A stretch of 64,000 nucleotides of DNA from Eubacterium sp. (GTDB lineage: Bacteria; Bacillota; Clostridia; Christensenellales; CAG-314), in assembly GCA_963653425.1 (NCBI GenBank), contig CAVJWC010000005.1, positions 937 through 64,936 of the forward strand, in the 5' to 3' direction. The notes beneath the pieces were generated by a model that was not told the origin of the DNA, searched no databases, and worked only from the letters and a program-made list of their open reading frames with translations. The translations under genes were made by a program, and so were the position numbers. Below, piece by piece: positions 1-64,000 of the stretch (its first letter is position 1; the number at the start of each line of letters is the position of its first letter).

Positions 1-205
1 CAAAAAACCGAAATTTTATAACGACAGCCTTACGTTAAGGTCAGCGTTCCTTCTTATAGCCGAATGTGCGGAAACTCAGGCGATAAAGCGGGAACGCTTT
101 TTTTATAAACCGCGTTTATTTAGTTGGCAGGGCGCGCCGAATGTGGTAATATTTGTATGCTCGTTTACGGACGACGTAATCAGAGCGGACGGAGGAATAA
201 AAACC

Positions 206-952
206 ATGAACGAAAATAAATTCGACGGAAAAGCCGAAGTTTACGAAAAATACAGACCGAATTACCCCAAGGAGCTTTTTGACTGTCTCGAAGGCGAGAT
301 TATAGGCAAAAACAAAGTCGTAGCCGATATTGGTTCGGGGACGGGGATATTTACACGTTCTCTTGCCCGTTTTTCGGGTAAGGTTTACGCCGTCGAACCG
401 AGCGCGGATATGCGCGCGTCTGCCGAAAAGACCTTCGCGGATTTCCCCAATATAGCGAGCGTATGCGGAACGTCGGACGACATCCGGATTCCGACGGAAA
501 GCGTGGATTTCGTGACGGTGGCGCAGGCTTTTCACTGGTTCGACAGAAAGAAGTTTGCGGTTGAATGCGCAAGGATACTTTCTCAGAATAACGCTGAGTT
601 CAACGTGGCTCTTGTGTGGAACGTTCGCGGAAACTCTTGCGTAATGGAAGAAGTTTACCGCGTAAACAAGGCTTTTTGTCCCGAATTCAAAGGTTTTTCG
701 GCAGGAGAAGTTCCCGAAGATACGGCGGATTTTTTCCGCAAGAATTATATATGTAAGACTATCGCAAACCCGACTTTTATAAATTCCGAAGTATTTATAG
801 GTCGTTGTCTGTCCTCTTCCTACGCGCCCAAAAAAGGCGACGAGAACTATAAAGCTTACGTTGACGCGCTTTCCGAAGCTTTTTATCGCCACGAAAAGAA
901 CGGCTTGGTGGAATTCCCCTACGAAACGCGTTGTTTTGCGGGGAAAATATAA
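206..952 (+). CDS. class I SAM-dependent methyltransferase
   Basis: From ORF 143..952. Start moved to ATG 206, 9 nt after GGAGGA (191-196). SAM-binding motif I VADIGSGTGIF and VDFVTVAQAFHWF are typical of Methyltransf_11-type enzymes. Confidence 0.8.
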   Translation: MNENKFDGKAEVYEKYRPNYPKELFDCLEGEIIGKNKVVADIGSGTGIFTRSLARFSGKVYAVEPSADMRASAEKTFADFPNIASVCGTSDDIRIPTESVDFVTVAQAFHWFDRKKFAVECARILSQNNAEFNVALVWNVRGNSCVMEEVYRVNKAFCPEFKGFSAGEVPEDTADFFRKNYICKTIANPTFINSEVFIGRCLSSSYAPKKGDENYKAYVDALSEAFYRHEKNGLVEFPYETRCFAGKI

Positions 953-1108
953 AATAATCGGGAAAATACGGACTGAAAAGGAAAGGTAAAATTACGGCGA
1001 CTGAAGGAGGCTTTCTCTTCGTTGTTTTTTGGGATTGCGGGAAGAAAAAACATTTCAGCGGATGAAAGAAAATTTTCCGCGGAAATTTATAAAAGTTATC
1101 GTAATCGC

Positions 1109-1137
1109 TTGAACAAAAAATTTTTTTGTGGTATACT
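1109..1137 (+). promoter_or_regulatory. sigma-A type promoter for the thrS leader
   Basis: TTGAAC, 17-nt spacer, TATACT, with TGn extended -10 (tggTATACT). Sits directly upstream of the T-box leader. Confidence 0.5.
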
Positions 1138-1139
1138 AC

Positions 1140-1420
1140 GGAAAGACGGGGCGAAAGCTGCGTCGCTGAGCTTGGAAAAACCAAGGACAATATAAAGGCG
1201 TTGAAGGAAAGAGTAATCGCATAGCCTACCAAAGAGAGAGGAAGTCGTGGCTGTAAGCTTCCTCGGAAAGAATGCGACGAAGACCGCTCCCGAGCCGCGT
1301 GCGGAAAGGGTAACCGTTAAGTGCGCCGTGAGTCTGCGAAAAGGACGGAAAATAAGTTAAAAACAAGGTGGAACCGTGCCGCACCGCACCCTTGACCGTA
1401 AGGTCGAAGGTGCTTTTTTA
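1140..1420 (+). promoter_or_regulatory. T-box leader (tRNA-sensing riboswitch), presumably Thr-specific
   Basis: AAGGTGGAACCGTGCC at 1365-1380 resembles the T-box consensus GGGTGGTACCGCG. It is followed by a terminator hairpin at 1386-1413 plus a T6 run that can alternate with a T-box antiterminator. AGAGA/GA-rich stem I elements are present. ACC triplets lie at 1228 and 1283. The element is directly upstream of thrS. Confidence 0.75.
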
Positions 1421-1446
1421 TATTCAACGAACAAGGAGGCAAACTC

Positions 1447-3210
1447 ATGAAAATTATTATGCACGACGGATCGATAGCCGAATATACCTTTGAAGACGAA
1501 ATCGGCAGAAATTCTCTGCGTCACACCGCGTCCCATATACTTGCGCAGGCGGTAAAACGTCTTTATCCCGAAACCAAACTCGCTATAGGTCCTTCCATTA
1601 AAGACGGATTCTATTACGACTTCGACAGAGAAGAAGCTTTTACGGAAGAAGACCTTGCCAAAATCGAAGCGGAAATGAAGAAAATCGTTAAGGAAAACTA
1701 CAAGCTCGAACGCTTCACTCTTCCGAGAAACGAAGCCATCGCCTTTATGCGCGACCTTAACGAACCCTATAAGGTGGAACTTATCGAAGACCTGCCCGAA
1801 GACGAAACCATAAGTTTCTTCAAGCAAGGCGAATTCACCGACCTTTGCGCAGGCCCTCACGTAACCTATACCTCAGCCGTAAAAGCTTTTAAGCTTACCT
1901 CCATTGCGGGCGCTTATTGGAGAGGAAGCGAAAAGAACAAGATGCTCACCCGTATTTACGGCACGGCTTTCGCTAACAAAACCGAACTCGACGAATATCT
2001 TACCCGTATGGAAGAAGCCAAAAAGCGCGACCACAGAAAGCTGGGCAAAGAACTCGGACTTTTCCGCATTATGGACGAAGGCCCCGGATTCCCCTTCTTC
2101 CTTCCCAAGGGACAGGTTCTCAAAAACATTCTTATCGACTACTGGCGCGAAGTTCATACGGCGGCGGGATACGTCGAGATTTCCACGCCCATTATGCTTA
2201 ACAAGAGCCTTTGGGAACAGTCGGGACATTGGGACCACTACAAAGACAATATGTACACCACGGAAATCGACGATACGACTTTCTGCATAAAGCCTATGAA
2301 CTGCCCGGGCGGACTTCTCGTTTATAACTGCGAACCCCGTTCTTACCGTGACCTTCCCATGAGAATAGGCGAACTCGGACTGGTTCACAGACACGAAAAA
2401 TCGGGCGCGCTTCACGGACTTATGAGAGTTCGTTGCTTCACTCAGGACGACGCTCATATCTTTATGACGGAAGAACAGATTACCGACGAAATCATGGGCG
2501 TTGCCCGTCTTATAGACGGCGTATATTCGCTTTTCGGCTTCAAGTATCACGTTGAACTTTCCACCATGCCCGAAGACCACATCGGTAGCGACGAAGATTG
2601 GGAAATGGCTACTTCCGCGCTTAAAAACGCTCTCGACAAACTCGGACTCAAATACGCTATAAACGAAGGCGACGGTGCGTTCTACGGACCCAAGATCGAC
2701 TTCCATCTCGAAGATTCCATCGGCAGAACGTGGCAGTGCGGAACAATTCAGCTCGACTTCCAGATGCCCGTAAGATTCAACGCCGAATACACGGGTAAAG
2801 ACGGACTGAAACACAGACCTATTATGATTCACAGAGTATGTTTCGGTTCTATCGAAAGATTTATAGGTATTCTTATCGAGCATTACGCAGGTAAGTTCCC
2901 CGCATGGCTTGCGCCCGTACAGGTCAAGATTCTGCCCATTACCGACAGAAACAACGAATACAGCGACGAAATTCTTTCCATGCTCAAAGACTGCGGAATA
3001 CGTTGCGAGATAGACAAACGTCAGGAAAAGACGGGCTTCAAGATAAGAGAAGCTCAGCTCGAAAAAGTTCCGTATATGCTCGTTCTGGGCGACAAAGAAC
3101 AGGAAGACAAGACGGTTACCGTGAGATACCGCGACACCGGCGCAAGCAAAACCCTTTCGCAGGAAGACTTTATCGTCGAACTCATGGACGCTGTCAACAG
3201 CAAAAAGTAA
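1447..3210 (+). CDS. thrS: threonine--tRNA ligase
   Basis: 587 aa. AGGAGG RBS. Class II aaRS motifs HRHEKSGALHGLMRVRCFTQDDAHIF, plus editing-domain and anticodon-binding regions. Short N-terminus without an obvious TGS domain. Confidence 0.97.
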   Translation: MKIIMHDGSIAEYTFEDEIGRNSLRHTASHILAQAVKRLYPETKLAIGPSIKDGFYYDFDREEAFTEEDLAKIEAEMKKIVKENYKLERFTLPRNEAIAFMRDLNEPYKVELIEDLPEDETISFFKQGEFTDLCAGPHVTYTSAVKAFKLTSIAGAYWRGSEKNKMLTRIYGTAFANKTELDEYLTRMEEAKKRDHRKLGKELGLFRIMDEGPGFPFFLPKGQVLKNILIDYWREVHTAAGYVEISTPIMLNKSLWEQSGHWDHYKDNMYTTEIDDTTFCIKPMNCPGGLLVYNCEPRSYRDLPMRIGELGLVHRHEKSGALHGLMRVRCFTQDDAHIFMTEEQITDEIMGVARLIDGVYSLFGFKYHVELSTMPEDHIGSDEDWEMATSALKNALDKLGLKYAINEGDGAFYGPKIDFHLEDSIGRTWQCGTIQLDFQMPVRFNAEYTGKDGLKHRPIMIHRVCFGSIERFIGILIEHYAGKFPAWLAPVQVKILPITDRNNEYSDEILSMLKDCGIRCEIDKRQEKTGFKIREAQLEKVPYMLVLGDKEQEDKTVTVRYRDTGASKTLSQEDFIVELMDAVNSKK

Positions 3211-3260
3211 CCATATAGCCCGAACGCAATTAAAATCGAATCAATAAATTAAATTCAAGG

Positions 3261-3296
3261 TCATCCGAGGGAAAACGCTCTCGGGTGACTTTTTTA
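3261..3296 (+). terminator. rho-independent terminator after thrS
   Basis: Stem tcatccgag / ctcgggtga followed by cttttttat. Confidence 0.6.
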
Positions 3297-3321
3297 TGCA
3301 GGCATTTTCTTTCTCTCGCGG

Positions 3322-3517
3322 GTATTTTTACGGGAACAAATCGGCTTATCCTTCGCTTTCCTTTAGTACCGCATTCGGTAACTCTCGGACGTTTGCCGTG
3401 CCTAAGCCAAGACAAAGGGCGTGTTTCCGGCGTAAAAAGGCTACGCACCGCAGTTTACTTATTTTAGCGAATAAAAAGCGGTTAATGCGGTAATCGGCGA
3501 TAACGGATTGAATGCCT
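3322..3517 (+). repeat. R-family dispersed repeat, copy 1 (~195 nt)
   Basis: Aligns by eye over its whole length with 7447-7640. Shared blocks: gtatttttac, aaatcggYttatcc, gtaaaaaSgctacgc, gcgaatWaaaagcggttaMtgcggt, ggcgataacgga, gaatgcct. Confidence 0.6.
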
Positions 3518-3626
3518 GAGTTTGAAAACTTAAAAACGACTTATAAAACTCTCTGAAATCGACAAAAAAATACGTAAATATTACGCGAAAGTCGGTAAGT
3601 GTATGGTATAATAAAACAAAACCAAC

Positions 3627-3745
3627 TGTTTCGGGCAAAAACAGATTAAGGAAATCAATGTTTCGGTCAGAAACAGATTAAGGAAACCACAGTTTCGGGT
3701 AAAAACCGATTAAAGAAAACAAACGGCTTCGGTAAAGACGAAGTT
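3627..3745. repeat. degenerate tandem repeat (~33 nt x3)
   Basis: tgtttcgggcaaaaacagattaaggaaatcaa / tgtttcggtcagaaacagattaaggaaaccacag / tttcgggtaaaaaccgattaaagaaaac. Confidence 0.6.
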
Positions 3746-3803
3746 TCGTTAAACCGAACCGAAAGGTTACGAACGACACGAAAGACAAAGCGGGGGAAAA
3801 GAC

Positions 3804-4733
3804 ATGGAAAAGACGGCGGAAGTTATTGCGCACATAAAGTCGCTGTTAAAGGCAGGCGGAATAGAGTATTATTGCGCCGATTACGAAGAGGGCGAAAATT
3901 ACCCGAGCGACGACCGCAAAGAACGCGAAAACTACCGAAACCGCGACGACTTCACAAAAAGCGGAAAGTGCGGAAATTGCGAAAAGGACAACGATTGCGG
4001 AAACTGCGGAAAACGCGACGTCGTTCTGCTTTTTCTTGCGGGATACGCACCCTACGATTTTCCCGAAGACTGCTACGAAATCGACGCCTATTACACGGCT
4101 TCCAACTCGGCTTATTCGGCGGAAAAGGAGATTATCGCCTACCTTTCGGGGCTTAACGTTTCCTGCGACTTTTACCGCGGAAAGAATCTCAGAAGCCTTG
4201 CCGAGCGTAATTCTCTCGGAAAGCGCGCGCTGAGCGGTTTTATCTACTGCGACGACTACGGAACATATTGTTTTATAGGAAGTCTTCAATTGAGCGGACT
4301 TTCCAAGGAAGACGCGGAAGCTTTCGTCAGGGAGTTTTCCCGTATTCCCGAAGTTACCCGCGTTTGCGGAGGGTGCGGAAAGTGCGTGGAAGCCTGTCCC
4401 GCGGGAGCCGTTCCGAATAAAAAAGAGAAATGCCTTAGAAATATTCAGGAAAACGCGCGGAAAGGTCTTGCCTCGGAAATGAAAGACAACGCCCGTTTCC
4501 TCGGCAAAAAGCTTTTGGGTTGCGGAATATGTCAGTCGGTCTGCCCGATAAACGCCTGCGTAAAAAAAGCCCTTCTGCCCGAGAACCTGAAAAACCTTCT
4601 TCAGAAAGACAACTTCGAAATTGCCATTAAAAACAACGACTTAAAACCGCTTAAACCGATAATCGGCAGTAATTACGCCCGACAAAGCGTACTTGCGCCC
4701 ATTTTGGAACTTATTAAAGGCGGAAACGCTTAG
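3804..4733 (+). CDS. 4Fe-4S dicluster-domain protein, QueG/reductive-dehalogenase-like
   Basis: Two ferredoxin-type motifs, CGGCGKCVEACPAG and CGICQSVCPIN, in the C-terminal half. Extra Cys-rich acidic insert CGNCEKDNDCGNCG near the N-terminus. GGGGGA RBS. Confidence 0.55.
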   Translation: MEKTAEVIAHIKSLLKAGGIEYYCADYEEGENYPSDDRKERENYRNRDDFTKSGKCGNCEKDNDCGNCGKRDVVLLFLAGYAPYDFPEDCYEIDAYYTASNSAYSAEKEIIAYLSGLNVSCDFYRGKNLRSLAERNSLGKRALSGFIYCDDYGTYCFIGSLQLSGLSKEDAEAFVREFSRIPEVTRVCGGCGKCVEACPAGAVPNKKEKCLRNIQENARKGLASEMKDNARFLGKKLLGCGICQSVCPINACVKKALLPENLKNLLQKDNFEIAIKNNDLKPLKPIIGSNYARQSVLAPILELIKGGNA

Positions 4734-4747
4734 TATAAGGAGAAAAC

Positions 4748-6223
4748 ATGAATATTTACGCGCCGTTAAGAGCCTTAGCAGAAACGGAAAACCTTCCCCA
4801 AACGCCCTTTTTCAGCAGAATTCAGGTGAATTCCGAAGCGGAAGTTTACGCCGTTGATTCCGACAGGTTTATCGCGGACGGCGCGGAAACCGACGCTCAG
4901 CGGAAAAGCAACCGAATGGCGATTTTTACGGAAACAGCTCGGAAACTTCTCGTTTTCGGACAGAAAACCCTTATAATTTCGGCTGAAAACGACGGACTTT
5001 TTGGCGACGCGAAAAGCGCGTTCCGAAAACGCATTTCCGTGAGCTGTTTTTCGCTTTCGGACGGGCGCGAAAGCTCTTCCGTTAAAGCTTGCAATCTCGG
5101 CTCATTTTCCGATGAAGAAGCTTCCGTTAACGCCGGCAACCTCGGCTTGCTTTCCCTAAAAAACCCCGATAACGAAGATTACTCTTCCGAAAACGCACGC
5201 GAACGTAGCGAAACCCCGTTTATTTCAGGCGAAGAAGCTTCCGTTAACGAAACTTCCGCTTATTCTCATTCGGAAAATGCCCGAAAAAACACTGCTTTTA
5301 TCTATACGGAAGAAGACTATCTGAGGCTAAAAAAGGTTATGGCTGAAAACGACGACGTGCGTTCGATATTCGTAATAGGTTCGTCCGAAGAAGTCAATCT
5401 GGCGAAACGGCTTGCCTGCGAATTTTCTCTGCCGTTGTCGGTTTTTCTGACTTTACCCGACGGCGATTCCGTTCTTTCGCCTTATTTTCTTATAAGAAAA
5501 GAGGGCAGAGCCGACCTTATCCCCTGCGACGTCCCGAAATTCGTGTTTTTTGACGTTGCGTCGCCCCTTTCGGAGCAGAATATGCGGACGGGAACGGGTT
5601 TTGTCGCCAAAGCTCTTACGGCTCTTCCCGAAGCGGAATATCTCGGCGGTGATTTCGAACCCGACCTTCTGAGCGTTATAAAAGACTGTCTTTTTACCGA
5701 TTTCACAAAGCCCACCGCCCCCAACAAACTCCTTTTACACGCGTCGCTTCTTAAAATTTCCGCCCTTAAAAACGCAGAAAACCGCTTTCTCTTTACTCCC
5801 GCCGACTGTCTTATTGAAACGCTCGGCTTTTACGGCGTTAACGGCAAAGCTTACGCTTACGTCTGCTCCCGTCTCATTGCCGAAGTCTACCTCGGCGTTC
5901 TTTCTGCGCCCGACCTTACACTGACCTTACCGCCCGATCCCGTAAGTCAATTCCTTCGTCTTAAACGTATCGGCGCGTCTCCCCGTCTCGTTCCGTCTCC
6001 CGCGAAAACCCTTGACTTTCCCTTTTTTACGGCAAAAATCGATAAACTCGTAAAAAGCCTGTCGATGTTCGAAGCTTCCTGCAACGGCGGAAAACTCCCA
6101 CTGACAGGAAACACCCTTGCGGACGCCCTTTTAGTTTCCGCCACAGTAAGCCCAAACAACTCCCTCCTCCGCGAAGTGTATTCCGCAGGATTTTTTCCCT
6201 GCTTTCTTCAAAGAAGAAAGTAG
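4748..6223 (+). CDS. hypothetical protein with internal repeat-encoded low-complexity insert
   Basis: 491 aa. AAGGAG RBS 7 nt upstream. 14 nt downstream of the previous gene, so likely co-transcribed. EEASVN repeats are encoded at about 5070-5290. No family recognised. Confidence 0.6.
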   Translation: MNIYAPLRALAETENLPQTPFFSRIQVNSEAEVYAVDSDRFIADGAETDAQRKSNRMAIFTETARKLLVFGQKTLIISAENDGLFGDAKSAFRKRISVSCFSLSDGRESSSVKACNLGSFSDEEASVNAGNLGLLSLKNPDNEDYSSENARERSETPFISGEEASVNETSAYSHSENARKNTAFIYTEEDYLRLKKVMAENDDVRSIFVIGSSEEVNLAKRLACEFSLPLSVFLTLPDGDSVLSPYFLIRKEGRADLIPCDVPKFVFFDVASPLSEQNMRTGTGFVAKALTALPEAEYLGGDFEPDLLSVIKDCLFTDFTKPTAPNKLLLHASLLKISALKNAENRFLFTPADCLIETLGFYGVNGKAYAYVCSRLIAEVYLGVLSAPDLTLTLPPDPVSQFLRLKRIGASPRLVPSPAKTLDFPFFTAKIDKLVKSLSMFEASCNGGKLPLTGNTLADALLVSATVSPNNSLLREVYSAGFFPCFLQRRK

Positions 6224-6247
6224 GCAAAGAAGCCTACCTTCCTTATT

Positions 6248-6273
6248 CTTCTTTCTTCGTGAGAAGAAAGAAG
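6248..6273. terminator. H-family hairpin acting as a probable bidirectional terminator
   Basis: cttctttcttc-gtga-gaagaaagaag (11-bp stem) between two convergent stop codons (6223 and 6287). The same unit recurs at about 53120-53150. Confidence 0.6.
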
Positions 6274-6286
6274 GAAAAAAGGAACT

Positions 6287-6823
6287 TTATTCTTCTTTAA
6301 GAGTTTCTATGATTTCGCCGATATAGAAGTCGTGGAAGTCTTTTTTGGGATAATTTTCCGTTATGAGAGATTTATCGGCGAAGTTATTTTCGAGGATGGG
6401 TGCGGAGTACATTTTTCTGCACACGAAAACGAGTTTAGCTTCGGCGACGGCGACGGTTTGACCTATGGAGAGGGGGTGAAGTCCGCAGGCGGCGAGTTTA
6501 TCGGGGTAATTTCTGCCCGATTCCGAGCCGAGGAAGAGGAGTTCTTTTCTGTACTTTTCATCGAGAACGGAAAGTGTGAAGAAAGGGCTTTGGTCGATAA
6601 AAGCCTTGGTGAATCTTTGCGGTCTTACGTAAGCCGTAGCGACGGGCAGGCTTCCTTTCGTTTCGGAAGAACCGCACGACCAGAGACAGCCGAGTTGTCC
6701 CCAGGAAACCGTCATGGAATTGAATTTTTCCGCGTTGCCTGCGGTTAAAACCATCCAGTCTTCGTTGAAAATTTTATGCGGATTAAAAGAAAGCTCGTCG
6801 AAATTTATTTTTTTGAACGCCAT
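6287..6823 (-). CDS. flavin reductase-like (Flavin_Reduct domain) protein
   Basis: 178 aa. GGAGG RBS. WMVLTAGN...NSMTVSWGQLG and GSESGRNYPDKL resemble the flavin reductase / FMN-binding split-barrel family. Confidence 0.7.
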   Translation of the reverse strand: MAFKKINFDELSFNPHKIFNEDWMVLTAGNAEKFNSMTVSWGQLGCLWSCGSSETKGSLPVATAYVRPQRFTKAFIDQSPFFTLSVLDEKYRKELLFLGSESGRNYPDKLAACGLHPLSIGQTVAVAEAKLVFVCRKMYSAPILENNFADKSLITENYPKKDFHDFYIGEIIETLKEE

Positions 6824-6849
6824 TTTTGATTATCCTCCCGAAAGTAATC

Positions 6850-7060
6850 GTCCGCTTTAAGCCGAGTCCGAATCGCAATCTCGCTGAATTCGCAAACTCT
6901 TGGGTGTTGCAATCTCGTTGAATTTGAAATTCGCAAACTCTTTGAATTTAGAATTTTTTTGAATTTGGAATTCGCAAGTTCTTTGAATCGCAAGTTCTTT
7001 GGTGTTGCAAGCTTTTTGTTTTTGCAATTTCGCTGAATTCAAAGTTCTTTGAAACCGTTT
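6850..7060. repeat. tandem array related to the H family
   Basis: Repeated gaattcgcaaactctt / cgcaagttctttg / ttgcaa units. gcaagttctttgg is also a conserved H-family module. Confidence 0.5.
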
Positions 7061-7129
7061 TGCGCGCGACCGTTCGGTGTGTGCGGACCTGACGAAAGTA
7101 TACCATATAACGCAAAGGCTGTCAAGACG

Positions 7130-7365
7130 GATTTTTAGCCGAAAAAGGAAGGTTATCGTAATAAAAAAGCGTTTTTAATACGAAAAAACGACCGTCGCTG
7201 TCAATGTTTTTTAAGTCCGAAAAAAGAAAACGTTATCGCAGTCAAGGTTTTTAAGCAAAGAAACGACTATCACAGTCAAGGTCTTTAAGACTAAAAAAAG
7301 ATTATCGCAGTCAAAGCGGCTTTTAAGCAAAGAAAGACTATCGCAATTAAAACGGATTTCTGTCC
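7130..7365. repeat. degenerate tandem repeat (~42 nt x5)
   Basis: Unit (a/t)tatcgcagtcaaggtttttaagcaaagaaacgac repeated five times with drift. Followed by hairpin agaggaacc-cgaa-ggctcctct at about 7365-7392. Confidence 0.6.
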
Positions 7366-7446
7366 GAAAAGAGGAACCCGAAGGCTCCTCTTTGGATTAT
7401 CGTTTTTTGCGGTGATTTCAATCGTTTGGCATTCCCTGCAACACCC

Positions 7447-7640
7447 GTATTTTTACCTGAATAAATCGGTTTATCCGTCGCCGTTTCCGTCTTACGCACG
7501 TAAAGTACGCCGTCAGCCCAAAGCCTCGGTTAAGCCGGGCAGTGGTTTCTTCTCCGTAAAAACGCTACGCGCTACGGCTGTATATTTCGGCGAATTAAAA
7601 GCGGTTACTGCGGTCGTTGGCGATAACGGACGGAATGCCT
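7447..7640 (+). repeat. R-family dispersed repeat, copy 2
   Basis: Collinear with 3322-3517 (see that entry). Overlapping ORFs 7412..7744 and 7513..7737 are judged non-coding. Confidence 0.6.
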
Positions 7641-7795
7641 TACGAAAGGGCAAATTTGCCGTTCGGGAGGATAAGCCGAGTATATCCGAAAAACAGGGTG
7701 CGGAAGTTAAAAGCCAAGCGGTAACGCGAAAAACCAAACGTTAAGCTTTACGTAGCTTAATGCACGCGTCGGGTGGCGTCCGTTACGCCTGAATA

Positions 7796-8650
7796 CTACA
7801 CCGTACCCGAGACGGTCAGGACGGTAGTTCCCGGGGTGACGGTATATGCGCCCGTGGCTTCGTTTTGGGTGAAAGTCGCTTTGGGAACGGTTATCCTGCC
7901 GGCTACGGTAGCGAAAACTCCGCCCGAAGAGTCGTAGGTGTAATCGTCGTTCACCGAAAGAATAGAACCGTCGAGACTTACCGTAAGGTTACCGAGAACG
8001 GGACTGAACGTGTCGCTTACGACTGCGTTGGCGGAAGCCGAAGCTTCGGTGTTGCCGTAATTCTGTATAACGAAAGTATAAGTCAGCGTTCCGGCACCGC
8101 TTACGGTTGCGGGTTCCACGCTCTTGACTATGGCGAGTTCCGGATCGGAAGAAGCGTTTACGGTTGCTGAGGCGGAGAGGGGAGAAGTTATGCCCGTACC
8201 CGTAATCGTAGCCGTGTTTTCTATGGTCGAACCGAGAGCCATGGGCGCGTATTCGGTAAGGCTTGCTTCGTAGACGAGAGAAGCGTTGCCTCCTGCGGGA
8301 ACGGTTATTCCCGAGATAACGAGAGGCGGTCCCGCGGTAACGGAAGGCGCGCTTTGAAGAACGCCGTTGACGTAAAACTTTATCGAGCCGTTCACGTAGT
8401 TTAACGGGTATACCGTGCCTGCGTTGAATTCGTAACCGCCGAGATTATCGGAAAGGCTTATTCCCGTGAGCGCGACCGCTCCCGAATTTATGAGATTTAT
8501 AACGTAAGCCAGGGTATTGCTCTGCGAATAATTACTGCGCACGGCGTCTTTCGACGCGGACAAAGCCTCTACGAGATTGCCCGTCGTCGTATTGGAATTT
8601 ATCGTTCTGTTGTTATAAGTGAGCTGAGCCTGATTGGTAAACTGTGCCAT
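7796..8650 (-). CDS. DUF11 / conserved-repeat-domain (TIGR01451-like) protein without signal peptide
   Basis: Start moved to ATG 8650 (MAQFTNQ), 9 nt after GGAGG. The motif ELAIVKSVEPATVSGAGTLTYTFVIQNYGNTEASASANAVVSDTFSP matches the DUF11 repeat pattern. Thr/Ser/Asn-rich beta-type sequence with no N-terminal hydrophobic segment. Confidence 0.65.
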   Translation of the reverse strand: MAQFTNQAQLTYNNRTINSNTTTGNLVEALSASKDAVRSNYSQSNTLAYVINLINSGAVALTGISLSDNLGGYEFNAGTVYPLNYVNGSIKFYVNGVLQSAPSVTAGPPLVISGITVPAGGNASLVYEASLTEYAPMALGSTIENTATITGTGITSPLSASATVNASSDPELAIVKSVEPATVSGAGTLTYTFVIQNYGNTEASASANAVVSDTFSPVLGNLTVSLDGSILSVNDDYTYDSSGGVFATVAGRITVPKATFTQNEATGAYTVTPGTTVLTVSGTV

Positions 8651-8894
8651 ATAAATTACCTCCACTTCTGTGTTAAGAGAGTTGCTCTCTAAGATATTAT
8701 ATTAGCGGAGGCTTTTTTGTGATTACCGGTAAAAATCAAATAAAATTACGCCGAAAAAAAACGAAACGCAGAGCGACTGCTTTTATCGGGAGTTCCCGAG
8801 GAAAGGTAAAAACGCATAAAAAAGGAGGCTTTCCTTTCGGGAAGCCTCTTCTTTGTTTCAATTTATTCGGTTCAATCAAAACGCGTTTAAGGTA

Positions 8895-10244
8895 TTAAAC
8901 CAAACCCTGAGCGAGCATAGCGTCTGCAACTTTCTTGAAGCCTGCAAGGTTTGCGCCCATAACGAGGTTATAACCAAGGTGATATTCGTCGAGAACGTCA
9001 ACGATCTGCTTATGAATGTTCTTCATGATGTTCTTAAGCTGATTGTCAACTTCTTCTGCCGTCCAGCTGAGTCTTTCGCTGTTCTGAGACATTTCGAGAC
9101 CGGAAACCGCTACACCGCCTGCGTTAACAGCCTTGGAGGGGCATACGAGAACGCCGTGTTCCTGCATGTAAGCGAGAGCTTCGTTCGTGGTGGGCATGTT
9201 GGAAACTTCGTTAACGAGTTTGATACCCATATCAACGATTGCTTTTGCGTCTTCGATTCTGATTTCGTTCTGCATAGCGCAAGGCATATAGATGTCAGCC
9301 TTAACGTTACCCCAAGGTTTCTTGCCGGCAACGAATTCGCAACCGTACTTGTCTGCGTAATCCTTAACTTTGTTTCTTCCGCTTGCACGCATTTCGAGCA
9401 TGTAATCGATCTTTTCGCCGGAAACGCCGTCTTTGTCGTAAATGTATCCGTCGGGTCCGCTGAGGGTGAGAACCTTACCGCCGAGTTCGGTGATCTTGAG
9501 AGCTGCGCCCCAAGCAACGTTGCCGAAACCGGAGAGACAGAAAGTCTTACCTTTGATGGTGTCGCCCTGATGAGCGAGAACTTCGTTAAGGAAGTAAGTT
9601 GCGCCGAAACCGGTAGCTTCGGGTCTGATAAGGCTGCCGCCGAAAGAACGGCCCTTGCCGGTGAGAACGCCGTTTTCGTAAGCGTTTCTGATACGTTTAT
9701 ACTGTCCGAAGAGGTAACCGATTTCTCTTCCGCCAACACCCATATCGCCTGCCGGTACGTCTACGTCCGGTCCGATGTGACGATAAAGTTCGGTCATGAA
9801 GCTCTGGCAGAATCTCATAACTTCAGCGTCGGACTTTCCGGCGGGATCGAAGTCACTGCCGCCCTTGCCGCCGCCCATGGGAAGGCTGGTAAGGCTGTTC
9901 TTGAAGGTCTGTTCAAAACCGAGGAACTTAATGATGCTGAGGTTTACGTTAGACTGGAAACGAAGGCCTCCCTTGTAGGGTCCGATAGCAGAGTTGAACT
10001 GAACTCTGTAACCGCGGTTAACGTGAGGCTGTCCCTTATCGTCCGTCCAGGGTACTCTGAACATAATCTGACGTTCGGGTTCTACGAGACGCTCGAGAAT
10101 AGCGTTCTTTCTGTAAAGTTCTTCGTTTGCTTCTACTACGGGAGCAAGAGAAGTAAGAACTTCTTTTACGGTCTGCATAAATTCGGGTTGTCCCGGATTC
10201 TTAGCTTCTGTAGCGGCTATAACTTCATTAATGTAGTTAGACAT
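8895..10244 (-). CDS. gdhA: NADP-specific glutamate dehydrogenase
   Basis: Start moved to ATG 10244 (MSNYINEV) behind GGAGGA. Motifs YKGGLRF, PMGGGKGGSDFDP and GFGNVAWGAA. Confidence 0.95.
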   Translation of the reverse strand: MSNYINEVIAATEAKNPGQPEFMQTVKEVLTSLAPVVEANEELYRKNAILERLVEPERQIMFRVPWTDDKGQPHVNRGYRVQFNSAIGPYKGGLRFQSNVNLSIIKFLGFEQTFKNSLTSLPMGGGKGGSDFDPAGKSDAEVMRFCQSFMTELYRHIGPDVDVPAGDMGVGGREIGYLFGQYKRIRNAYENGVLTGKGRSFGGSLIRPEATGFGATYFLNEVLAHQGDTIKGKTFCLSGFGNVAWGAALKITELGGKVLTLSGPDGYIYDKDGVSGEKIDYMLEMRASGRNKVKDYADKYGCEFVAGKKPWGNVKADIYMPCAMQNEIRIEDAKAIVDMGIKLVNEVSNMPTTNEALAYMQEHGVLVCPSKAVNAGGVAVSGLEMSQNSERLSWTAEEVDNQLKNIMKNIHKQIVDVLDEYHLGYNLVMGANLAGFKKVADAMLAQGLV

Positions 10245-10406
10245 GTTTTTCCTCCACATATTCTTGGGATTGTCCTTTCGGCTATCCCGTTTATCACTTG
10301 CAATTATATTGGTTCGTCGGCATAAAGTCAAGTAAAATCCGAACTTTTCGCGTTATTTTTATTGCGTAAATTTATACCAGTAGCGCGTTAACGTCAAGAT
10401 TAAACT

Positions 10407-11018
10407 TTATTTACTCAAATTATCCTTATCCGAATCCTTGTCCGAAGCGTACTCTTCTTCGAGGGGAACGACGGCTTTTTTGACGGGCAGAAAAACGCCG
10501 ATTCCCGCTATTCCGCCTATAAGAGCGGTAACGAGCTGGATTATGCCGTAGTTGATTTTAAGCATAGCCACGCCCTTTTCGGGAATGCCTATAAGCGAGA
10601 TAATCACGCCCGCGAGAAGAAAACTCATATACGCCCATTTAAGCGCGGAACCTGCGATTATTCCGATAATCGTTCTTACGGTAAAGGAATTTATCTTGTT
10701 TCTGAGAAGCTTTTCCAAAAAATAAAGTCCGAGTACGAAAAGAACGTTTGCTATCGCGACGAAGGGCATTAACTGCGGATAGCGCATATGTCCCGTAACG
10801 AAACCCATAACGGGCGTAAGACAGCCTACGATAAGTCCGCTTTTCACACCCACCAGAAGCACGGAAACGCACAGAACGGCGTTAATGAGGCTTGCGCTGA
10901 AAAAGTTTGAGGGGAGAGCGGGTACGGCTCCGCCTATCATATCTCCGAGATACTGAAAAAGAACCACGAGCGCCAGCATTATAGCCGTTCTCGCCACGAA
11001 TTTTGCCGTTTTCGTCAT
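10407..11018 (-). CDS. polytopic membrane protein, possibly an ECF-transporter S component
   Basis: 203 aa with about 5-6 hydrophobic helices and an acidic C-terminal tail. AAGGAG RBS. Size and topology fit the ECF S component type, but no diagnostic motif was seen. Confidence 0.45.
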   Translation of the reverse strand: MTKTAKFVARTAIMLALVVLFQYLGDMIGGAVPALPSNFFSASLINAVLCVSVLLVGVKSGLIVGCLTPVMGFVTGHMRYPQLMPFVAIANVLFVLGLYFLEKLLRNKINSFTVRTIIGIIAGSALKWAYMSFLLAGVIISLIGIPEKGVAMLKINYGIIQLVTALIGGIAGIGVFLPVKKAVVPLEEEYASDKDSDKDNLSK

Positions 11019-11063
11019 TTGTAATTACTCCTTACGGTACGCGATATGCGTTTTTTGTTGCAT

Positions 11064-11272
11064 TTTTCGCTTAAAACCAAAGCTTTCCGCTGTGATTTTG
11101 CTTAAAATCAAAGCTTTTCGCTATGTTTTCGCTTGAAACCAAAGCGTTCAGGCTTCGGAAAGGCGTTCGGGTTTTCCGATTAAATAAATCCGGGCACTGA
11201 AACCGTTAAATGAAATTAAGTACTGAAACCTATTGAATGAATCCGAGTACTGAAACCGTTAAACGAATTTAA
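11064..11272. repeat. two adjacent degenerate tandem repeats
   Basis: ttcgcttaaaaccaaagctttccgc x3, then gtactgaaaccgttaaatgaa-type unit x3. Confidence 0.5.
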
Positions 11273-11500
11273 CTCGCGGAACTCAACGCACGGAAATTAT
11301 TATAACATAAAAAAGCTCGGTGCAAACGAAAATTACGGCAGAATTTTGTATTTTCCGCCGTAAATGATATTACCCTGTTAAAGCACGCGCCCGTAACCGT
11401 AATCCGAAGTCCGATTATCTCCCGTTTTATAAAATCGCGCGTTCCCGTTAAATACCGAACGCCTTATTAAATACGGAATGCCTTTGAATTCGTAGCTTAA

Positions 11501-12865
11501 TCAGATTACGGTATATCCTTCCGTACCTTTTATTACTTTTAAGATATTTTCTTCTTCGAGAGTGGCACAGTTTATATACACGAAATATTCTTCGTTATCG
11601 TTTACACACCTGAATTCGTAGCAGAGTATTTCTGCGTCGTTTTTGGGTATTAAAGCAATTTTCGTCTCTTTTACGGTGAGACTTTCGGACAAACGTTTTA
11701 CGGCTTCCCGTGTTTTGTCTTCGGAAAGAGTCAGATCGCGACGGGTGTGATTAAAGACGTAACTGCTGCCTTCAATTCCGACGACAACTCCCTTTACCGT
11801 GTCGACGGTGACCTTCACGAGGTTGGGGTAGATTATTATTCCGTTCACGGCGGGGCAGAGATTAACGTAAACGTAGCCTTCTATGGATTTACTCACCCAC
11901 ACGGCTTTTACGTCGTAACCCGCTTTACGCGCGAACTCTTCCGCGACCAAGACGCATTCGTCCTTTCCGAGAACTTCGGTAACTTCTTCTCTTTCCGAGT
12001 ATCCGTTCATCTGAACGATATATCCGCCCGTAGAAGTCGCGTTTATTTCGAAGTTTCCTTTATCCGTGGAAACGGAAAAACTATGCGTGAGTGCGGATTT
12101 AGCGAGAAAACTCGTCTTATAAACGACTTCGTTTACCGAGTAGTCCGCTAAAAGTTCCGAGATTTTGTCTTTAAGTCGGCTTACGCTGTAAGTTTCTCCC
12201 GAGAGTTTGCTTTTATCCGTTAAATCTTTTCCGTCGGAAAAAGGTCCGTCGTAGATAAGCCGAGGGTATTCGAAAGTTTCCTGCTTTTCTTCCGAAGAGA
12301 AACTTCCGCTCATTGAAAAACCGTCGCTTTGACCAAACGCCTTCGAAAGCGAAACGCCGTCAAGACTTTCGAGCGTTTTGTTTATATTTCCGCTTAAAAG
12401 ATTCGCGGTCTTTTTCATTTCGGTAATGACAGCCAAGTCTTCCTCGGTTAAATCCTTGCCCGAATTAAGTTTTTTAAGAAGCGACTTGGAGTAATCGGTA
12501 ACCTGATTTATAAACTTCACCGTTCTGCTCACGTCTTCCCTGTAAAAAGGAATAAGCGAAGCGTAACTTTCCGCGGCTTCTCCCTGTAAAGTAAGTTTTA
12601 CGAGAAGTTCGTGACGGATTTCTTTCGAAGAGGAGAGGGCGGTTTTTCCGAGATTGACTTCGATGTTGTTCATAGCGTCCGCAAGCCCGTAAAAACTACT
12701 GCGCATATAGTTTTCGAGCGCGTAGGATTGAGTCTGTGCGGTTTGGTTTTCCTTCGAGCTTTTTATAAAAGCGACGGCTAAAACCGACGATGAAATTATT
12801 CCGACCAAAGCAAAACAAACGGCTGTTATAAGCCAAATTTCCGTGGCTTTACGATTTTCGTTCAT
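11501..12865 (-). CDS. ypeB: germination protein YpeB
   Basis: 454 aa. N-terminal TM anchor and PepSY-like C-terminal domains. Lies immediately downstream of sleB, as in the canonical sleB-ypeB operon. Confidence 0.85.
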   Translation of the reverse strand: MNENRKATEIWLITAVCFALVGIISSSVLAVAFIKSSKENQTAQTQSYALENYMRSSFYGLADAMNNIEVNLGKTALSSSKEIRHELLVKLTLQGEAAESYASLIPFYREDVSRTVKFINQVTDYSKSLLKKLNSGKDLTEEDLAVITEMKKTANLLSGNINKTLESLDGVSLSKAFGQSDGFSMSGSFSSEEKQETFEYPRLIYDGPFSDGKDLTDKSKLSGETYSVSRLKDKISELLADYSVNEVVYKTSFLAKSALTHSFSVSTDKGNFEINATSTGGYIVQMNGYSEREEVTEVLGKDECVLVAEEFARKAGYDVKAVWVSKSIEGYVYVNLCPAVNGIIIYPNLVKVTVDTVKGVVVGIEGSSYVFNHTRRDLTLSEDKTREAVKRLSESLTVKETKIALIPKNDAEILCYEFRCVNDNEEYFVYINCATLEEENILKVIKGTEGYTVI

Positions 12866-12890
12866 GGTAGTCTCCTTTATTCGTCCGTTT

Positions 12891-13565
12891 TCATGTGCAG
12901 AAAACGTGGTTTCCTATGGTTACGACGACGGGACGGCTTCTTATCCATTTGTTGGTAGCCGTTTTGGGGTTATAATAGTACACGCACCCGTAAGTCGGAT
13001 CCCAGCCGTTAAGAGCGTCCTGCGCCGCCCTCAGACATTCGTCGTCCGTTCCGAGATTTATCTGTCCGTCGTCAACTGCGGTAAAGGCTCCCGACTGATA
13101 AATTACGCCCGAAACGGTATTTGGGAAGCTACTGCTTTTGACCCGGTTGAGAATTACCGCGGCAACCGCGACTTTGCCCGTGTAAGGTTCTCCGCGCGCT
13201 TCTCCGTAAACGCATCTGGCAAGAAGATATAGGTCGTTTCCGCTCGCCGAAGCCTGTCCCGAAGAAGAAGTAAGCGTAATGCCCATCGCCGCAGCCGTTT
13301 TCGCGCCTACGATTCCGTCCGCCGTGAGTCCGTTCTTTCTTTGAAAATACCTGACCGCGGTTACGGTTTTGCTTCCGTAAATTCCGTCCGCGTTTCCCGT
13401 GTAATATCCCCAGTTTTTGAGCTTTGTCTGTACCTTTTTAACCAGAGAACCCGAACTGCCCTGTCTTAAAACTTCCGCGTCCGCGCTTTTTAAGGTCGCC
13501 GTAAACGCTACTGCCACGCACAAAAACAGACATAACGCCAAAGCGACTTTCTTTCCTTTTTTCAT
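12891..13565 (-). CDS. sleB: spore cortex-lytic enzyme SleB
   Basis: Signal peptide. Two PG_binding_1 repeats (GSSGSLVKKVQTKLKNWGYYTG..., VRYFQRKNGLTADGIVGAKT). Hydrolase_2 domain (ARCVYGEARGEPYTGKVAVAAVILNRV). Confidence 0.9.
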   Translation of the reverse strand: MKKGKKVALALCLFLCVAVAFTATLKSADAEVLRQGSSGSLVKKVQTKLKNWGYYTGNADGIYGSKTVTAVRYFQRKNGLTADGIVGAKTAAAMGITLTSSSGQASASGNDLYLLARCVYGEARGEPYTGKVAVAAVILNRVKSSSFPNTVSGVIYQSGAFTAVDDGQINLGTDDECLRAAQDALNGWDPTYGCVYYYNPKTATNKWIRSRPVVVTIGNHVFCT

Positions 13566-13918
13566 AACTTTTCACTCCTTTTTGTTTTTAAATTCGTTTC
13601 GTCATTCGGCTTGATTATAAATCGGTTTTACCTTGATTCGGGTTTCGTCATAAACTCGTTTCATTATCCGGCGTCGTTTTATCTGCTCCCGTTTTTCCGT
13701 AAACAGTCTTTTCCGTTATAAGTCAGCCGTTTCCGTTTGAACGAACGGTTTATAGCAGAATGTTTCCCCTTTTTCGCGTTTTGAATACGCCGGTGCGTTT
13801 TTAATATAGTTTTTTCTTACGTTTTTCACCTTATTTTTCCGAATTCTTCTAAAAAAAACAAAAGTCGCTTTATTTCATGAAATGCTGCAAAATATCACTC
13901 TTTTTTCTTTTCAAATCG

Positions 13919-13948
13919 TTGACAAATCTTCCGGATTTGTGCTAATAT
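13919..13948 (+). promoter_or_regulatory. sigma-A type promoter with an embedded palindrome (candidate MarR operator)
   Basis: TTGACA, 18-nt spacer, TAATAT. The spacer contains the inverted repeat caaatc-ttccg-gatttg. Lies about 120 nt upstream of the MarR gene. Confidence 0.5.
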
Positions 13949-14070
13949 ACAATGTGCATAGTATGTTGGCACTTCGCCAAGATATGAGTTTAGATTTTAC
14001 GGCTATGCAGTTTAAGAATGCGCAATGCAAAAACGGCGTTAAAAAATTAAAAAGACGGAGATGAACTAAA

Positions 14071-14595
14071 ATGTTGGACAGACAATTTCACAATCAATTA
14101 GGTAACAAATTCGACCACTTCATGATGAAATTCCGTTATCATGTAATTCACCCCGTTAACCGACTGCTTATTGCCGACGGCGTAAAGCTTTTCTCGCTCA
14201 ACAGCTCGCTCAGAAGGGCTTTGGGTACCATGCTTAAGATAAACAACGGCGAAGGCTGGTGCAGTCTGTGCGACCTTGCCACCTACGCTCACCTCGACCG
14301 TTCTCACACTACGAAAGCCGTTATCGAACTCGAAAGACTTGGATACGCAAAGAGATTTTACAGAAAGAACGATAAACGCGTCTACGTGGAACTCCTTCCC
14401 GACGGAAAACAGTTCGTTACCGAAGGCGACGAAATGTGGGACGAAGTGCAGACCAATTATTTCAGCAGGTGTTTAACCGATGACCAGCTCAAAGAACTGG
14501 ACGAAAGCATAACCAAGGTAATAGACATTCTCGAAAATCTCGATCCCGAAAAATGCGACATTACCTGCGTAGAGAATTTCAGACAGGACAGATAA
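14071..14595 (+). CDS. MarR-family transcriptional regulator
   Basis: Winged-helix segment LDRSHTTKAVIELERLGYAKRFYRKNDKRVYVELLPDGKQFV. The true start may be an internal Met. Confidence 0.8.
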   Translation: MLDRQFHNQLGNKFDHFMMKFRYHVIHPVNRLLIADGVKLFSLNSSLRRALGTMLKINNGEGWCSLCDLATYAHLDRSHTTKAVIELERLGYAKRFYRKNDKRVYVELLPDGKQFVTEGDEMWDEVQTNYFSRCLTDDQLKELDESITKVIDILENLDPEKCDITCVENFRQDR

Positions 14596-14759
14596 ATTTC
14601 AATATAAATTTCATAAAAGACGAGTAAGCTTAAAGGTAAGTTTATAAAAGACGAAGTAAGCTGAAAACGAATTTCCGTAAAAACGGAATAAATCACGAAC
14701 AGCAACGGCAGGACCGTTTACTGTATAAATTTTTTTCACATTTCTTTAAGGAGGAACTC

Positions 14760-17700
14760 ATGAAAAACCAGAAACTGACAATAGTTCTTATGCTGTTGGT
14801 TCTTGCTCTTTTCGTAGGTTGCAGTCTGAACGTTCCCCAGAATGAACAGAACGATACTTCGAAAACGACTCTCAGTGTAAGACGCATCGACAAAGAAAGC
14901 GGATTCAACACCGCGTTCTCCGTTCAGTCCGATGCAAGCGAAAACCTCGTAATTAACGATTACGACAAAGTTTCCGTTATCGTCGAAATCGGCGACGGCC
15001 TGGCAGCTACCTACGTAAAAGGCAGTTATGCAAGCTTTGCTGATTTTTACGCTTCGGAAGAAGGTATGGCTCTCGCTGCAGAAATGAAAGCTACCCGCGA
15101 AAGCGCAATGGCTGAAGTTGCGGCGCTCGGCGCAGACCTTAACGGCGCGTATACTTACACCACTCTTCTTAACGGTTTCAGCGCGGTTATCGAATTCGGC
15201 AAAATCGACGAAATCGAAAAACTTGCCTGCGTTAAATCCGTAGAAATCTCCGAAGAATATTCCGCACCCGAAGTTACCGTATCTTCCGTAAACGAACTCT
15301 TCGGCGGCGACGGTATCTTTGATAACGAAACCCAGTATAAGGGCGAAGGCACTCTCGTTGCCGTTATCGATACCGGTCTCGATTATGACCACGACGCATT
15401 CCAGAAGGAACCCGACGTTCAGGTTATGACTCTTTCCGACCTTGAAAAAGTTTATCAGTACACCAACGCTTATTATCTTACCGAAATGGACGCTTCCGAC
15501 TACTATCTCAGCGGAAAGATCCCCTTCGCCTTCGACTATGCAGACGAAGACTGCAACGTAAAACCCTCCGATTACGCAGGCCGTAACGTTGACGCCGCTC
15601 CTCACGGAACGCACGTTGCAGGTATCATCCTCGGTAACAACGACGAAATTCAGGGCGCAGCTTGCAACGCACAGCTGGCTATGATGAAAGTTTTCTCCGA
15701 CGCCGGCGCAACCAGCAACATCACCATCGTTGCAGCTCTTGAAGACTGCGTAGTTCTCGGTGTTGACATGGCTAACCTTTCTCTCGGCGCAACCTGCGGA
15801 TATTCCGTTGCAAGAGACAGCTCCGCAGAACAGATGAACCGTATTATGGCTTTGGCTGAAGACGCAGGTCTTTCTCTCTTCTGCGCTTCCGGTAACTATA
15901 ATACCGCTCACCACGACACCAGCTACAACAGCCTGGTTCTTAACGAAAACCCCGATAACGGCGTAGTAAGCGCACCCGCTTCCTACAGACCCGCTTTGTC
16001 CGTAGGTTCCGTTAACTCTTCCAGAAAACTCGTCGCTTCCGTTGACAACGGCTCCAAGACCGTTGAACTCATCGACTCCGTCGACGCTAACGGCAGCGCA
16101 TACAGATTCATCGAAATCCTCGGTGAAGAAAGAGAAAAGACTTTCGAATACGTAGTAGTTCCCGGTTACGGCGAAGACGCGGATTACGAAGGCATCGACG
16201 TTACCGGTAAGATCGCTCTCGTTACGAGAGGCGGTATCACTTTCGGTGACAAACAGCTCATTGCAGCGGAGCACGGCGCTGTTGCATGCTTCATTCTTAA
16301 CACTTCTACCGAAGGCGTAAGAGCGCAGATCGCTGATCTTGCTATCCCGACCGTAGTAGTATCCGTTTCCGACGCTGAAGTTCTTAAGAACGCAACCGTC
16401 AAGAACGTTACCATCAACGAAGACAGCGAACTCTTCATCAGAAGTTACTTCTCTTCCATGGGCGCTCTTCCCGACGGAACCATCGGCGTTGACCTTATGG
16501 GCGTAGGCGGAAACGTTTACTCTTCCGTTCTTCACTCCTATGCGGTAGCTCAGGGTCTTGACGACGATTACGCAACCATGAGCGGTACCTCTATGGCATC
16601 GCCTAACGTAACCGGCGTTGCGGCTGCTGTTACCTCTTACTTCAAACAGAACTATCCTTACCTCACCAACGCTCAGATCAGAGATATGCTTTACGCTCTC
16701 CTTATGAGTACCGCTGACGTAGTTAAGGATTCCGACGGTCACGCTCTTTCTCCCAGAATGCAGGGCGCAGGCGTTGCCAACGTTTATAACGCAATCAATT
16801 CTTCCGCTTACCTTAAAGTTGCCAACACTCCGCTCTCCAAGCTCAGCCTCGGCAGCGACGTAGAAAAGGAAGGTATCTATACCCTTCGTTTCAGCGTAGT
16901 TAACTTCGGCGAAGAAGACATCACCTATAACGTAACCGCTGACGCTTATTCCGAAAAGACCTCTCAGGGTTATATCCTCGGTCAGCCTTACGCTTTCGAC
17001 GACGCTTCCTACGTAGTATACGCAGACGGCGAACTCGTTGAAGACAACAACGTAACCGTAAAAGCAGGCACCATGCTTTCTCTTAAGGTTATCGTTACCA
17101 TTACCGACGCAGACAAAGAATATATGGATCGTTACTTCAAGAACGGTATTTACGTTGAAGGTTTCGTATACCTCAAGACCGAAGAAGATTCCGACCTTTC
17201 TATTCCTTACATGGCATTCTACGGCGACTGGTACGGAAGCATGCCTTTGTTTGACGGCGTAACCGGCGGATCTTCTCAGATGAGCACCACCGGCCCCTCC
17301 TACAACGTAACTTACAAGTTCAACGGAAGCGGCGCAGGCCTTATCCTTCCCAAGGATTACACTGCATTCCCGTACACCGTAGCCGACGGATACACCACCC
17401 CCGCCAACAGCGATAAGTTCCTCGGTATCGGCAAAGAATTCGGCGTTGACTCCGTAGTAGTCACCACCCTCAGAAACCTTACCGATTTCGGTCTTTACTT
17501 CACCGACGCCATCACCGGCGAATATCTCCTTTACGGCGAATTCGGTTCCCTTATCAAAGCTTACAACTACTACGGATCTCAGGTAGTTAACGTAAGAGCG
17601 GAATTCTCCGAAGAAGAAGAAAAAGTTAACGCAAACAACTACAATCTTGCAAACAACCAGAGAGTCACCATGATGATGTACGGTACGTTTGAAGACAAGA

Positions 17701-20700
17701 CCACCCAGACTCTTTACTGGAACTTCTTCGTAGACTACGAGAACCCCACGATTCTTAAAGCAGAAAAAGAAGAAAAAGACGGTAAGACTCTCCTTAACCT
17801 CAGCGCATACGACAACGGCACCATGATCGCTCTTAAGCTTTACACCGAAAAGGACGGCAAGGCTATAGACCTTCTTAACGACACCGTTATTCCGCTTTCC
17901 GATACTTCCGTAGCGGGCGCAGACAACAATTACGTAATCGATATTACTCCTTATCTTGCAAATATCGTCGACAACACACTTATCGTTGAAGTCGTTGACT
18001 CTGCAAGAAACACTTCTTCCTACGTTATGGATCTTACCGGCGCTGAAACGACCGACGCCGTTATCGGCAACGTTGAATCTTCCGAAACCGATCAGGTCTA
18101 CTACATTTCTTCCGAAATGTTCGCTCAGGACGAAACTCAGATTTCCGCATACGATCCCGCTAAACCCGAATTCGAAGTTGAAGGCACCGTTCTCGTTGCT
18201 TACAACGGACAGGGCGGCGACGTAGTTATCCCCTCCGATCTCGGTATTACCTCTATCGGTAAGAAAGCTTTCTACGGTAACGAAACTATCACCAGCGTAG
18301 TTATTCCCGAAGGCGTAACCCTCATCGGCGAAGCTTCCTTCAGCCGTTGCTACAACATGACCAAGATCGTTCTTTCTTCCACGGTTGACACTCTTGACGA
18401 CGAAGCCTTCTACGGTTGCGTTAAACTCGGCGACATCAACCTCGAAGACGCTCAGATCACTTCTTACAACAGAATGTCCCTCGGCGGAAACAAAGCTCTT
18501 ACCACTATTACCATCCCGGCAGTAAACGGTATCGTTTCCATGAGCGGTGCGTTCTACGCTTGTATGAACCTCGAAGAAATCATCGTTGACGCTCAGCTCG
18601 GCAGATGTACCAGTGAATTCAACTTCTGTCCCAAACTTAAGAAGATCACCTTCAACGCTCCCGTTGCTCAGCTCGTAAACGCTTGCTTCAACTATCTTGA
18701 CGGTCTCGAAGAACTCAACTTCATGTCCACCGTTACCGAAATCGGCGGTTACACCTACATTAAGTATGCTAACAGATACGTTCTCTACTTCACGGCTTGC
18801 GGACTTAAATCCCTTAAGACCATCAACTTCTACGGCGACGTTAAGAAGATAACCGGTCTTGCGTTCAACACCTGTGAAAATCTTGAAAACGTTACCTTCT
18901 ACGGAAACATCCCCGAAAAGAACCTTTCCGCATTCGGTAACTGCCCGAAACTTTCCGGCGGTTTCACCCTCGGCGAAGGCAACGACAACTACATCAAGGA
19001 CGAATCCGGCGCTATCTATAACCTTGACAAGACCAAGATGTACAACCCCAACTGTTGGGAACCCGACGGAGAATTCGTTCTTCCCGAAACCATCACCAGC
19101 CTCGAAGCAAGAATGTTCGCTGACTCCGAAAAGATGCTCAGCACCAACATGGGTACCGTAACCGTATCCGATGACGGTATAGTCGACTTCGTTGGTATGA
19201 TGCAGACCGGCGATAACAAGCCCACCAGAACCAAGTTCACGAACATCGTCCTTCACGACGGTATCACCGCTATTCCCGACGAATGCTTCTCCAACAACAT
19301 TAACCTGACCTTCGACCTCAGCAACATTACCTCCTTCGGTAAGTACTGTCTGAGAAACACCGGTTTCACCTCTATCGTTCTCGGCGACAACGTAACCAAG
19401 ATCGATTACGCACCCTGGATCGAATGCGCTAAGCTCACCGAACTCTCTATCAGCGAAAAGACCAACGTTACGGGCTTCTATTACTGGTACTCCGGAACGG
19501 GCTTCACCACAATCGAAATCCCCTCTTACATCAACGTAAGCGAAGCTAACTACCTCGTTCAGAACAACTACAACGTAACCGAGATTACCCTTCCCGAAGG
19601 AACGACGACTCTGCCCTATTACTTCGCATACAATTGTCCCAATCTCGTAAGCGTTAAGAATACCGAATCCGTCGAAATCGTACGCGCCGGCGCATTCTCC
19701 GCATGTACTTCTCTGAAGTCCATCGACCTGCCCAACGTTACGACCATCGAAACCGCGTTCAACGGATGTACTTCTCTTGAATATGCAAACTACGGCGACA
19801 AACTTACGTCCCTTGGTGCTCTTGCATTCGAAGGCTGTTCCTCCCTTAAGAAGATTTATTATCCCGCAGGACTCAAGGTTAACGTATTCAACGTATTCAG
19901 CGTCTTCACCGGCGTAGAAGAATTCGTTGTAGACAGCGAAAACACCATGTACGCAAGCGACGATTACGGCGTTCTTTACAACAAGAGAATGAACTACATC
20001 GTTGCATATCCTCTTGCTAACCAGCAGGAAGAATACGTTGCTCCCGATAGCGCAATGTCCATGACGGCAAGCACTTTCGCATACGCTCCTTACCTTAAGA
20101 AGGTTTCTCTTCCCAACGTAAGAGCTATTGCCGACACTGCTTTCAGAGACTCTGCTCTTGAAGAAATCTATGCTCCCAACGCAGGCACCATAGGTTACGG
20201 CGCATTCATGAACACCAACCTTAAAGCTTACGATTTCAGCAACACGTCTTTGATTTACTCCGACGCGTTCAGAAACAGCAAGATTCAGGAAGTCGTTCTT
20301 TACGATTGTCTTGAATACATCAGCTCGACCGTATTCGCTTATTGCAGCGACCTCAGAAGAGTAGTTATCCCCGCAAACGCTCCCGAAATCATCTTCTCCT
20401 CCGTATTCGAAGGCTGTCTCGACATCGAAGAAATCGTTATCGAAGAAGGTTATCAGTACCTCGTTGAAGAAAACGACTTCATCATGAACGTAGACAAGAC
20501 TCAGCTTTACTACAGCTTCAACGATTCCGAAGAAGTAGTAATCCCCGAAGGCGTTATCTACGTAGGAACCAACGCGTTTGCTAACAGCACCAACCTTAAG
20601 TCCGTCGTTCTTCCTTCTACTTTGAAGCAGATCGGCTCTAAGGCATTCTACGGTTGCACGAACCTCGAAAAGGTAACCTTCCTCAGCGAACAGGCTCCCG

Positions 20701-20867
20701 ACCTCCTCGGCTACTCTTCCGAAGGAAGAACCCTTACCTACGAAAACTTCGTACACCACATCGAAGACGGTCAGACCAATATCGCAGTTTACTGCAAGGT
20801 TCTCAACGCTTCGTACAACAACTACCTGTTCAGAACTTACTTCAAGTCCTTAAACGAAATCAAATAA
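14760..20867 (+). CDS. giant surface lipoprotein: S8 subtilisin-like peptidase with PA insert fused to BspA-type leucine-rich repeats
   Basis: AGGAGG RBS. Lipobox LALFVGC. Catalytic triad read as D204 (VAVIDTGLD, codon 15369), H282 (HGTHVAG, codon 15603) and S611 (GTSMASP, codon 16590). PA-like insert ALVTRGGITFGDKQ. From about nt 18180, repeated xAFxxCxxLxxVxIPxxVxxIG units (LRR_5/BspA type) run to the C-terminus. Confidence 0.9.
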   Translation: MKNQKLTIVLMLLVLALFVGCSLNVPQNEQNDTSKTTLSVRRIDKESGFNTAFSVQSDASENLVINDYDKVSVIVEIGDGLAATYVKGSYASFADFYASEEGMALAAEMKATRESAMAEVAALGADLNGAYTYTTLLNGFSAVIEFGKIDEIEKLACVKSVEISEEYSAPEVTVSSVNELFGGDGIFDNETQYKGEGTLVAVIDTGLDYDHDAFQKEPDVQVMTLSDLEKVYQYTNAYYLTEMDASDYYLSGKIPFAFDYADEDCNVKPSDYAGRNVDAAPHGTHVAGIILGNNDEIQGAACNAQLAMMKVFSDAGATSNITIVAALEDCVVLGVDMANLSLGATCGYSVARDSSAEQMNRIMALAEDAGLSLFCASGNYNTAHHDTSYNSLVLNENPDNGVVSAPASYRPALSVGSVNSSRKLVASVDNGSKTVELIDSVDANGSAYRFIEILGEEREKTFEYVVVPGYGEDADYEGIDVTGKIALVTRGGITFGDKQLIAAEHGAVACFILNTSTEGVRAQIADLAIPTVVVSVSDAEVLKNATVKNVTINEDSELFIRSYFSSMGALPDGTIGVDLMGVGGNVYSSVLHSYAVAQGLDDDYATMSGTSMASPNVTGVAAAVTSYFKQNYPYLTNAQIRDMLYALLMSTADVVKDSDGHALSPRMQGAGVANVYNAINSSAYLKVANTPLSKLSLGSDVEKEGIYTLRFSVVNFGEEDITYNVTADAYSEKTSQGYILGQPYAFDDASYVVYADGELVEDNNVTVKAGTMLSLKVIVTITDADKEYMDRYFKNGIYVEGFVYLKTEEDSDLSIPYMAFYGDWYGSMPLFDGVTGGSSQMSTTGPSYNVTYKFNGSGAGLILPKDYTAFPYTVADGYTTPANSDKFLGIGKEFGVDSVVVTTLRNLTDFGLYFTDAITGEYLLYGEFGSLIKAYNYYGSQVVNVRAEFSEEEEKVNANNYNLANNQRVTMMMYGTFEDKTTQTLYWNFFVDYENPTILKAEKEEKDGKTLLNLSAYDNGTMIALKLYTEKDGKAIDLLNDTVIPLSDTSVAGADNNYVIDITPYLANIVDNTLIVEVVDSARNTSSYVMDLTGAETTDAVIGNVESSETDQVYYISSEMFAQDETQISAYDPAKPEFEVEGTVLVAYNGQGGDVVIPSDLGITSIGKKAFYGNETITSVVIPEGVTLIGEASFSRCYNMTKIVLSSTVDTLDDEAFYGCVKLGDINLEDAQITSYNRMSLGGNKALTTITIPAVNGIVSMSGAFYACMNLEEIIVDAQLGRCTSEFNFCPKLKKITFNAPVAQLVNACFNYLDGLEELNFMSTVTEIGGYTYIKYANRYVLYFTACGLKSLKTINFYGDVKKITGLAFNTCENLENVTFYGNIPEKNLSAFGNCPKLSGGFTLGEGNDNYIKDESGAIYNLDKTKMYNPNCWEPDGEFVLPETITSLEARMFADSEKMLSTNMGTVTVSDDGIVDFVGMMQTGDNKPTRTKFTNIVLHDGITAIPDECFSNNINLTFDLSNITSFGKYCLRNTGFTSIVLGDNVTKIDYAPWIECAKLTELSISEKTNVTGFYYWYSGTGFTTIEIPSYINVSEANYLVQNNYNVTEITLPEGTTTLPYYFAYNCPNLVSVKNTESVEIVRAGAFSACTSLKSIDLPNVTTIETAFNGCTSLEYANYGDKLTSLGALAFEGCSSLKKIYYPAGLKVNVFNVFSVFTGVEEFVVDSENTMYASDDYGVLYNKRMNYIVAYPLANQQEEYVAPDSAMSMTASTFAYAPYLKKVSLPNVRAIADTAFRDSALEEIYAPNAGTIGYGAFMNTNLKAYDFSNTSLIYSDAFRNSKIQEVVLYDCLEYISSTVFAYCSDLRRVVIPANAPEIIFSSVFEGCLDIEEIVIEEGYQYLVEENDFIMNVDKTQLYYSFNDSEEVVIPEGVIYVGTNAFANSTNLKSVVLPSTLKQIGSKAFYGCTNLEKVTFLSEQAPDLLGYSSEGRTLTYENFVHHIEDGQTNIAVYCKVLNASYNNYLFRTYFKSLNEIK

Positions 20868-20899
20868 GACCTGACAAGTAGCAAAAAACAACTTAAAAA

Positions 20900-20924
20900 G
20901 GACTGCCTCGGCAGTCCTTTTTTT
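20900..20924 (+). terminator. rho-independent terminator after the S8-LRR gene
   Basis: ggactgcc-tc-ggcagtcc followed by ttttttt. Confidence 0.7.
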
Positions 20925-21420
20925 GTGCTTTCTTTTTCCCCTACTTTCTTCAGAGAAGAAAGCAGGCAAAGACCGGCGTGACGCCGGACCCATTGTAGCT
21001 TCGCAAGACTATACAATTCTGTAGCCGAATGTTTTCCGTTCTTTCCTGAAAGAAAGAACCAAAGAACTTTCGGCTTTTTTGCAAAAAAGCCTACCAAAAA
21101 ACCTCAATGTTTGACATAATGAAAGTTTCTTCGCTTACTTTCTTTTTGCAAAGCTCGCATTACCTCGGCGGATACGCGAAGCTCAATGAAAGTTTCTTTG
21201 CCTTCTTTCTTTTCGAAAGAAAGAAGGTTTCTTCGCAGAAGAAAGTAGGAAGCGGTCGCCACAAGTTTCTTTGCCTACTTTTCATAAAGTTCGCATTACA
21301 TTAACGGTTACGCGAAGCTCAATGAAAGTTTCTTTGCTTACTTTCTTTTCTTAAAGAAAGTAAGATTCGGCATTTATCGAAGAAAAGCGAGTAAAAGCGA
21401 CTTCTTTGCGCTTACGACTT
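20925..21420. repeat. H-family palindromic mosaic repeat, locus 3
   Basis: Chain of CTTTCTT...AAGAAAG hairpins. Positions 20966-21106 are the reverse complement of 52972-53115 at roughly 90 percent identity by eye. Internal direct duplication of aagctcgcattac...gcgaagctcaatgaaagtttctttgc. Confidence 0.7.
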
Positions 21421-21560
21421 CGTGTTAAAATCAGACAAAAGACGTTTTTACAAACCGTTTCGTTTTGACGGGAACGCTGAACCGTTTCGGTCTGACGGAA
21501 CGCTGAACGGTTTCGTTTTGACGGGAACGTCGTACGGTTTTGTTTACAGGAGGAAATGCG

Positions 21561-23876
21561 ATGAGCGGGGCGGAAGTTTTATTCGGCGAAGAGAAGAGGA
21601 ATTACAGGGAAGAGGCGTTGAGCGCGGTTCTTTACGGCGCGCTTTATTTCGTTATGTACAAGACTCACGCGGAGATAGGGTTGAGTCTTGCGCTCGGGGC
21701 GTACTCGGCGACGTTGACGACGAAAAAGGGATTTCTTTTTCAGACGACGGCGTTTTTGTTGGTTTCGGCGTTTTTTACGTCGGGTTTTCCGTGGGCGGTG
21801 CTGGGTGCTTTCGTAATCGCGCCCGCGACAGCCTTTGCCGGGGCGAAGATGAAGGAAAAGGGAAGCAAGACGATTTGTTTCGTGCTTCTATGTCTATCCC
21901 AAATAGCCTATATTCTCGTAGCAAAGGGCGGACAACAGATTGCGGAAAGAATACTCGGTCTGCCCGTTTCGGTAGGTACGGCTCTTTGTATAAGCGAAGT
22001 TTTAAGGGAAACGGATGCAAGAGGAATGAGATTTATTCCGCAGGGGAAACTGCTTCTGAGCGTCTGCGTGAGCGTAGGACTTATAGCGGGAGGAATAGAA
22101 CGGACGACGCTTTTCGGAACGTCGCTTTCCTGCCTTTTCGCGCCTGCCGTGGTGCTTTTCACGGCGAGGGTTTTCGGCAGGGGAAAGGCTATGCTTACGG
22201 CTTTTTGCGTGGGAACGGGGTGCGCGCTTTTTTCGGGCGACGTTACGGGGCTTGCTTTGTGGCAAGCCGTGGGAGCGGTCGTAGCATTGTTTGACGGCAA
22301 AAAGGTTTCGGCTTTGGCTTCGGCGGGAGTAATAGTGGCTTTCGGGTGTTTGTGGGGCAGTTTCGCGGAGAACATTCTCTTTACGGTAACGGGCGCGCTT
22401 TCGTCGCTGTCTTTTCTTTTGTGGGGCGGAAAGTTCCTTTCTTCGGTTAAAAGCCGTATAATTACGAACGAAAAGACCTCTTCCGCCTACGTAATCAACC
22501 GCAGACGGGATAATTTGTCGGGCAGACTTTTCGAGTTGTCCGAAGTGTTTTTCGCCCTGTCCAAGAGTTTCAAGGCTATGGTGCGGGGCGTTATGCCGGC
22601 GGAGAAAGCCGTAGAAACTATAATTTGCGACGTAAGCGAAAGGGTGTGCGGGAATTGCAACGACAGAGTGAGATGTTGGAGAACCATGCGACAGGACACG
22701 CAGAAAGGCTTCGATACGGTTACAAGAGCAGCTCTCGACAAAGGCAGAGCCACCGTTATAGACGTAAACAACTCGCTCGTCGCAAGATGCGGAAGAATAA
22801 CCAGCGTTATCGCCGAAGTCAACGCTCAGGCGGACGCTTATAAACGCTACTACGCAATGACTATAAATTCCGACAACGGCAAAAGCCTTATAGCCGAACA
22901 GATGATGGGAGTATCGACGATTTTAAGTAAACTCGTCGCGGACAGCAGAAAAACCGTCTTTTCCGACGAAAGCAAAGACAGGGAAATATCCGAAAGACTT
23001 TCTTTATACGGAATTCTCTGTAAGGAGGCGACGCTTATCGGGGACGGAAACGATTTTTGCGTCCTTCTCGTTGCGGATTCGGGCGACGTTAAGAAGAAAG
23101 GCTTTTCGGAAAGAGTTTCGGAAGCCGTAGGACTTCCCCTTATGATAGACAAGGTTGAAAACGCCGAAGAAGAGGGATGGAAAGTCGTTCATTTCGTTCC
23201 CCGTCCGACCTACGACGTTACCTTCGGGTTTGCCTGCGAAAAGAAGAGCGGAAGCGACGTTTCGGGCGATACGCACAGCTTCCTGAAAATCGACAGCGGA
23301 AGGTTTTTGCTGGCTTTATGCGACGGAATGGGAAGCGGAAAGGAAGCCGAAGAAGCTTCGTCGCGCGCAGTTTCTATGGTCGAAAACTTCTACAAGGCGG
23401 GTTTCGACAACGACACCGTGCTTTCGGGCGTAAACAGATTGCTTTCGTCGGCGGGGGACGACAGATTCACGGCTGTGGACATCGCGCTTATAGATTTAAG
23501 AAACGGACTTGCAGACTTCATAAAGATAGGTTCGCCCGCAGGTCTTATAAGGCAACGAAACGGCGCGGAATTCATAGACGGAGGCTCGCTTCCTATGGGC
23601 GTTCTGGACGAAATGCGCCCCGTCATTACCAAAAAGGCTTTATCGGAAGGCGACTGCGTTTATCTCTTTTCCGACGGAACGGAACTTGCCTTTTCGGGCA
23701 GACAAAATCTCGGAGCTTTCGTTTCTTCGCTTGAAAAGGCTTCTCCGCAGGAACAGGCGGACGCCATAATGGAAAGGGCTTTGTCGCTTTGCCGTGAACC
23801 CAAGGACGATATGACGGTAATCGTCGCAAAACTCGTTAAAAGCCGAATTGACGCCCCTCCGCAAAAGCCGAATTAA
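21561..23876 (+). CDS. spoIIE: stage II sporulation protein E (PP2C phosphatase)
   Basis: Start set at ATG 21561, 6 nt after AGGAGGA. Polytopic N-terminal membrane domain and central regulatory region. C-terminal PP2C domain (SGDTHSF...ALCDGMGSGKEAEEAS...DDMTVIV). Confidence 0.9.
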   Translation: MSGAEVLFGEEKRNYREEALSAVLYGALYFVMYKTHAEIGLSLALGAYSATLTTKKGFLFQTTAFLLVSAFFTSGFPWAVLGAFVIAPATAFAGAKMKEKGSKTICFVLLCLSQIAYILVAKGGQQIAERILGLPVSVGTALCISEVLRETDARGMRFIPQGKLLLSVCVSVGLIAGGIERTTLFGTSLSCLFAPAVVLFTARVFGRGKAMLTAFCVGTGCALFSGDVTGLALWQAVGAVVALFDGKKVSALASAGVIVAFGCLWGSFAENILFTVTGALSSLSFLLWGGKFLSSVKSRIITNEKTSSAYVINRRRDNLSGRLFELSEVFFALSKSFKAMVRGVMPAEKAVETIICDVSERVCGNCNDRVRCWRTMRQDTQKGFDTVTRAALDKGRATVIDVNNSLVARCGRITSVIAEVNAQADAYKRYYAMTINSDNGKSLIAEQMMGVSTILSKLVADSRKTVFSDESKDREISERLSLYGILCKEATLIGDGNDFCVLLVADSGDVKKKGFSERVSEAVGLPLMIDKVENAEEEGWKVVHFVPRPTYDVTFGFACEKKSGSDVSGDTHSFLKIDSGRFLLALCDGMGSGKEAEEASSRAVSMVENFYKAGFDNDTVLSGVNRLLSSAGDDRFTAVDIALIDLRNGLADFIKIGSPAGLIRQRNGAEFIDGGSLPMGVLDEMRPVITKKALSEGDCVYLFSDGTELAFSGRQNLGAFVSSLEKASPQEQADAIMERALSLCREPKDDMTVIVAKLVKSRIDAPPQKPN

Positions 23877-23929
23877 CGCCCGTTTGTCGGAACGCAAACG
23901 CAAAAAGCGACTTTTGAACCGAAAAATCC

Positions 23930-24140
23930 GAACCCAAAAAAAGAAACTTTCAGGGTAAAAACAACCCTTTCGGCTGAAAAAGAGGCTTTCGGGGTAAAAA
24001 CAATCGCTTTACGGTAAAAACAGTCTTTGCAAGGAAAACTTTCGTTAAGGATTCGGAAAAACTTGCCGGTCGCTCGGCAACGCGTATCAATTGTTTAAGA
24101 ACACGTACCAATCGAAAAAACGCTTGCCGGTCGCTTGGTA
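23930..24140. repeat. degenerate tandem repeats
   Basis: ctttcgg(g)gtaaaaaca units x4, then cttgccggtcgctYggYaacgc x2. Confidence 0.45.
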
Positions 24141-24227
24141 ACGCTTTTGGAAGAGAAATTTTTACGTTTGTTTTCACCGAAAAAAGCGACTTTTCGGGAA
24201 TTACGAAACCTGCGTTTGCGGCAATAC

Positions 24228-24256
24228 TTGACAAAAGCAAAAAAAAGGTATAAAAT
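24228..24256 (+). promoter_or_regulatory. sigma-A type promoter for pgk-tpiA-gpmI
   Basis: TTGACA, 17-nt spacer, TAAAAT. Confidence 0.55.
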
Positions 24257-24419
24257 GAAACCGTATTACCGCTTGACGGCGTTTTCCGACGTCCGTTACG
24301 AAGACAAGGTTTCTTCGTCCCGAAAAAATCGGCGTTATAAGCGACGCCTCGATTGCGAAAAGGAAAAAACTTTCGTTTCACGGTAATCATGCTGAGGAAA
24401 ATAGACAGGAGGCTTTATT

Positions 24420-25607
24420 ATGAACTACAATAAAAAGACCATAAAAGATATTGACGTTTCGGGAAAACGCTGTCTTGTGAGAGTGGACTTCAACGTTCCG
24501 CTGGACGAAAACGGAAACGTTACCGACGACAACAGAATAGTCGGCGCGCTTCCTACTATTAAATACCTTATCGAAAAGGGCGCAAAGGTTATTCTTTGTT
24601 CGCACCTCGGACGTCCCAAGGGAAAGGTGGATATGAAATATTCTCTTGCGCCGGCGGCAAAGAGACTTAAAGAGCTGGGCGTAGACGTTACGTTAAGCAG
24701 TGACGTTACGGGACCTTGCTCGGATAAACTTGTTTCCGAAATCAAATGCGGTCAGGTTATTATGCTTGAAAACCTGAGATTCTGCCCCGAAGAAGAGAAA
24801 AACGACAGAGAATTTTCCCGTAAACTCGCAAGTTACGCCGACGTTTACGTAGACGACGCTTTCGGAACGGCTCACAGAGCGCACGCTTCCACGGCAGGCG
24901 TAGCCGAATTCGTGAAAGTCGCGGTAGCCGGACTTCTCGTTGCGCGCGAACTCGAAATAATGGGCGGAGCTTTAGCCGATCCCAAGAGACCTTTCGTTGC
25001 CGTTCTCGGCGGAAGCAAGGTTTCGGACAAAATCGGAGTTATCGAAAACCTGCTTAATAAAGTGGATTACCTTCTTATCGGCGGAGCTATGGCTTATACC
25101 TTCGAAAAGGCTCTCGGCAAAAACGTAGGCAATTCCAAGCTCGAAGAGGACAAAGTCGAACTCGCTTCTTCTCTTATGAAAAAAGCCGAAGAAAAGGGCG
25201 TTAAGTTTATGCTTCCCATAGACACGGTAGCCGCAAAGGAATTTTCCGACGATTCCGAATACAAGACCGTGGAAGGCGATATTCCCGACGGATATATGGG
25301 ACTGGATATAGGCGAAAAGACCGTAAAGGCTTATGCGGATATAATTCTTAAAGCAGGTACCGTCGTATGGAACGGACCTATGGGCGTTTTCGAAATGGAA
25401 AACTTCGCGAAAGGCACCAAAGGCGTGGCTCAGGCTATGGCGGACAGCAACGCGGTAACCATCGTAGGCGGAGGAGATTCCGCGGCAGCCGTTATTCAGA
25501 TGGGCTACAAGGACAAAATGACTCACATCAGCACGGGCGGAGGCGCAAGTCTCGAATTCCTCGAAGGCAAAGTTCTTCCCGGAATCGCCTGCCTTAACGA
25601 TAAATAA
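24420..25607 (+). CDS. pgk: phosphoglycerate kinase
   Basis: 395 aa. [17 protein letters not shown] and GGGDSAAA motifs. AGGAGG RBS. Confidence 0.97.
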
Positions 25608-25744
25608 GCGTTCTTATAAGGAACGCTGCGCGCCGTAAACGGAGCCATAAAGAGCTTTGCGTTTACGCCGTATGCGATAAAGAATATCGCGTCCTGCGTT
25701 CCGTTAAACGCTTCACAAATTCACATTCTCGGAGGACGATAGTA

Positions 25745-26500
25745 ATGAAAGTTATAGCGGGAAACTGGAAAATGAATAAAATCGCGGCGGAAACCACGGA
25801 ACTTATAAACGCAATCGCGCCCGCCGCAAATCAAGCCGATTGCAGAGTAATAGCCTGCGTTCCCTACACGGATTTAAGAGCGGCTATGTCTGCCGCCGAC
25901 GGAACCAAAGTCCATATCGGCGCACAAAACGTTCATTGGGCGGAAAACGGCGCGTTTACGGGCGAAATAAGCGTTGCCATGCTTAAAGAAATCGGCGTCG
26001 AATACGTAATTATAGGTCACAGCGAACGCCGTCAGTATTTCGGAGAAACCGACGAAACCGTTATGAAACGCGCGCTTGCTGCCATCAACGGCGGTCTTAA
26101 TCCCATTATCTGCATAGGCGAAACCCTTGCCGAACGTCAGGCGGACAAAACTCAGAAAGTCCTCGAATCTCAGCTCGTGGGCGGTCTTAAAGGCATCGAC
26201 GCCAACAAAATCCAAGGCGTTATCATAGCCTACGAACCCGTCTGGGCTATCGGTACGGGCAAAACCGCTACCGCCGACGAAGCAAATAACGCTATCGGCT
26301 ATATCAGAAAAATACTCGGCAAAATGTACGGCGACGACATCGCTAAACATACTCCCATTCTCTACGGCGGTTCCATGAACGAGAAAAACGCCGAGGAATT
26401 GCTCTGTATGCCCCATATCGACGGCGGTCTCATAGGCGGCGCAAGCCTCGTCCCCGAAAAATTCAACGCCATCATCTCCGCCGCTAAACGCGACGAGTGA
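25745..26500 (+). CDS. tpiA: triose-phosphate isomerase
   Basis: 251 aa. GNWKMN, IIGHSERR and AYEPVWAIGTG motifs. Confidence 0.97.
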   Translation: MKVIAGNWKMNKIAAETTELINAIAPAANQADCRVIACVPYTDLRAAMSAADGTKVHIGAQNVHWAENGAFTGEISVAMLKEIGVEYVIIGHSERRQYFGETDETVMKRALAAINGGLNPIICIGETLAERQADKTQKVLESQLVGGLKGIDANKIQGVIIAYEPVWAIGTGKTATADEANNAIGYIRKILGKMYGDDIAKHTPILYGGSMNEKNAEELLCMPHIDGGLIGGASLVPEKFNAIISAAKRDE

Positions 26501-26791
26501 TGCCTTCCCTTCTTTCTTCTGCGAAGAAAGAAGCAAAGACGCACCTACTTTCTTTAGAAAAGAAAGTAGGCAAAGAAACTTTCACCGTGGGGGCATTGAA
26601 AGACAACAGGCAGTCCGTTAACAAAAAAAGTCTGTAACTAAGGGGAAAGTATCAATTCTTAATAAAGTTTATTCAGAACGACGCCTTTCCCCACAATGAA
26701 GTTCTTTGTGCAACTTTCTCGAAAGAAAGTTGCAAGTTCTTTGGTACTTTCTTTCAAGAAAGTACGAAAACACACGAAAAGAGATTGATAT
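26501..26791. repeat. H-family palindromic mosaic repeat, locus 4 (inside the glycolytic operon)
   Basis: cttctttcttc-tgc-gaagaaagaag, ctactttcttt-aga-aaagaaagtag, gcaaagaaactttcaccgtggg, core gtatcaattcttaataaa, gttgcaagttctttgg, gtactttctttcaagaaagtac. Confidence 0.7.
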
Positions 26792-28330
26792 ATGGAAAAG
26801 AAGAAGATGACGGCTCTCGTTATAATGGACGGGTACGGATACGCGCCTGACGGCGAGGGCAATTGTATAGGAAGCAAAGGCAGCAGGTACGTCAGGTATC
26901 TTACGGAGAACTATCCGAGCGCGACGCTTGAGGCGTCGGGACTTGCGGTAGGGCTTCCCGCGGGGCAGATGGGCAACAGTGAAGTAGGCCATCTCAACAT
27001 CGGTGCGGGCAGGATAGTTTATCAGGAGCTTACGAGGATAAGTAAGGACATAGAAGACGGCGAGTTTTACAGAAACGAAGTTCTTTTGACTGCGGTAAGG
27101 AACGCGGCTGAGAAGGGAACGTCCGTGCATTTTATGGGCTTGCTTTCCGACGGAGGCGTACACAGCCACATAACGCATTTATACGCGCTTCTGGAACTTG
27201 CGAAGAGAGAAGGCGCGAAGAAAGTTTACGTTCATTGTTTTACCGACGGAAGAGACGTTTCGCCCACGAGCGGAGCGGGTTTCGTGCATGAACTCAAAGA
27301 AAAGATAAAGGAAATCGGCGTAGGCGAGATAGCTTCTGTGTGCGGAAGATATTACGCTATGGACAGAGACAATCGTTGGGACAGAGTGGAAAAAGCCTAC
27401 GATATGTTGACTTTGGGAGAAGGCAAGGTTTGCCTTGACGCCGAAGACGCGCTTAACGAAAGCTATAAGGAAGGCGTAACCGACGAATTCGTGGTTCCTA
27501 CGCCCGTATATAAGGACGGAAAGCCCGTAGGTACGATAAACGACGGCGACAGCGTGGTATTTTTTAATTTCAGACCGGACAGAGCGAGAGAAATGACCCG
27601 TCAGCTCACGCAGAAAGAGAAAGGATTTACGCCGAAGAAAGAAGTAAAAGACCTTTATTACGTATGTTTCGCGCGTTACGACGACTCTTTTACGGGCATA
27701 GAAATAGCTTTCAAGCCTCAGACGCTTAAAAACACGCTGGGAGAATATCTTGCTTTAACGGGCAAAACTCAGCTTCGTATAGCCGAAACGGAGAAATACG
27801 CGCACGTTACGTTCTTCTTCAACGGAGGCGTGGAAGAACCCAACAGGAACGAAGACAGAATTCTCATTCCGTCGCCCAAGGTAGCGACTTACGACCTTCA
27901 GCCCGAAATGAGCGCGTACCTCGTTACGGAAAGGGCGGTAAGCGAGATAAAGAGCGGAAAGTACGACGTTATGATTCTTAACTTCGCAAACTGCGATATG
28001 GTAGGACATACGGGCGTTATAGAAGCGGCTAAAAAAGCCGTTAAAGTCGTTGACGAATGCGTCGAAAAAGTCGTTACGGCTATTTTGGAAGAGGGCGGAC
28101 AGGTTTTCGTAACGGCAGACCACGGCAACGCCGAAAAACTTCTGGACGAAAACGGAAAGCCTTTTACCGCGCATACGACAAACCCCGTTCCGTTTATCTA
28201 CGTAAGCGACAGAAAGAACGTTAAGGTTGAAAGCGGAAAGCTTTGCGACATCGCGCCCACGATGCTCAGCGTTATGGGACTTCCCGTTCCAAAGGAAATG
28301 ACGGGTAAAGTCCTCGTCAGCGAGAAATAG
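26792..28330 (+). CDS. gpmI: 2,3-bisphosphoglycerate-independent phosphoglycerate mutase
   Basis: 512 aa. MGNSEVGHLNIGAGR and ADHGNAE motifs. Confidence 0.97.
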   Translation: MEKKKMTALVIMDGYGYAPDGEGNCIGSKGSRYVRYLTENYPSATLEASGLAVGLPAGQMGNSEVGHLNIGAGRIVYQELTRISKDIEDGEFYRNEVLLTAVRNAAEKGTSVHFMGLLSDGGVHSHITHLYALLELAKREGAKKVYVHCFTDGRDVSPTSGAGFVHELKEKIKEIGVGEIASVCGRYYAMDRDNRWDRVEKAYDMLTLGEGKVCLDAEDALNESYKEGVTDEFVVPTPVYKDGKPVGTINDGDSVVFFNFRPDRAREMTRQLTQKEKGFTPKKEVKDLYYVCFARYDDSFTGIEIAFKPQTLKNTLGEYLALTGKTQLRIAETEKYAHVTFFFNGGVEEPNRNEDRILIPSPKVATYDLQPEMSAYLVTERAVSEIKSGKYDVMILNFANCDMVGHTGVIEAAKKAVKVVDECVEKVVTAILEEGGQVFVTADHGNAEKLLDENGKPFTAHTTNPVPFIYVSDRKNVKVESGKLCDIAPTMLSVMGLPVPKEMTGKVLVSEK

Positions 28331-28488
28331 CGAAAAAACGAGCCGAAAGAACGGAATTCCCCTATAAAGCAGACAACGGTTTACAGGTAAGCGGACGCAC
28401 GAAGTTTTATAAACCGTTTATAAGTACTATCAGGTTTATAAAACCGTTTGCGGGGACGGGTAAGTTCCGAGGTTAATATGACGAGATT

Positions 28489-28522
28489 AACGGTTGCGGA
28501 TTTTCTTCCGCAACCGTTTTCC
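28489..28522 (+). terminator. terminator-like hairpin after gpmI
   Basis: aacggttgcgga-ttttct-tccgcaaccgtt (12-bp stem), followed by a short T run. Confidence 0.55.
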
Positions 28523-28606
28523 GTAGAAAATCGGGGCAAAAAGCTTCCGTTTGATTAACTTTCTGTTAAAAAAATAAAAATTTCGGGTTAAACTCGGCGA
28601 AAATCG

Positions 28607-28635
28607 TTTACAAAAATCGAAATTAAGGGTAATAT
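28607..28635 (+). promoter_or_regulatory. sigma-A type promoter for adk
   Basis: TTTACA, 17-nt spacer, TAATAT. Confidence 0.5.
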
Positions 28636-28714
28636 ATATATTGGCGGCGTTTGTACCGCAAAAAAAAGGATTGGTTCCCCAAGGCTAAGTCTCGCGGGAT
28701 ACGAAAGGTGAAAG

Positions 28715-29359
28715 ATGAAAATTATATTGCTCGGAGCGCCCGGATCGGGAAAAGGAACGCAGGCGCAGCTTATCTGTGAAGAGTTTGGACTTCCGCACAT
28801 CAGCAGCGGAGATATTTTCCGTTATAACATAAGCCGCGGCACCGAGCTCGGTAAACTTGCCAAGCAGTACATAGACAGGGGAGAACTCGTCCCCGACGAC
28901 GTTACCATAAAAATGATAACTGAAAGACTCGGCAGAGACGACTGCAGGAACGGTTACGTTCTGGACGGATTTCCGCGTACCATTTCGCAGGCGGAAGACC
29001 TTGCCCGTCACGAGAAAACGGGCGTCGTGCTTGAACTCGAACTTCCTTACGAAGAAGTTCTCCACAGACTTACGGGAAGAAGAAGTTGTCCGTCGTGCGG
29101 TAAGCCTTTCCATATCTCTATGCTCAACGGAAGCGAAGTCTGTCCTTCCTGTGGCGGAAAACTCGTAACCAGAGACGACGATACGGAAGAAACCGTCCGT
29201 AAGCGCCTCGACGTATACGACAGTTTGACCTACCCTCTTTCCGCCTACTACGAAAAGAAGGGCGTTCTGAGAAGAATCAACGGAAGCGGAGACATATCCC
29301 GCATTTTCGGCGAAATCAAAGACGTTCTTACCGAAGAAGAAAATAAAGCCGACGCGTAA
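28715..29359 (+). CDS. adk: adenylate kinase
   Basis: GAPGSGKGTQA P-loop. Zn-lid CPSCG...CPSCGG. Confidence 0.97.
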   Translation: MKIILLGAPGSGKGTQAQLICEEFGLPHISSGDIFRYNISRGTELGKLAKQYIDRGELVPDDVTIKMITERLGRDDCRNGYVLDGFPRTISQAEDLARHEKTGVVLELELPYEEVLHRLTGRRSCPSCGKPFHISMLNGSEVCPSCGGKLVTRDDDTEETVRKRLDVYDSLTYPLSAYYEKKGVLRRINGSGDISRIFGEIKDVLTEEENKADA

Positions 29360-29404
29360 GAATTAACCTTAGCGCAGGTTTTAAGTTATAAAGGGGGCGT
29401 AAAA

Positions 29405-30154
29405 ATGATTATAAACGTAAAAACACCCGAAGAACTTGCAAGAATGAGAGTGGCGTGCAACATAACGCGTGACGTGCTGCTTTTTGCCGAAGAAAAGATA
29501 AAACCCGGAATGACGACGGGCTTTCTCGACAAGATAATAAGAGATTTTATCGAACGTCACGGAGCGACGCCCAGTTTTCTCGATTATCACGGCTATCCGG
29601 CAAGCTCGTGCATAAGTATAAACGACGAAGTCGTGCACGGTATCCCGAACGACGACAGGTATATCGAAGAAGGTATGATAGTCAGCGTGGACGTAGGAGC
29701 CTATATCAACGGTTTCCACGGCGACGCGGCGAGAACTTTTATTATCGGTCAGGTCGATCCCAAGGTTGAAAAGCTCGTTAAGGAAACCAGAGAGAGCTTC
29801 TTTGCGGCTGCCCGTATAGTTAAGCCCGGAGCTACCATAGGCGACATCGGAGCCGCCGTTTCGGGACACGTAAAACCCTTCGGTTACGGCGTGGTGAGAG
29901 AGATGGTAGGTCACGGCATAGGCAGAAACATGCACGAATTCCCCGACGTTCCCAATTACGGCGTAAAAGGAAAGGGCATTAAGTTGGTTGCGGGCAACAC
30001 CATAGCCATCGAACCTATGATAAATCTCGGCACTGCGAGAATTAAATTCATGCCCGACGGCTGGACGGTCAAGACTTACGACGGAAAACCCAGCGCGCAT
30101 TACGAAAACACCGTTCTCGTAACGGAAGAGGGCTGTGAAATACTTACATTGTGA
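29405..30154 (+). CDS. map: type I methionyl aminopeptidase
   Basis: 249 aa. Metal ligand context VDVGAYINGFHGD, HGIGRNMHE and AIEPM. Confidence 0.95.
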   Translation: MIINVKTPEELARMRVACNITRDVLLFAEEKIKPGMTTGFLDKIIRDFIERHGATPSFLDYHGYPASSCISINDEVVHGIPNDDRYIEEGMIVSVDVGAYINGFHGDAARTFIIGQVDPKVEKLVKETRESFFAAARIVKPGATIGDIGAAVSGHVKPFGYGVVREMVGHGIGRNMHEFPDVPNYGVKGKGIKLVAGNTIAIEPMINLGTARIKFMPDGWTVKTYDGKPSAHYENTVLVTEEGCEILTL

Positions 30155-30161
30155 GGAACAG

Positions 30162-30446
30162 ATGAACAGCGACTATCAGCTTAAACGGGGCGATATAGTC
30201 GTAAGTTTCCGCGGACACGACAGAAACAGGTATCTCGTCGTGACGGAAAGCTTCGACGGTTCGGTTATCGTTGCCGACGGAAAAACCCGCCCCATAGAAA
30301 AAGCCAAACAGAAAAACGTCCGCCACGTACGGTTCGTCGGTCATTCGGAGGAGATTGAAAAAGCCTTCGAAGAAAACGGACTTACCGACGCTCTTATAAG
30401 GCGCGTTTTAAGCGAATGCGACAAAACCGCGGTTAAATTCCGCTGA
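30162..30446 (+). CDS. KOW-domain small RNA-binding protein
   Basis: Start moved to ATG 30162 behind [26 protein letters not shown] is KOW-like. The conserved map-KOW-infA position is seen in Firmicutes. Confidence 0.65.
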
Positions 30447-30472
30447 CAAAAATAAATTCCGACGGAGGATAT

Positions 30473-30712
30473 ATGTCAAAAGATGATGTAATAGAGTTGG
30501 AAGGCGTAGTAACGGAAGCACTTCCCAACGCGAATTTCAAAGTTAAGCTCAGCAACAACCATATCGTTACCGCTTATATTTCGGGTAAGCTTCGTATGAA
30601 CTATATAAAAATACTGCCCGGCGATACGGTTAAGCTCGAACTCAGCCCCTACGACCTCAACAAAGGCAGAATCACCTGGAGAGGCAAAGGCGGAACTCCC
30701 GCCAATAATTAA
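30473..30712 (+). CDS. infA: translation initiation factor IF-1
   Basis: S1-like [26 protein letters not shown]...GRITWR, with a short C-terminal extension. Confidence 0.95.
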
Positions 30713-30756
30713 AAGTCTTTACGGGCGCGTCTTTTGGCGCGCCGAAAACGACGTAA

Positions 30757-33700
30757 ATGTTCGGCGACTTAAATTTATACGAAAACTACGGTAAAATAGT
30801 CAAAAGCGTCCGCAGCGGAATTCCGACTGCGGTTTTTGGTGTACAGCAAAGCGAAAAATTCTTCCTTACGAGAAGACTGGGGTGCGGATTTTCCTTTTTC
30901 GTAACCAAAGACTTTCTCTCTGCGAAAAAAGCCGTCGAAAGCATGAAAGGCTTCGAATATCTGCCCTTTGCCGACGACGTTCTGCTGTATAAAAGAAACG
31001 CTTCCGCAAGCGTTTATATCGAAATAAACAGAATTCTCTATCTCATGTATTCGGGACTTATCGGCGGAGTCGTCGTCAGCGCGGACGCCGTCACGAGAAA
31101 GTATCCGAAACGCGAAATCTTTTTCGGCAAGTGTTTCGACGTCGAAAAGGGCAGGGATTACGATATAAGAGAAATCGTCCGTAAGCTTATAGACTGCGGT
31201 TATAAAAGAACGCCTCTCGTCGCGACTCACGGAGAATTCAGTTTGAGAGGTGATATTCTCGACGTTTTCTCGCCCCTTTACGACAAGCCCGTAAGAACGG
31301 AGTTTTTCGGGGATACCGTTCAGTCGGTGAGATTTTTCGACGTGGAAGAACACGTTTCCACGGGAGACGCGGACGTTTTCACCGTTATTCCCGTGAGCGA
31401 AATCGTGGAATACAATAACGGCGAAGCTCTTTCTCTTGCGAGCGAAGAGGCAATGAAAGCCAAAGGTCTTTCGCCCGACGCACAAGAGAGGCTGAGAAGC
31501 GTAATTTCCGACCTTAAAAGCGGAGAACCTACCGCGTGGCTTGCGCCCTTTGCGCCTTACGACGATATATCGCGCTACTTTCCTCCCGAAACGGTAGTGG
31601 TTCTTGACGAACCCAAAGTCATAGGCGAAAGACTGGATACCGTTTACGGCGAACATCAAAGACGATGCGGATACCTTACCGAACGCGGAGAAATAACCGT
31701 TAAGGGCGTAGAAACGCTTATAGACGAAGAAAGCGTTAAAAAAGCTCTTCTCTCGACCGAAAGAAGTCTGTCTTTTCAGCTTCTTACGGCAGAAAGCTTC
31801 TTTAAGCCCAAGGAAGTCCTGTCGGTAAGTTCTTCTGCCGTCCCGAGTTACAGAGGAGACGCGGGAAGACTTGCCACGGACGTTAAAAACTGGTCGGCTA
31901 ACGGCTATAAAGTAGGTATCTACGCAGGTAACAGGGAAAAAGCCGAACGCGTTTTCAGGGAACTCTATTCCGAAGGGGTTACGACAGACGTTGCCGAAAC
32001 TTCCGACTGTTCTCTCGTTAACCCGACGGTACTTCCGTTTTCTTTTCCGGAAGGCTTTGTAAGTCATTCGGATAAGCTCGTTTTAATAGGCGACGACAGA
32101 GTTTTTACCCAGACGCACGAACAGACCAGGAGACTTAAAAAGACTGCGAGACAGGCGTTTTTCGCGGTGGAAGCGGGCGATTACGTCGTTCACGAAGTCC
32201 ACGGCGTCGGACTTTGCGTAGGAACGACCACCATGAAGGGCGAATACGGCGAAAAGGATTACATCGTCGTAAAGTACAGGAACAACGATACTCTTTACGT
32301 TCCCGTAGAAGTCAGCGACCTTCTCAGTAAATATAGCGGAGGAGAAGCCCATCCCAAACTCAGCGCGCTCGGCGGAGGAGAGTTCGAAAGAACCAAAGCC
32401 AAGGTCAGAGAAGGACTTAAAAAACTTGCGATAGACCTTCTCGCTCTCTATAAAGAAAGGCTTAAACCGCGCGGTTTCGTTTATAAAAGCGACGCTTTTC
32501 TGGAAGAAAGTTTTGCCGAAGCCTTCCCTTACACCGAAACCGACGACCAACTGCGGTGTATAGAGGAGATAAACAGGGATTTGTCTGCGGACAGAATAAT
32601 GGACAGACTGCTTGTCGGCGACGTGGGATTCGGAAAGACGGAAGTGGCTATGCGCGCCGTTTTCAGAGTGGTTTCCAACGGCAAACAGGCTATCGTTCTT
32701 GCGCCAACGACCATTCTTTCCCAGCAACACTACGAAACGATGAAAGCCCGTTTCGAACCTTTCGGCCTGACCGTCGCTTGCCTTAACCGTTTCCGCTCCG
32801 CCGGCGAACAAAAAGAGATTATCGCCAAAATCGAAAGAGGCGAGATAAACGTGGTTATAGGCACGCACAGACTTCTCAACAAGACTATCCGCTACAAAGA
32901 CGCGGGAATTCTCGTTCTCGACGAAGAACATCGTTTCGGCGTGGAACACAAGGAAATTCTTAAAACCGTGAATACGGGAATAGACGTTCTGAGTATGTCC
33001 GCAACCCCCATTCCGAGAACGCTTCATATGGCTTTGTCGGGAATAAGAGACGTTTCCACCATAACGACGCCCCCGGGAGGAAGACTTCCCGTGGAAAGTT
33101 ACGTGGTGGAAGATTCGCCCGCGCTCATAAGGGACGTCGTTTTAAGAGAAATCGCCCGTGGCGGACAGGTTTTCGTGGTGTATAACAGAGTCGAGAGTAT
33201 AGAAGCCTTTTCGCAGAGAATGAGAGACATCCTTCCCGAAGTTTCGCTGAGAATCGCTCACGGACAGATGAACGAACACCAGCTCGAAAAGACGGTGTAC
33301 GATTTTGCAAAGAAAGAATTCGACGTTCTTATATCCACCACAATAATAGAAAACGGCATAGACATTCCCAACGCCAACACGCTCATAGTCTACGACGCCG
33401 ACAATCTCGGACTTTCTCAGCTCTATCAGCTCAGGGGAAGAGTAGGAAGAAGCAACAGACTGGGTTTTGCCTATTTCGTTTACAGAGGAACGCTTACGGC
33501 AACCGCTTATAAACGGCTTACGTCCATTATGGAAAACACCGAACTGGGAAGCGGTTTCAAGATAGCCGTAAAAGACCTCGAAATAAGGGGCGCAGGCAAC
33601 GTTCTCGGAAAAGAACAGCACGGACATATGGCTAAGGTAGGTACCGAAACCTATATGAAACTTCTCGGCGAAGCTCTTTCCGAAGTCAAAGGCGAACCCG

Positions 33701-34188
33701 TTATACGCGAGATTAAAACCACTATGGAAGCCGACGTGGACGCTCACGTTCCCACGGATTATATAGGCGAACTCTCTCAGCGAATGGAATTTTACCAGCG
33801 AATGGCTTACGTTTCTTCCAAAAAAGAGAGAACGGCTCTCGAAAAGGAACTCAAAGACGTTTACGGCAATCTTCCTCAGGCGGTTGTAAACCTTCTCGAC
33901 GTCGCCGAACTCAAAGCCGTCGCCTCCAAAATAGGCGTGAGCGACGTAATCATAAATAAAAAACTTTTCGCCTTGAAATTCGTTTCTATGGAAAGAATAG
34001 GCGAAGAGGGCGTTCAGTACGCGTTGAAACGCTTCGGAAAACGCGCCGTTCTTACCGTTTCGGAAGACGGAAACGTTATGGTAAAGCTGGAATTTCAGGG
34101 TAAGAGCGAAAGATACGGACTTACCGCGCTCAAAGCTTTCTGCGAAACGGCTTATGCGGTGCAGAACGAAGAAAAGTCCGCCGTGTAA
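30757..34188 (+). CDS. mfd: transcription-repair coupling factor
   Basis: 1143 aa. UvrB-homology N-terminus, CarD-like RNAP-interaction domain, and SF2 translocase motifs GDVGFGKTEVA, DEEHRFGV and QLRGRVGRS. No clear RBS, so the exact start is uncertain. Confidence 0.93.
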   Translation: MFGDLNLYENYGKIVKSVRSGIPTAVFGVQQSEKFFLTRRLGCGFSFFVTKDFLSAKKAVESMKGFEYLPFADDVLLYKRNASASVYIEINRILYLMYSGLIGGVVVSADAVTRKYPKREIFFGKCFDVEKGRDYDIREIVRKLIDCGYKRTPLVATHGEFSLRGDILDVFSPLYDKPVRTEFFGDTVQSVRFFDVEEHVSTGDADVFTVIPVSEIVEYNNGEALSLASEEAMKAKGLSPDAQERLRSVISDLKSGEPTAWLAPFAPYDDISRYFPPETVVVLDEPKVIGERLDTVYGEHQRRCGYLTERGEITVKGVETLIDEESVKKALLSTERSLSFQLLTAESFFKPKEVLSVSSSAVPSYRGDAGRLATDVKNWSANGYKVGIYAGNREKAERVFRELYSEGVTTDVAETSDCSLVNPTVLPFSFPEGFVSHSDKLVLIGDDRVFTQTHEQTRRLKKTARQAFFAVEAGDYVVHEVHGVGLCVGTTTMKGEYGEKDYIVVKYRNNDTLYVPVEVSDLLSKYSGGEAHPKLSALGGGEFERTKAKVREGLKKLAIDLLALYKERLKPRGFVYKSDAFLEESFAEAFPYTETDDQLRCIEEINRDLSADRIMDRLLVGDVGFGKTEVAMRAVFRVVSNGKQAIVLAPTTILSQQHYETMKARFEPFGLTVACLNRFRSAGEQKEIIAKIERGEINVVIGTHRLLNKTIRYKDAGILVLDEEHRFGVEHKEILKTVNTGIDVLSMSATPIPRTLHMALSGIRDVSTITTPPGGRLPVESYVVEDSPALIRDVVLREIARGGQVFVVYNRVESIEAFSQRMRDILPEVSLRIAHGQMNEHQLEKTVYDFAKKEFDVLISTTIIENGIDIPNANTLIVYDADNLGLSQLYQLRGRVGRSNRLGFAYFVYRGTLTATAYKRLTSIMENTELGSGFKIAVKDLEIRGAGNVLGKEQHGHMAKVGTETYMKLLGEALSEVKGEPVIREIKTTMEADVDAHVPTDYIGELSQRMEFYQRMAYVSSKKERTALEKELKDVYGNLPQAVVNLLDVAELKAVASKIGVSDVIINKKLFALKFVSMERIGEEGVQYALKRFGKRAVLTVSEDGNVMVKLEFQGKSERYGLTALKAFCETAYAVQNEEKSAV

Positions 34189-34494
34189 ACCTACGTTTTT
34201 CGGGCGGAAAGGGAAGGCATCAATAAGGGCGATTTTTTCGTAAACGGGCGGAAAATCACGCAAAAATCGGCTGTTTTTCGCGGAAAAACCCACGAAAGAT
34301 TAAAATTTGAAAAAAAGTTGCTTAAAACGATTGCACTTTGACGAAAAAACAAGTATAATTAAACGCGCGGTTCTATTTTTTTACGGCACCGCAGGCGTTC
34401 CGCTACTTATCCTGTGGTCGGGCGCGACGGAAAAAAGAAAGCACAAAAACAAAGCATTCATCGAAAGATGTAAATGAAAAGGAGCAGCAGAGCT

Positions 34495-36219
34495 ATGAAG
34501 AAATTCATGAAGTACTTATGTATGATTTTGGCGGTAGTAACGGTCTTTGCCCTTGCGGCGGGATGTTCTATGTTTCAGCAGAACGAAGAACGCTATCGCA
34601 AACAGACGGCAATCAAAGTCGGCGACGAGATAATCACCGTTCAGGAAGTTACCGAATTTTTCGAATCCAACGGCGCTACGTACATTCAGTACGGTTACGA
34701 CGCACAGAGCGTATGGGATTCTCTTATCCACCAGTATATCGCTCAGATGATAGCCGTAAACGAATATAAACAAAATTCTTCCGTAAAGACTTACGACGGC
34801 GAGCTTAACCGTAAATACAAAAACGGCGAATACCTCACCAACGACGATCTGCTTTATTTTGAAAAGAAAGTTCAGCTCAGCGTTCTCAATACGCTCGATT
34901 CTCTTCTCGAAACGGTTTTCACCGACGCCGGATACACTTTTGATTCCGCTTCCGACGAACGCGCGGAAGAAACAGAAATAAAAATAACCGAAGACCTTTC
35001 CTGGACCAACAGAAACAACACGCTCAACATGAAGACCGCAGAAGAAAGTCTCGAAGCGTATAAGGTTCAGAAGGACAACGTTTCCATCGAGTACGTTTAC
35101 ACCGATATGGAAGACGCCCGTCTTCTTAAAGCCGTAAAGGCTCTTAACGACAGAATCAGCAACGACAAAGACGAAATCTCGGTTGACTCCTACGTAGAAG
35201 CTCAGAAAGAAGCTTACCGCGAATTCAAACAGGGTATTTCCGCTTATTACGACAGCGTTTCCGCTTATCTTGCGGCAAGCGTGGAAGTAGTGGTTCGTCA
35301 ACAGCTCTATATCGATTACCAGACCAACAAATATTCCGGTATCGAAAAAGAATCGGAATTCAGAACCAGACTTACCGCTAAACTCAACAACCTCATAGCT
35401 CAGGATAAAGAAAAGTATTCTCTTAATCCTTCCTCTTTCGAAACCTTCGTAACCGGTCTTTCCGATACCTCTTTCATCTATTACGTTCCCGAACAGTACG
35501 CAGGAAAGTACGGCTTCGTAAAGAACCTTCTCATTCCGTTCAGCGACGAACAGAGCAAGATTCTTACAAGCTACTCTTCGGCTTTCGGTTCGACCAGCGA
35601 CGTTTATCTTGCAAAGAGAGCGGAACTCGCTAAAGAAATCGTAGTTACCGACTTCATCGACGCTCCCGACGCAAAAGACAGCGAAAAGGCTTCCGCAGGC
35701 TTCACTATCGACGGTTATCAGGTTAACGGTTCCGAATTCTTTGCCGACAAGCTCAACGGAGTTACCGCAGACGGATTCGTAGAGCTTATGTTCAGATACA
35801 ACACCGATACGGCTCAGCACAATAAAGCTTACGACTACGTTATCGCAAAAGAAGCTCCCGACGCTTCCGGCACGGCTGACAAGTGGGTTACCGAATTCGC
35901 AGCCGAAGCGAGAAGACTTGCCAACGAAGGCGTCGTCGGCGGTATAGGTTACGCTCTTACCGATTACGGCGTACACATTCTGTTCTACTCGGGCGACGTT
36001 ACGGCAGACACATTCGACTGGGACGAAGCTCTTAAAGATCAGAAGGGCGCAGGCACCGCTTCCTACCGATTCTATAAGACTTATCTCGACGCGGTTAAAT
36101 CTTCCTACTACAGCGACCTTATGGACGAAACTTATAAGGAATACGAAAGCGCAAAGAAGATAACGATTTATAAGAACGTACTCAAGAGCTATTGCAGCGG
36201 TTACGGCATAGAGCTGTAA
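34495..36219 (+). CDS. lipoprotein, weakly PrsA/SurA-like (putative foldase)
   Basis: Start preferred at ATG 34495 (AAAGGAG upstream). Lipobox LAAGC. SurA_N-like IKVGDEIITVQEV. C-terminal YALTDYGVHILFYSG resembles a degenerate parvulin core. A PPIase is commonly found downstream of mfd in Firmicutes. Confidence 0.55.
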   Translation: MKKFMKYLCMILAVVTVFALAAGCSMFQQNEERYRKQTAIKVGDEIITVQEVTEFFESNGATYIQYGYDAQSVWDSLIHQYIAQMIAVNEYKQNSSVKTYDGELNRKYKNGEYLTNDDLLYFEKKVQLSVLNTLDSLLETVFTDAGYTFDSASDERAEETEIKITEDLSWTNRNNTLNMKTAEESLEAYKVQKDNVSIEYVYTDMEDARLLKAVKALNDRISNDKDEISVDSYVEAQKEAYREFKQGISAYYDSVSAYLAASVEVVVRQQLYIDYQTNKYSGIEKESEFRTRLTAKLNNLIAQDKEKYSLNPSSFETFVTGLSDTSFIYYVPEQYAGKYGFVKNLLIPFSDEQSKILTSYSSAFGSTSDVYLAKRAELAKEIVVTDFIDAPDAKDSEKASAGFTIDGYQVNGSEFFADKLNGVTADGFVELMFRYNTDTAQHNKAYDYVIAKEAPDASGTADKWVTEFAAEARRLANEGVVGGIGYALTDYGVHILFYSGDVTADTFDWDEALKDQKGAGTASYRFYKTYLDAVKSSYYSDLMDETYKEYESAKKITIYKNVLKSYCSGYGIEL

Positions 36220-36243
36220 AAAATCGTTTCATTCAGCCCGAAA

Positions 36244-36272
36244 GGATTGAATTTCGTATTCAATCCTTTTTT
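36244..36272 (+). terminator. rho-independent terminator
   Basis: ggattgaat-ttcgt-attcaatcc followed by tttttt. Confidence 0.7.
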
Positions 36273-36366
36273 GTTGTAATCCGTATTTCGCTTAAATCTT
36301 AATTCCCCTGAATGCGGGTAATTTGCGCTCGCGTAACTGCGGGCTGTCTGCCTGCGCGGAGGTAAT

Positions 36367-37203
36367 ATGCAGGAAGTAATAAAATTCAGCGACGTATTTT
36401 TCCGTTACGGAGAGGACGAAGAAGAACGCTTCGCCCTTAACGGCGTTTCCTTTTCGGTAAACAAAGGGGAATTCGTCGCGCTCGTCGGTCATAACGGTAG
36501 CGGAAAATCCACCATAGCCAAGCTTACCAACGGACTTCTGACTCCTACCGAAGGAAAGATTGCCGTGTACGGAATGGATACTGCCGACGAATCGCAGAAA
36601 AAGGAAATCAGAAGAAAGGTCGGTATGGTCTTTCAGAATCCCGATAACCAGATGGTCGCGGGTATAGTCGAAGACGACGTGGCTTTCGGTCCCGAGAACG
36701 TGGGAATGCCGAGAGAAGAGATAGTGGAAGCGGTAGAATGGGCTCTTAAAAGCGTAGGTATGTACGAATACCGCGAAAGGACTTCCCATAAGCTTTCGGG
36801 CGGACAGAAGCAGAGAATAGCCATAGCGGGCGTTCTTGCGATAAAACCCGATATTCTCGTTCTCGACGAAAGTACGGCTATGCTCGATCCCATAGGCAGA
36901 AGCGAAGTTATGAACGTCGTAACCAAGCTCCGCCGTGAAAACGGACTTACGGTTATAAGCATAACGCATTTTATGGACGAAGTTACCGAAGCAGACAGAG
37001 TTATCGTCCTTAACGAAGGCAAAGTAGTAACGACGGGTACGCCCACGGAAATTTTCCGCCAAAGCGAAATGTTACGCTCCATAGGTCTCGAACCGCCGAG
37101 AGCCGTTGCGCTTGCGGAAAGACTCAGAAAGGAAGGAATGCCGATTAAAGAAGATATAACGGGCGCGGTCAGCCTCGGAGAAGAGATATGTCGATTGTTG
37201 TAA
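36367..37203 (+). CDS. ecfA1: energy-coupling factor transporter ATPase
   Basis: GHNGSGKST, LSGGQKQR and LVLDESTAMLD motifs. First gene of the ecfA-ecfA-ecfT-truA arrangement. Confidence 0.9.
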   Translation: MQEVIKFSDVFFRYGEDEEERFALNGVSFSVNKGEFVALVGHNGSGKSTIAKLTNGLLTPTEGKIAVYGMDTADESQKKEIRRKVGMVFQNPDNQMVAGIVEDDVAFGPENVGMPREEIVEAVEWALKSVGMYEYRERTSHKLSGGQKQRIAIAGVLAIKPDILVLDESTAMLDPIGRSEVMNVVTKLRRENGLTVISITHFMDEVTEADRVIVLNEGKVVTTGTPTEIFRQSEMLRSIGLEPPRAVALAERLRKEGMPIKEDITGAVSLGEEICRLL

Positions 37204-38042
37204 AAAATCTTTCCTATACCTATAATCCGGGAACGCCTTTTGAAAAACAGGCTCTCAAAAACCTTTCTCTTACGGTAGAGAAGGGAGAGTTTCTGTGTAT
37301 AGTAGGTCATACGGGTAGCGGAAAATCCACCTTTATTCAGCATCTTAACGGGCTTATTAAGCTTCAGACGGGCGAAATAACGGTGGAGGGTATTCCGCTT
37401 GCCGTAAAAAAGCCCGACTACAAAACGCTGAGAAGCAAAGTGGGTATGGTTTTCCAGTACCCCGAATATCAGCTTTTTGCCGATACCGTCGAAAAAGACG
37501 TGGCTTTCGGACCAAAGAACATGAAACTTCCCGAAGAGGAGATAAAAACGCGCGTGGACGAAGCCATTCGTCTCGTAGGGCTTAATCCCGAGAAGTTCCT
37601 CGATAAGTCTCCCTTCGAGCTTTCGGGCGGAGAAAAAAGAAGAGTAGCCATAGCGGGCGTTCTTGCGATGAACCCCGAAGTTCTTGTTCTCGACGAACCC
37701 ACCGCAGGTCTCGATCCGAGAGGAAAGAAAGAGATTCTCTCGCTTATAAAGAAACTTAACCGCGAAAAGCAGATGACTATAATCATGGTCAACCACGACA
37801 TGAACGAAGCTTCCGAGTACGCCGACAGAATAGCCGTTATGTACGAAAGCGAACTTCTGAAATGCGACGTTCCGACGAAGATGTTCGACGACCTCGGCTT
37901 TCTTTCGAGAGTGGGACTGGAAATGCCTCAGATGGCTGTTCTTCGCAATTATCTCAGAGAAAAAGGGTACGAAATCGGCGACGATTGTCTTACCGTGGAC
38001 AAAATGGCAGAATGCATTCTCAGGCTTTGGAGGAATAAGTAA
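37188..38042 (+). CDS. ecfA2: energy-coupling factor transporter ATPase
   Basis: GHTGSGKST, LSGGEKRR and LVLDEPTAGLD motifs. Overlaps ecfA1 by 16 nt. Confidence 0.9.
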   Translation: MSIVVKNLSYTYNPGTPFEKQALKNLSLTVEKGEFLCIVGHTGSGKSTFIQHLNGLIKLQTGEITVEGIPLAVKKPDYKTLRSKVGMVFQYPEYQLFADTVEKDVAFGPKNMKLPEEEIKTRVDEAIRLVGLNPEKFLDKSPFELSGGEKRRVAIAGVLAMNPEVLVLDEPTAGLDPRGKKEILSLIKKLNREKQMTIIMVNHDMNEASEYADRIAVMYESELLKCDVPTKMFDDLGFLSRVGLEMPQMAVLRNYLREKGYEIGDDCLTVDKMAECILRLWRNK

Positions 38043-38882
38043 ATGTTTCGCGACGTAACGTTCGGGCAGTATTATCCCGTAAAAAGCTTCGTTCATTCGA
38101 TGGACCCGAGAAGCAAGCTTATTCTGATGATCGTTTATATGGTCGTCGTGTTTATGGCGGACAGCTTTTTCTCCTATATTTACGTGGCTCTTATGCTTGC
38201 GCTTATGATAAGTTGTTCGCGCCTGCCTCTTAAAACCGTTGTAAAAACCGTAAAACCCGTTCTCATTCTGGTAGTTTTAACGGCAATCATAAACCTTCTC
38301 TTCATATCCGAAGGGAACGTAGTCTTTTCCTGGTGGATAATCACCGTAACCGACGGCGGGCTTATCTTTGCGGGAAAGATGGTGCTTCGTCTGGTATTTC
38401 TCGTTATGGGTTCTTCCATTTTAACGCTTACCACCACGCCCGTGGATCTGACGCACGCGCTCGAAAGTCTCCTTAAGCCCCTTAACGCCATTAAGTTCCC
38501 CGTGTATATGCTTGCGCTTATAATGAGTATCGCGCTTAAATCCATTCCCATTCTTATGGACGAAACGGACAGAATAATCCGCGCACAGAAATCCAGAGGA
38601 GCGGACTTCGACACGGGCGGAATAATAAAGCGCGCCAAGGCTTTTATCCCCGTGCTTATTCCTTTGCTTATCTCGGCTCTCAGAAGCGCGGACGAACTTG
38701 CTTCGGCTATGGACAGCAGATGTTTCGGTTATACGCAGAACCGCACCAAGATGAAACGGCTTAAATTCACGAAAAACGACCTTATCGGAACGCTCGTTAT
38801 GGTCGCGATAATAACCGTTATGCTCTACTTCAAGTACAGTAAAGGCGTCTACGGCGAAGTTATGCCCTGGATGTATTTTTAA
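38043..38882 (+). CDS. ecfT: energy-coupling factor transporter transmembrane component
   Basis: Polytopic. IIRAQKSRGADF coupling-helix motif. Its start abuts the ecfA2 stop. Confidence 0.9.
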   Translation: MFRDVTFGQYYPVKSFVHSMDPRSKLILMIVYMVVVFMADSFFSYIYVALMLALMISCSRLPLKTVVKTVKPVLILVVLTAIINLLFISEGNVVFSWWIITVTDGGLIFAGKMVLRLVFLVMGSSILTLTTTPVDLTHALESLLKPLNAIKFPVYMLALIMSIALKSIPILMDETDRIIRAQKSRGADFDTGGIIKRAKAFIPVLIPLLISALRSADELASAMDSRCFGYTQNRTKMKRLKFTKNDLIGTLVMVAIITVMLYFKYSKGVYGEVMPWMYF

Positions 38883-38887
38883 GTCCT

Positions 38888-39655
38888 ATGAGAAATCTCG
38901 TTCTGATAATCGAATACGACGGCTCGGCTTTTTGCGGTTGGCAGGTTCAGCCCGATAAAGAAACCGTTCAGGGAAGAGTGGAACAGGCTTTATTCGAGAC
39001 GCTCGGCCATAAAGTCCGTCTTACCGCCAGCGGAAGAACGGACGTCGGAGTTCACGCAAAAGGTCAGGTGGCTAACTTCTATACGGAAAATCCCATTTCC
39101 TGTTATAAGCTTCCGCTTGCTCTGAACGTCAGGATTTATCCGCATATAGCGGTAAAGGACTGTTTCGAAGTCCCGCTTGCCTTCGATTCGAGGCGTTCGG
39201 CTAAGAAAAAGACCTACTGTTATCGCCTTTACTGTTCGAGAACGCCCAGCCCCCTAAGAGACAACACCCACTGTCAGGTGTATAAACGGCTCGACGTTTC
39301 CAAAATGAAACAAGCCGCCGAATACCTTCAGGGAAGACACGACTTTTCGGCTTTCTGCGCGACGGGCGGAAGTTCGGTAACTACCGAAAGAGAAGTCTAT
39401 TCCTGCCGTGTTGAAGCTTTTGCCGACACGGTGGAAATCTACGTCACGGGAAGCGCCTTTCTGTACAATATGGTAAGAATAATCGCGGGGACGCTCGTGG
39501 ACGTAGGTTCGGGTAAAATTCCTCCCGAAGAAGTCAGAGAGATTCTTCTTTCCCGCGACAGAAGAAGAGCGGGTAAAACCCTTAAAGCGGGCGGACTTAC
39601 CCTCGAAAGCGTGGAATACGACTTCGCTTCCGATTTTAACGTGTATAACGTCTGA
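38888..39655 (+). CDS. truA: tRNA pseudouridine(38-40) synthase
   Basis: GWQVQP, GRTDVGVHA and FLYNMVRIIAGTL motifs. Confidence 0.93.
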   Translation: MRNLVLIIEYDGSAFCGWQVQPDKETVQGRVEQALFETLGHKVRLTASGRTDVGVHAKGQVANFYTENPISCYKLPLALNVRIYPHIAVKDCFEVPLAFDSRRSAKKKTYCYRLYCSRTPSPLRDNTHCQVYKRLDVSKMKQAAEYLQGRHDFSAFCATGGSSVTTEREVYSCRVEAFADTVEIYVTGSAFLYNMVRIIAGTLVDVGSGKIPPEEVREILLSRDRRRAGKTLKAGGLTLESVEYDFASDFNVYNV

Positions 39656-39741
39656 TTGCCGTTGAATAGGTTCGGCGCGCGTTTTTTCCGTAGCCGTAAA
39701 CCAATAGGAAACGTACTGATTCCCAATATAAAAAGCTTATA

Positions 39742-39765
39742 AAGGCGCTCTCGGGCGTCTTTTTT
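39742..39765. terminator. hairpin plus T-run between convergent truA and the ABC permease
   Basis: aggcgct-ctcg-ggcgtct with G-U pairs, followed by tttttt. Confidence 0.5.
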
Positions 39766-39822
39766 CGTTTCAGGACAGCCTGCGCCTGAGGCAACGACCC
39801 GAAGCGTTTTTAACGCAAACTT

Positions 39823-40623
39823 TCACGAAAAGCGTCTGAGTACGAGTTTTTCGGCAAGAGCCACGAGAGCGTACATTCCGCCTGCCAAAACGCACAGAGC
39901 TATCGTGCAGGTCATAACGACGTCGAGATTAAAGACCTGACTGCCGTAGACTATGAGGTAGCCGAGACCCGCTCTGCTCACGAGATATTCGCCCATAATC
40001 GAACCCACCCAAGCCATACCGACGTTGATTTTAAGCGTGGACATAAGCGCGGAAAGACTTTGCGGAAGAACGAGTTTGAAAAAGAGCTGGCGTTTTTTTG
40101 CTTTCATGGTGCGCATAAGGAGAAGTTTGCCTTCGTCCGTCGAAAGAAAGCCCGTCAGCATGTTGAGCGCGGTTATTATGAAGGAAATAAGCACCGCCAT
40201 CAGAATTATGCTTTTTGCGCCCGTTCCCGCCCATACGATAATAATCGGACCGAGCGCGATTTTGGGAAGGCTGTTGAGAACGACGAGATAGGGTTCGAAA
40301 ACCTTTCGGAGCGTTTCGTTCCACCAAAGCCCCACGGCAATCAAAAGTCCGAGAAGCGTTCCGAGTAAAAAGCCCGATACCGTTTCGTAAGCCGACGTCC
40401 AAAGGTGAGTAAAGAGCGTTCCGCTTGTATAAAGGTTGAAAAAGGTATTTATAATTCTCGACGGACTGCTGAAAATGAAGGCGTCTATAATTCCGAGAGA
40501 AGCCGAGACTTCCCAAAGAATAAGGAAAACTATAAGAATCGACAGCCTTAAAACCTTAACCGAAAGGCTTTTGCGTTTTGCTTTTTTTACGAATTTTTCG
40601 TGTAATGGCGAAAGGTATTTCAT
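39823..40623 (-). CDS. ABC transporter permease (NitT/TauT-like)
   Basis: 266 aa with about 6 TM helices. EAA-loop-like MRTMKAKKRQLFFKLVLPQSL. Starts 5 nt after the ATPase stop. Confidence 0.85.
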   Translation of the reverse strand: MKYLSPLHEKFVKKAKRKSLSVKVLRLSILIVFLILWEVSASLGIIDAFIFSSPSRIINTFFNLYTSGTLFTHLWTSAYETVSGFLLGTLLGLLIAVGLWWNETLRKVFEPYLVVLNSLPKIALGPIIIVWAGTGAKSIILMAVLISFIITALNMLTGFLSTDEGKLLLMRTMKAKKRQLFFKLVLPQSLSALMSTLKINVGMAWVGSIMGEYLVSRAGLGYLIVYGSQVFNLDVVMTCTIALCVLAGGMYALVALAEKLVLRRFS

Positions 40624-40627
40624 TCGT

Positions 40628-41611
40628 TCACCTCCGATGATTCCCGTTAGCGTCTTTTGCGGTATTTCCCGACAATTCAGACCGATTGTCCTTTGCGGTA
40701 ATTTCAGATAATTCAGACCGATTGTCTTTTACCATAGTTTCCGACAATTCGTTTTCTGCGTTCTTTGCGGTAGTTTCAGGTAATTCAGACAGACTGCTTT
40801 TTAAGGTAATTTCAGACAATTCGTTTTCTGCGTTCTTTGCGGTAGTTTCCGACAATTCGGACGCAGTGCGGTTCGAAGCGATTTCCGAGCGGATTTCTTT
40901 GAAAAGAACAGGAAACTCGGGCGACTCTCTTCTTTCCGACGGAGAAAGAGCTTCGCCGAAACCGGGTTCTCGGATTTTCCTGACGCTTGCGGGGCGGGGC
41001 GACAAAACTATAATTCTGTCGGCAACCGAAATGGCTTCGCCGATGTCGTGAGTCACGAGAAGAGCCGTTTTCTTCTCTTTTTTTATGGCTTTATACACGT
41101 CGTCGCAAACGCTCAGCCGAGTCTGAAAATCCAGAGCCGAAAAAGGTTCGTCGAGAAGAAGAAGGTCGGGCTTTATCGCAAGAGTCCGTATGAGAGCGGC
41201 TCGCTGGCGCATTCCTCCCGAAAGCCTACAGGGGTTAGCGTTACGGAAGTCCCACAGACCGTACTTTTTAAGCAGTCCGCATACGTAATTACGAACGTTG
41301 TCGTCAAGCGTTTTTTCCGTTTCGGGACCTAAAAGCACGTTCCTCATGACCGAACGCCATTCGAACAGGTAGTCGCGTTGAAGCATATAGCCGATTTTGA
41401 CGTTATTCTTAAAGACGACCTTGCCCGACGTGGGCGCAAGCGTTCCCGAGAGAATAGACAAAAGCGTGGTTTTTCCGCAACCCGAAGGACCGACAACGGC
41501 TATGAATTCCCCCCTTTTTACGGAAAAAGAAAGCCCTTTAAGCGCGTCCGTCTGCGCCTTTTCCGAGCAGTAGGTTAAAGTTACGTTTTTTATTTCAAGG
41601 AGATTTTCCAT
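40628..41611 (-). CDS. ABC transporter ATP-binding protein (NitT/TauT-like) with a repeat-encoded C-terminal tail
   Basis: GPSGCGKTT, LSGGMRQR and LLLDEPFSALD motifs. The last ~75 aa (SELSETTAKNAENEL x2, KDNRSELSEITA x2) are encoded by a tandem DNA repeat. Confidence 0.9.
   Translation of the reverse strand: MENLLEIKNVTLTYCSEKAQTDALKGLSFSVKRGEFIAVVGPSGCGKTTLLSILSGTLAPTSGKVVFKNNVKIGYMLQRDYLFEWRSVMRNVLLGPETEKTLDDNVRNYVCGLLKKYGLWDFRNANPCRLSGGMRQRAALIRTLAIKPDLLLLDEPFSALDFQTRLSVCDDVYKAIKKEKKTALLVTHDIGEAISVADRIIVLSPRPASVRKIREPGFGEALSPSERRESPEFPVLFKEIRSEIASNRTASELSETTAKNAENELSEITLKSSLSELPETTAKNAENELSETMVKDNRSELSEITAKDNRSELSGNTAKDANGNHRR
40640..40870. repeat. tandem repeat lying in frame inside the ABC ATPase 3-prime end
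   Basis: gtttccgacaattcgttttctgcgttctttgcggta and gtaatttcaga(t/c)aattcagaccgattgtc units, each duplicated. Confidence 0.6.
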
Positions 41612-42087
41612 TTTTTACCTCGCGCGGTTTTATATTATATATAATGATACGGCGGGCAAAAACCGTTCGCCTTTTCGGGTAATAAACGCGGCCGGCGCTA
41701 TCTTAAACGAAAACCTTCCGTTTCCCGCAGGTAAACCTCCCGTTTCGTGTAACGGAAACCTCTCGCTTTTTTTCGGTAATCGCGCTTTTGCGGGAAAACT
41801 CAAGTTACCGTAGTTACCCGTAAAGAACGCGTTGCCTGCGACGCGAAGAGCAACGACGACGCGGAGCAACGCCCGGGGTTTCGTTTCCTATAGCCGCCGG
41901 CAGAGCAATCGTTTTTAGTTGCTTAAAACAAGCAAACTACGGAGCAAAGCGCTTTTACAGGGAAGAAAAACGCGCATAGTCTGAAAAGAGAAAACGCAAA
42001 AGGGGAGGGTAAGTCTTAAAGAGGGAAAGTCAACGGTATAAAAGTTTCCATTTTAACGAAAAGGCAGGGAAAAGACTCAAAAAATAC

Positions 42088-42116
42088 TTGATTTTTTGTT
42101 TCCGTTACTGTATAAT
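42088..42116 (+). promoter_or_regulatory. sigma-A type promoter
   Basis: TTGATT, 17-nt spacer, TATAAT. About 95 nt upstream of the 42211 CDS. Confidence 0.5.
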
Positions 42117-42210
42117 AACGGGGTATAGAGTCGGTTGTCGTTTTTTTGTGTGTCCGGACTTTCGGGCATTTTGTTTGCGGCAACGGGAAAAATAAAACAG
42201 GAGATACAAA

Positions 42211-43491
42211 ATGACAAAGAAAACCATACTCGTTATTATGGCGTTGGTTCTTATCACGGCTGTTCTGGCAGGTTGCCCCGCAGAAAACACCAAGAATTTT
42301 ACGCCCGTTGAAAAGCCTGCCGGCAGCACTATAGTTGACAACGGCGGCGTTGCCGTCGGATACGGCGAATATACTTATTTCGTAAACGGCAGCAGTGACG
42401 CTACCGCGGACAACACCTACAATCAGGTAGTTACGGGCGCTGTATGTCGCGTTAAAACCGAAGATATAGGCAAGGACGACGCAGTTATCGAAGTAGTCGT
42501 TCCCAAGATTTTCTATAAAGGCAATGCGGAATCCACGGGTCTGTTTGCTTTCGGCGACAGAATTTACTTCACCACCCCGGGCGTTGAAAAGAACAACAAC
42601 GGCGAACTCAAAGAAGGCGAACTTTCCATTATTTCCGCTAAGGTTACGGGCGAAGACGTTAAGATTCACGTTACCATAAGCTCTAACTCCGCTCCCGTAT
42701 ATTTCTTCGCGGGCGAAAACGCGGTTACGGCTGTTTATCTCGTAGATTCCAAGCTTTATTCTCTCAATCTTTCTTCGGGTAAGCCCGTAGAACTTGCCGA
42801 TAACGTAACGGCAGTCAAGGGAGATTCTCAGGCGGTTTACGCTTTGCAGAGCATAACCTATAAGGATTCTCAGGACGAAGAACAGACCAGAAAGTACAAT
42901 AACGTTCTTAAATACACGCTCGGCGCAACCGAAGTTTCTACCATTCTTAAAGGCGCTAAAGAAGACAACGCTCACGGCATAGAAATCACCTATGCCCTTA
43001 TAAGCGTTTACGGCGGTAAGCTCTATTACACCGCAACCAACACTTACGTTGCTTTCTCGGGAACTTTCGTTTACGACGGAGCGGAAAAACGTCTCTCCGC
43101 AAACACTCAGTCTTCCTTCCTTCCTTATAAGGACGGTATCTTAATGCTGAGCAACAGCTTCGTTTGCTATATAGTTTACGACGAAACCACGGGCGCGGTA
43201 AGCAGCACCAAGCTTATCTACACGTCGGCTTTCACTCCCGTTAAAATCGACGGTGACACCGTTTACTACACCAACAGCAACAAGCTCTATAAAGCCGTTA
43301 TCAAGGAAGGCGAAATAGTGGAAGGTAAAGTTCTTACTTCTTCCTCTATGACCGACAGCAACCTTTCTTTCGACATTATGGACGGCGCGGTATTCTTCAT
43401 CGAATCTTCCAACAAGAAGATGACGAGAGCCATTATTAACGACAAAGACGAAGTCGAAGAAACCACTCTCGAATACACGAAAGAAGACTAA
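42211..43491 (+). CDS. lipoprotein, DUF5050/beta-propeller-like
   Basis: Lipobox VLAGC. Recurrent xxxIYFT / KLYYTA / TVYYTNSNKLYK blades resemble DUF5050-type repeats. Confidence 0.6.
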   Translation: MTKKTILVIMALVLITAVLAGCPAENTKNFTPVEKPAGSTIVDNGGVAVGYGEYTYFVNGSSDATADNTYNQVVTGAVCRVKTEDIGKDDAVIEVVVPKIFYKGNAESTGLFAFGDRIYFTTPGVEKNNNGELKEGELSIISAKVTGEDVKIHVTISSNSAPVYFFAGENAVTAVYLVDSKLYSLNLSSGKPVELADNVTAVKGDSQAVYALQSITYKDSQDEEQTRKYNNVLKYTLGATEVSTILKGAKEDNAHGIEITYALISVYGGKLYYTATNTYVAFSGTFVYDGAEKRLSANTQSSFLPYKDGILMLSNSFVCYIVYDETTGAVSSTKLIYTSAFTPVKIDGDTVYYTNSNKLYKAVIKEGEIVEGKVLTSSSMTDSNLSFDIMDGAVFFIESSNKKMTRAIINDKDEVEETTLEYTKED

Positions 43492-43860
43492 TCCGATAAA
43501 AAATAAGATTTGACTTTATCCTGCGGGTAACCCTTGGAAGCAAAGTTAAATCCGACATTAAAACCAACGAAATAAAACCGCTTTGAATTCTTTTCAGAGC
43601 GGTTTTTTTATAATCGGTTTCGAATTCTTTTCAATGCGTTTTTTTATAATCGTTTTTTTATAACAGGCGATTTTCTGCCTTATAATCAACGATTCTTTGC
43701 CTTATAATCAATGATTTTCTGCCCTGACTCAAAGACCGTTTATCTGTTTTTACCGCTTACGTTCAAATGCGGATTCGTGACCCTCACCGCCCGAAATTAC
43801 GGTACGTTGCCTGGAATTAAGAGACGTTCACCGCCCGAAATTACGGGCTTTTTTCACGGG

Positions 43861-44000
43861 CGTTCCGTTCGTTATCGCCGGTTGCCCCGTCAATCGTTTT
43901 TATCCGCTGAAATAAGAGAGCCGTGGCGCGTAGCGTTTTTTCGTTTTCGCCAAAAACCCTTCTTTTGTCTTAAAAACCTTCAGAAAAACCTTTGCGCGCG
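43861..44000 (-). repeat. R-family dispersed repeat, copy 4 (reverse orientation)
   Basis: The reverse complement reads ...aagacaaaagaaggg...gaaaaaacgctacgcgccacggct...tatttcagcggataaaaacg...ccggcgataacgaacggaacgcc. This is collinear with the 3-prime two-thirds of 3322-3517. Confidence 0.5.
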
Positions 44001-44350
44001 AGTGTATACTTTCAGATACCGAAGGTCTGCGTTTTTTGCGTTAATCGCGGAGAGTAAGCTTTCCCGTCGTCTTTTCCGACAAACAAAGTCGAAAAAGCGG
44101 AAATAACGCGGAATGCTTACCTTCTTCCGCAGAGCGCACGGGCGGAAAAATCAAACGAGCTTCCGTTCTTTGTGGCAAAAAAGCTAAGATAACGCAAACG
44201 CTCGCAGGTTATTCAAAAGCGCGGAAAAAGAACGCAAAGCATAAACTGTTCCGCAAAGCGCATAATCGGAAAAAACAAAAACCGTTCCGTAATTAAAACG
44301 AACGCAAAGCGTTTTCACGAACCGAAACGAACGAAAGGGAGGGAATTAAA

Positions 44351-45130
44351 ATGGCACGAAAAATCGTAATAACGAGCGGTAAAGGCGGAGTGGGCAAAAC
44401 CACGTTTACCGCCTGTCTCGGCATAAGACTTGCAAAAATGGGGCTGAGAGTCGCTCTTATTGACCTCGACCTCGGACTCAACAATCTCGACGTTATTCTC
44501 GACGTCGAAAATCGGGTGGTATTCGATTTAATCGACGTTATCGAAGGGCGTTGTCGGGTGAAACAGGCTCTCGTTCAGGACGCCGACGTTCCTTTCCTTT
44601 ACGTTATGCCCGGTTGCCACAGCGAAAAACGTTCGGTTACCGCCCAGAATATCAAAGTCGTCGTCAACAGAATGAACGAGCTTTTCGATTACATCTTAAT
44701 CGACTGTCCCGCAGGTATCGACATAGGATTTCACCGCGCCGTTGTCTGCGCCGACGAAGCCGTCGTCGTAACTACGCCCCACGTTTCCAGTATCCGCGAC
44801 AGCGAAAAAGTCGTAGGAATCCTCGGAAGCTACCGCCTCAGCGAAATATATTCCGTCATCAACAAAGTCCGAGGAGACCTCATTCTCGACGGCGATATGG
44901 CTGATACACGCGAAATCTTTAACCGCTTCGCAACGAAACCCCTCGGCGTTATCCCCGAAGACGACTCAGTTACCTTCAAAGAACTCAAAGACCTTAAAGG
45001 TAACGCCGCCTCTTCTATAGATATGATCGCAAATAATCTCCATAACGGCTCTGCAAAAATGTTCGACTGCGCCTCTAAGTATAAAGGTCTCCTCGGCAAA
45101 CTCCGCCGTTCCCTTAAAAGAAACGCATAG
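44351..45130 (+). CDS. minD: MinD-type septum site-determining ATPase
   Basis: Deviant Walker A SGKGGVGKTT. C-terminal amphipathic helix GLLGKLRRSLKRN (membrane targeting sequence). GGGAGGG RBS. Confidence 0.8.
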   Translation: MARKIVITSGKGGVGKTTFTACLGIRLAKMGLRVALIDLDLGLNNLDVILDVENRVVFDLIDVIEGRCRVKQALVQDADVPFLYVMPGCHSEKRSVTAQNIKVVVNRMNELFDYILIDCPAGIDIGFHRAVVCADEAVVVTTPHVSSIRDSEKVVGILGSYRLSEIYSVINKVRGDLILDGDMADTREIFNRFATKPLGVIPEDDSVTFKELKDLKGNAASSIDMIANNLHNGSAKMFDCASKYKGLLGKLRRSLKRNA

Positions 45131-45600
45131 CCTTCTTTGCTTGCTTTCGCAGTTCTTTCTTGAAAGAAAGAACCAAAGAACTACCGTTCTTTGCCTTCCT
45201 TATCCTTCTTTCTTCTGCGAAGAAAGAAGCAAAGACGCACCCACTTTCTTTGGAAAAGAAAGTGGGCAAAGAAACTTTCACCGTGGGTGTAAAGTGAAAC
45301 AATATGCAGTCCGCTTTTGGTAGAACCGTGCGAACCTTAACTGCGTGACAGTATCAATTCTTAATAAACCTCATTCAGAACGGCACATTCATCAATATTG
45401 AAGTTCTTTGTTGAGCTTTCCCCTTTAACTTACTTTTTTTAAGAAAAGAAAGTAAGCAAAGAAACTTTCTTTGTTTCTTACATTGAGGTTTTTTGCGCAG
45501 CTTTTTCCCAAAAAAGCTGCAAGTTCTTTGGTTCTTTCTTTCAAGAAAGAACAAGGAAGCCGGCAAAGTTTCTTTGCTGCTTTCTTTTCAAAGAAAGCAG
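45131..45600. repeat. H-family palindromic mosaic repeat, locus 5
   Basis: gttctttcttgaaagaaagaac, cttctttcttctgcgaagaaagaag, ccactttctttggaaaagaaagtgg, core gtatcaattcttaataaa. Positions 45480-45552 match 52975-53045 (cattgaggttttttgcgcagctttttcccaaaaaagctgcaagttctttggttctttctttcaagaaagaac). Confidence 0.7.
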
Positions 45601-46703
45601 GAAAAACTTGCTCTTTTCGTCATCCAGGGCATAAGGGCGGGGGTGAGGTACTCGATAGTTATTGCGGGGACTATGACGAAAGGCGAGCTTACGAGGTTTT
45701 TGATGAGTGAAGAAACGGGTGTTAAGAGGGGGAGAGCGAGCATAAGAGCGGAGAAGACGACGGTTGAGAGGACTGAGGGGGAAGAGTGTGTTTTTATGTT
45801 AAAGAGGGCGTCGAAGGAAGAAAGACAGCAGTAGGTCATAAGGGCGAGTTTTATAAAGACGGAGAGCATCCAGAAAATGAGCGTCAGCCAGTCCAGCCTG
45901 CCTTTGAAAATGAGCGCGGAGTTAAACTGAGCGATTTTTGCGATTGCGCCGTTGTGGTTTTGAGCGAGTTCCCCGAAAATGCAGTAGAAAACGATATAGA
46001 GCAGGATAACCATAACGCTTCCGATTGAGAAGGCGAGGAGGGGTGCGCGGAAAAGGTGTTTTTCGGGTTTAACGTCTTTAATAAGGAAGAGAATGAAAAG
46101 GCTGTCCGCGAACCAGAAAGACAGTCTCGGAAGGCTTTTTATAACGGGAGAAAAACCGTCGTTGAGAACGGGCGCAAGTTCGGAAAAATCCACCTGGGTG
46201 AGAGAAAGGGCGGTCATTGCGACGCCGGCTAAGATAACGTAAAGCCCGAGAATATCCGAAACGCGGGCTATGACCTTTACGCCTTTTCGCGCGGAAAAAC
46301 AAACGTAGCATAAAATGGGGATAATAAATCCGAGCCAGTTGGTCTGAAGGGTAAGGGTGGACGAGAACAAATCGGACGCCGTTACCGAAAGGTCGAGAAT
46401 TCTCACGGTGAAAAAGACGAAATAAAGCGCCATAAGGATTTTCGTCGGGACTAAGCCGAGAGAATGGCGGAGAAGGGCTTCCGCGGGGAGCTTATGGGAA
46501 TTGTTTTTTACCGAAAAGAGAAGAGCTATAAGAACGATAGCGTCCAAAGCGAAGAGAATAAGGTAAGCCAGCCATCCGTCTCTGCCCGTTTCGCGCGCAA
46601 CGTAAGAAGGCAGATTTATGACTTTACTGCCTTCGGAAATGAGTAAAAGCATAAGCGCGATCTGAGAAATCTTCACGCCGTTTTTGTTTTGAATGTCGTT
46701 CAT
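45588..46703 (-). CDS. gerAB: spore germination protein, GerAB/GerXB permease-like subunit
   Basis: 371 aa, about 10 TM helices. N-terminus KISQIALMLLLISEGSKVINLP...GRDGWL is typical of the GerAB family. The C-terminal few residues run into the H repeat. Confidence 0.85.
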   Translation of the reverse strand: MNDIQNKNGVKISQIALMLLLISEGSKVINLPSYVARETGRDGWLAYLILFALDAIVLIALLFSVKNNSHKLPAEALLRHSLGLVPTKILMALYFVFFTVRILDLSVTASDLFSSTLTLQTNWLGFIIPILCYVCFSARKGVKVIARVSDILGLYVILAGVAMTALSLTQVDFSELAPVLNDGFSPVIKSLPRLSFWFADSLFILFLIKDVKPEKHLFRAPLLAFSIGSVMVILLYIVFYCIFGELAQNHNGAIAKIAQFNSALIFKGRLDWLTLIFWMLSVFIKLALMTYCCLSSFDALFNIKTHSSPSVLSTVVFSALMLALPLLTPVSSLIKNLVSSPFVIVPAITIEYLTPALMPWMTKRASFSCFL

Positions 46704-46704
46704 C

Positions 46705-46930
46705 GTCCTTTTCTGCCTGTTTTTGTTTATTTTTGTCGAAATTTGTCGCTTTTCGTCGCATTTTGTCGTTTTCCGTCGAATTCGGTCGTCTTTCCCCGAA
46801 GTCCGTCGAAGTTTGTCTTTTTTGCCCGAAACCTGTCGTCTTTACGCAAAGTTTGTCGAAACCCGTCGTTCTTCGTATATTCCTGTCGAAACCCGTCGCG
46901 TTCTGTCGAAACCTGTTGTTCCTTGTTCTT
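46705..46930. repeat. tgtcg-rich tandem repeat between gerAA and gerAB containing Spo0A-box-like heptamers
   Basis: Perfect TGTCGAA at 46734, 46854, 46884 and 46904. CGTCGAA at 46774 and 46804. Many tgtcgY half-units. All three plus-strand frames are open (ORFs 46689, 46693, 46733), consistent with low complexity. Confidence 0.6.
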
Positions 46931-46931
46931 T

Positions 46932-48356
46932 TTACTTAAAAAACCTGTACCGCGTTTTGTTTTTACTGCCTATGGACTTCGGGCGTTTCGTGAGTTTTTC
47001 GTCGGTTGCCTTCATAACGGCGTCGCGCTTGTCCGAAGCTATATAGGGCGCGAAAGGAGCCATATAGGGCGTTCCGAAGCAATCTATTCCCGTGAGATAG
47101 GTAAGAACTATGAGCGAAGCTATGATTATACCGAAAATACCCGTGATTCCGCCTATCAAAGTAAGACACAGACGAAGAACGGTAAAGAGAATGGTGTTGT
47201 CGGGCATTGCGTAAAGCCCTATTCCAGAAAGCGCGCCTATGACGACCGCGGGTGCGCCGAGGAGACCCGCTTTTACGGCTGCGTCGCCGAGAACGACGGC
47301 TCCCACTATGCTTAAAGCAAGTCCCGCGTACTTTGGCATACGGAAGTTGGCTTCCCGTATGATGTCGAACAGTAACATAACGAAAATCATTTCGGTGAGC
47401 GGGTCGAAAGGAATGGACTGCGTGGCGTTCATTATGGTAAGAAGGAACTTTAACGGTATTATCTGGTAGTTGTAGGTTTGAAGAGAAACGTAAAGCCCGG
47501 GGATAAATATCGACGCGAGAATCGCCATAAGTCGCGTATATCTCGAAAATGTTGCCGTCCCGGGAGAAATGAAGTAATCCTCCGACGTCTGAATGTCCTC
47601 GATGAACATATACGGAAGGGTTAAAACGATGGGCGAACCGTCGGCAATCACGGCTATTCTGCCTTCCAGCATTTTCGCCACGGCAATGTCGGGCTTTTCC
47701 GTTTTTCCGCACATCTTGAAAAGCGTAGAACCGTTTCCGTCCACGTATCGCGTAAGATAACTGCTGTCTATAACTCCGTCCACCTGAGTCTTTTCCAGCC
47801 GTTCCTTTATCTTTAAGGCAAGTTTCTCGTCGGCTATCCCTTCTATATAGCAAATCGAAACCAAAGTGTCCGTGTATTTCCCTATATTCAGCGTAATCTG
47901 TCTGAACTTGTCCGTTCTGAGCCGTTTTCTTATGAGAGTCACGTTCTTTTTAAGGCTTTCCACGAAACCTTCGCGCGGTCCGTTGGTTACCATGGAAGTG
48001 GGCGGTTCGGTTATTCCCCTTCCTTCCGCGGAAACCACGTCGAGCGCAAGCGCGTCCAAGCCCTTTTCGTCGAAAAGCAAAGCGTTTCCGCTTAAAAGAA
48101 GCTTTATCATTTCGCTTTTACCCGTAACTTTCCTTGCGTTGACTATTGCTACGCCCGAACCGAGAGCTTCGTCTAAGTTCCTGACGGGTTTTTCGCTCTG
48201 CAAAGCTCTGACTATAAAGTCCGAAAGCTTTCCTTGGTCGGTTATTCCGTCTATATACAGCGCCGTGAATTCCGTTCCGCCCGATTTTACGGGTCGGATT
48301 TTTACGTCCGCGTCGCCCGAGAGTTCTTCCGTTATAAGTTCCCTGTTGTTTGCCAT
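46932..48356 (-). CDS. gerAA: spore germination protein, GerAA/GerKA subunit
   Basis: 474 aa. GITEPPTSMVTNGPREGFVESLKKNVTLIRKRL is the hallmark GerA-family segment. C-terminal membrane domain. Confidence 0.88.
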   Translation of the reverse strand: MANNRELITEELSGDADVKIRPVKSGGTEFTALYIDGITDQGKLSDFIVRALQSEKPVRNLDEALGSGVAIVNARKVTGKSEMIKLLLSGNALLFDEKGLDALALDVVSAEGRGITEPPTSMVTNGPREGFVESLKKNVTLIRKRLRTDKFRQITLNIGKYTDTLVSICYIEGIADEKLALKIKERLEKTQVDGVIDSSYLTRYVDGNGSTLFKMCGKTEKPDIAVAKMLEGRIAVIADGSPIVLTLPYMFIEDIQTSEDYFISPGTATFSRYTRLMAILASIFIPGLYVSLQTYNYQIIPLKFLLTIMNATQSIPFDPLTEMIFVMLLFDIIREANFRMPKYAGLALSIVGAVVLGDAAVKAGLLGAPAVVIGALSGIGLYAMPDNTILFTVLRLCLTLIGGITGIFGIIIASLIVLTYLTGIDCFGTPYMAPFAPYIASDKRDAVMKATDEKLTKRPKSIGSKNKTRYRFFK

Positions 48357-48439
48357 TTTCGTTAATCCTTTTTGCGTTCGTTACTCCTTTATTATAAGTA
48401 ATTGCCCGTATTTAATACGGTTTTTTACCTGAGTCAATA

Positions 48440-48525
48440 CGGCTTTTTATCTACGCGCCCGCAAATACTTGTTTTCAGCGAATAAAAAACGATTGCCGCG
48501 GTAATCGGTGGTAACGAACGGGAAC
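48440..48525 (+). repeat. R-family dispersed repeat, partial copy 3
   Basis: ctacgcgcccgcaaatacttgttttcagcgaataaaaaacgattgccgcggtaatcggtggtaacgaacggg is collinear with the 3-prime half of 3322-3517. Confidence 0.45.
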
Positions 48526-48624
48526 TTACATTGATTTCTTCGTTCTGCGTTTTCGTCGGGTTATCCCGTTTCTCTTCTTAAATCGGTTTTTTGGGCGCAA
48601 AGCCGAGCGTATTACTTAAAATAA

Positions 48625-48653
48625 TTGCCAAAGAGCGGAATTTGTGATAAAAT
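48625..48653 (+). promoter_or_regulatory. sigma-A type promoter
   Basis: TTGCCA, 17-nt spacer, TAAAAT with TGn extended -10 (tgtgaTAAAAT). Confidence 0.5.
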
Positions 48654-48728
48654 ACAAAGATAGGCGGGCTGTTATCGGTTTTTTATTTTTTCTTTTTTAT
48701 AACGGTCTTGCCGAAGGAGTAACGTAAA

Positions 48729-49871
48729 ATGATTCAGGTTAAAGAGATTGATCCGAGGGACAAAAAGCTGTTCAAGCAGTTTATAGAGTTCCCCAACAAA
48801 CTTTATAAGGGATGCAGTCACTACGTTCCGTATCTGTACGGCGACGAACTGGATCTCCTTGATCCCAAGAAAAACGCAAGTTTCGACGAGTGCGAAGCCA
48901 AATACTTTCTTGCGTATAAGGACGGCGAAATCGTGGGCAGAGTAGCCGGACTTATTCAGAAAATGAGTAACAAAGTCCACAACGAAAAACAGGTAAGATT
49001 CACGAGATTCGATTTTATCGACGACGAAGAAGTCGCGCGCAAGCTTCTCGAAGCGGTGGAAGACTTCGGCAGAAGCAAAGGTATGACGGAAGTCCACGGT
49101 CCTTTCGGTTTCAACGATATGGACAAGGAAGGTATGCTCAGCTACGGCTTTGACAGAGACGTAACCATGGCGACCCTCTATAACTACGACTACTACGTTC
49201 CCACGCTGGAAAAATTGGGCTATAAAGTAAAATGCGAATGGCTCGAATTCAGAATTCAGGTTCCCGATAAAGTTCCCGACAAGGTAGAAAGAGTGGCTCA
49301 GATTGCCGAAAAGCACAACAAGCTTCGCTTCCTTACAATGAAGAGCAAAAAAGACCTCAGAAAGAACTGGATGAAGAAGATTCTCGACTGTTACGACGAA
49401 ACCTATTCCGTTCTTCCAGGGACGGTACCGCTTTCGGATAAACTTCGTCAGCAGATAGCAGATCAGTTCCTTATCATAATGAACCTCGATTTCTTCCCCG
49501 TAATTATAAACGAACAGGACGAAGTCGTAGCTTTCGGTCTGTGTTTCCCGACGGTCGGAAAGTGCATAAAGAAGAGCGGAGGACATCTTTATCCGTCCAC
49601 GCTTATAAAACTTCTTCGGGAAGTCAAACATCCTACGGGTATAGAACTGGGAATTATCGGCGTCAGGGAAAATTACAGAAAATCGGGCGCTATCGCAATG
49701 ATTCTCAAATCGGTCAACGAGTCGCTTATAAGACTTGGTATAGATTCGGTCGAAACCAACTGCGAACTCGTGGATAACGCTAAAATACAGACGCTTTTCG
49801 CGGGATTCGACCGCGAACAGCATAAGCGCAGAGTTTCTCTCATAAAAGAGATAGCTCCCGCCAAAAACTGA
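48729..49871 (+). CDS. GNAT-family N-acetyltransferase-like protein
   Basis: 380 aa. The N-terminus FKQFIEFPNKLYKGCSHYVPYLYGDELDLLDPKKNASFDECEAKYFLAYKDGEIVGRVAG recalls a widespread ~380-aa GNAT-annotated family. GVRENYRKSGAIAM looks like an acetyl-CoA motif. Confidence 0.65.
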   Translation: MIQVKEIDPRDKKLFKQFIEFPNKLYKGCSHYVPYLYGDELDLLDPKKNASFDECEAKYFLAYKDGEIVGRVAGLIQKMSNKVHNEKQVRFTRFDFIDDEEVARKLLEAVEDFGRSKGMTEVHGPFGFNDMDKEGMLSYGFDRDVTMATLYNYDYYVPTLEKLGYKVKCEWLEFRIQVPDKVPDKVERVAQIAEKHNKLRFLTMKSKKDLRKNWMKKILDCYDETYSVLPGTVPLSDKLRQQIADQFLIIMNLDFFPVIINEQDEVVAFGLCFPTVGKCIKKSGGHLYPSTLIKLLREVKHPTGIELGIIGVRENYRKSGAIAMILKSVNESLIRLGIDSVETNCELVDNAKIQTLFAGFDREQHKRRVSLIKEIAPAKN

Positions 49872-49952
49872 TTTCGGCTTAAACGCAACGGGGCTGAAAG
49901 CAGACGAAACTAATAAATCCCGGACGAAAAGTCCGTTTTTTGGAGAAACCAT

Positions 49953-51236
49953 ATGATAGACATTACTTTACTCAGAAACAATCCCGATTACGTTATCGGA
50001 GCTTTGGAGAAAAAAGGCTATAAGGCGGATTTCACGCAGTTTTTTGCTCTCGATAAGGAAAGGAAAGAACTTTCTGCCGCTCTCGATAACCTTAAAGCGC
50101 AGAGAAACAAAGTCAGCGCGGAAATTCCCAAACTCAAAAAGGAAGGAAAGGACGTTCAGCCTATCTTTGCCGAAATGAGAGAACTGGGAGATAAAATAGC
50201 CGAAGGCGACAAAAAGCTCGGCGAAATAAACGAAGCTCTCGAAGCAGTGCTTTATCCGCTCCCCAACCTTCCCGACGACGACCTTGTCGGCGGAGGCAAA
50301 GAAAACAATCAGGTAATAAAGGTGTTCGGCAACAAACCCGAATTCGACTTTCAGCCAAGGAATCACGTTGACATCTGTACGGATTTAGGTCTTATCGACT
50401 ACGAAAGAGGCGTAAAACTCGCAGGCGGAGGATATTGGCTTTACAGGAACTACGGCGCAAGACTCGAATGGGCGCTCCTTAACTTCTTCGTGTCCGAACA
50501 TCTTGCCGACGGTTACGAATTCATTCTTCCTCCTCACCAGCTCAATTACGGTTGCGGTTTCGGTTCGGGACAGTTCCCCAAGTTTCTGGACGAAGTTTAC
50601 TGGCTCGAAGGCGACGAGGACAAGAAAAAGAACAAATTTATGCTTCCCACGGCTGAAACAGCTCTCGTAAACATCTACGGCGGAGAAATTATGAAAGAAA
50701 GCGATCTTCCCAAGAAGTTATTCGCTTATACTCCCTGTTACAGAAAGGAAGCGGGAAGTTACAGAGCCGAAGAAAGAGGTATGATAAGAGGACATCAGTT
50801 CAATAAGGTAGAAATGGTTCAGTACACCACGCCCGAACAGTCCGACTCGGCTTTTGAAGAACTGGTAACGAAAGCCGCTCGTCTCGTGGAAAAACTCGGT
50901 CTGCATTTCAGAATAAGCAAACTTGCCGCGGGCGACTGCTCGGCTTCCATGGCAAGAACCTACGACATCGAAGTCTGGATCAACTCTATGGGAATTTATA
51001 AGGAAGTTTCCTCGGTTTCCAACGCAAGAGACTATCAGGCAAGAAGAAACAACACCAAATACCGCGATTCCGCTACGGGCAAGACCAGATTCGTTCACAC
51101 CCTCAACGGTAGCGGACTTGCGACCAGCCGTATAATTCCCGCCATCGTCGAACAGTATCAGCAGGCGGACGGTTCGGTTAAAGTACCCGACGTTCTCGTA
51201 CCCTTCATGGGCGGAGTTACGGTTATCGGAAAGTAA
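49953..51236 (+). CDS. serS: serine--tRNA ligase
   Basis: N-terminal coiled-coil arm. Class II motifs YTPCYRKEAGS, RGHQFNKVE and GSGLATSR. Confidence 0.97.
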   Translation: MIDITLLRNNPDYVIGALEKKGYKADFTQFFALDKERKELSAALDNLKAQRNKVSAEIPKLKKEGKDVQPIFAEMRELGDKIAEGDKKLGEINEALEAVLYPLPNLPDDDLVGGGKENNQVIKVFGNKPEFDFQPRNHVDICTDLGLIDYERGVKLAGGGYWLYRNYGARLEWALLNFFVSEHLADGYEFILPPHQLNYGCGFGSGQFPKFLDEVYWLEGDEDKKKNKFMLPTAETALVNIYGGEIMKESDLPKKLFAYTPCYRKEAGSYRAEERGMIRGHQFNKVEMVQYTTPEQSDSAFEELVTKAARLVEKLGLHFRISKLAAGDCSASMARTYDIEVWINSMGIYKEVSSVSNARDYQARRNNTKYRDSATGKTRFVHTLNGSGLATSRIIPAIVEQYQQADGSVKVPDVLVPFMGGVTVIGK

Positions 51237-51250
51237 ACCCAAGGAGAAAA

Positions 51251-52645
51251 ATGGAACTTAAAATATACAATACTCTGACCAGAACCAAGGAAGTTTTCCG
51301 TCCGGTCAAAGAAGGTCAGGCGGGTATCTATTCCTGCGGACCTACGGTTTATAAATACGCTCATATCGGCAACCTCAGGACTTACGTTTTTATGGATTTA
51401 CTCGTCCGTATTTTAAGATACGGCGGATATAAAGTAAAAAGCGTTATGAACATAACAGACGTCGGACATCTTTTAAGCGACGGCGACGAAGGCGAAGACA
51501 AGATGGAACGTTCGGCGCGCGAACAGAAAAAGACTCCGCGCGAAATTGCCGACGAAATAACCGCAGTATTTTTTGACGACCTCAAAAAGCTTAACATAGT
51601 AAGACCTACCGTTACCCCCAAAGCCACCGACAATATCCCCGAGATGATAGAGATAGTAAAAGTTCTTCTCGAAAAGGGATACGGTTACGAAATAGACGAC
51701 GGTATCTACTACGACGTAAGCAAGTTCAAGAACTACGGACAGCTCTCGGGCATAAGTCTCGAAGACCAGAAAGCAGGCGCACGCGTCGAAGTCAACAGCC
51801 AGAAGCGCAATCCCGCCGACTTCGCTCTCTGGAAGAAAGCCGAACCCAACCACATCATGCAGTGGGAAAGCCCGTGGGGTATGGGTTACCCCGGCTGGCA
51901 CATCGAATGTACCGCCATGTCCCTCAAATACCTCGGCACGCCCTTCGATATTCACACGGGCGGAGTCGACCATATTCCCATTCACCACGAGAACGAAATC
52001 GCTCAGGGCGAAGCTTACACCGGTCACAAGAACACTAATTACTGGATGCACAGCGAATTTATGCTCTTCGACGGCGGTAAAATGAGTAAAAGTCTGGGTA
52101 ACTGCTACACCGTTTCCGAACTTCAGGAAAAAGGTTACAGCCCCATGGTCTTCCGTTACTTCTGCCTCAACGCTCAGTACCGTCAGAAACTCAACTTCAC
52201 CTTCGCAGGCATGGATTCCGCTAAAAAATCGTTCGAAAGACTTCAGGAAACCCTCGCTAAACACCGCGATTCTTCCGCCTCTACGGACAAAGACAAACTC
52301 GAAACCTATAAGCGCGAATTTATCGAAGCCATAAGCGACGACCTTAACGTTCCCATGGCTCTCGGCGTGCTTTGGAAACTCGTTAAAGAACCCAAGTCCC
52401 ACGACGTTTACGAACTCGCTCTCGAAATGGACAAAGTCTTCGGTTTAAGCCTCGATTCCCTTCCAGAAATCAAACCCGCAACCGACGACAAACCTTCCGA
52501 CGAAGCCGTTGCCGTAGCCACCGAAAGACTCTCCGCAAGAAAAGCCAAAAACTGGGCGGAAAGCGACCGCCTCCGCGAAGTCCTTAAAGAAATGGGCTAC
52601 GCCGTCAAAGATAAACCCGACGGCTTCGAACTTACGAAAATCTAA
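51251..52645 (+). CDS. cysS: cysteine--tRNA ligase
   Basis: HIGNLR (HIGH) and KMSKS signatures. Zn-ligand context CGPTVY. Confidence 0.97.
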   Translation: MELKIYNTLTRTKEVFRPVKEGQAGIYSCGPTVYKYAHIGNLRTYVFMDLLVRILRYGGYKVKSVMNITDVGHLLSDGDEGEDKMERSAREQKKTPREIADEITAVFFDDLKKLNIVRPTVTPKATDNIPEMIEIVKVLLEKGYGYEIDDGIYYDVSKFKNYGQLSGISLEDQKAGARVEVNSQKRNPADFALWKKAEPNHIMQWESPWGMGYPGWHIECTAMSLKYLGTPFDIHTGGVDHIPIHHENEIAQGEAYTGHKNTNYWMHSEFMLFDGGKMSKSLGNCYTVSELQEKGYSPMVFRYFCLNAQYRQKLNFTFAGMDSAKKSFERLQETLAKHRDSSASTDKDKLETYKREFIEAISDDLNVPMALGVLWKLVKEPKSHDVYELALEMDKVFGLSLDSLPEIKPATDDKPSDEAVAVATERLSARKAKNWAESDRLREVLKEMGYAVKDKPDGFELTKI

Positions 52646-52649
52646 GTTT

Positions 52650-53185
52650 TCTTTTTCCTGCTTTCTTTTACAAAGAAAGCAGCAAAGAAACTTTGCTGTT
52701 TCCTTACCTTCTTTCTTTGGAAAAGAAAGTAGGCAAAGAAACTTTCATCGAGCTTTGCATAGCCGTTAGTGTAGTGCGAGTTTATCTTCTTTCTTCTGCG
52801 AAGAACCTACTTTCTTTGGAAAAGAAAGTAGGCAAAGAAACTTTCACCGTGGGTGTAAAGAAAAGCTAAACGCAGTCCGTATATAAAAAGAAAGTCTGTA
52901 ATCATAGAATTACCTATGGTTACAGACTTTTTCTTTTATATCGAGGTTCTTTTAGTTACTGACTTGCTCCCAATATTGAGGTTTTTTGCGCAGCTTTTTC
53001 CCAAAAAAGCTGCAAGTTCTTTGGTTCTTTCTTTCAAGAAAGAACGTAAAATATTCGGCTACCGAATTGTATAATCTTGCGAAGCTACAATGGGTCCGGC
53101 GTCACGCCGGTCTTTGGTTCTTTCTTCGTGAGAAGAAAGAAGGAAAAAAAGAAGGCTTGCTTCTTTCTCGCAAGAAAGAAGGAAA
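52650..53185. repeat. H-family palindromic mosaic repeat, locus 6 (most complete)
   Basis: Contains nearly all H modules: gctttcttttacaaagaaagc, ctactttctttggaaaagaaagtag x2, gcaaagaaactttcaccgtgggtgtaaag, gcagctttttcccaaaaaagctgc, gttctttctttcaagaaagaac, ccggcgtcacgccgg, ttctttcttcgtgagaagaaagaa. Confidence 0.7.
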
Positions 53186-53210
53186 GGCATCGCTATGCGA
53201 TAGCGATGCC
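53186..53210 (-). terminator. perfect palindrome overlapping the stop of the last module gene
   Basis: ggcatcgctat-gcg-atagcgatgcc (11-bp stem). On the minus strand it is followed by the T-rich tttccttctttctt. It encodes the C-terminal GIAIA. Confidence 0.5.
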
Positions 53211-54401
53211 TGTTAAGAAGAATTCACCGCCCGAGATTACGGCGCAGTTACCGTCGGAGAATCTGAGGACGCAGTCGGCGTCCATAGATTTTACGGTGCC
53301 GACGATTTTGGGCGCGGGGGACAGGGCGAGTTCCGAGCGCATAATCATACCGCTTGACCCTTTGTGGTAGAGGTAGAATTTTCCGTTATCGTAAAAACTC
53401 AGAGGTTTTTTGACGGGGAGGGAAGCAAGCGAGCCGATTTGAAGGGCGTAACTGCCGTTTGAAGAGGTTAAAGAGAGGGTAAAAGCGTAAGTTCCGCCGA
53501 GAGCTTCCGTAAGGCAAAGTGCTTGATTTCCGAAGGTGTGAGCGTGAACGATATCAGCCGAGCTTCCCGGAGGAAGAACGACCTCAGACCGTTCGCCGAG
53601 GGAGAATGTTCCGCCGCTAAGGGAGAGCGCGCGGGCATAGAGCTTGCCGCCGGCAACGTAGAGAACGAAGGAGGTTTTCTGCGTTTCGAAGGTAACTACA
53701 GCGTGGCTCGAAGCGGAAAAGTCCGACGTAAAAGTCACCGTTTGGGAAGTCGTGGCGGTTTCTGTGGGCGGAATGTCGAGTGAGAGAAGCCCGTTTTTCG
53801 AAAAGCCCGTAACGGGCAGGAACTTGGCTTTTTCTTGGTCGTAAATCTTGAAAAGTCGCGGATTCACGGCGTTTTTGTAGGTTTTAAGGACGGTTTCTTC
53901 TTCGTTTAGGAAGGATAACAATCCGTCCGAGTGAACGAGAAAGTAGTCGCATTCTTCGGCTGAAGTAAGCCCTATGTAGTGAGAGTCGGAGTTTTTGACC
54001 GCGCCGTAACCCGAAACTTCGAGCGTCATAACGGGAGAAAGAAAGCTCACAGAAAGCGGAGAAGAAATCTTTACGGAAACTTTACCGCCTCCCTTTACAG
54101 TGAACTTTCGTTGCAATTCTGTCGTTTGGTTTTGGCTGAGAGTCAGCTTTTCGGAAAGGAGCACCACGTTTCCCGAATATACGGTTAAAAAAGCCGTCGT
54201 TTCCGAAGAAGAGAGAAGCGAAAGGTTTAACGTCAGGTCGGTAGTGCCGTAAGAAACGAAGTTGAAGTCTGCCGTTTCGCCTTTTTTAAGGTTTTTTCTT
54301 ATAAAAAGCAGTTTGTTGCGTTTAAGAAGTTTCGTTTCGCCCGTTATACCGTTTTCGATAGCGCTTAAACGAGCCGAGAGTTCCGAAAGAAGCGTTTTCA
54401 T
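53193..54401 (-). CDS. unknown protein of the phage-derived module (possible fibre/spike-like)
   Basis: 402 aa. ATGA overlap with the upstream ORF. GGAGGA RBS. Short N-terminal helix (LLSELSARLSAIENGI) followed by beta-rich Ser/Thr-rich sequence. No family recognised. Confidence 0.65.
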   Translation of the reverse strand: MKTLLSELSARLSAIENGITGETKLLKRNKLLFIRKNLKKGETADFNFVSYGTTDLTLNLSLLSSSETTAFLTVYSGNVVLLSEKLTLSQNQTTELQRKFTVKGGGKVSVKISSPLSVSFLSPVMTLEVSGYGAVKNSDSHYIGLTSAEECDYFLVHSDGLLSFLNEEETVLKTYKNAVNPRLFKIYDQEKAKFLPVTGFSKNGLLSLDIPPTETATTSQTVTFTSDFSASSHAVVTFETQKTSFVLYVAGGKLYARALSLSGGTFSLGERSEVVLPPGSSADIVHAHTFGNQALCLTEALGGTYAFTLSLTSSNGSYALQIGSLASLPVKKPLSFYDNGKFYLYHKGSSGMIMRSELALSPAPKIVGTVKSMDADCVLRFSDGNCAVISGGEFFLTGIAIA

Positions 54402-55675
54402 AATGCGTCCTCCGTAAGAGGCGTAACGTTGCCCGCGATGCTTGTAAGAGAGGAAGTCGGATTGTATTTTGCTTTTACCGAAAGGGTAAAACTACTGCCC
54501 GCGACGTTTGCGGGGAGAACGACGGGTCTTTTTCCGTCGGAGTTGACGGTCTGCGTAAATCCGCCCCCTTCGCTTCCCGAAAGCGTAACCGTAAATTCGC
54601 CCTTTACAACCAAACTCAGATAGTTGAGTCTTTTTCGGGTGTGAGGCGCGTTGAAGTCGGTAACGACGGCGTATTCCGCTTCGTATTCGCTTCCCGCGGC
54701 GTTAAGTTCTACCTGCCCGTACTGCCCGTCCTGCGTGAGAACGATTATTCTGTCGGCGCTGTCGCTATAAATCAGGTCTTTTACGGAAAGAGAGCCAAGT
54801 TCGGACAGATAGTCGTTTTCGGTTGAGTAAAGATAAACCTTTCCGTCGCAGATAACTATATCTTCACCGCGGGAAGCCGTCTTTGCGTTTTCGGAAAATT
54901 CGAAGGAAAAGACTTTGGTCAGGGAGTCTCCGCTTACTTTATACAGTCCGTTTTCCGCCGTAAAATAAAGGCTTTCCTTTACCCTGCAAATCGACGAAAC
55001 CGATATTCCTCTCAGTCGGCAGAGCGGAGTAAGCGTTTCTCCGACTTTGAAAACCGCCGAACTACCGAAAGCGTAAAGCCCGTATCCTGCGGTTTCGAGT
55101 TTAGCGAGAACGCCCGTTTCGCCCGTTTCCGTAAGCGTTTTTTCCGTCGTGTTCCATTCGCAAACGTCCGTGGTTTCCGTCGTAAGAACGCCCGAACTCT
55201 CGGGTTTAAGTCCGAAAGTCTTGTTTTTAGCCTGAATAACGTCCGTAAGGCAGACCGACGGAAGAGCTATATACGGCTCGCTCGGCGAAAACCAGATAAC
55301 CGAAGAGTCCCCCGTTTTTTCCGTAAACAGCAAAACCGCGGGTTTTCCGTTATAGCTTATCTCGCGCGCCTTCGGGACTTCCGAAAAACTTACGCCCGTT
55401 CCTATGAATCCCATAGAACTCACCGAGCTGTAAGTAAGAGAAAAACTCTGCGTTATCCCCAAAAGGTATTTGCCGAAAGCAAAAAGCTTTTTAAGGTTCA
55501 GCGAGTCCGTATAATCCGAAGTCGAGCCCTGAAACTTCAGAGCCGTGACCTTTGCCGACGGACGGACTTTTCCGCGCCTGCGCATTCCCCTGCAGACGGT
55601 AACTTCCGTGCCTTTTTCGGGTTTGGAACCAAGTCCCGCCGAAAAATCCGTGATAACTTTTAGTCCGCCGTTCAT
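54398..55675 (-). CDS. unknown protein of the phage-derived module
   Basis: 425 aa. ATGA overlap at both ends. GGAGGA RBS. Beta-rich with recurring LY..xxxGxxY motifs. No family recognised. Confidence 0.65.
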   Translation of the reverse strand: MNGGLKVITDFSAGLGSKPEKGTEVTVCRGMRRRGKVRPSAKVTALKFQGSTSDYTDSLNLKKLFAFGKYLLGITQSFSLTYSSVSSMGFIGTGVSFSEVPKAREISYNGKPAVLLFTEKTGDSSVIWFSPSEPYIALPSVCLTDVIQAKNKTFGLKPESSGVLTTETTDVCEWNTTEKTLTETGETGVLAKLETAGYGLYAFGSSAVFKVGETLTPLCRLRGISVSSICRVKESLYFTAENGLYKVSGDSLTKVFSFEFSENAKTASRGEDIVICDGKVYLYSTENDYLSELGSLSVKDLIYSDSADRIIVLTQDGQYGQVELNAAGSEYEAEYAVVTDFNAPHTRKRLNYLSLVVKGEFTVTLSGSEGGGFTQTVNSDGKRPVVLPANVAGSSFTLSVKAKYNPTSSLTSIAGNVTPLTEDAL

Positions 55676-56220
55676 TTCCGTCCTCCGTAACTTATCGGCA
55701 TAGGTCTCAGTCTTCTTCCCGAAAAAGACGCGCCTAAGGCTTCGAGATATTTCTTGTCAAAGAACTGCGCCTTGTCCGAAAGACCCGCTCTTACCGAGTA
55801 TTCCGAAGCCGTTTTCATAGCGAGAGCGTTAACCGTTACGCTCGGCGGAAGAACTACCTCCCCGTCAAAAGCCACCGACTTCGGTATATAAGAGTAAGTG
55901 AAAACCACTTCCCCGGGAGAAGTCCTGATTTTGTCGGGGTAAACGTCGAAAATTTCGCGTCCCCTTACCGAATAGACCGAAACGGGTTCAAAAATGGCTT
56001 CGTCAAGCGTTTTGTACGCAATATCGCCGTCCTTCGTTTCCATCGTCTGCGTTTTGTAAAGCCTTATCCGCCTCGTGGAAGCGTCGGTTATAGCCGAGTT
56101 CGCGCAGTCCGTAAGCGACAAAAGCAAATCGTCCGTTACGGTCTCCGCGGAAAACCTGTCCTCGTCTACAGGTAAATTAAGCAGCTTCATAGCCTGCCTG
56201 ACTATATCTTTTAATTTCAT
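55672..56220 (-). CDS. unknown protein following the capsid gene (position fits a head-completion/adaptor protein)
   Basis: Start moved from 56379 to ATG 56220 (MKLKDIV), 6 nt after AAGGAG. The longer ORF N-terminus is a translation of H-repeat DNA. Confidence 0.6.
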   Translation of the reverse strand: MKLKDIVRQAMKLLNLPVDEDRFSAETVTDDLLLSLTDCANSAITDASTRRIRLYKTQTMETKDGDIAYKTLDEAIFEPVSVYSVRGREIFDVYPDKIRTSPGEVVFTYSYIPKSVAFDGEVVLPPSVTVNALAMKTASEYSVRAGLSDKAQFFDKKYLEALGASFSGRRLRPMPISYGGRK

Positions 56221-56224
56221 ATTA

Positions 56225-56505
56225 TCTCCTTGTTTCCTTGTCCTTCTTTCTTCTGCGAAGAAAGAAGCAAAGACGCACCTTCTTTCTTTCGAAAAGAAAG
56301 AAGGCAAAGAAACTTTCATTGCGGGTGCAATATAGAGCTGAGCGCTTTTCGTATCCGTAAGAAAGTCTGTAATCGGCAAAAGTACCGATTCTTAATAAAA
56401 CTTTTGGGGAAAGATAACTTTCCCCTATATTGAAGTTCTTTATGTAGCTTTCCTCGGAAAGCTACGAGTTCTTTGGTTCTTTCTTTCAAGAAAGAACGAA
56501 AAGAA
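56225..56505. repeat. H-family palindromic mosaic repeat, locus 7 (inside the phage-derived module)
   Basis: cttctttcttctgcgaagaaagaag, cttctttctttcgaaaagaaagaag, gcaaagaaactttca, core gtaccgattcttaataaaa, tattgaagttctttatg, gttctttctttcaagaaagaac. Confidence 0.7.
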
Positions 56506-56507
56506 GT

Positions 56508-57671
56508 TTAATCTTCGGTAATACCCGTGAGCATAGCCTGACCTCTGGGACGGTTACATATGAGTTCGCAATATTTTACGAGGGTAGCGGTATAGACGGG
56601 CTGACCTGCTTTTTGTTTAAGGATTTTGCCGTCTTCGCCTTCGAGCCATCTCCAATCGCAGAGCTGGTGGAGGGTAAAGTCGTCGGTATTGAGGATAAAC
56701 ATAGTGCCTGCGGGGCAGAATCTGTCGGCTACGACGGGTATTCCGTCGAACATAATTGCTCTGAATCCGTCCACGGTTTTGATTTCGTAGGGAATGGCGT
56801 TGTCGGTGAGGTAGTTTTCGAGGCTTCGTTTTACGCCGAGGGAGCAAACGATGAAGTTGGACTTACTGCCCGAGTCGCGTTCCACGGTATCGATAGCCTT
56901 TCTCATAGAGGAGAGGGAGATGGTGCCGTTGACGTTTTCGGTGTAAGGTTTAACCCAGCTGTTGGAAGCTCTGGTTATGCCGTAAAGGGAAGCTGAGTTC
57001 CCGAAAATGGCTTTAAGACCCGTAATTTCCATATCTTTGCTGTTCTGAACGTAGACTTTGTCGGTGTTTTTGAGCGTTCCGAGTTCTGCGCCCGAGAGGT
57101 TGATAACCACGTTTCCGGAAGAATCTTTGCCGATGCTTTCGATAGAGCGCCCGGTAGCCACGGCGGAGTTTCCGTCGTAAATATCCACGAGCATTCCTTC
57201 GAAGAAGTACATTCCGGAATTTACGGATACGGCGTTTTTGGTGTTGGTAATGACGGTTGCAAGCGCGCCCGTGCCGTCGCCGTAAAGCATTCTCGCGAAG
57301 TTCATGGAGCTTGCGGATATAAGGCTTTCCATTTCGGAAGAAAGAAGGTTAACGAACGCGCCTTCGGAGTTTTCGGAAGCTCTTATGGCTTTGTCGGTGA
57401 TTTCTATCGTTCCGTAAAGGTTTTTAAGGGTAGCTTCGAAACAGGCGTATTTGTTTCCCACGGCGGAAGGCAGATTGCCCGTTTCGGAACCCGCGCCTAC
57501 GCCTCCGTTGACTCCGTAAGGCACGAGCTTTTTGATGGTGTTGCCGTAAACGTTGTTGGTGGACTGTCTGATTTTTGCGAGCAGAGGATTTACGGAAGTG
57601 TTGAGCTGGTTGGTAACAGCGGTAAGATAAATGTTTTTAAGGGCTTTGTCTGCAGTGGTAAGACTGATCAT
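56508..57671 (-). CDS. phage major capsid protein (HK97-fold, P22-coat-like family by recollection)
   Basis: 387 aa. AAGGAG RBS. The N-terminus ALKNIYLTAVTNQLNTSVNPLLAKIRQ... and the size and position after portal and scaffold fit a major capsid protein. Confidence 0.78.
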   Translation of the reverse strand: MISLTTADKALKNIYLTAVTNQLNTSVNPLLAKIRQSTNNVYGNTIKKLVPYGVNGGVGAGSETGNLPSAVGNKYACFEATLKNLYGTIEITDKAIRASENSEGAFVNLLSSEMESLISASSMNFARMLYGDGTGALATVITNTKNAVSVNSGMYFFEGMLVDIYDGNSAVATGRSIESIGKDSSGNVVINLSGAELGTLKNTDKVYVQNSKDMEITGLKAIFGNSASLYGITRASNSWVKPYTENVNGTISLSSMRKAIDTVERDSGSKSNFIVCSLGVKRSLENYLTDNAIPYEIKTVDGFRAIMFDGIPVVADRFCPAGTMFILNTDDFTLHQLCDWRWLEGEDGKILKQKAGQPVYTATLVKYCELICNRPRGQAMLTGITED

Positions 57672-57739
57672 AATATCTCCTTATAAATAAAGTAGTTTAA
57701 TTTGGCGTGTTTTGAGTGAATTTGTTGTTTGCTTAAAGC

Positions 57740-57935
57740 GATAACGAACGAACCGTCCGTCTTTCCGAACGAACCGTCTGTTAAGTTTGCAGTAAATTCG
57801 GTTTTTTGTTTAGCGGAACGAAAGAAAGTCCGTCCTTCGTAACGCAAGGTTTTGTCTTTCGCAACACAAGGTTTTGTTTTTCGTAACGAACCGTCCGTCT
57901 TTCGTAGCGCAATGTTTTGCTATTCGGAAAGAAAA
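57740..57935. repeat. degenerate tandem/direct repeats in the scaffold-capsid spacer
   Basis: gaacgaaccgtccgtctttc at about 57745 and 57884. cgcaaggttttgtctttcg / cacaaggttttgtttttcg adjacent pair. Confidence 0.45.
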
Positions 57936-57938
57936 GCT

Positions 57939-58421
57939 CTATCTTTCCGAATGAAAAAGAAAACCGCGTGCGATTTCCGTCGCTTCGTCTATGGTTTTGG
58001 GCTTTTTGGGCGGTGCGGGAACGAAAGCTCCGCTTGCTCCCGAAAGAACTTTGGGCGGAAGGTTATTGGCTTTTTCGACGTATCTGTCGATAATGTCGGT
58101 TATGAGCTTTCCGAGGCGTTCTCTTTCCGAGGCGGAGAACTCTCTTCCGCCGTCGCTTTTGTCGTTTTGGGTTTCCTGCGCTTCGTCGTTTTCGTTCCGT
58201 CGTGCGTTTTCGTTTCGGGAAACTCCTTCGTTTCCGTTCCGGAATGCCTTTTCCTCTTGCGCTAAGACTGCGTTTTCGGAATCCGCCCTTTCAAAGGTTT
58301 CGTTTTTCGCCGTTGCGTTATCCTTTTCAAAGGAAGTTTCCGCAATATCGGTTTCCGCGGAAAAAGCCGTTAAGTTCTCGGCGTTTTTGCCCGCTATAAA
58401 GTCGTTTTTGTCCTTAGTCAT
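57939..58421 (-). CDS. acidic low-complexity protein, putative scaffolding protein
   Basis: 160 aa, rich in E/N/A/K. The ATG directly follows the portal TAA, and the GGAGGT RBS lies inside the portal 3-prime end. The portal-to-capsid position is typical for a scaffold. Confidence 0.5.
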   Translation of the reverse strand: MTKDKNDFIAGKNAENLTAFSAETDIAETSFEKDNATAKNETFERADSENAVLAQEEKAFRNGNEGVSRNENARRNENDEAQETQNDKSDGGREFSASERERLGKLITDIIDRYVEKANNLPPKVLSGASGAFVPAPPKKPKTIDEATEIARGFLFHSER

Positions 58422-59975
58422 TTATACCTCCGTGTTTTGTATAAGGGAACCCAGTCCCATAGTTTCGAGAAGTTTGTTTTTGGTAGCGAGAGAAACCTTT
58501 CCGTCTTCGCCGTTAAGAAGTCCCGAATTAAAGATTTCGAGGGCTATGCTTATCATTCTTACGGGCGCGGAATTTCCTTCGCTTTCGGTGATTATGCTGA
58601 AATCCTCTTCGCAGTCTTCGTTTCCGTGCGCGGAAGCTTCGTTATAATCTGCGTGTGCGTCGTTTTTGTTTGCGTTCGGGGCGTTTTCCTTGTCCTTTGG
58701 CGCGAACTGAGCGTAAAGAGATATGATTTTGCCTGCGATTTCGCGGGTTGCGCCGTTTATGGAGTCGGACGAAACGGAAATTCTCGAATCGTCCTGTTCG
58801 AGAAGCAGGTTAAGAGCCGTTCCGCTGGTTACTCTTACGGGCGAAGAATTGCGCATAAAGTCGCTTACTCCGCTTATAACCGAAAACTCTTTGAGAATGC
58901 GTTCTTCTTCGGATATAAAGTCGGAAGGAAGTTTATCCGTCGTCATAAAGGACGGAACCGTCGAACCTTGCCTGTATACGAGGATTTTCCCGGGGTAAAG
59001 CCCTTCTTCTTCGAGTTCGTCAACGTTGACCGAACCGTCTTCCACCGCGAGAATACCGCCCGCAAGTCTCGAAAGCAGTTCGTGTTTCTTGTTTTTAACG
59101 TCGTTGTAGGCTCTTTGAAGGGGAATAAGTCTTTCTATCACGCTCGTTCCGAAGAAACTGCCTGCCATAGGCAGAGAAACCTGCCTTACGAAGGGGAAAA
59201 AGAACTTCTTTCCTTTTTTGTAGGGCAGAGGTCCGAGATAGAGAAGCTTGTCTCCCGCTACGATGATAAGTCTTCCCAAGGGGTATTCGCCCGTAGGCTT
59301 TTCGTACTTTTCTATCACCGTAGCCGAGTCTTCGAGATTCTCTTCGCTTTTTTTAACTGCCGAAGAAAGCGAAAAGGCTTGCAGTTTTTCGGGTTTCACC
59401 TCTTCGTTCCATATGCGTTTGATTTCGGCTACGGGCAGGACTCTCGCGTGGATTATCGAACGGCATTCTTCCACGTCGTTTCTTTGAAGGGAGTCGGGAT
59501 ATATCTCGAAGGGCGGACATACGGAAATTTCAGCGTTTCCCGAACCCGAATCCTCTGCGTTCCATACGACTTTATAGAACGCCGTTCCCGTGACTTCGCT
59601 CCAAGCCGTGGCTTCCGAAATAATCCGTCTCATATCGTTCTTTTCAAAGACCGCGTTCACCAGTTTTTCGGCTTTCAGGGCGGAACTTCCCGATTTTTGC
59701 GAAATAGGTAGTATTTTTACGCTCGGACGGGTTCTTAAAAGCTTGGAGCTTCTCGTTTCCATAACGGGCGCAATGTGATTGAAGACTTCGCGGTGTTGCC
59801 AGAAAAAGGTTTTGTCAAAGCTCGTAAGAACGTTTTCGGGAGTAACCGAGCAGTACTGATTACCGTTTAGAAAGTTCATGTTGAGTTGCCAGCCGAGTTC
59901 TTTTTCGCGTCGGATTCTTTTTCGCCGTTCGAAGTCTTCCCTGATTTCGGCTACTGTCTGTTCGTAATATTTCAT
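58422..59975 (-). CDS. phage portal protein
   Basis: 517 aa. The N-terminus ...WQLNMNFLNGNQY... and overall size are characteristic of portal proteins. Lies between the terminase and the scaffold/capsid genes. Confidence 0.82.
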   Translation of the reverse strand: MKYYEQTVAEIREDFERRKRIRREKELGWQLNMNFLNGNQYCSVTPENVLTSFDKTFFWQHREVFNHIAPVMETRSSKLLRTRPSVKILPISQKSGSSALKAEKLVNAVFEKNDMRRIISEATAWSEVTGTAFYKVVWNAEDSGSGNAEISVCPPFEIYPDSLQRNDVEECRSIIHARVLPVAEIKRIWNEEVKPEKLQAFSLSSAVKKSEENLEDSATVIEKYEKPTGEYPLGRLIIVAGDKLLYLGPLPYKKGKKFFFPFVRQVSLPMAGSFFGTSVIERLIPLQRAYNDVKNKKHELLSRLAGGILAVEDGSVNVDELEEEGLYPGKILVYRQGSTVPSFMTTDKLPSDFISEEERILKEFSVISGVSDFMRNSSPVRVTSGTALNLLLEQDDSRISVSSDSINGATREIAGKIISLYAQFAPKDKENAPNANKNDAHADYNEASAHGNEDCEEDFSIITESEGNSAPVRMISIALEIFNSGLLNGEDGKVSLATKNKLLETMGLGSLIQNTEV

Positions 59976-60082
59976 TGGTTACCTCATTTTTGCTTTGTCC
60001 GTATAATACGCGTTTTTATACGGACGGGTAGTAATGTTTATCTTAACGGATTTGCAAATCTTAAGTTGTTTTAAGTCGTCGT

Positions 60083-60364
60083 TTAGTCTTCCTCGTCTTC
60101 CGTGCTTTCGAGACGGGAAAGAAGAATGCGCGCTTCTTTTTTGAGCTGGTTGTCGGACAGTAAAGAGTAGTCGGTTTTATTGAGGTCGCTTTCGAGAAGG
60201 AAACGCAACGCTCCGAGGTCGGGAGCGACGTCTTTGGATACGGTTTTCTTTTTCACGAGTTTAAGCTCTCCGTTTTCGTCCGCCGTATATTCCGAACTTA
60301 TCTCCTTTATCTTGAAGCCTACGGCTTTTTTGTAGATTGTCTGTATGAGTTTGTCGTCTTTCAT
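60083..60364 (-). CDS. small phage protein resembling the C-terminal part of terminase small subunits
   Basis: 93 aa. TAATG overlap with the TerL stop. ...KKKTVSKDVAPDLGALRFLLES... resembles the (V/L)PD..A..F.LKN segment of Firmicute-phage TerS proteins, recalled from memory and not searched. Confidence 0.4.
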   Translation of the reverse strand: MKDDKLIQTIYKKAVGFKIKEISSEYTADENGELKLVKKKTVSKDVAPDLGALRFLLESDLNKTDYSLLSDNQLKKEARILLSRLESTEDEED

Positions 60365-61800
60365 TATGGAAAAGTTGTCCGTCTGCTTTGCTTGATTTTG
60401 CCGTAAAGCCTGCTTTTATCGCGTTCCATATCGGTAGGCTCCGCGAGAGAGCGCGTTCCGCTCATAAGGTAATATCTCATCTCGTCCATAGCGTGATCGT
60501 CGCGTTTTACGGGCGAATCCCCCGAACCGTAGCGGTAATTCTTTATCTCGCGAATAAGGTTCACGCAGTTTTCCGCAATAAACAGTCTCGGCGTTCCGTC
60601 GGCGCTTCTCAGCATTGATTTGACTTTGTTTATTCCCGCAAAGGTGTCTTTGTTGACTTTGGGAATGACCCGAATTCCGTTTTCCGTGAAAAGCTCGGTA
60701 ACCGACTTTGCCGAAGAAAGCGTTTTCTGATTGGCTGCCGAGTCTATAAGAGCCTGAATTTTACCGTCCGCCGTTCTCTTCCAACGTAGTCCGTCGCTTA
60801 TTTCCCTGATTTTTCGGGCGTGATACTCTACGCTCTTTTCGGCTTCGTAATGTTCGGCAACCACGTAAACGTTGTCGTCGGCGTCGCGGGCGTACCAGTG
60901 GCAGGAAAGCGGATTTTTAAGCCCCGGATCTATGGAAAGTATGTCCTGCATGGAAGGTGGGGGCGTAAAAGGCTTGATTATATGAACTTCGGGCTGAAAT
61001 TCGGGGTAAACGAGACCTTCCTTACCGGCAAACCTTCCGTAACGCCTCGATTCGAGTTCTTCTTTGCTCATGGAAGCCGTCATTGCCCTGACTGCCTCTT
61101 TTGAAAGAAAGGGATTGTCCGCCCATTCCATAAAAATCGAAAAGACTTCGGGATCGCGCCTCGAATTCACGTAAATTCTGTCGTAAACCCACGTAAGTCC
61201 TTTTAACGGAGTCATCGTTCCGAAGATAATGCCGTTTCGGTCCAACAGGCGCATTCGGCATTCTTCGTAAATGTCGAGAGGAGGCTCTTCGTCGAACCAC
61301 ACGAAATCGAGATCCGCGCCCTGAAACTTCTCTCGCGACGATTCGCACGACTTGAACCCCAGTCTGGAAAGTCCGCCGAAATCGTTGCGGATAAGGAGGT
61401 AATCTATTATTCCGTATTCGGGAGAAGAAGCGTTGCCTTCCAGCATAACGACCTTTTCGATACGGCTCTTGTCGAGATAACGCAGAATCTTCTTTTGCGC
61501 CACGTCTCTCTGAACGGCAAGAGAAAGCGAAACCGACCAGCCCGAAAGATCGGGTTTATTCGGGCGGTAGGGGTGATTGCCCTGAAGGAGCCATACGCAT
61601 TCCACGGCACCGCATTCGGATTTTCCGCTTCTGTTTCCGCCGAAAACCCACCTGTTGCGCTTTTGGCTTTTATGGAACTCTATCTGTTTGTAGTGTTTTT
61701 TCGTTCTGTTATAGTTGAATAAAGGAAGTTTAAGCCGTCTGTCCATTTCGGAAAGAACGGCTTGCGCTTTGATTCTGTCGTCGTTTTGAGTGATGGTCAT
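60364..61800 (-). CDS. terL: phage terminase large subunit
   Basis: Walker A FGGNRSGKSE, Walker B DFVWFDEE, coupling TMTP, and nuclease motifs SIDPG and DDHAMDEMRYY. Start set at ATG 61800, since the ORF-track TTG at 61893 lies in tandem-repeat DNA. ATG 61746 is also possible. Confidence 0.88.
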   Translation of the reverse strand: MTITQNDDRIKAQAVLSEMDRRLKLPLFNYNRTKKHYKQIEFHKSQKRNRWVFGGNRSGKSECGAVECVWLLQGNHPYRPNKPDLSGWSVSLSLAVQRDVAQKKILRYLDKSRIEKVVMLEGNASSPEYGIIDYLLIRNDFGGLSRLGFKSCESSREKFQGADLDFVWFDEEPPLDIYEECRMRLLDRNGIIFGTMTPLKGLTWVYDRIYVNSRRDPEVFSIFMEWADNPFLSKEAVRAMTASMSKEELESRRYGRFAGKEGLVYPEFQPEVHIIKPFTPPPSMQDILSIDPGLKNPLSCHWYARDADDNVYVVAEHYEAEKSVEYHARKIREISDGLRWKRTADGKIQALIDSAANQKTLSSAKSVTELFTENGIRVIPKVNKDTFAGINKVKSMLRSADGTPRLFIAENCVNLIREIKNYRYGSGDSPVKRDDHAMDEMRYYLMSGTRSLAEPTDMERDKSRLYGKIKQSRRTTFP

Positions 61801-61859
61801 AACTAAATATTCGTCCTTTATAGAAAAGACGGTAAAAAGCGTTTTATTCGGCGAACTAA

Positions 61860-62160
61860 GCCTTTCGTTCAACGAAAAGAGATTTTCGTTCAATCAACCG
61901 AGCCTTTCGTTCAACGGGAACGGTATTTCGTTTAATAAGCAAAGCTTTTCGTTCGACAAGCAGGCTTTTTCGTTAAAAAAACAGGTCTTTTCGACGGTTA
62001 TCGTTAAAAGAAAACAAATCGCCCCATTTATCGGCTTTACCTTTCCTTTACAATAATCATAGGCATTCCGTTTTAATCATCGTGGCTTTTGAATTATCTT
62101 GGCTTTTGAATCAGCCGAGCCGTTGAGTCAGCCGAGCTTCCGAATAAACATGGCTTTTGA
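61860..62160. repeat. degenerate tandem repeats upstream of TerL
   Basis: (c)ttttcgttcaa(c) unit x6, then ggcttttgaat x3 and cagccgagc x2. Confidence 0.5.
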
Positions 62161-62299
62161 ATCGCCGTAATAAAGCTTTCCCGCAAGGCGGTTAATAGCG
62201 GAAGGGTTCGGTTGTCCTTTCCTGCCGTACGCGGTTTGGGCGATCGGCAGGAAGGAACCGAAAAGGAGGGGAAAATGCAAAAAGGAGAGCTTTTGCGTT

Positions 62300-62851
62300 A
62301 TGGATAAGAAATATGTGCCGATTGTGATTTCGGGAGTAATCGTCTGTCTGGCTGTCGCGCTTTTGGTTACAGGCGTTAAGTCCCGCAACACTGAAACTCA
62401 GGATAAGCCCGAAACTTTTGAAGAAGCTTGCTATATAGAGGGCGCGCCGTTCGTATGGATAAAGACCGACGGTGTGTTCCTTCTTTCGAGAACCAATTTC
62501 GGAAAGGCTTTCAGAATGATCGTTATCCCCAAAGGGAGCGTTATTTCGGCGGTGGAAGATTGCGGAAGGTATTTAAGAGTTTCCGTCGGGCAAGACTTCC
62601 TTGTGTACGGGTACGTCCTTAAATGCGACGTTTTTCTGCCCGAAGAGGGCGCAAAACCCTTTTATCCCACCGAATACGTGACCGTTTCGCCTCAGAGAGC
62701 CTGCCTTTGGAAGACTCCCGAAGACTTTTCGGAAGCAGTCGCCGTCGTTTACCGCGGAGATATTCTCGAATTCTACGGAGTGCTAAGCGAAATGTGCCTC
62801 GTCAGAAAGGGCGACCTTTTCGGGTACATAGACTCGGCGTTTATTCGCTAA
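62300..62851 (+). CDS. membrane-anchored protein with two SH3b-like domains
   Basis: N-terminal TM helix PIVISGVIVCLAVALLVTGV. Two segments end in ...LVYGYVLKCDV and ...GDLFGYIDSAFI, typical of bacterial SH3_3 domains. It is on the strand opposite to the surrounding module. Confidence 0.55.
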   Translation: MDKKYVPIVISGVIVCLAVALLVTGVKSRNTETQDKPETFEEACYIEGAPFVWIKTDGVFLLSRTNFGKAFRMIVIPKGSVISAVEDCGRYLRVSVGQDFLVYGYVLKCDVFLPEEGAKPFYPTEYVTVSPQRACLWKTPEDFSEAVAVVYRGDILEFYGVLSEMCLVRKGDLFGYIDSAFIR

Positions 62852-62975
62852 GACCTGCGTAGTCGTTTTTCGGAAAGACTTACCGAGTTTTGCTTTTCGG
62901 GGAATTTACCGTAAGCGTTTTTTCGGATAGAGTTATTTTAGTTGCTTTTCGGGCAGAACTGCGGTAAACGGTTTT

Positions 62976-63509
62976 TCAGGAAGATTTGCCACGGACGAGA
63001 CGGAGGGAGTTTTTGAGGTATTTTGCGTCTATGCCTATGGCGTAAAGATATTTCTGAAAGTCGACGAGAGCTTTTTGAAGGACGCCGATTGCGGACTTGC
63101 GGTTTTTGCCGAAAAGAGAAGAGATCCGTTTGAGGCTTTTACCCGAACAGAAATAATAAATCATCTTTCTTTGCGTTCCGGGAAGGGAACGAAGGGCGCA
63201 TTTTACCGCCGAACTCACTTCTTCCAGACGTTTTTTGATTTCCGAAGCCTTGACAATCTCTTTTATCGCGTCGTCCGTGGAGGTATGGTTGCCGTAAAAT
63301 CCGTGCGAACTTTCGGCAAGCGATCTTATTCCGAGGTCCAATTTTCTGCGGACGGAATTGCCGTTCACCGCAAAACTCAAAGCCCAGAGAGCTTCGTTGC
63401 ATTCGCTTGCGTCCGTGAGTTTCATATACATTTCCCTGTGCGCGTCCTCTATAATCGACGCAACGAGTGAATTTACGTTTATTCTATAATGACCGGTGTC
63501 GATTATCAT
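62976..63509 (-). CDS. sigma-70 region-4-like / ArpU-type phage transcriptional regulator
   Basis: Start moved to ATG 63509 behind AAGGAG. C-terminal LPGTQRKMIYYFCSGKSLKRISSLFGKNRKSAIGVLQKALVDFQKYL looks like a sigma region 4 HTH. It heads the module. Confidence 0.5.
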   Translation of the reverse strand: MIIDTGHYRINVNSLVASIIEDAHREMYMKLTDASECNEALWALSFAVNGNSVRRKLDLGIRSLAESSHGFYGNHTSTDDAIKEIVKASEIKKRLEEVSSAVKCALRSLPGTQRKMIYYFCSGKSLKRISSLFGKNRKSAIGVLQKALVDFQKYLYAIGIDAKYLKNSLRLVRGKSS

Positions 63510-63669
63510 AATCGCTCCTTTTTTAATCAAACAAATGTTTTATAACTCAATTATAACACAGAAAAAGCGACAACACACTGTCATAATTAAGGCAGTAAAA
63601 ATCTTGGCAACGGTTCGGTAAACTCGCTTTACATAAAAATAAGAAAACGCAGAAAGGCAATCCGCCGTC

Positions 63670-63698
63670 TTGACAGAACGGGATTTATGTTATATAAT
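63670..63698 (+). promoter_or_regulatory. consensus sigma-A promoter
   Basis: TTGACA (63670-63675), exactly 17 nt, TATAAT (63693-63698). Confidence 0.65.
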
Positions 63699-63869
63699 AA
63701 TCCGAAAGGGAGGGAGACCGCCCGAAAACGAAAATAAAAACGACGAGCGTAACGTTCTTTTCAAAGGTGAAAGGCGGAAGCTTTTAACTTGAAACGAACG
63801 GAACGCAAAAGGAACGAAAGGCTTTGTTTTACCGAAAAGACAGGATAAAAAAGCCGAAGGAGAGTTATT

Positions 63870-64000
63870 ATGCCCTATTGGCAGGAAGAGAATAATAAAA
63901 ATCTCTCTGATCCGAACGAAAACGATTCCGTCAATTCCAAGGAAGGCGGAACGGATATATGGGGCGTCGTGTCGCAAGGCAGGCAGGAAAGTTCTTCTGC
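63870..64000 (+). CDS. 5-prime end of an unidentified CDS, truncated by the window
   Basis: ATG 63870, 7 nt after AAGGAG. Open to the window end (MPYWQEENNKNLSDPNENDS...). Too short to classify. Confidence 0.35.
   Translation, partial: MPYWQEENNKNLSDPNENDSVNSKEGGTDIWGVVSQGRQESSS

What the first reader, a model, noticed from the sequence alone, without database searches (positions are those of the whole stretch)
52650..53185. Dispersed family of CTTTCTT/AAGAAAG hairpin modules (H family) with compensatory stem changes
Seven loci (6224-6286, 6850-7060, 20925-21420, 26501-26791, 45131-45600, 52650-53185, 56225-56505) are mosaics of the same short modules. The modules include cttctttcttc-tgc-gaagaaagaag, ctactttcttt-gga-aaagaaagtag, gcaaagaaactttcaccgtgggtgtaaag and a core gtatcaattcttaataaa. 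They also include attgaagttctttg / attgaggtttttt, gcagcttttt-ccc-aaaaagctgc, caagttctttgg and gttctttctt-tc-aagaaagaac. Stems differ between copies but stay palindromic: CTACTTTCTTT/AAAGAAAGTAG versus CCACTTTCTTT/AAAGAAAGTGG versus CTTCTTTCTTT/AAAGAAAGAAG, and gcagcttttt..aaaaagctgc versus aggctttttt..aaaaaagcct. This points to selection for structure or palindrome-templated spread. Every locus begins right after a stop codon, often between convergent genes. That layout resembles REP/BIME or BOX/RUP-type elements, but I do not recognise this sequence family.
Basis: seen in the sequence. Interest (0 to 1): 0.62.

Follow-up and report, generated by a model that had tools for sequence, protein, structure and literature searches.

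The report
Hairpin-ended intergenic repeat family
The stretch after cysS is packed with copies of a real, genome-wide family of small hairpin repeats that behave like non-coding mobile DNA. Their conserved end module also turns up, patchily, in other gut Clostridia, an acetic-acid bacterium and phage contigs, and no known transposase goes with it.

Summary
The window holds 23 CTTTCT..AGAAAG hairpins where 0.19 are expected by chance. The 1.56-Mb genome holds 188, in about 82 intergenic loci (20 kb), and 35 of those loci lie at contig ends.

The basic unit has three parts:
- a variable, covarying foot of 3-4 bp;
- an invariant CTTTCT(T)/(A)AGAAAG upper stem;
- a CAAAG(A) tail on one side only.

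Clusters are polar, with the hairpin outermost and the tails pointing inward. The first unit after a stop codon follows this rule in 44 of 45 cases. That is a layout like terminal inverted repeats or BIMEs.

The family is missing at orthologous sites in the sister species and in 58 of 60 relatives, and about 1% of sampled Clostridia genomes have it. Where present it is multi-copy (up to 114 per genome). Carriers include Pseudoflavonifractor phocaeensis, the alphaproteobacterium Endobacter medicaginis and viral contigs.

There is no Rfam, plasmid, phage or literature match. There is no RAYT/Y1 transposase link and no recurrent neighbouring ORF.

Best reading: a non-autonomous mobile repeat acting at the DNA level, like REP/BIME or MITEs, with an unknown mobiliser. 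It is a new variant of a known kind. One listed locus (6850-7060) is not a proper member.

The parts
52658..52698 (+). Unit E: hairpin CTGCTTTCTTT-tac-AAAGAAAGCAG (52658-52682) plus tail CAAAGAAACTTTGCTG. It is the outermost unit, 12 nt after the cysS stop codon (TAA, 52643-52645).
   Evidence: Read directly; core listed; hairpin>tail polarity rule.
52707..52748 (+). Unit B1: hairpin CCTTCTTTCTTT-gga-AAAGAAAGTAGG (one T.T mismatch in the foot) plus tail CAAAGAAACTTTCA.
   Evidence: (family D1).
52749..52805 (+). Linker fragment (gagctttgcatagccg...) followed by a truncated A hairpin CTTCTTTCTTC-tgc-GAAGAA.
   Evidence: e52 lacks 15 nt of the A unit compared with the other three composites.
52806..52861 (+). 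Unit B2: hairpin CCTACTTTCTTT-gga-AAAGAAAGTAGG plus tail CAAAGAAACTTTCACCGTGGGTGTAAAG.
   Evidence: GCAAAGAAACTTTC has 99 copies in the genome.
52889..52932 (+). Central 19-bp hairpin with a T-run. This is the only canonical intrinsic-terminator-like site for cysS. Part of its sequence (AAAGTCTGTAA) is shared with the central modules of the other composites.
52975..53013 (-). Inverted unit: box ATTGAGGTTTTTTG plus hairpin GCAGCTTTTT-ccc-AAAAAAGCTGC (tail>hairpin on the + strand).
   Evidence: (family D3).
53014..53045 (-). Inverted unit C: box AAGTTCTTTG plus hairpin GTTCTTTCTT-tc-AAGAAAGAAC. It has 34 identical copies in this genome, and the same 26-mer occurs 15-19 times in Endobacter medicaginis.
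53046..53141 (-). Module D (..ATTCGGctaCCGAAT TGTATAAT cttgcgaagctaCAATGGGTCCGGCGTCACGCCGG TCTTTG) ending in hairpin TTCTTTCTTC-gtga-GAAGAAAGAA. There are 25 copies in the genome.
   Evidence: A diverged homologue exists in the sister species.
53160..53181 (-). Outermost right hairpin CTTCTTTCT-cgca-AGAAAGAAG. It abuts the terminator and stop codon of the convergent gene 53193-54401(-).
   Evidence: minus-strand terminator 53211-53185.
26501..26770 (+). Cleanest full composite, between tpiA and gpmI: A> B> central <box+hairpin <box+hairpin. Length about 257-270 nt.
   Evidence: DNA fold z = -8.2. The orthologous site in the sister species is empty.
45131..45600 (+). Compound locus between convergent genes: C> , full composite with an extra B-like unit, and a terminal unit <CTGCTTTCTTT.
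56235..56507 (+). Full composite inside a minus-strand operon, so reversed relative to transcription. It lies between the stop codon at 56508 and the next gene start near 56222.
20925..21420 (-). Inverted compound locus: module D, unit C, and two tandem B units with the GAAGCTCAATGAAAGTTTCTTTGC linker (136-nt period). It starts just after an ordinary terminator (20900-20925).
   Evidence: (family D15).
6197..6286 (+). Two-hairpin locus between convergent genes. The first hairpin overlaps the last codons of 4748-6223(+).
   Evidence: (family D18).
6850..7060 (.). Not a proper member. It is an array of AAGTTCTTTG / AAACTCTTTG boxes without CTTTCTT hairpins.
   Evidence: 1-3 BLAST hits only.

Best explanation
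The locus is a pile-up of members of a non-autonomous, hairpin-ended repeat family that spreads at the DNA level. It is REP/BIME-like in its unit and cluster architecture, and MITE-like in having inverted ends.

The elementary unit is a hairpin plus a one-sided tail. The upper stem CTTTCT(T)..(A)AGAAAG is fixed, the 3-4 bp foot is free to vary as long as it pairs, and the tail is CAAAG(A). Read on the other strand, the tail is the box (A)AGTTCTTTG placed before the hairpin.

Units are assembled into elements of about 260 nt and into larger mosaics. The hairpins sit at the outer edges and the tails point inward.

Shown here:
- the unit anatomy;
- the covariation in the foot;
- the cluster polarity;
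- dispersal into about 82 intergenic sites;
- absence at orthologous sites in the sister species;
- a patchy, cross-phylum, multi-copy distribution.

Inferred, not shown:
- The hairpin-plus-tail end is recognised as folded single-stranded or cruciform DNA by a trans-acting enzyme that is still unidentified. This enzyme is not a Y1/RAYT transposase.
- New copies land in the short spaces just beyond gene ends and next to existing hairpins, which builds the mosaics.
- Arrays also grow by local tandem duplication.
- Any effect on transcripts (3' hairpins, read-through into the next gene) is secondary.
For: Abundance and location:
- 188 hairpins against 22 and 8 in the controls.
- About 82 loci covering 20.3 kb, essentially all intergenic, with 35 at contig ends, which means the repeats break the assembly.
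- The small contigs bounded by these repeats carry housekeeping genes, not transposases.

Unit anatomy:
- The tail is on exactly one side in 159 of 186 hairpins and never on both.
- The foot covaries within the genome.
- It also covaries across 91 distinct units from other genomes. Pairing at positions 1-4 is 96%, 67%, 69% and 64%, against 42%, 32%, 30% and 35% after shuffling.
- The counting tool gives a covariation score of 0.257 against 0.079 +/- 0.014 in shuffles (0 of 500 reached it) and 0.025-0.067 for slid controls.

Polarity:
- The first unit after a stop codon is hairpin>tail in 44 of 45 cases (p = 3e-12). The last unit before a start codon is tail>hairpin in 10 of 12.
- Twelve composites span an A-type left hairpin and a C-type right hairpin; 255-479 nt separate the two ends.
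- Individual units show no orientation preference relative to transcription: B units 20 same against 12 opposite, and ++ 15 against -- 21 in other genomes.

Gain and loss:
- The tpiA-gpmI and cysS 3' sites are empty in the sister species, whose coding DNA is 77-81% identical.

Patchiness:
- Only the two genomes of this genus show the repeated unit among 61 relatives; one more distant relative has a single match.
- 4 of 400 evenly sampled genomes of the class have it.
- The 20 motif-positive genomes checked hold 1-114 copies each, with zero control matches.

Recent activity elsewhere:
- Endobacter medicaginis has 29 identical 32-nt left ends and 19 right ends. They form 90-150-nt elements with inverted ends of about 45 nt, placed directly after stop codons.

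Other:
- Tandem arrays with periods of 136, 265 and 374 nt.
- Uneven genomic spread has a precedent in the 'repeat deserts' of P. fluorescens SBW25 (PMC2718517).
Against: - No transposition has been observed, and no target-site duplication is visible at 12 composite ends or in Endobacter.
- No autonomous partner was found. There is no recurrent ORF near 117 loci, no multi-copy transposase in this assembly, and PF01797 is present in only 4 of 21 motif-bearing genomes.
- In viral contigs the unit is always antisense (box>hairpin) to the flanking genes, in 11 of 11 co-directional contexts from about 8 independent contigs. In this genome it always starts hairpin-first after stop codons. Both facts could instead reflect a function at the transcript level.
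- In Endobacter the middle of the element differs between copies while the ends are identical. That is unusual for a simple MITE.
- No strain-level comparison or read data could be obtained.
Confidence: 0.62

Rival explanations
1. The units are cis-acting elements at the RNA level, kept by the host or by phages. After a stop codon they would act as 3'-UTR hairpins that stabilise or process the upstream mRNA. Alternatively they would act as nut-like sites, with a boxA-like GUUCUUUG next to a boxB-like hairpin, letting polymerase read through structured spacers.
For: - Hairpin-first placement 0-20 nt after stop codons in 44 of 45 cases, and the same placement in Endobacter.
- Strict orientation relative to genes in viral contigs, 11 of 11.
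- Very stable folds: z = -10.2 as RNA for 52646-53192.
- Composites sit inside operons (tpiA-gpmI and the capsid cluster) without any obvious terminator.
- GTTCTTTG resembles the boxA core of Gram-positive rrn leaders. This comes from my own knowledge and was not tested.
Against: - The distribution is far too patchy for a host regulatory signal: about 1% of the class, and only one genus among 60 relatives.
- Clusters are symmetric, so half the units are antisense in any transcript.
- There is no U-tract after the hairpins.
- Non-Watson-Crick stem positions show no G.U excess; most are C:C at the stem end.
- Whole composites occur in both orientations within operons.
Confidence: 0.15
2. The units are a classical REP/REPIN population mobilised by the RAYT-like gene of this genome (contig C3, locus L007:967-1773, minus strand).
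For: - The ORF matches NF047646 'REP-associated tyrosine transposase' over its whole length (E = 4.9e-9).
- It has the H-A-H motif and is single-copy.
- It is shared at 83% identity with the sister species, which also has the repeats.
Against: - The score of 36 bits is below the curated cut-off of 80.
- The residue at the expected catalytic tyrosine is Phe in G000, G001 and G005. This rests on my reading of the YIxxNP motif.
- The gene is not flanked by the hairpins.
- Homologues also occur in two relatives that lack the motif (G005, G013).
- The gene is absent from 19 of 20 other motif-bearing genomes, and PF01797 is found in only 4 of 21.
Confidence: 0.04
3. The palindromes are double-stranded binding sites for a dimeric DNA-binding or nucleoid protein, as REP/BIMEs are for gyrase and IHF in E. 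coli. Their multiplication would be a by-product.
For: - An invariant symmetric core CTTTCTT/AAGAAAG and an inverted-repeat tail (CAAAG-N2-3-CTTTG).
- No orientation preference relative to transcription.
Against: - A double-stranded binding site would not need the foot to stay complementary while its sequence drifts.
- The patchy distribution argues against a host factor.
Confidence: 0.07
4. The pattern is an assembly or binning artefact, or a purely local duplication.
For: - The genome is a 35-contig MAG.
- Repeats are nearly absent from the three largest contigs.
Against: - Copies lie on 26 contigs with unique flanks.
- Tetranucleotide composition does not separate repeat-rich from repeat-poor contigs.
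- Completeness is 94.9% with 0% contamination.
- The same units occur in isolate genomes.
Confidence: 0.01

Closest known systems
REP / BIME elements and REPINs of Enterobacteria and Pseudomonas (mobilised by RAYT Y1 transposases)
   Same: - A short extragenic palindrome with a conserved short motif on one side of the stem.
- Units combined in alternating orientation with a small set of linkers into mosaics and tandem arrays.
- Hundreds of copies, with lineage-specific sequence.
- Uneven genomic spread, as in the 'repeat deserts' of SBW25 (PMC2718517).
   Different: - No cognate RAYT was found.
- The conserved motif is CAAAG on the 3' side (CTTTG before the hairpin on the other strand), not GTAG.
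- The stems are AT-rich.
- The same end module is shared across phyla, whereas REP sequences are usually specific to a species or genus.
Bacterial MITEs with foldable inverted ends (Neisseria Correia elements, pneumococcal RUP, enterobacterial ERIC). This comparison rests on my own knowledge.
   Same: - Length of 100-300 nt with no ORF and inverted ends.
- Intergenic, often between convergent genes or inside operons.
- Break short-read assemblies.
- Can carry promoter-like or terminator-like pieces.
   Different: - No target-site duplication is seen.
- No parent IS with the same ends was found.
- Each end is itself a perfect hairpin with a covarying foot.
- The elements are highly mosaic rather than copies of one consensus.
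BOX elements of Streptococcus pneumoniae (boxA-boxB-boxC modules). This comparison rests on my own knowledge.
   Same: Modular build from a few short units in variable number, intergenic location, stable predicted folds.
   Different: The sequence is unrelated, and the units here are individually palindromic and polar. No sequence comparison with BOX was run.
IS200/IS605 ends and their PATE derivatives
   Same: Sub-terminal hairpins read as folded single-stranded DNA, with a short adjacent guide or cleavage motif.
   Different: - Those ends are in direct orientation, not inverted.
- They depend on a Y1 TnpA, which is absent from most genomes that carry this motif.

Membership tests
REP/BIME - REPIN/RAYT system | Short extragenic palindromic unit with a conserved short motif flanking one side of the stem | tested here: met
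   The CAAAG tail is on exactly one side in 159 of 186 hairpins. The motif differs from the REP GTAG.
REP/BIME - REPIN/RAYT system | Units arranged as inverted pairs, mosaics and tandem arrays in intergenic DNA, at high copy number | tested here: met
   with tandem periods.
REP/BIME - REPIN/RAYT system | A cognate RAYT (Y1/HUH) gene, typically flanked by the repeats, co-occurring with them | tested here: not met
   The RAYT-like ORF scores below cut-off, has Phe at the expected catalytic Tyr position and is not flanked by the repeats. It is absent from 19 of 20 other motif genomes. PF01797 is found in 4 of 21.
MITE | Terminal inverted repeats bounding a short non-coding element | tested here: met
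   Hairpin+tail units face inward at both edges. Endobacter copies have inverted ends of about 45 nt.
MITE | Target-site duplication flanking each copy | tested here: inconclusive
   No direct repeat is visible at 12 composite ends or at 11 Endobacter copies. No empty-site allele was available to define the exact ends.
MITE | An autonomous IS with the same ends in the same or related genomes | tested here: not met
   No recurrent ORF lies within 2.5 kb of 117 loci. G000 has no multi-copy transposase. Endobacter has no inward-facing pair of the left-end unit 1-3 kb apart. Most of the genomes checked are draft MAGs, so absence is not proof.
Intrinsic (Rho-independent) terminator | GC-rich hairpin followed directly by a U/T run | tested here: not met
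   The family's hairpins are AT-rich and followed by CAAAGA. The canonical sites at the primary locus are the separate hairpins 52889-52932 (+) and 53211-53185 (-).
Any Rfam RNA family | Match at or above the gathering score | tested here: not met
   No match in the window or in 32 related loci apart from tRNAs. The relaxed search gave only sub-threshold microRNA-precursor-like hairpin hits.

The most novel reading that the evidence does not exclude
The box plus CTTTCTT-hairpin module is the recognition end of a previously unrecognised superfamily of hairpin-ended non-autonomous elements that moves horizontally. The superfamily is shared by gut Clostridia, Acetobacteraceae and phages. It would be mobilised by an enzyme class other than Y1/RAYT transposases and directed to the first nucleotides beyond stop codons or terminators. 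Two cultured carriers, Pseudoflavonifractor phocaeensis and Endobacter medicaginis, would make the mechanism testable in the laboratory.
Probability: 0.3. Interest if true: 0.7.

Novelty: new variant of a known kind. Interest (0 to 1): 0.5.

Why it matters
Structured intergenic repeats shape operon expression, genome rearrangement and assembly quality. The best-understood class (REP/REPIN) is tied to RAYT transposases and is specific to a lineage.

This family has the same architecture but no RAYT. Its end module of about 30 nt is identical in bacteria from different phyla and in phage contigs, yet about 99% of sampled relatives lack it.

If the module really is a transposition end, an unknown mobilising enzyme and a gene-end-directed insertion mechanism remain to be found, and two cultured hosts are available for the search.

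Practically, these repeats account for 35 contig-end repeat loci in this MAG. They also fill spacers within operons (tpiA-gpmI and a capsid cluster) without canonical terminators.

Tried and rejected
- **RAYT link.** I found a RAYT-like ORF. It is not flanked by the repeats, has Phe at the expected catalytic Tyr position, also occurs in two relatives without the motif, and is absent from 19 of 20 other motif-bearing genomes. PF01797 occurs in only 4 of 21.
- **Promoter reading of module D.** Its TGTATAAT/TGTATAGT looks like an extended -10 box. The downstream gene is co-oriented in 11 copies and opposed in 13, so there is no preference.
- **Chimeric bin** as the cause of the repeat-poor large contigs. 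Tetranucleotide composition does not separate them, and the large contigs do not end in these repeats.
- **Empty sites from strains.** The metagenome scan with TpiA returned only relatives with 67% identity or less. Only the sister species could be compared.
- **Neighbouring-gene search** for a partner. There is no recurrent protein cluster.
- **Known-family searches.** Rfam, plasmids and phages by blastn and literature by sequence strings and keywords gave nothing relevant.
- **Target-site duplications.** None were seen.
- **rrn boxA comparison.** The MAG lacks an assembled 16S leader.

Full report
**What is there**

The 540 nt between the cysS stop codon (TAA, 52643-52645) and the convergent gene 53193-54401(-) hold eight hairpins of the family built on CTTTCT..AGAAAG arms and their variants, plus one truncated A hairpin. 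They also hold one ordinary terminator-like hairpin (52889-52932) and several shared linker modules. The same modules recur at 6197-6286, 20925-21420, 26501-26770, 45131-45600 and 56235-56507.

In the window the pattern CTTTCT-N(0-10)-AGAAAG occurs 23 times against 0.19 expected.

The seventh listed locus, 6850-7060, has only AAGTTCTTTG-like boxes, no such hairpins and almost no relatives.

**Genome-wide picture**

The window is part of contig C5 of a 1.56-Mb, 35-contig MAG. Earlier notes describe it as an uncultured gut Clostridia lineage.

- The genome has 188 hairpins, against 22 and 8 for the control arrangements.
- BLAST with the window loci defines about 82 loci covering 20.3 kb. Nearly all are intergenic, and 35 lie at contig ends, so the repeats break the assembly.
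- The small contigs bounded by the repeats carry housekeeping genes such as uvrA, uvrB, tkt, obg, ychF and serC, not transposases.
- The three largest contigs (770 kb) hold only four hairpins, although their composition matches the rest. The sister species shows similar clustering. Repeat-free 'deserts' are documented for the REPIN-type families of P. fluorescens SBW25 (PMC2718517).

**Anatomy of the unit**

Tabulating all hairpins with their flanks shows an oriented unit: a variable foot, the invariant upper stem CTTTCT(T)..(A)AGAAAG, a loop of 2-4 nt, and a tail CAAAG(A). The tail lies on exactly one side in 159 of 186 cases and never on both.

The main subtypes differ in foot and tail:
- A: CTTCTTTCTTC..+CAAAGACGCAC
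- B: CC[TA/TT/CA]CTTTCTTT..+CAAAGAAACTTTCA
- C: GTTCTTTCTT..+CAAAGAACTT
- D: ..+CAAAGACCGGCGTGACGCCGGACCCATTG..

The foot covaries. Pairing at positions 1-3 is 88%, 97% and 91%, against 40%, 79% and 42% after shuffling arms among copies. Nine distinct perfect 4-bp feet occur.

**Cluster polarity**

Four full copies in the window align over about 260 nt as A> B> centre <box-hairpin <box-hairpin, and twelve composites spanning an A-type left hairpin and a C-type right hairpin occur genome-wide.

Across the genome, the first unit after a stop codon is hairpin-first in 44 of 45 cases. The last unit before a start codon is tail-first in 10 of 12. Clusters are therefore bounded by hairpins with tails pointing inward, which is a terminal-inverted-repeat layout.

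Individual units and whole composites show no preferred orientation relative to transcription. No target-site duplication is visible.

The single strands fold far better than shuffled controls: z = -8.2 as DNA and z = -10.2 as RNA.

**Evolutionary distribution**

- The exact B linker is unique to this genome among 61 relatives.
- The same-genus genome G001 (UMGS692) has diverged versions of the same modules.
- G001 has empty tpiA-gpmI and cysS 3' sites.
- The generic unit TTCTTTG-N-CTTTCT-N-AGAAAG is repeated only in these two genomes among 61 relatives; one more distant relative has a single match. It is found in 4 of 400 evenly sampled genomes of the class.
- A scan of one genome per species found it in more than 117 stretches. 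Most are gut or rumen Clostridia MAGs, with a few Proteobacteria.
- The 20 motif-positive genomes checked hold 1-114 copies each, with zero control matches.
- Carriers include the isolates Pseudoflavonifractor phocaeensis (29 copies) and Endobacter medicaginis (19 right ends and 38 left ends, 29 of them identical over 32 nt). In Endobacter the units form 90-150-nt elements with inverted ends of about 45 nt, placed directly after stop codons.
- The Endobacter right end is identical to unit C of this window.
- 35 stretches in IMG/VR viral contigs also carry the unit.
- Across 91 distinct foreign units the four foot pairs covary strongly. The counting tool gives a covariation score of 0.257 against 0.079 in shuffles (0 of 500 reached it) and 0.067 or less when the partners are slid.

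**What it is not**

- No Rfam family matches, and there is no plasmid or phage match.
- No paper holds the sequences.
- It is not a set of intrinsic terminators, because the hairpins are AT-rich and have no T-run.
- It is not a REP/RAYT system in the strict sense. The one RAYT-like ORF scores below cut-off, has Phe at the expected catalytic Tyr position, is not flanked by repeats, occurs in two relatives without the motif, and is absent from 19 of 20 other motif-bearing genomes. Y1 transposase domains occur in only 4 of 21.
- No ORF recurs near the units, and the MAG has no multi-copy transposase.

**Interpretation**

The evidence that favours a selfish, non-autonomous DNA element with a hairpin-plus-tail end read in folded form is:
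- a fixed upper stem with a free but paired foot;
- a one-sided tail and inward-facing ends;
- mosaic and tandem growth;
- gain and loss between sister species;
- extreme patchiness combined with multi-copy presence and cross-phylum identity.

I put this reading at about 0.62. The mobilising enzyme is unknown.

The main rival is a transcript-level role, at about 0.15. Supporting it are the hairpin-first placement after stop codons and the orientation in viral contigs, where the unit is antisense to flanking genes in 11 of 11 co-directional contexts. Against it are the symmetry of the clusters, the lack of U-tracts and the 1% distribution.

**Verdict**

This is a new variant of a known kind of element. 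It is of moderate interest, mainly because of the cross-phylum conserved end module and the absence of any known mobiliser.

Noticed in passing
whole genome: contigs C1-C3, C10, C11, C18, C19, C21, C22 against the rest: The hairpin family is almost absent from about 980 kb of the assembly: 4 hairpins on the three largest contigs (770 kb). It reaches 3-30 per 10 kb elsewhere. Tetranucleotide composition is the same in both parts. The sister genome also clusters its copies (G001:C2, 123-190 kb). This looks like 'repeat deserts'.
   Followed up: partly
G000 contig C3:106835-107638 (L007:967-1773, minus strand): A single-copy RAYT-like gene (NF047646, 36 bits) with an HAH motif, Phe where the catalytic Tyr is expected (Tyr is kept in G013) and a C-terminal HTH-like extension. 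It sits behind a long 5' leader with a strong TTGACT-N17-TATAAT promoter. It may be a domesticated HUH protein.
   Followed up: partly
window 7100-7400, 21420-21550, 3627-3722, 61834-62190, 40652-40867: Several unrelated short tandem-repeat arrays (17-72-nt periods) lie upstream of, or inside, genes. Examples are three copies of TGTTTCGGGCAAAAACAGATTAAGGAAATCAA, and aaccgtttcgttttgacgggaacgctg repeats just before the gene at 21540.
   Followed up: no
window 6850-7060: An array of six AAGTTCTTTG / AAACTCTTTG boxes interleaved with GAATT(C/T) motifs, with no CTTTCTT hairpins. It shares the tail or box of the family but is otherwise unique in the genome.
   Followed up: partly
window 14760-20867 (+), with paralogues on C1, C4, C15 and C35: A family of giant proteins of about 2,000 aa, 67-84% identical to one another, is the only substantial set of protein paralogues in the MAG. 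A tandem array of about 130-aa proteins lies at the end of C2.
   Followed up: no
L016, L023, L054, L065, L105, L109, L113, L119 (Oscillospiraceae SIG615): A 245-nt MITE with its own inverted ends (ATACTA(T/A)TCTCA...) and probable TA flanks carries the box+hairpin module internally, 65 nt from its right end. The module therefore also rides inside another kind of element.
   Followed up: partly
L293, L313, L311, L286, L284 (IMG/VR viral contigs, GC about 0.32) and L034, L050, L089: In these contigs the unit is followed by a second conserved hairpin (T)GGGG-loop-CCCCAAGGTCTT and preceded by GCAAAAnnnnnTTTTGC. This three-hairpin module occurs 2-3 times per contig and has no Rfam match.
   Followed up: partly
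window 53060-53080 and 24 other copies of module D: Module D contains TGTATAAT / TGTATAGT, an extended -10-like box. In about half of the copies it lies 36-110 nt upstream of a co-oriented start codon, so some copies may supply a promoter.
   Followed up: partly
L039, L058, L063, L092, L104 (RUG12422 and similar MAGs): In these genomes the unit is the last of three hairpins in an element of about 100 nt (GTTTTTGAAA-CCGCnnnn-GAGKMACGA-nnnnGCGG...). It is followed by degenerate CGT(A/T)CCCC / CCCCGTAA repeats. The first hairpin has a conserved loop and a covarying stem.
   Followed up: no

What the first reader, a model, noticed from the sequence alone, without database searches (positions are those of the whole stretch)
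53193..63509. Tail-less, integrase-less phage head-assembly module wedged against cysS
The minus strand carries, in order, a sigma/ArpU-like regulator, TerL, a 93-aa TerS-like ORF, a portal, an acidic scaffold-like ORF and a major capsid. Three tightly coupled ORFs with no family I can recognise follow. I see no tape measure, tail tube or sheath, baseplate, holin or endolysin, integrase, or replication genes in these 10 kb or between the module and cysS. Gene junctions are translationally coupled: TAATG at 60364, TAA-ATG at 58421/58422, and ATGA at 55672-55675 and 54398-54401. Strong RBSs are retained, which argues for a maintained unit rather than simple prophage decay. The portal gene also shows the long codon-aligned antisense ORF (58437..59711) seen in host housekeeping genes, which suggests long residence in this genome. 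Possible readings are a capsid-forming satellite (cf-PICI-like), a GTA-like domesticated particle, or a minimal short-tailed phage with novel tail proteins.
Basis: partly seen in the sequence, partly recalled or inferred. Interest (0 to 1): 0.72.

Follow-up and report, generated by a model that had tools for sequence, protein, structure and literature searches.

The report
Domesticated short-tailed phage capsid gene cluster
This is an intact, host-adapted cluster of phage head, DNA-packaging and short-tail genes with no means to replicate, integrate or lyse; the same cluster is conserved in hundreds of gut Clostridia species, so it is most likely a gene-transfer-agent-like particle factory and not a dying prophage.

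Summary
Window 53193-63509 (minus strand) carries a sigma-region-4-like regulator, TerL, a 93-aa TerS fragment, a P22-type portal, an acidic scaffold-like ORF, a podovirus-type major capsid protein and three coupled ORFs. All four stated gene junctions are exact. No integrase, replication, lysis or long-tail genes occur up to cysS or in the about 6 kb beyond the window end. "Tail-less" is only partly right. The 425-aa ORF belongs to a podovirus virion tail-hub family. The 182-aa ORF sits at the adaptor position. The 402-aa ORF belongs to a fast-evolving distal-protein family. The cluster is not unique: its capsid gene has relatives in at least 588 stretches of species-representative genomes, mostly Christensenellales-type Clostridia. 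In all 52 related loci with enough flanking sequence, the seven core genes are intact. Core genes show dN/dS of about 0.1, diverge in step with a neighbouring host gene, and use host codons. The best reading is a GTA-like domesticated podovirus module. The closest described system is FpGTA of Faecalibacterium, but homology to it could not be tested. Particle production and DNA transfer are inferred, not shown.

The parts
62976..63509 (-). Sigma-70 region-4-like / ArpU-like putative late-gene activator (177 aa)
   Evidence: Window protein: weak Sigma70_r4_2 hit (0.015) and TIGR02937 (5e-4). Family profile A5 hits region 4 of many PDB sigma factors (E 0.008-0.2). Present at this position in 47 of 52 related loci.
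62300..62851 (+). 183-aa membrane protein with two SH3b-like domains, divergently placed between the regulator and TerL; a conserved neighbour of unknown role
   Evidence: Family consensus is signal peptide, two SH3b-like domains, acidic linker and C-terminal TM helix. The L091 orthologue has a weak Pfam SH3_3 hit. Present in 47 of 52 loci on the opposite strand.
63870..64000 (+). Start of an 824-aa low-complexity protein with four C-terminal TM helices (runs off the window); positional counterpart of the large surface protein upstream of the module in other lineages
   Evidence: L001/L088. TM prediction. No HMM similarity to the beta-propeller/SH3b/GW proteins found at this position elsewhere. 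A perfect sigma-70 promoter lies at 63670-63698 (+).
61852..61991 (-). Array of 21-nt phased ACGAAAR repeats directly upstream of TerL; candidate regulatory array, lineage-specific
   Evidence: The phased motif occurs only here and upstream of MCP in the window (4 matches, 0.23 expected).
60364..61800 (-). Large terminase TerL (478 aa)
   Evidence: Terminase_6N/6C; phrog_2 2.4e-32. 57-75% identical to relatives. dN/dS 0.11 against L091.
60083..60364 (-). Minimal TerS-like protein (93 aa) matching only the C-terminal part of small-terminase profiles
   Evidence: 25 of 26 family members hit phrog_309 TerS (best 2e-7) and 14 hit phrog_23444. The window copy aligns to profile positions 195-243 of 319. 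Conserved motif KRKVTxKxVPPD..A.KLLLE.
58422..59975 (-). Portal protein, P22/SU10 type (517 aa)
   Evidence: P22_portal 3e-18, SU10_portal 2.3e-12; phrog_156 7.8e-42; dN/dS 0.09.
57939..58421 (-). Acidic scaffold-like protein (160 aa)
   Evidence: By position between portal and MCP. Family found in all 52 complete loci. No database family.
57832..57919 (-). 22-nt phased repeats (four copies) in the scaffold-MCP spacer
56508..57671 (-). Major capsid protein, podovirus type (387 aa)
   Evidence: NF033394 capsid_maj_Podo 1.7e-72; phrog_14242 3.8e-56. More than 6000 homologues in the word-index search. 726 50%-identity clusters at E<1e-30. dN/dS 0.10.
56221..56507 (-). MCP to next-gene spacer filled with host-type palindromic repeats/hairpins (terminator-like)
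55672..56220 (-). 182-aa protein at the head-tail adaptor position (function inferred from position only)
   Evidence: Homologous family of about 184 aa present in 52 of 52 loci directly after MCP. Only isolated weak PHROG hits: head-tail adaptor in 1 member, virion structural protein in 2. AF2 model failed.
54398..55675 (-). 425-aa podovirus tail-hub/nozzle-family virion protein
   Evidence: In family A2, 18 of 29 members hit phrog_3287 virion structural protein (2.8e-14), 15 hit phrog_511 internal virion protein and 2 hit phrog_578 head closure Hc3. hhalign against the 'phage stabilization protein' of podovirus MW202803 gave Prob 96.9, E 2e-10. Weak PDB profile hits to SU10 (7z47_G) and to the crAss001 muzzle protein.
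53193..54401 (-). 402-aa fast-evolving distal protein: N-terminal coiled-coil helix followed by a beta-rich body; candidate needle, fibre or receptor-binding part
   Evidence: Matches the HMM of the variable family that sits after the hub gene in 17 of the related loci examined (E 4.6e-5; alignment A4). No PHROG or Pfam hit.
53185..53211 (-). Strong intrinsic terminator closing the operon
   Evidence: 12-bp stem with 6 GC pairs plus a T-rich tail, overlapping the stop of the last gene.

Best explanation
The region is one copy of a widespread, chromosomally fixed, podovirus-derived head-neck-packaging module. It most likely works as a gene-transfer-agent-like system.

Proposed sequence of events:
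1. The sigma-region-4-like protein switches on the operon.
2. Portal, scaffold and capsid protein build procapsids.
3. TerL, helped by a TerS reduced to its C-terminal segment and so probably without sequence-specific DNA binding, fills the procapsids with host DNA by the headful.
4. The 182-aa adaptor-position protein, the 425-aa hub/nozzle-family protein and the variable 402-aa distal protein close the portal and form a very short tail.

The module cannot replicate, excise or lyse on its own. Release and adsorption functions must therefore come from elsewhere in the genome.

Shown here: gene identities, conservation, purifying selection, host-like composition, and the absence of mobility and lysis genes.
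Inferred: expression, particle assembly, what DNA is packaged, and transfer.
For: Gene identities.

No integrase, replication, lysis or long-tail genes between cysS and at least 6 kb beyond the window end. No att-like direct repeats bracket the module.

The same gene order is found at other chromosomal sites in distant genomes. All seven core genes are intact in 52 of 52 loci with enough flank, and 50 are in the exact order.

A survey of 118 flanking ORFs shows host genes and no recurrent integrase, lysis or tail family.

Against a relative sharing the same left flank (L091), dN/dS is 0.09-0.11 for TerL, portal and MCP, with saturated dS.

Divergence of MCP, TerL and portal tracks that of the adjacent host RNase J (Pearson 0.69-0.90).

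Codon usage and GC match host genes (RSCU r 0.905; GC 0.489 for both). A host-wide palindromic repeat family has colonised an internal spacer.

The TerS family matches only the C-terminal part of TerS profiles. A TerS with no obvious DNA-binding domain is also described for FpGTA (PMC12946183).

That paper reports GTA-like packaging of 4-7 kb host DNA in Christensenellaceae MAGs, with no encoding locus reported for them.
Against: There is no expression, particle or packaging data for this organism or this gene family.

No lysis or receptor-binding cluster was found in the 64 kb.

The DUF7934-type gene that closes the module in most relatives is absent here, so this copy could be incomplete.

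The functions of the 182-aa and 402-aa proteins rest on position only. Both AF2 models failed.

The co-divergence statistics use non-independent species pairs.

Long-term conservation shows that the cluster is selected. It does not show that the selected function is gene transfer.
Confidence: 0.6

Rival explanations
1. Domesticated capsid with a function other than gene transfer. The conserved particle would package DNA for some other host benefit, such as DNA release, altruistic lysis, defence, or a stationary-phase or sporulation-linked process. Recipient delivery would not be the selected trait.
For: The same conservation and purifying-selection evidence applies and does not discriminate between functions. 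The linkage to SH3b/GW/beta-propeller surface proteins is conserved and unexplained. The hosts are spore formers (GerA and SpoVAC as neighbours).
Against: TerL, a TerS remnant, portal and a tail-hub protein are all retained. That is the full set for DNA packaging and ejection and fits delivery best. The variable distal protein looks like a part that interacts with a recipient.
Confidence: 0.15
2. Capsid-forming satellite or other mobile element (cf-PICI-like). It would make its own heads and borrow tails, replication or induction from a helper phage.
For: It is a small cluster of regulator, terminase, portal and capsid. Similar clusters in other gut Clostridia have been likened to capsid-forming satellites (PMC13371034). 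A few relatives lie next to prophage genes with large serine recombinases.
Against: There is no integrase, primase/replicase or excisionase within about 10 kb in the window lineage or in the annotated relatives. None recurs in 118 flanking ORFs. No flanking direct repeats were found. The locus is stable, with saturated synonymous divergence and a shared flank. The module carries its own hub-family gene rather than siphovirus-type connectors. In L132 the recombinases sit on the far side of the module together with Mtd-type tail-fibre genes, which fits a neighbouring prophage.
Confidence: 0.1
3. Cryptic prophage remnant with no current function, kept only by chance.
For: It lacks most phage functions. 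This copy lacks the terminal DUF7934 gene. Large non-coding spacers with repeats have grown inside it.
Against: Every gene is intact with a ribosome-binding site and coupled junctions. dN/dS is about 0.1. The seven core genes are intact in 52 of 52 species loci. Near-identical strains keep all ORFs open.
Confidence: 0.08
4. One segment of a still-autonomous phage whose remaining genes (replication, lysis, tailspike, integrase) lie elsewhere or beyond the sampled flanks.
For: Only about 6 kb beyond the window end could be read. Gene order resembles the P22-type late operon, in which ejection, tailspike and lysis genes follow or sit apart.
Against: Both flanks are housekeeping genes in this lineage and in others. 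The nearest phages in the GenBank phage collection share 30% MCP identity or less. No IMG/VR contig shows the module inside a complete phage genome.
Confidence: 0.07

Closest known systems
FpGTA of Faecalibacterium prausnitzii (Borodovich et al., Nat Commun 2026, PMC12946183)
   Same: A roughly 10 kb chromosomal operon of about ten genes in a gut Clostridia member: TerL, a TerS with no obvious DNA-binding domain, portal, scaffold, podovirus-type capsid, then hypothetical proteins that include a tail nozzle. It has no replication or integration genes. Particles look tail-less or very short-tailed.
   Different: The host order differs. The FpGTA capsid is named N4-gp56 family by NCBI, whereas this one matches NF033394 capsid_maj_Podo and shows no N4-gp56 hit. 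TerS lies upstream of TerL in FpGTA and between TerL and portal here. FpGTA has a second operon with fibres, holin and endolysin, and none was found in this window. This family has a conserved sigma-like regulator and divergent SH3b surface-protein genes. Sequence homology could not be tested because no FpGTA sequences were reachable.
RcGTA-type gene transfer agents of Alphaproteobacteria
   Same: A domesticated, vertically inherited head-packaging cluster under purifying selection. It has a dedicated transcriptional activator next to or acting on the cluster. Its TerS lacks the usual DNA-binding specificity. It cannot package itself. (These RcGTA properties are from general knowledge of the literature and from the introduction of PMC12946183.)
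   Different: RcGTA is siphovirus-like, with tape-measure and tail-tube genes, and is unrelated in sequence. Its regulation by host signalling is known, whereas nothing is known here.
P22-like / SU10-like podovirus late operons
   Same: P22-type portal, podovirus capsid family, and the gene order terminase, portal, scaffold, capsid, adaptor, hub, distal protein. The hub family is related to a podovirus 'phage stabilization protein'.
   Different: No detectable similarity to P22 gp4, gp10 or gp26 themselves. There are no ejection proteins, tailspike, lysis, immunity, integrase or replication genes. The nearest phages in the GenBank phage collection share 30% MCP identity or less.
Capsid-forming PICIs (cf-PICI)
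   Same: A small chromosomal island encoding its own terminase, portal and capsid.
   Different: cf-PICIs carry integrase, replication and regulatory modules, excise on induction, and use helper tails. None of these features was found here.

Membership tests
Gene transfer agent (general definition) | Phage-derived structural/packaging cluster in the chromosome, without replication, integration or excision genes | tested here: met
Gene transfer agent (general definition) | Maintained by selection and inherited vertically within a host clade | tested here: met
   dN/dS about 0.1 with a shared flank. Co-divergence with host RNase J. Intact in 52 of 52 species loci. Host-like codon usage. The pairs are not independent, so this is supportive and not a formal test.
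Gene transfer agent (general definition) | Small terminase lacking sequence-specific DNA recognition | tested here: inconclusive
   The 93-aa protein matches only positions 195-243 of a 319-position TerS profile.
Gene transfer agent (general definition) | Particles package near-random host DNA in pieces too small to carry the whole cluster | not testable with these tools
   Needs VLP DNA sequencing. There is only indirect context: 4-7 kb GTA-like packaging in Christensenellaceae MAGs.
Gene transfer agent (general definition) | Delivery of packaged DNA to recipient cells | not testable with these tools
   Needs an experiment.
FpGTA (Faecalibacterium) | Operon I content and order (TerS, TerL, portal, scaffold, MCP, hypotheticals including a nozzle) | tested here: met
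   Same set of genes. The TerS position differs.
FpGTA (Faecalibacterium) | Sequence homology to FpGTA proteins (e.g. RCH50849.1, RCH50851.1) | not testable with these tools
The different NCBI family names of the capsid proteins argue against close orthology.
FpGTA (Faecalibacterium) | Second operon with fibre, receptor-binding, holin and endolysin genes elsewhere in the genome | tested here: inconclusive
   None in the 64-kb window by inspection. The rest of the genome was not available.
Capsid-forming PICI / phage satellite | Integrase and flanking att repeats | tested here: not met
Capsid-forming PICI / phage satellite | Own replication module (primase/replicase) and repressor | tested here: not met
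P22-like/SU10-like podovirus prophage | P22-type portal and podovirus-type capsid protein | tested here: met
P22-like/SU10-like podovirus prophage | Complete virion and life-cycle gene set (ejection proteins, tailspike, lysis, immunity, integrase, replication) | tested here: not met
Decaying prophage remnant | Pseudogenes, truncated genes and patchy presence among relatives | tested here: not met

The most novel reading that the evidence does not exclude
This gene family is the so-far unidentified, order-wide gene transfer agent of Christensenellales-type gut Clostridia. It would be a podovirus-derived particle, domesticated separately from the FpGTA lineage, that accounts for the GTA-like packaging of 4-7 kb host DNA seen in Christensenellaceae MAGs. 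Its conserved partners would be a sigma-like activator and SH3b/beta-propeller surface proteins, acting as its regulatory and release or adsorption parts.
Probability: 0.4. Interest if true: 0.78.

Novelty: new member of a known kind. Interest (0 to 1): 0.6.

Why it matters
GTA-like packaging has been reported as the most common way bacterial DNA enters virus-like particles in the human gut. So far a gene cluster has been assigned only in Faecalibacterium. For Christensenellaceae, packaging was seen but no locus was reported (PMC12946183).

This finding, followed into related genomes, gives a concrete and testable candidate locus. It is conserved across at least several hundred species-level genomes of a gut lineage. 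It has a defined core of seven genes, a candidate activator and a candidate non-specific TerS.

If confirmed, three things would follow:
- The host range of known GTAs would widen.
- There would be a second podovirus-type example.
- Annotators would have a marker set that stops these loci being called "incomplete prophages".

Tried and rejected
- **Homologue searches for the 425-aa ORF.** A single-sequence search in the large protein database returned only itself. A profile search returned just 7 proteins, so no deep alignment could be built.
- **Structure prediction.** AF2 on the 425-aa ORF with an 8-sequence alignment gave pLDDT 36.6. AF2 on the 182-aa ORF alone gave 36.3. Both are unusable, so no fold search was run.
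- **Comparison with P22.** hhalign of the three tail-side families against P22 gp4, gp10 and gp26 gave no similarity. The 182-aa and 402-aa families also showed no similarity to the neighbours of the hub gene in podovirus MW202803.
- **PDB sequence and profile searches.** Searches for the MCP, the adaptor-position family and the bridging podovirus protein found nothing significant.
- **Direct comparison with FpGTA.** This was not possible.
- **Long IMG/VR contigs.** I considered that these might show the module inside real phages. The extra genes turned out to be host genes, restriction systems, and a neighbouring prophage with two serine recombinases and an Mtd-type fibre.
- **The 177-aa protein as TerS.** I considered this, by analogy with FpGTA, where TerS is upstream of TerL. 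I rejected it for three reasons: its helix-turn-helix lies in the C-terminal half, as in sigma/ArpU proteins; an oppositely oriented gene separates it from TerL; and the 93-aa family carries the TerS signal.
- **Direct repeats as att sites.** Those shared between the module and the cysS spacer were rejected as att sites. They belong to a genome-wide palindromic repeat family, and one copy is internal to the module.

Full report
**1. What is in the window**

On the minus strand between 63509 and 53193 lie nine co-oriented ORFs, with one oppositely oriented ORF among them. Family scans identify:
- TerL: Terminase_6N 4.8e-13, Terminase_6C 4.2e-9, phrog_2 2.4e-32.
- A P22/SU10-type portal: P22_portal 3e-18, phrog_156 7.8e-42.
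- A podovirus-type major capsid protein: phrog_14242 3.8e-56; NCBIfam NF033394 capsid_maj_Podo 1.7e-72, well above its cut-off.

The first ORF has weak sigma-70 region-4 hits. A profile of its family hits region 4 of many solved sigma factors (E 0.008-0.2), so "sigma/ArpU-like regulator" is reasonable but not proven.

A strong terminator (53211-53185) closes the operon.

Two start codons need correction, judged from gene calls in identical contigs and from relatives: TerL starts at ATG 61800 (478 aa), and the first unknown ORF starts at ATG 56220 (182 aa).

**2. What lies around it**

Downstream are cysS and serS, convergent with the module. The rest of the window is ordinary chromosome: thrS, pgk, tpi, gpmI, adk, map, mfd, ECF transporter genes, truA, minD and gerA (assigned by eye).

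The window's own contig could be followed further in an identical Logan contig (L001) and in a 99.6% identical NCBI contig (L088, GCA_963637745.1). Beyond 64000 come an 824-aa low-complexity membrane protein on the other strand, a 147-aa membrane protein, a TSCPD protein, small ORFs, an esterase and Ham1.

There is no integrase, replication, lysis or tail gene. No direct repeats bracket the module.

**3. The module is a family, not a one-off**

The capsid protein has more than 6000 homologues at 55-60% identity in the word-index search, many on contigs of 100-500 kb. A profile search of 1.84 billion cluster representatives finds 726 clusters at E<1e-30.

The best 80 are almost all MAGs labelled Clostridia, Christensenellaceae, Christensenella, Catabacter, Borkfalkia, Fimimonas, Gallimonas or Scatosoma.

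I built HMMs for each window protein and mapped them on these loci. The layout repeats as follows:
- a large surface protein, on the opposite strand
- the regulator
- an SH3b membrane protein, on the opposite strand
- TerL, the small ORF, portal, scaffold, MCP
- the roughly 184-aa protein, then the roughly 425-aa protein
- in 17 of the loci, a variable protein of 290-400 aa
- a Lys/Glu-rich protein (Pfam DUF7934, 6.3e-31)
- host genes

Among the 52 species loci with enough flank, all 52 have the seven core genes as open frames, and 50 have them in exactly this order. 47 have the regulator and the SH3b gene.

The host genes on the flanks differ between lineages: RNase J, IspG-PolC-RimP-NusA, HTS-SmpB-RNase R, SSB and GH43. 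A survey of 118 flanking ORFs shows no recurrent integrase, lysis or tail family.

**4. Evidence for long residence and selection**

A relative with 76% MCP identity (L091) has the same left flank, made of TSCPD, a 143-aa protein and an 820-aa protein. Between it and the window, synonymous sites are saturated (dS 1.7-2.9). dN/dS is 0.11 for TerL, 0.09 for portal, 0.10 for MCP and 0.16 for the regulator. The flanking host proteins are 32-77% identical.

In 11 species that share RNase J next to the module, pairwise identity of MCP, TerL and portal correlates with that of RNase J (Pearson 0.69, 0.90, 0.87). The MCP is at least as conserved as RNase J. The pairs are not independent.

Codon usage of the module matches host housekeeping genes: RSCU r 0.905, against 0.955 between two halves of the host set. 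GC is 0.489 in both.

A palindromic repeat family that is scattered through intergenic regions of this genome (21 matches, 0.01 expected) also fills the spacer between MCP and the next gene.

Near-identical strains keep all frames open. One has a 25-codon insertion in the 425-aa gene.

**5. The three "unknown" ORFs and the small ORF**

*The 93-aa family.* 25 of 26 members hit small-terminase phrog_309 (best 2e-7), and 14 hit phrog_23444. The window copy aligns only to profile positions 195-243 of 319. It is therefore a TerS reduced to its C-terminal part.

*The 425-aa family.* 18 of 29 members hit phrog_3287 (virion structural protein, 2.8e-14), 15 hit phrog_511 (internal virion protein) and 2 hit phrog_578 (head closure Hc3, which is the name carried by P22 gp10 in its record). 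One member matches the "phage stabilization protein" of uncultured podoviruses by tblastn. The family profile aligns to that protein with probability 96.9% and E 2e-10 over 145 columns. In that podovirus the gene sits in the same place in the order terminase, small ORF, portal, scaffold, capsid. A PDB profile search gave only weak top hits, to a phage SU10 protein and to the crAss001 muzzle protein. I read this ORF as the tail hub or nozzle.

*The 182-aa family.* It is universal, directly after the capsid gene, but has only isolated weak PHROG hits. "Adaptor" is inferred from position.

*The 402-aa ORF.* It has no BLAST relatives. It does match the HMM of the variable family that follows the hub gene in 17 of the related loci (E 4.6e-5). 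It shares that family's layout: an N-terminal coiled-coil helix, a beta-sandwich-like middle and a beta-rich end. Its rapid divergence fits a distal, surface-interacting part, but nothing more can be said.

"Tail-less" is therefore overstated. The module most likely encodes a minimal short tail.

**6. What could not be done**

Both structure predictions failed for lack of admissible homologues.

P22 gp4, gp10 and gp26 show no detectable similarity to the three families.

The terminal DUF7934 gene is absent from the window, and no lysis or fibre cluster is present in the 64 kb.

Long IMG/VR contigs that contain the module do not show it inside a complete phage. In L132, two large serine recombinases and an Mtd-type fibre gene lie upstream of TerL, while serA-, serC- and RNase J-type host genes follow the module directly. 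This fits a neighbouring prophage.

**7. Comparison with what is known**

The closest described system is FpGTA of Faecalibacterium prausnitzii (PMC12946183). Its main features are:
- a 10.5-kb operon with a TerS lacking an obvious DNA-binding domain, TerL, portal, scaffold, capsid and hypotheticals that include a nozzle
- 40-nm particles without visible tails, carrying 8.4-8.9 kb of host DNA
- a second operon with fibres and lysis genes

The same paper reports GTA-like packaging in Christensenellaceae MAGs (HGM11616, 4.1 and 7.1 kb peaks; QANA01, 6.3 kb) and does not report an encoding locus for them.

No paper in the searchable library describes the present family. A 2026 preprint lists similar candidate clusters in other gut Clostridia.

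Whether this family is homologous to FpGTA could not be tested. The FpGTA capsid is named N4-gp56 family, whereas this one matches capsid_maj_Podo with no N4-gp56 hit. That suggests a different lineage (inference).

**8. Verdict**

I put 0.6 on a functional, selected, GTA-like particle system. I file it as a new member of a known kind. Interest is moderate to high because it offers a concrete candidate locus for unexplained GTA-like packaging in a large gut lineage.

Expression, particles, packaged DNA and transfer remain to be shown.

Noticed in passing
window 6202-6270, 20944-21360, 26512-26762, 45155-45597, 52661-53139, 56246-56494: A genome-wide family of short palindromic intergenic repeats (CTTTCTT, 2-8 nt, AAGAAAG, often inside longer 50-80-nt shared units). 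There are 21 matches against 0.01 expected. They cluster in intergenic regions, including one spacer inside the capsid module. They look like REP/MITE-type elements and also produce the odd Lys/Arg/Phe-rich spurious ORFs.
   Followed up: partly
window 61852-61991 and 57832-57919 (minus strand): Phased repeats of 21-22 nt with the core ACGAAAR lie directly upstream of TerL and of the capsid gene, and nowhere else in the 64 kb (4 matches against 0.23 expected). The long spacers that hold them are absent in relatives (L091, L002), so they are specific to this lineage. Their role, regulatory or not, is unknown.
   Followed up: partly
window 63670-63698 (+): A perfect sigma-70 consensus promoter (TTGACA, 17 nt, TATAAT) lies about 170 nt upstream of the 824-aa membrane-protein gene. 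It points away from the module's regulator gene.
   Followed up: no
L132 3376-6515; L140 5906-9065: In some relatives, a pair of large serine recombinases (510-536 aa) sits directly upstream of TerL (L132, confirmed by Pfam). In L140, ORFs of the same size sit directly upstream of the capsid gene, and TerL to scaffold are missing from the held sequence. This suggests a prophage inserted next to or into the module.
   Followed up: partly
related loci, e.g. L002 1714-4260 (-), L005 899-3520 (-), L040 1969-3840 (-): The module is almost always preceded, on the opposite strand, by a 550-950-aa secreted and membrane-anchored protein with beta-propeller (DUF5050-like) and SH3b/GW cell-wall-binding domains. 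A smaller SH3b paralogue lies between the regulator and TerL. The reason for this conserved linkage is unknown. In the window lineage the large protein is replaced by an unrelated 824-aa protein.
   Followed up: partly
L015 14315-15241 and 55 of the related loci; absent from the window: The last gene of the module in most relatives is a Lys/Glu-rich coiled-coil protein matching Pfam DUF7934 (6.3e-31). It may correspond to the abundant 'TolA'-annotated protein found in FpGTA particle preparations. The window's copy of the module lacks it.
   Followed up: partly
L089 2280-3632: A 99%-identical strain (GCA_963616125.1) has a 25-codon in-frame insertion near the end of the 425-aa hub gene. This points to fast length variation in the tail-side genes, even between strains.
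   Followed up: partly
window 14736-20759 (-), 51473-52402 (-), 58437-59711 (+) and others: Long open frames antisense to real genes are common throughout this genome. One example is a 2007-aa frame opposite a 2035-aa surface-protein gene. The antisense ORF opposite the portal is therefore a property of the genome's codon usage and not a feature of the module.
   Followed up: partly
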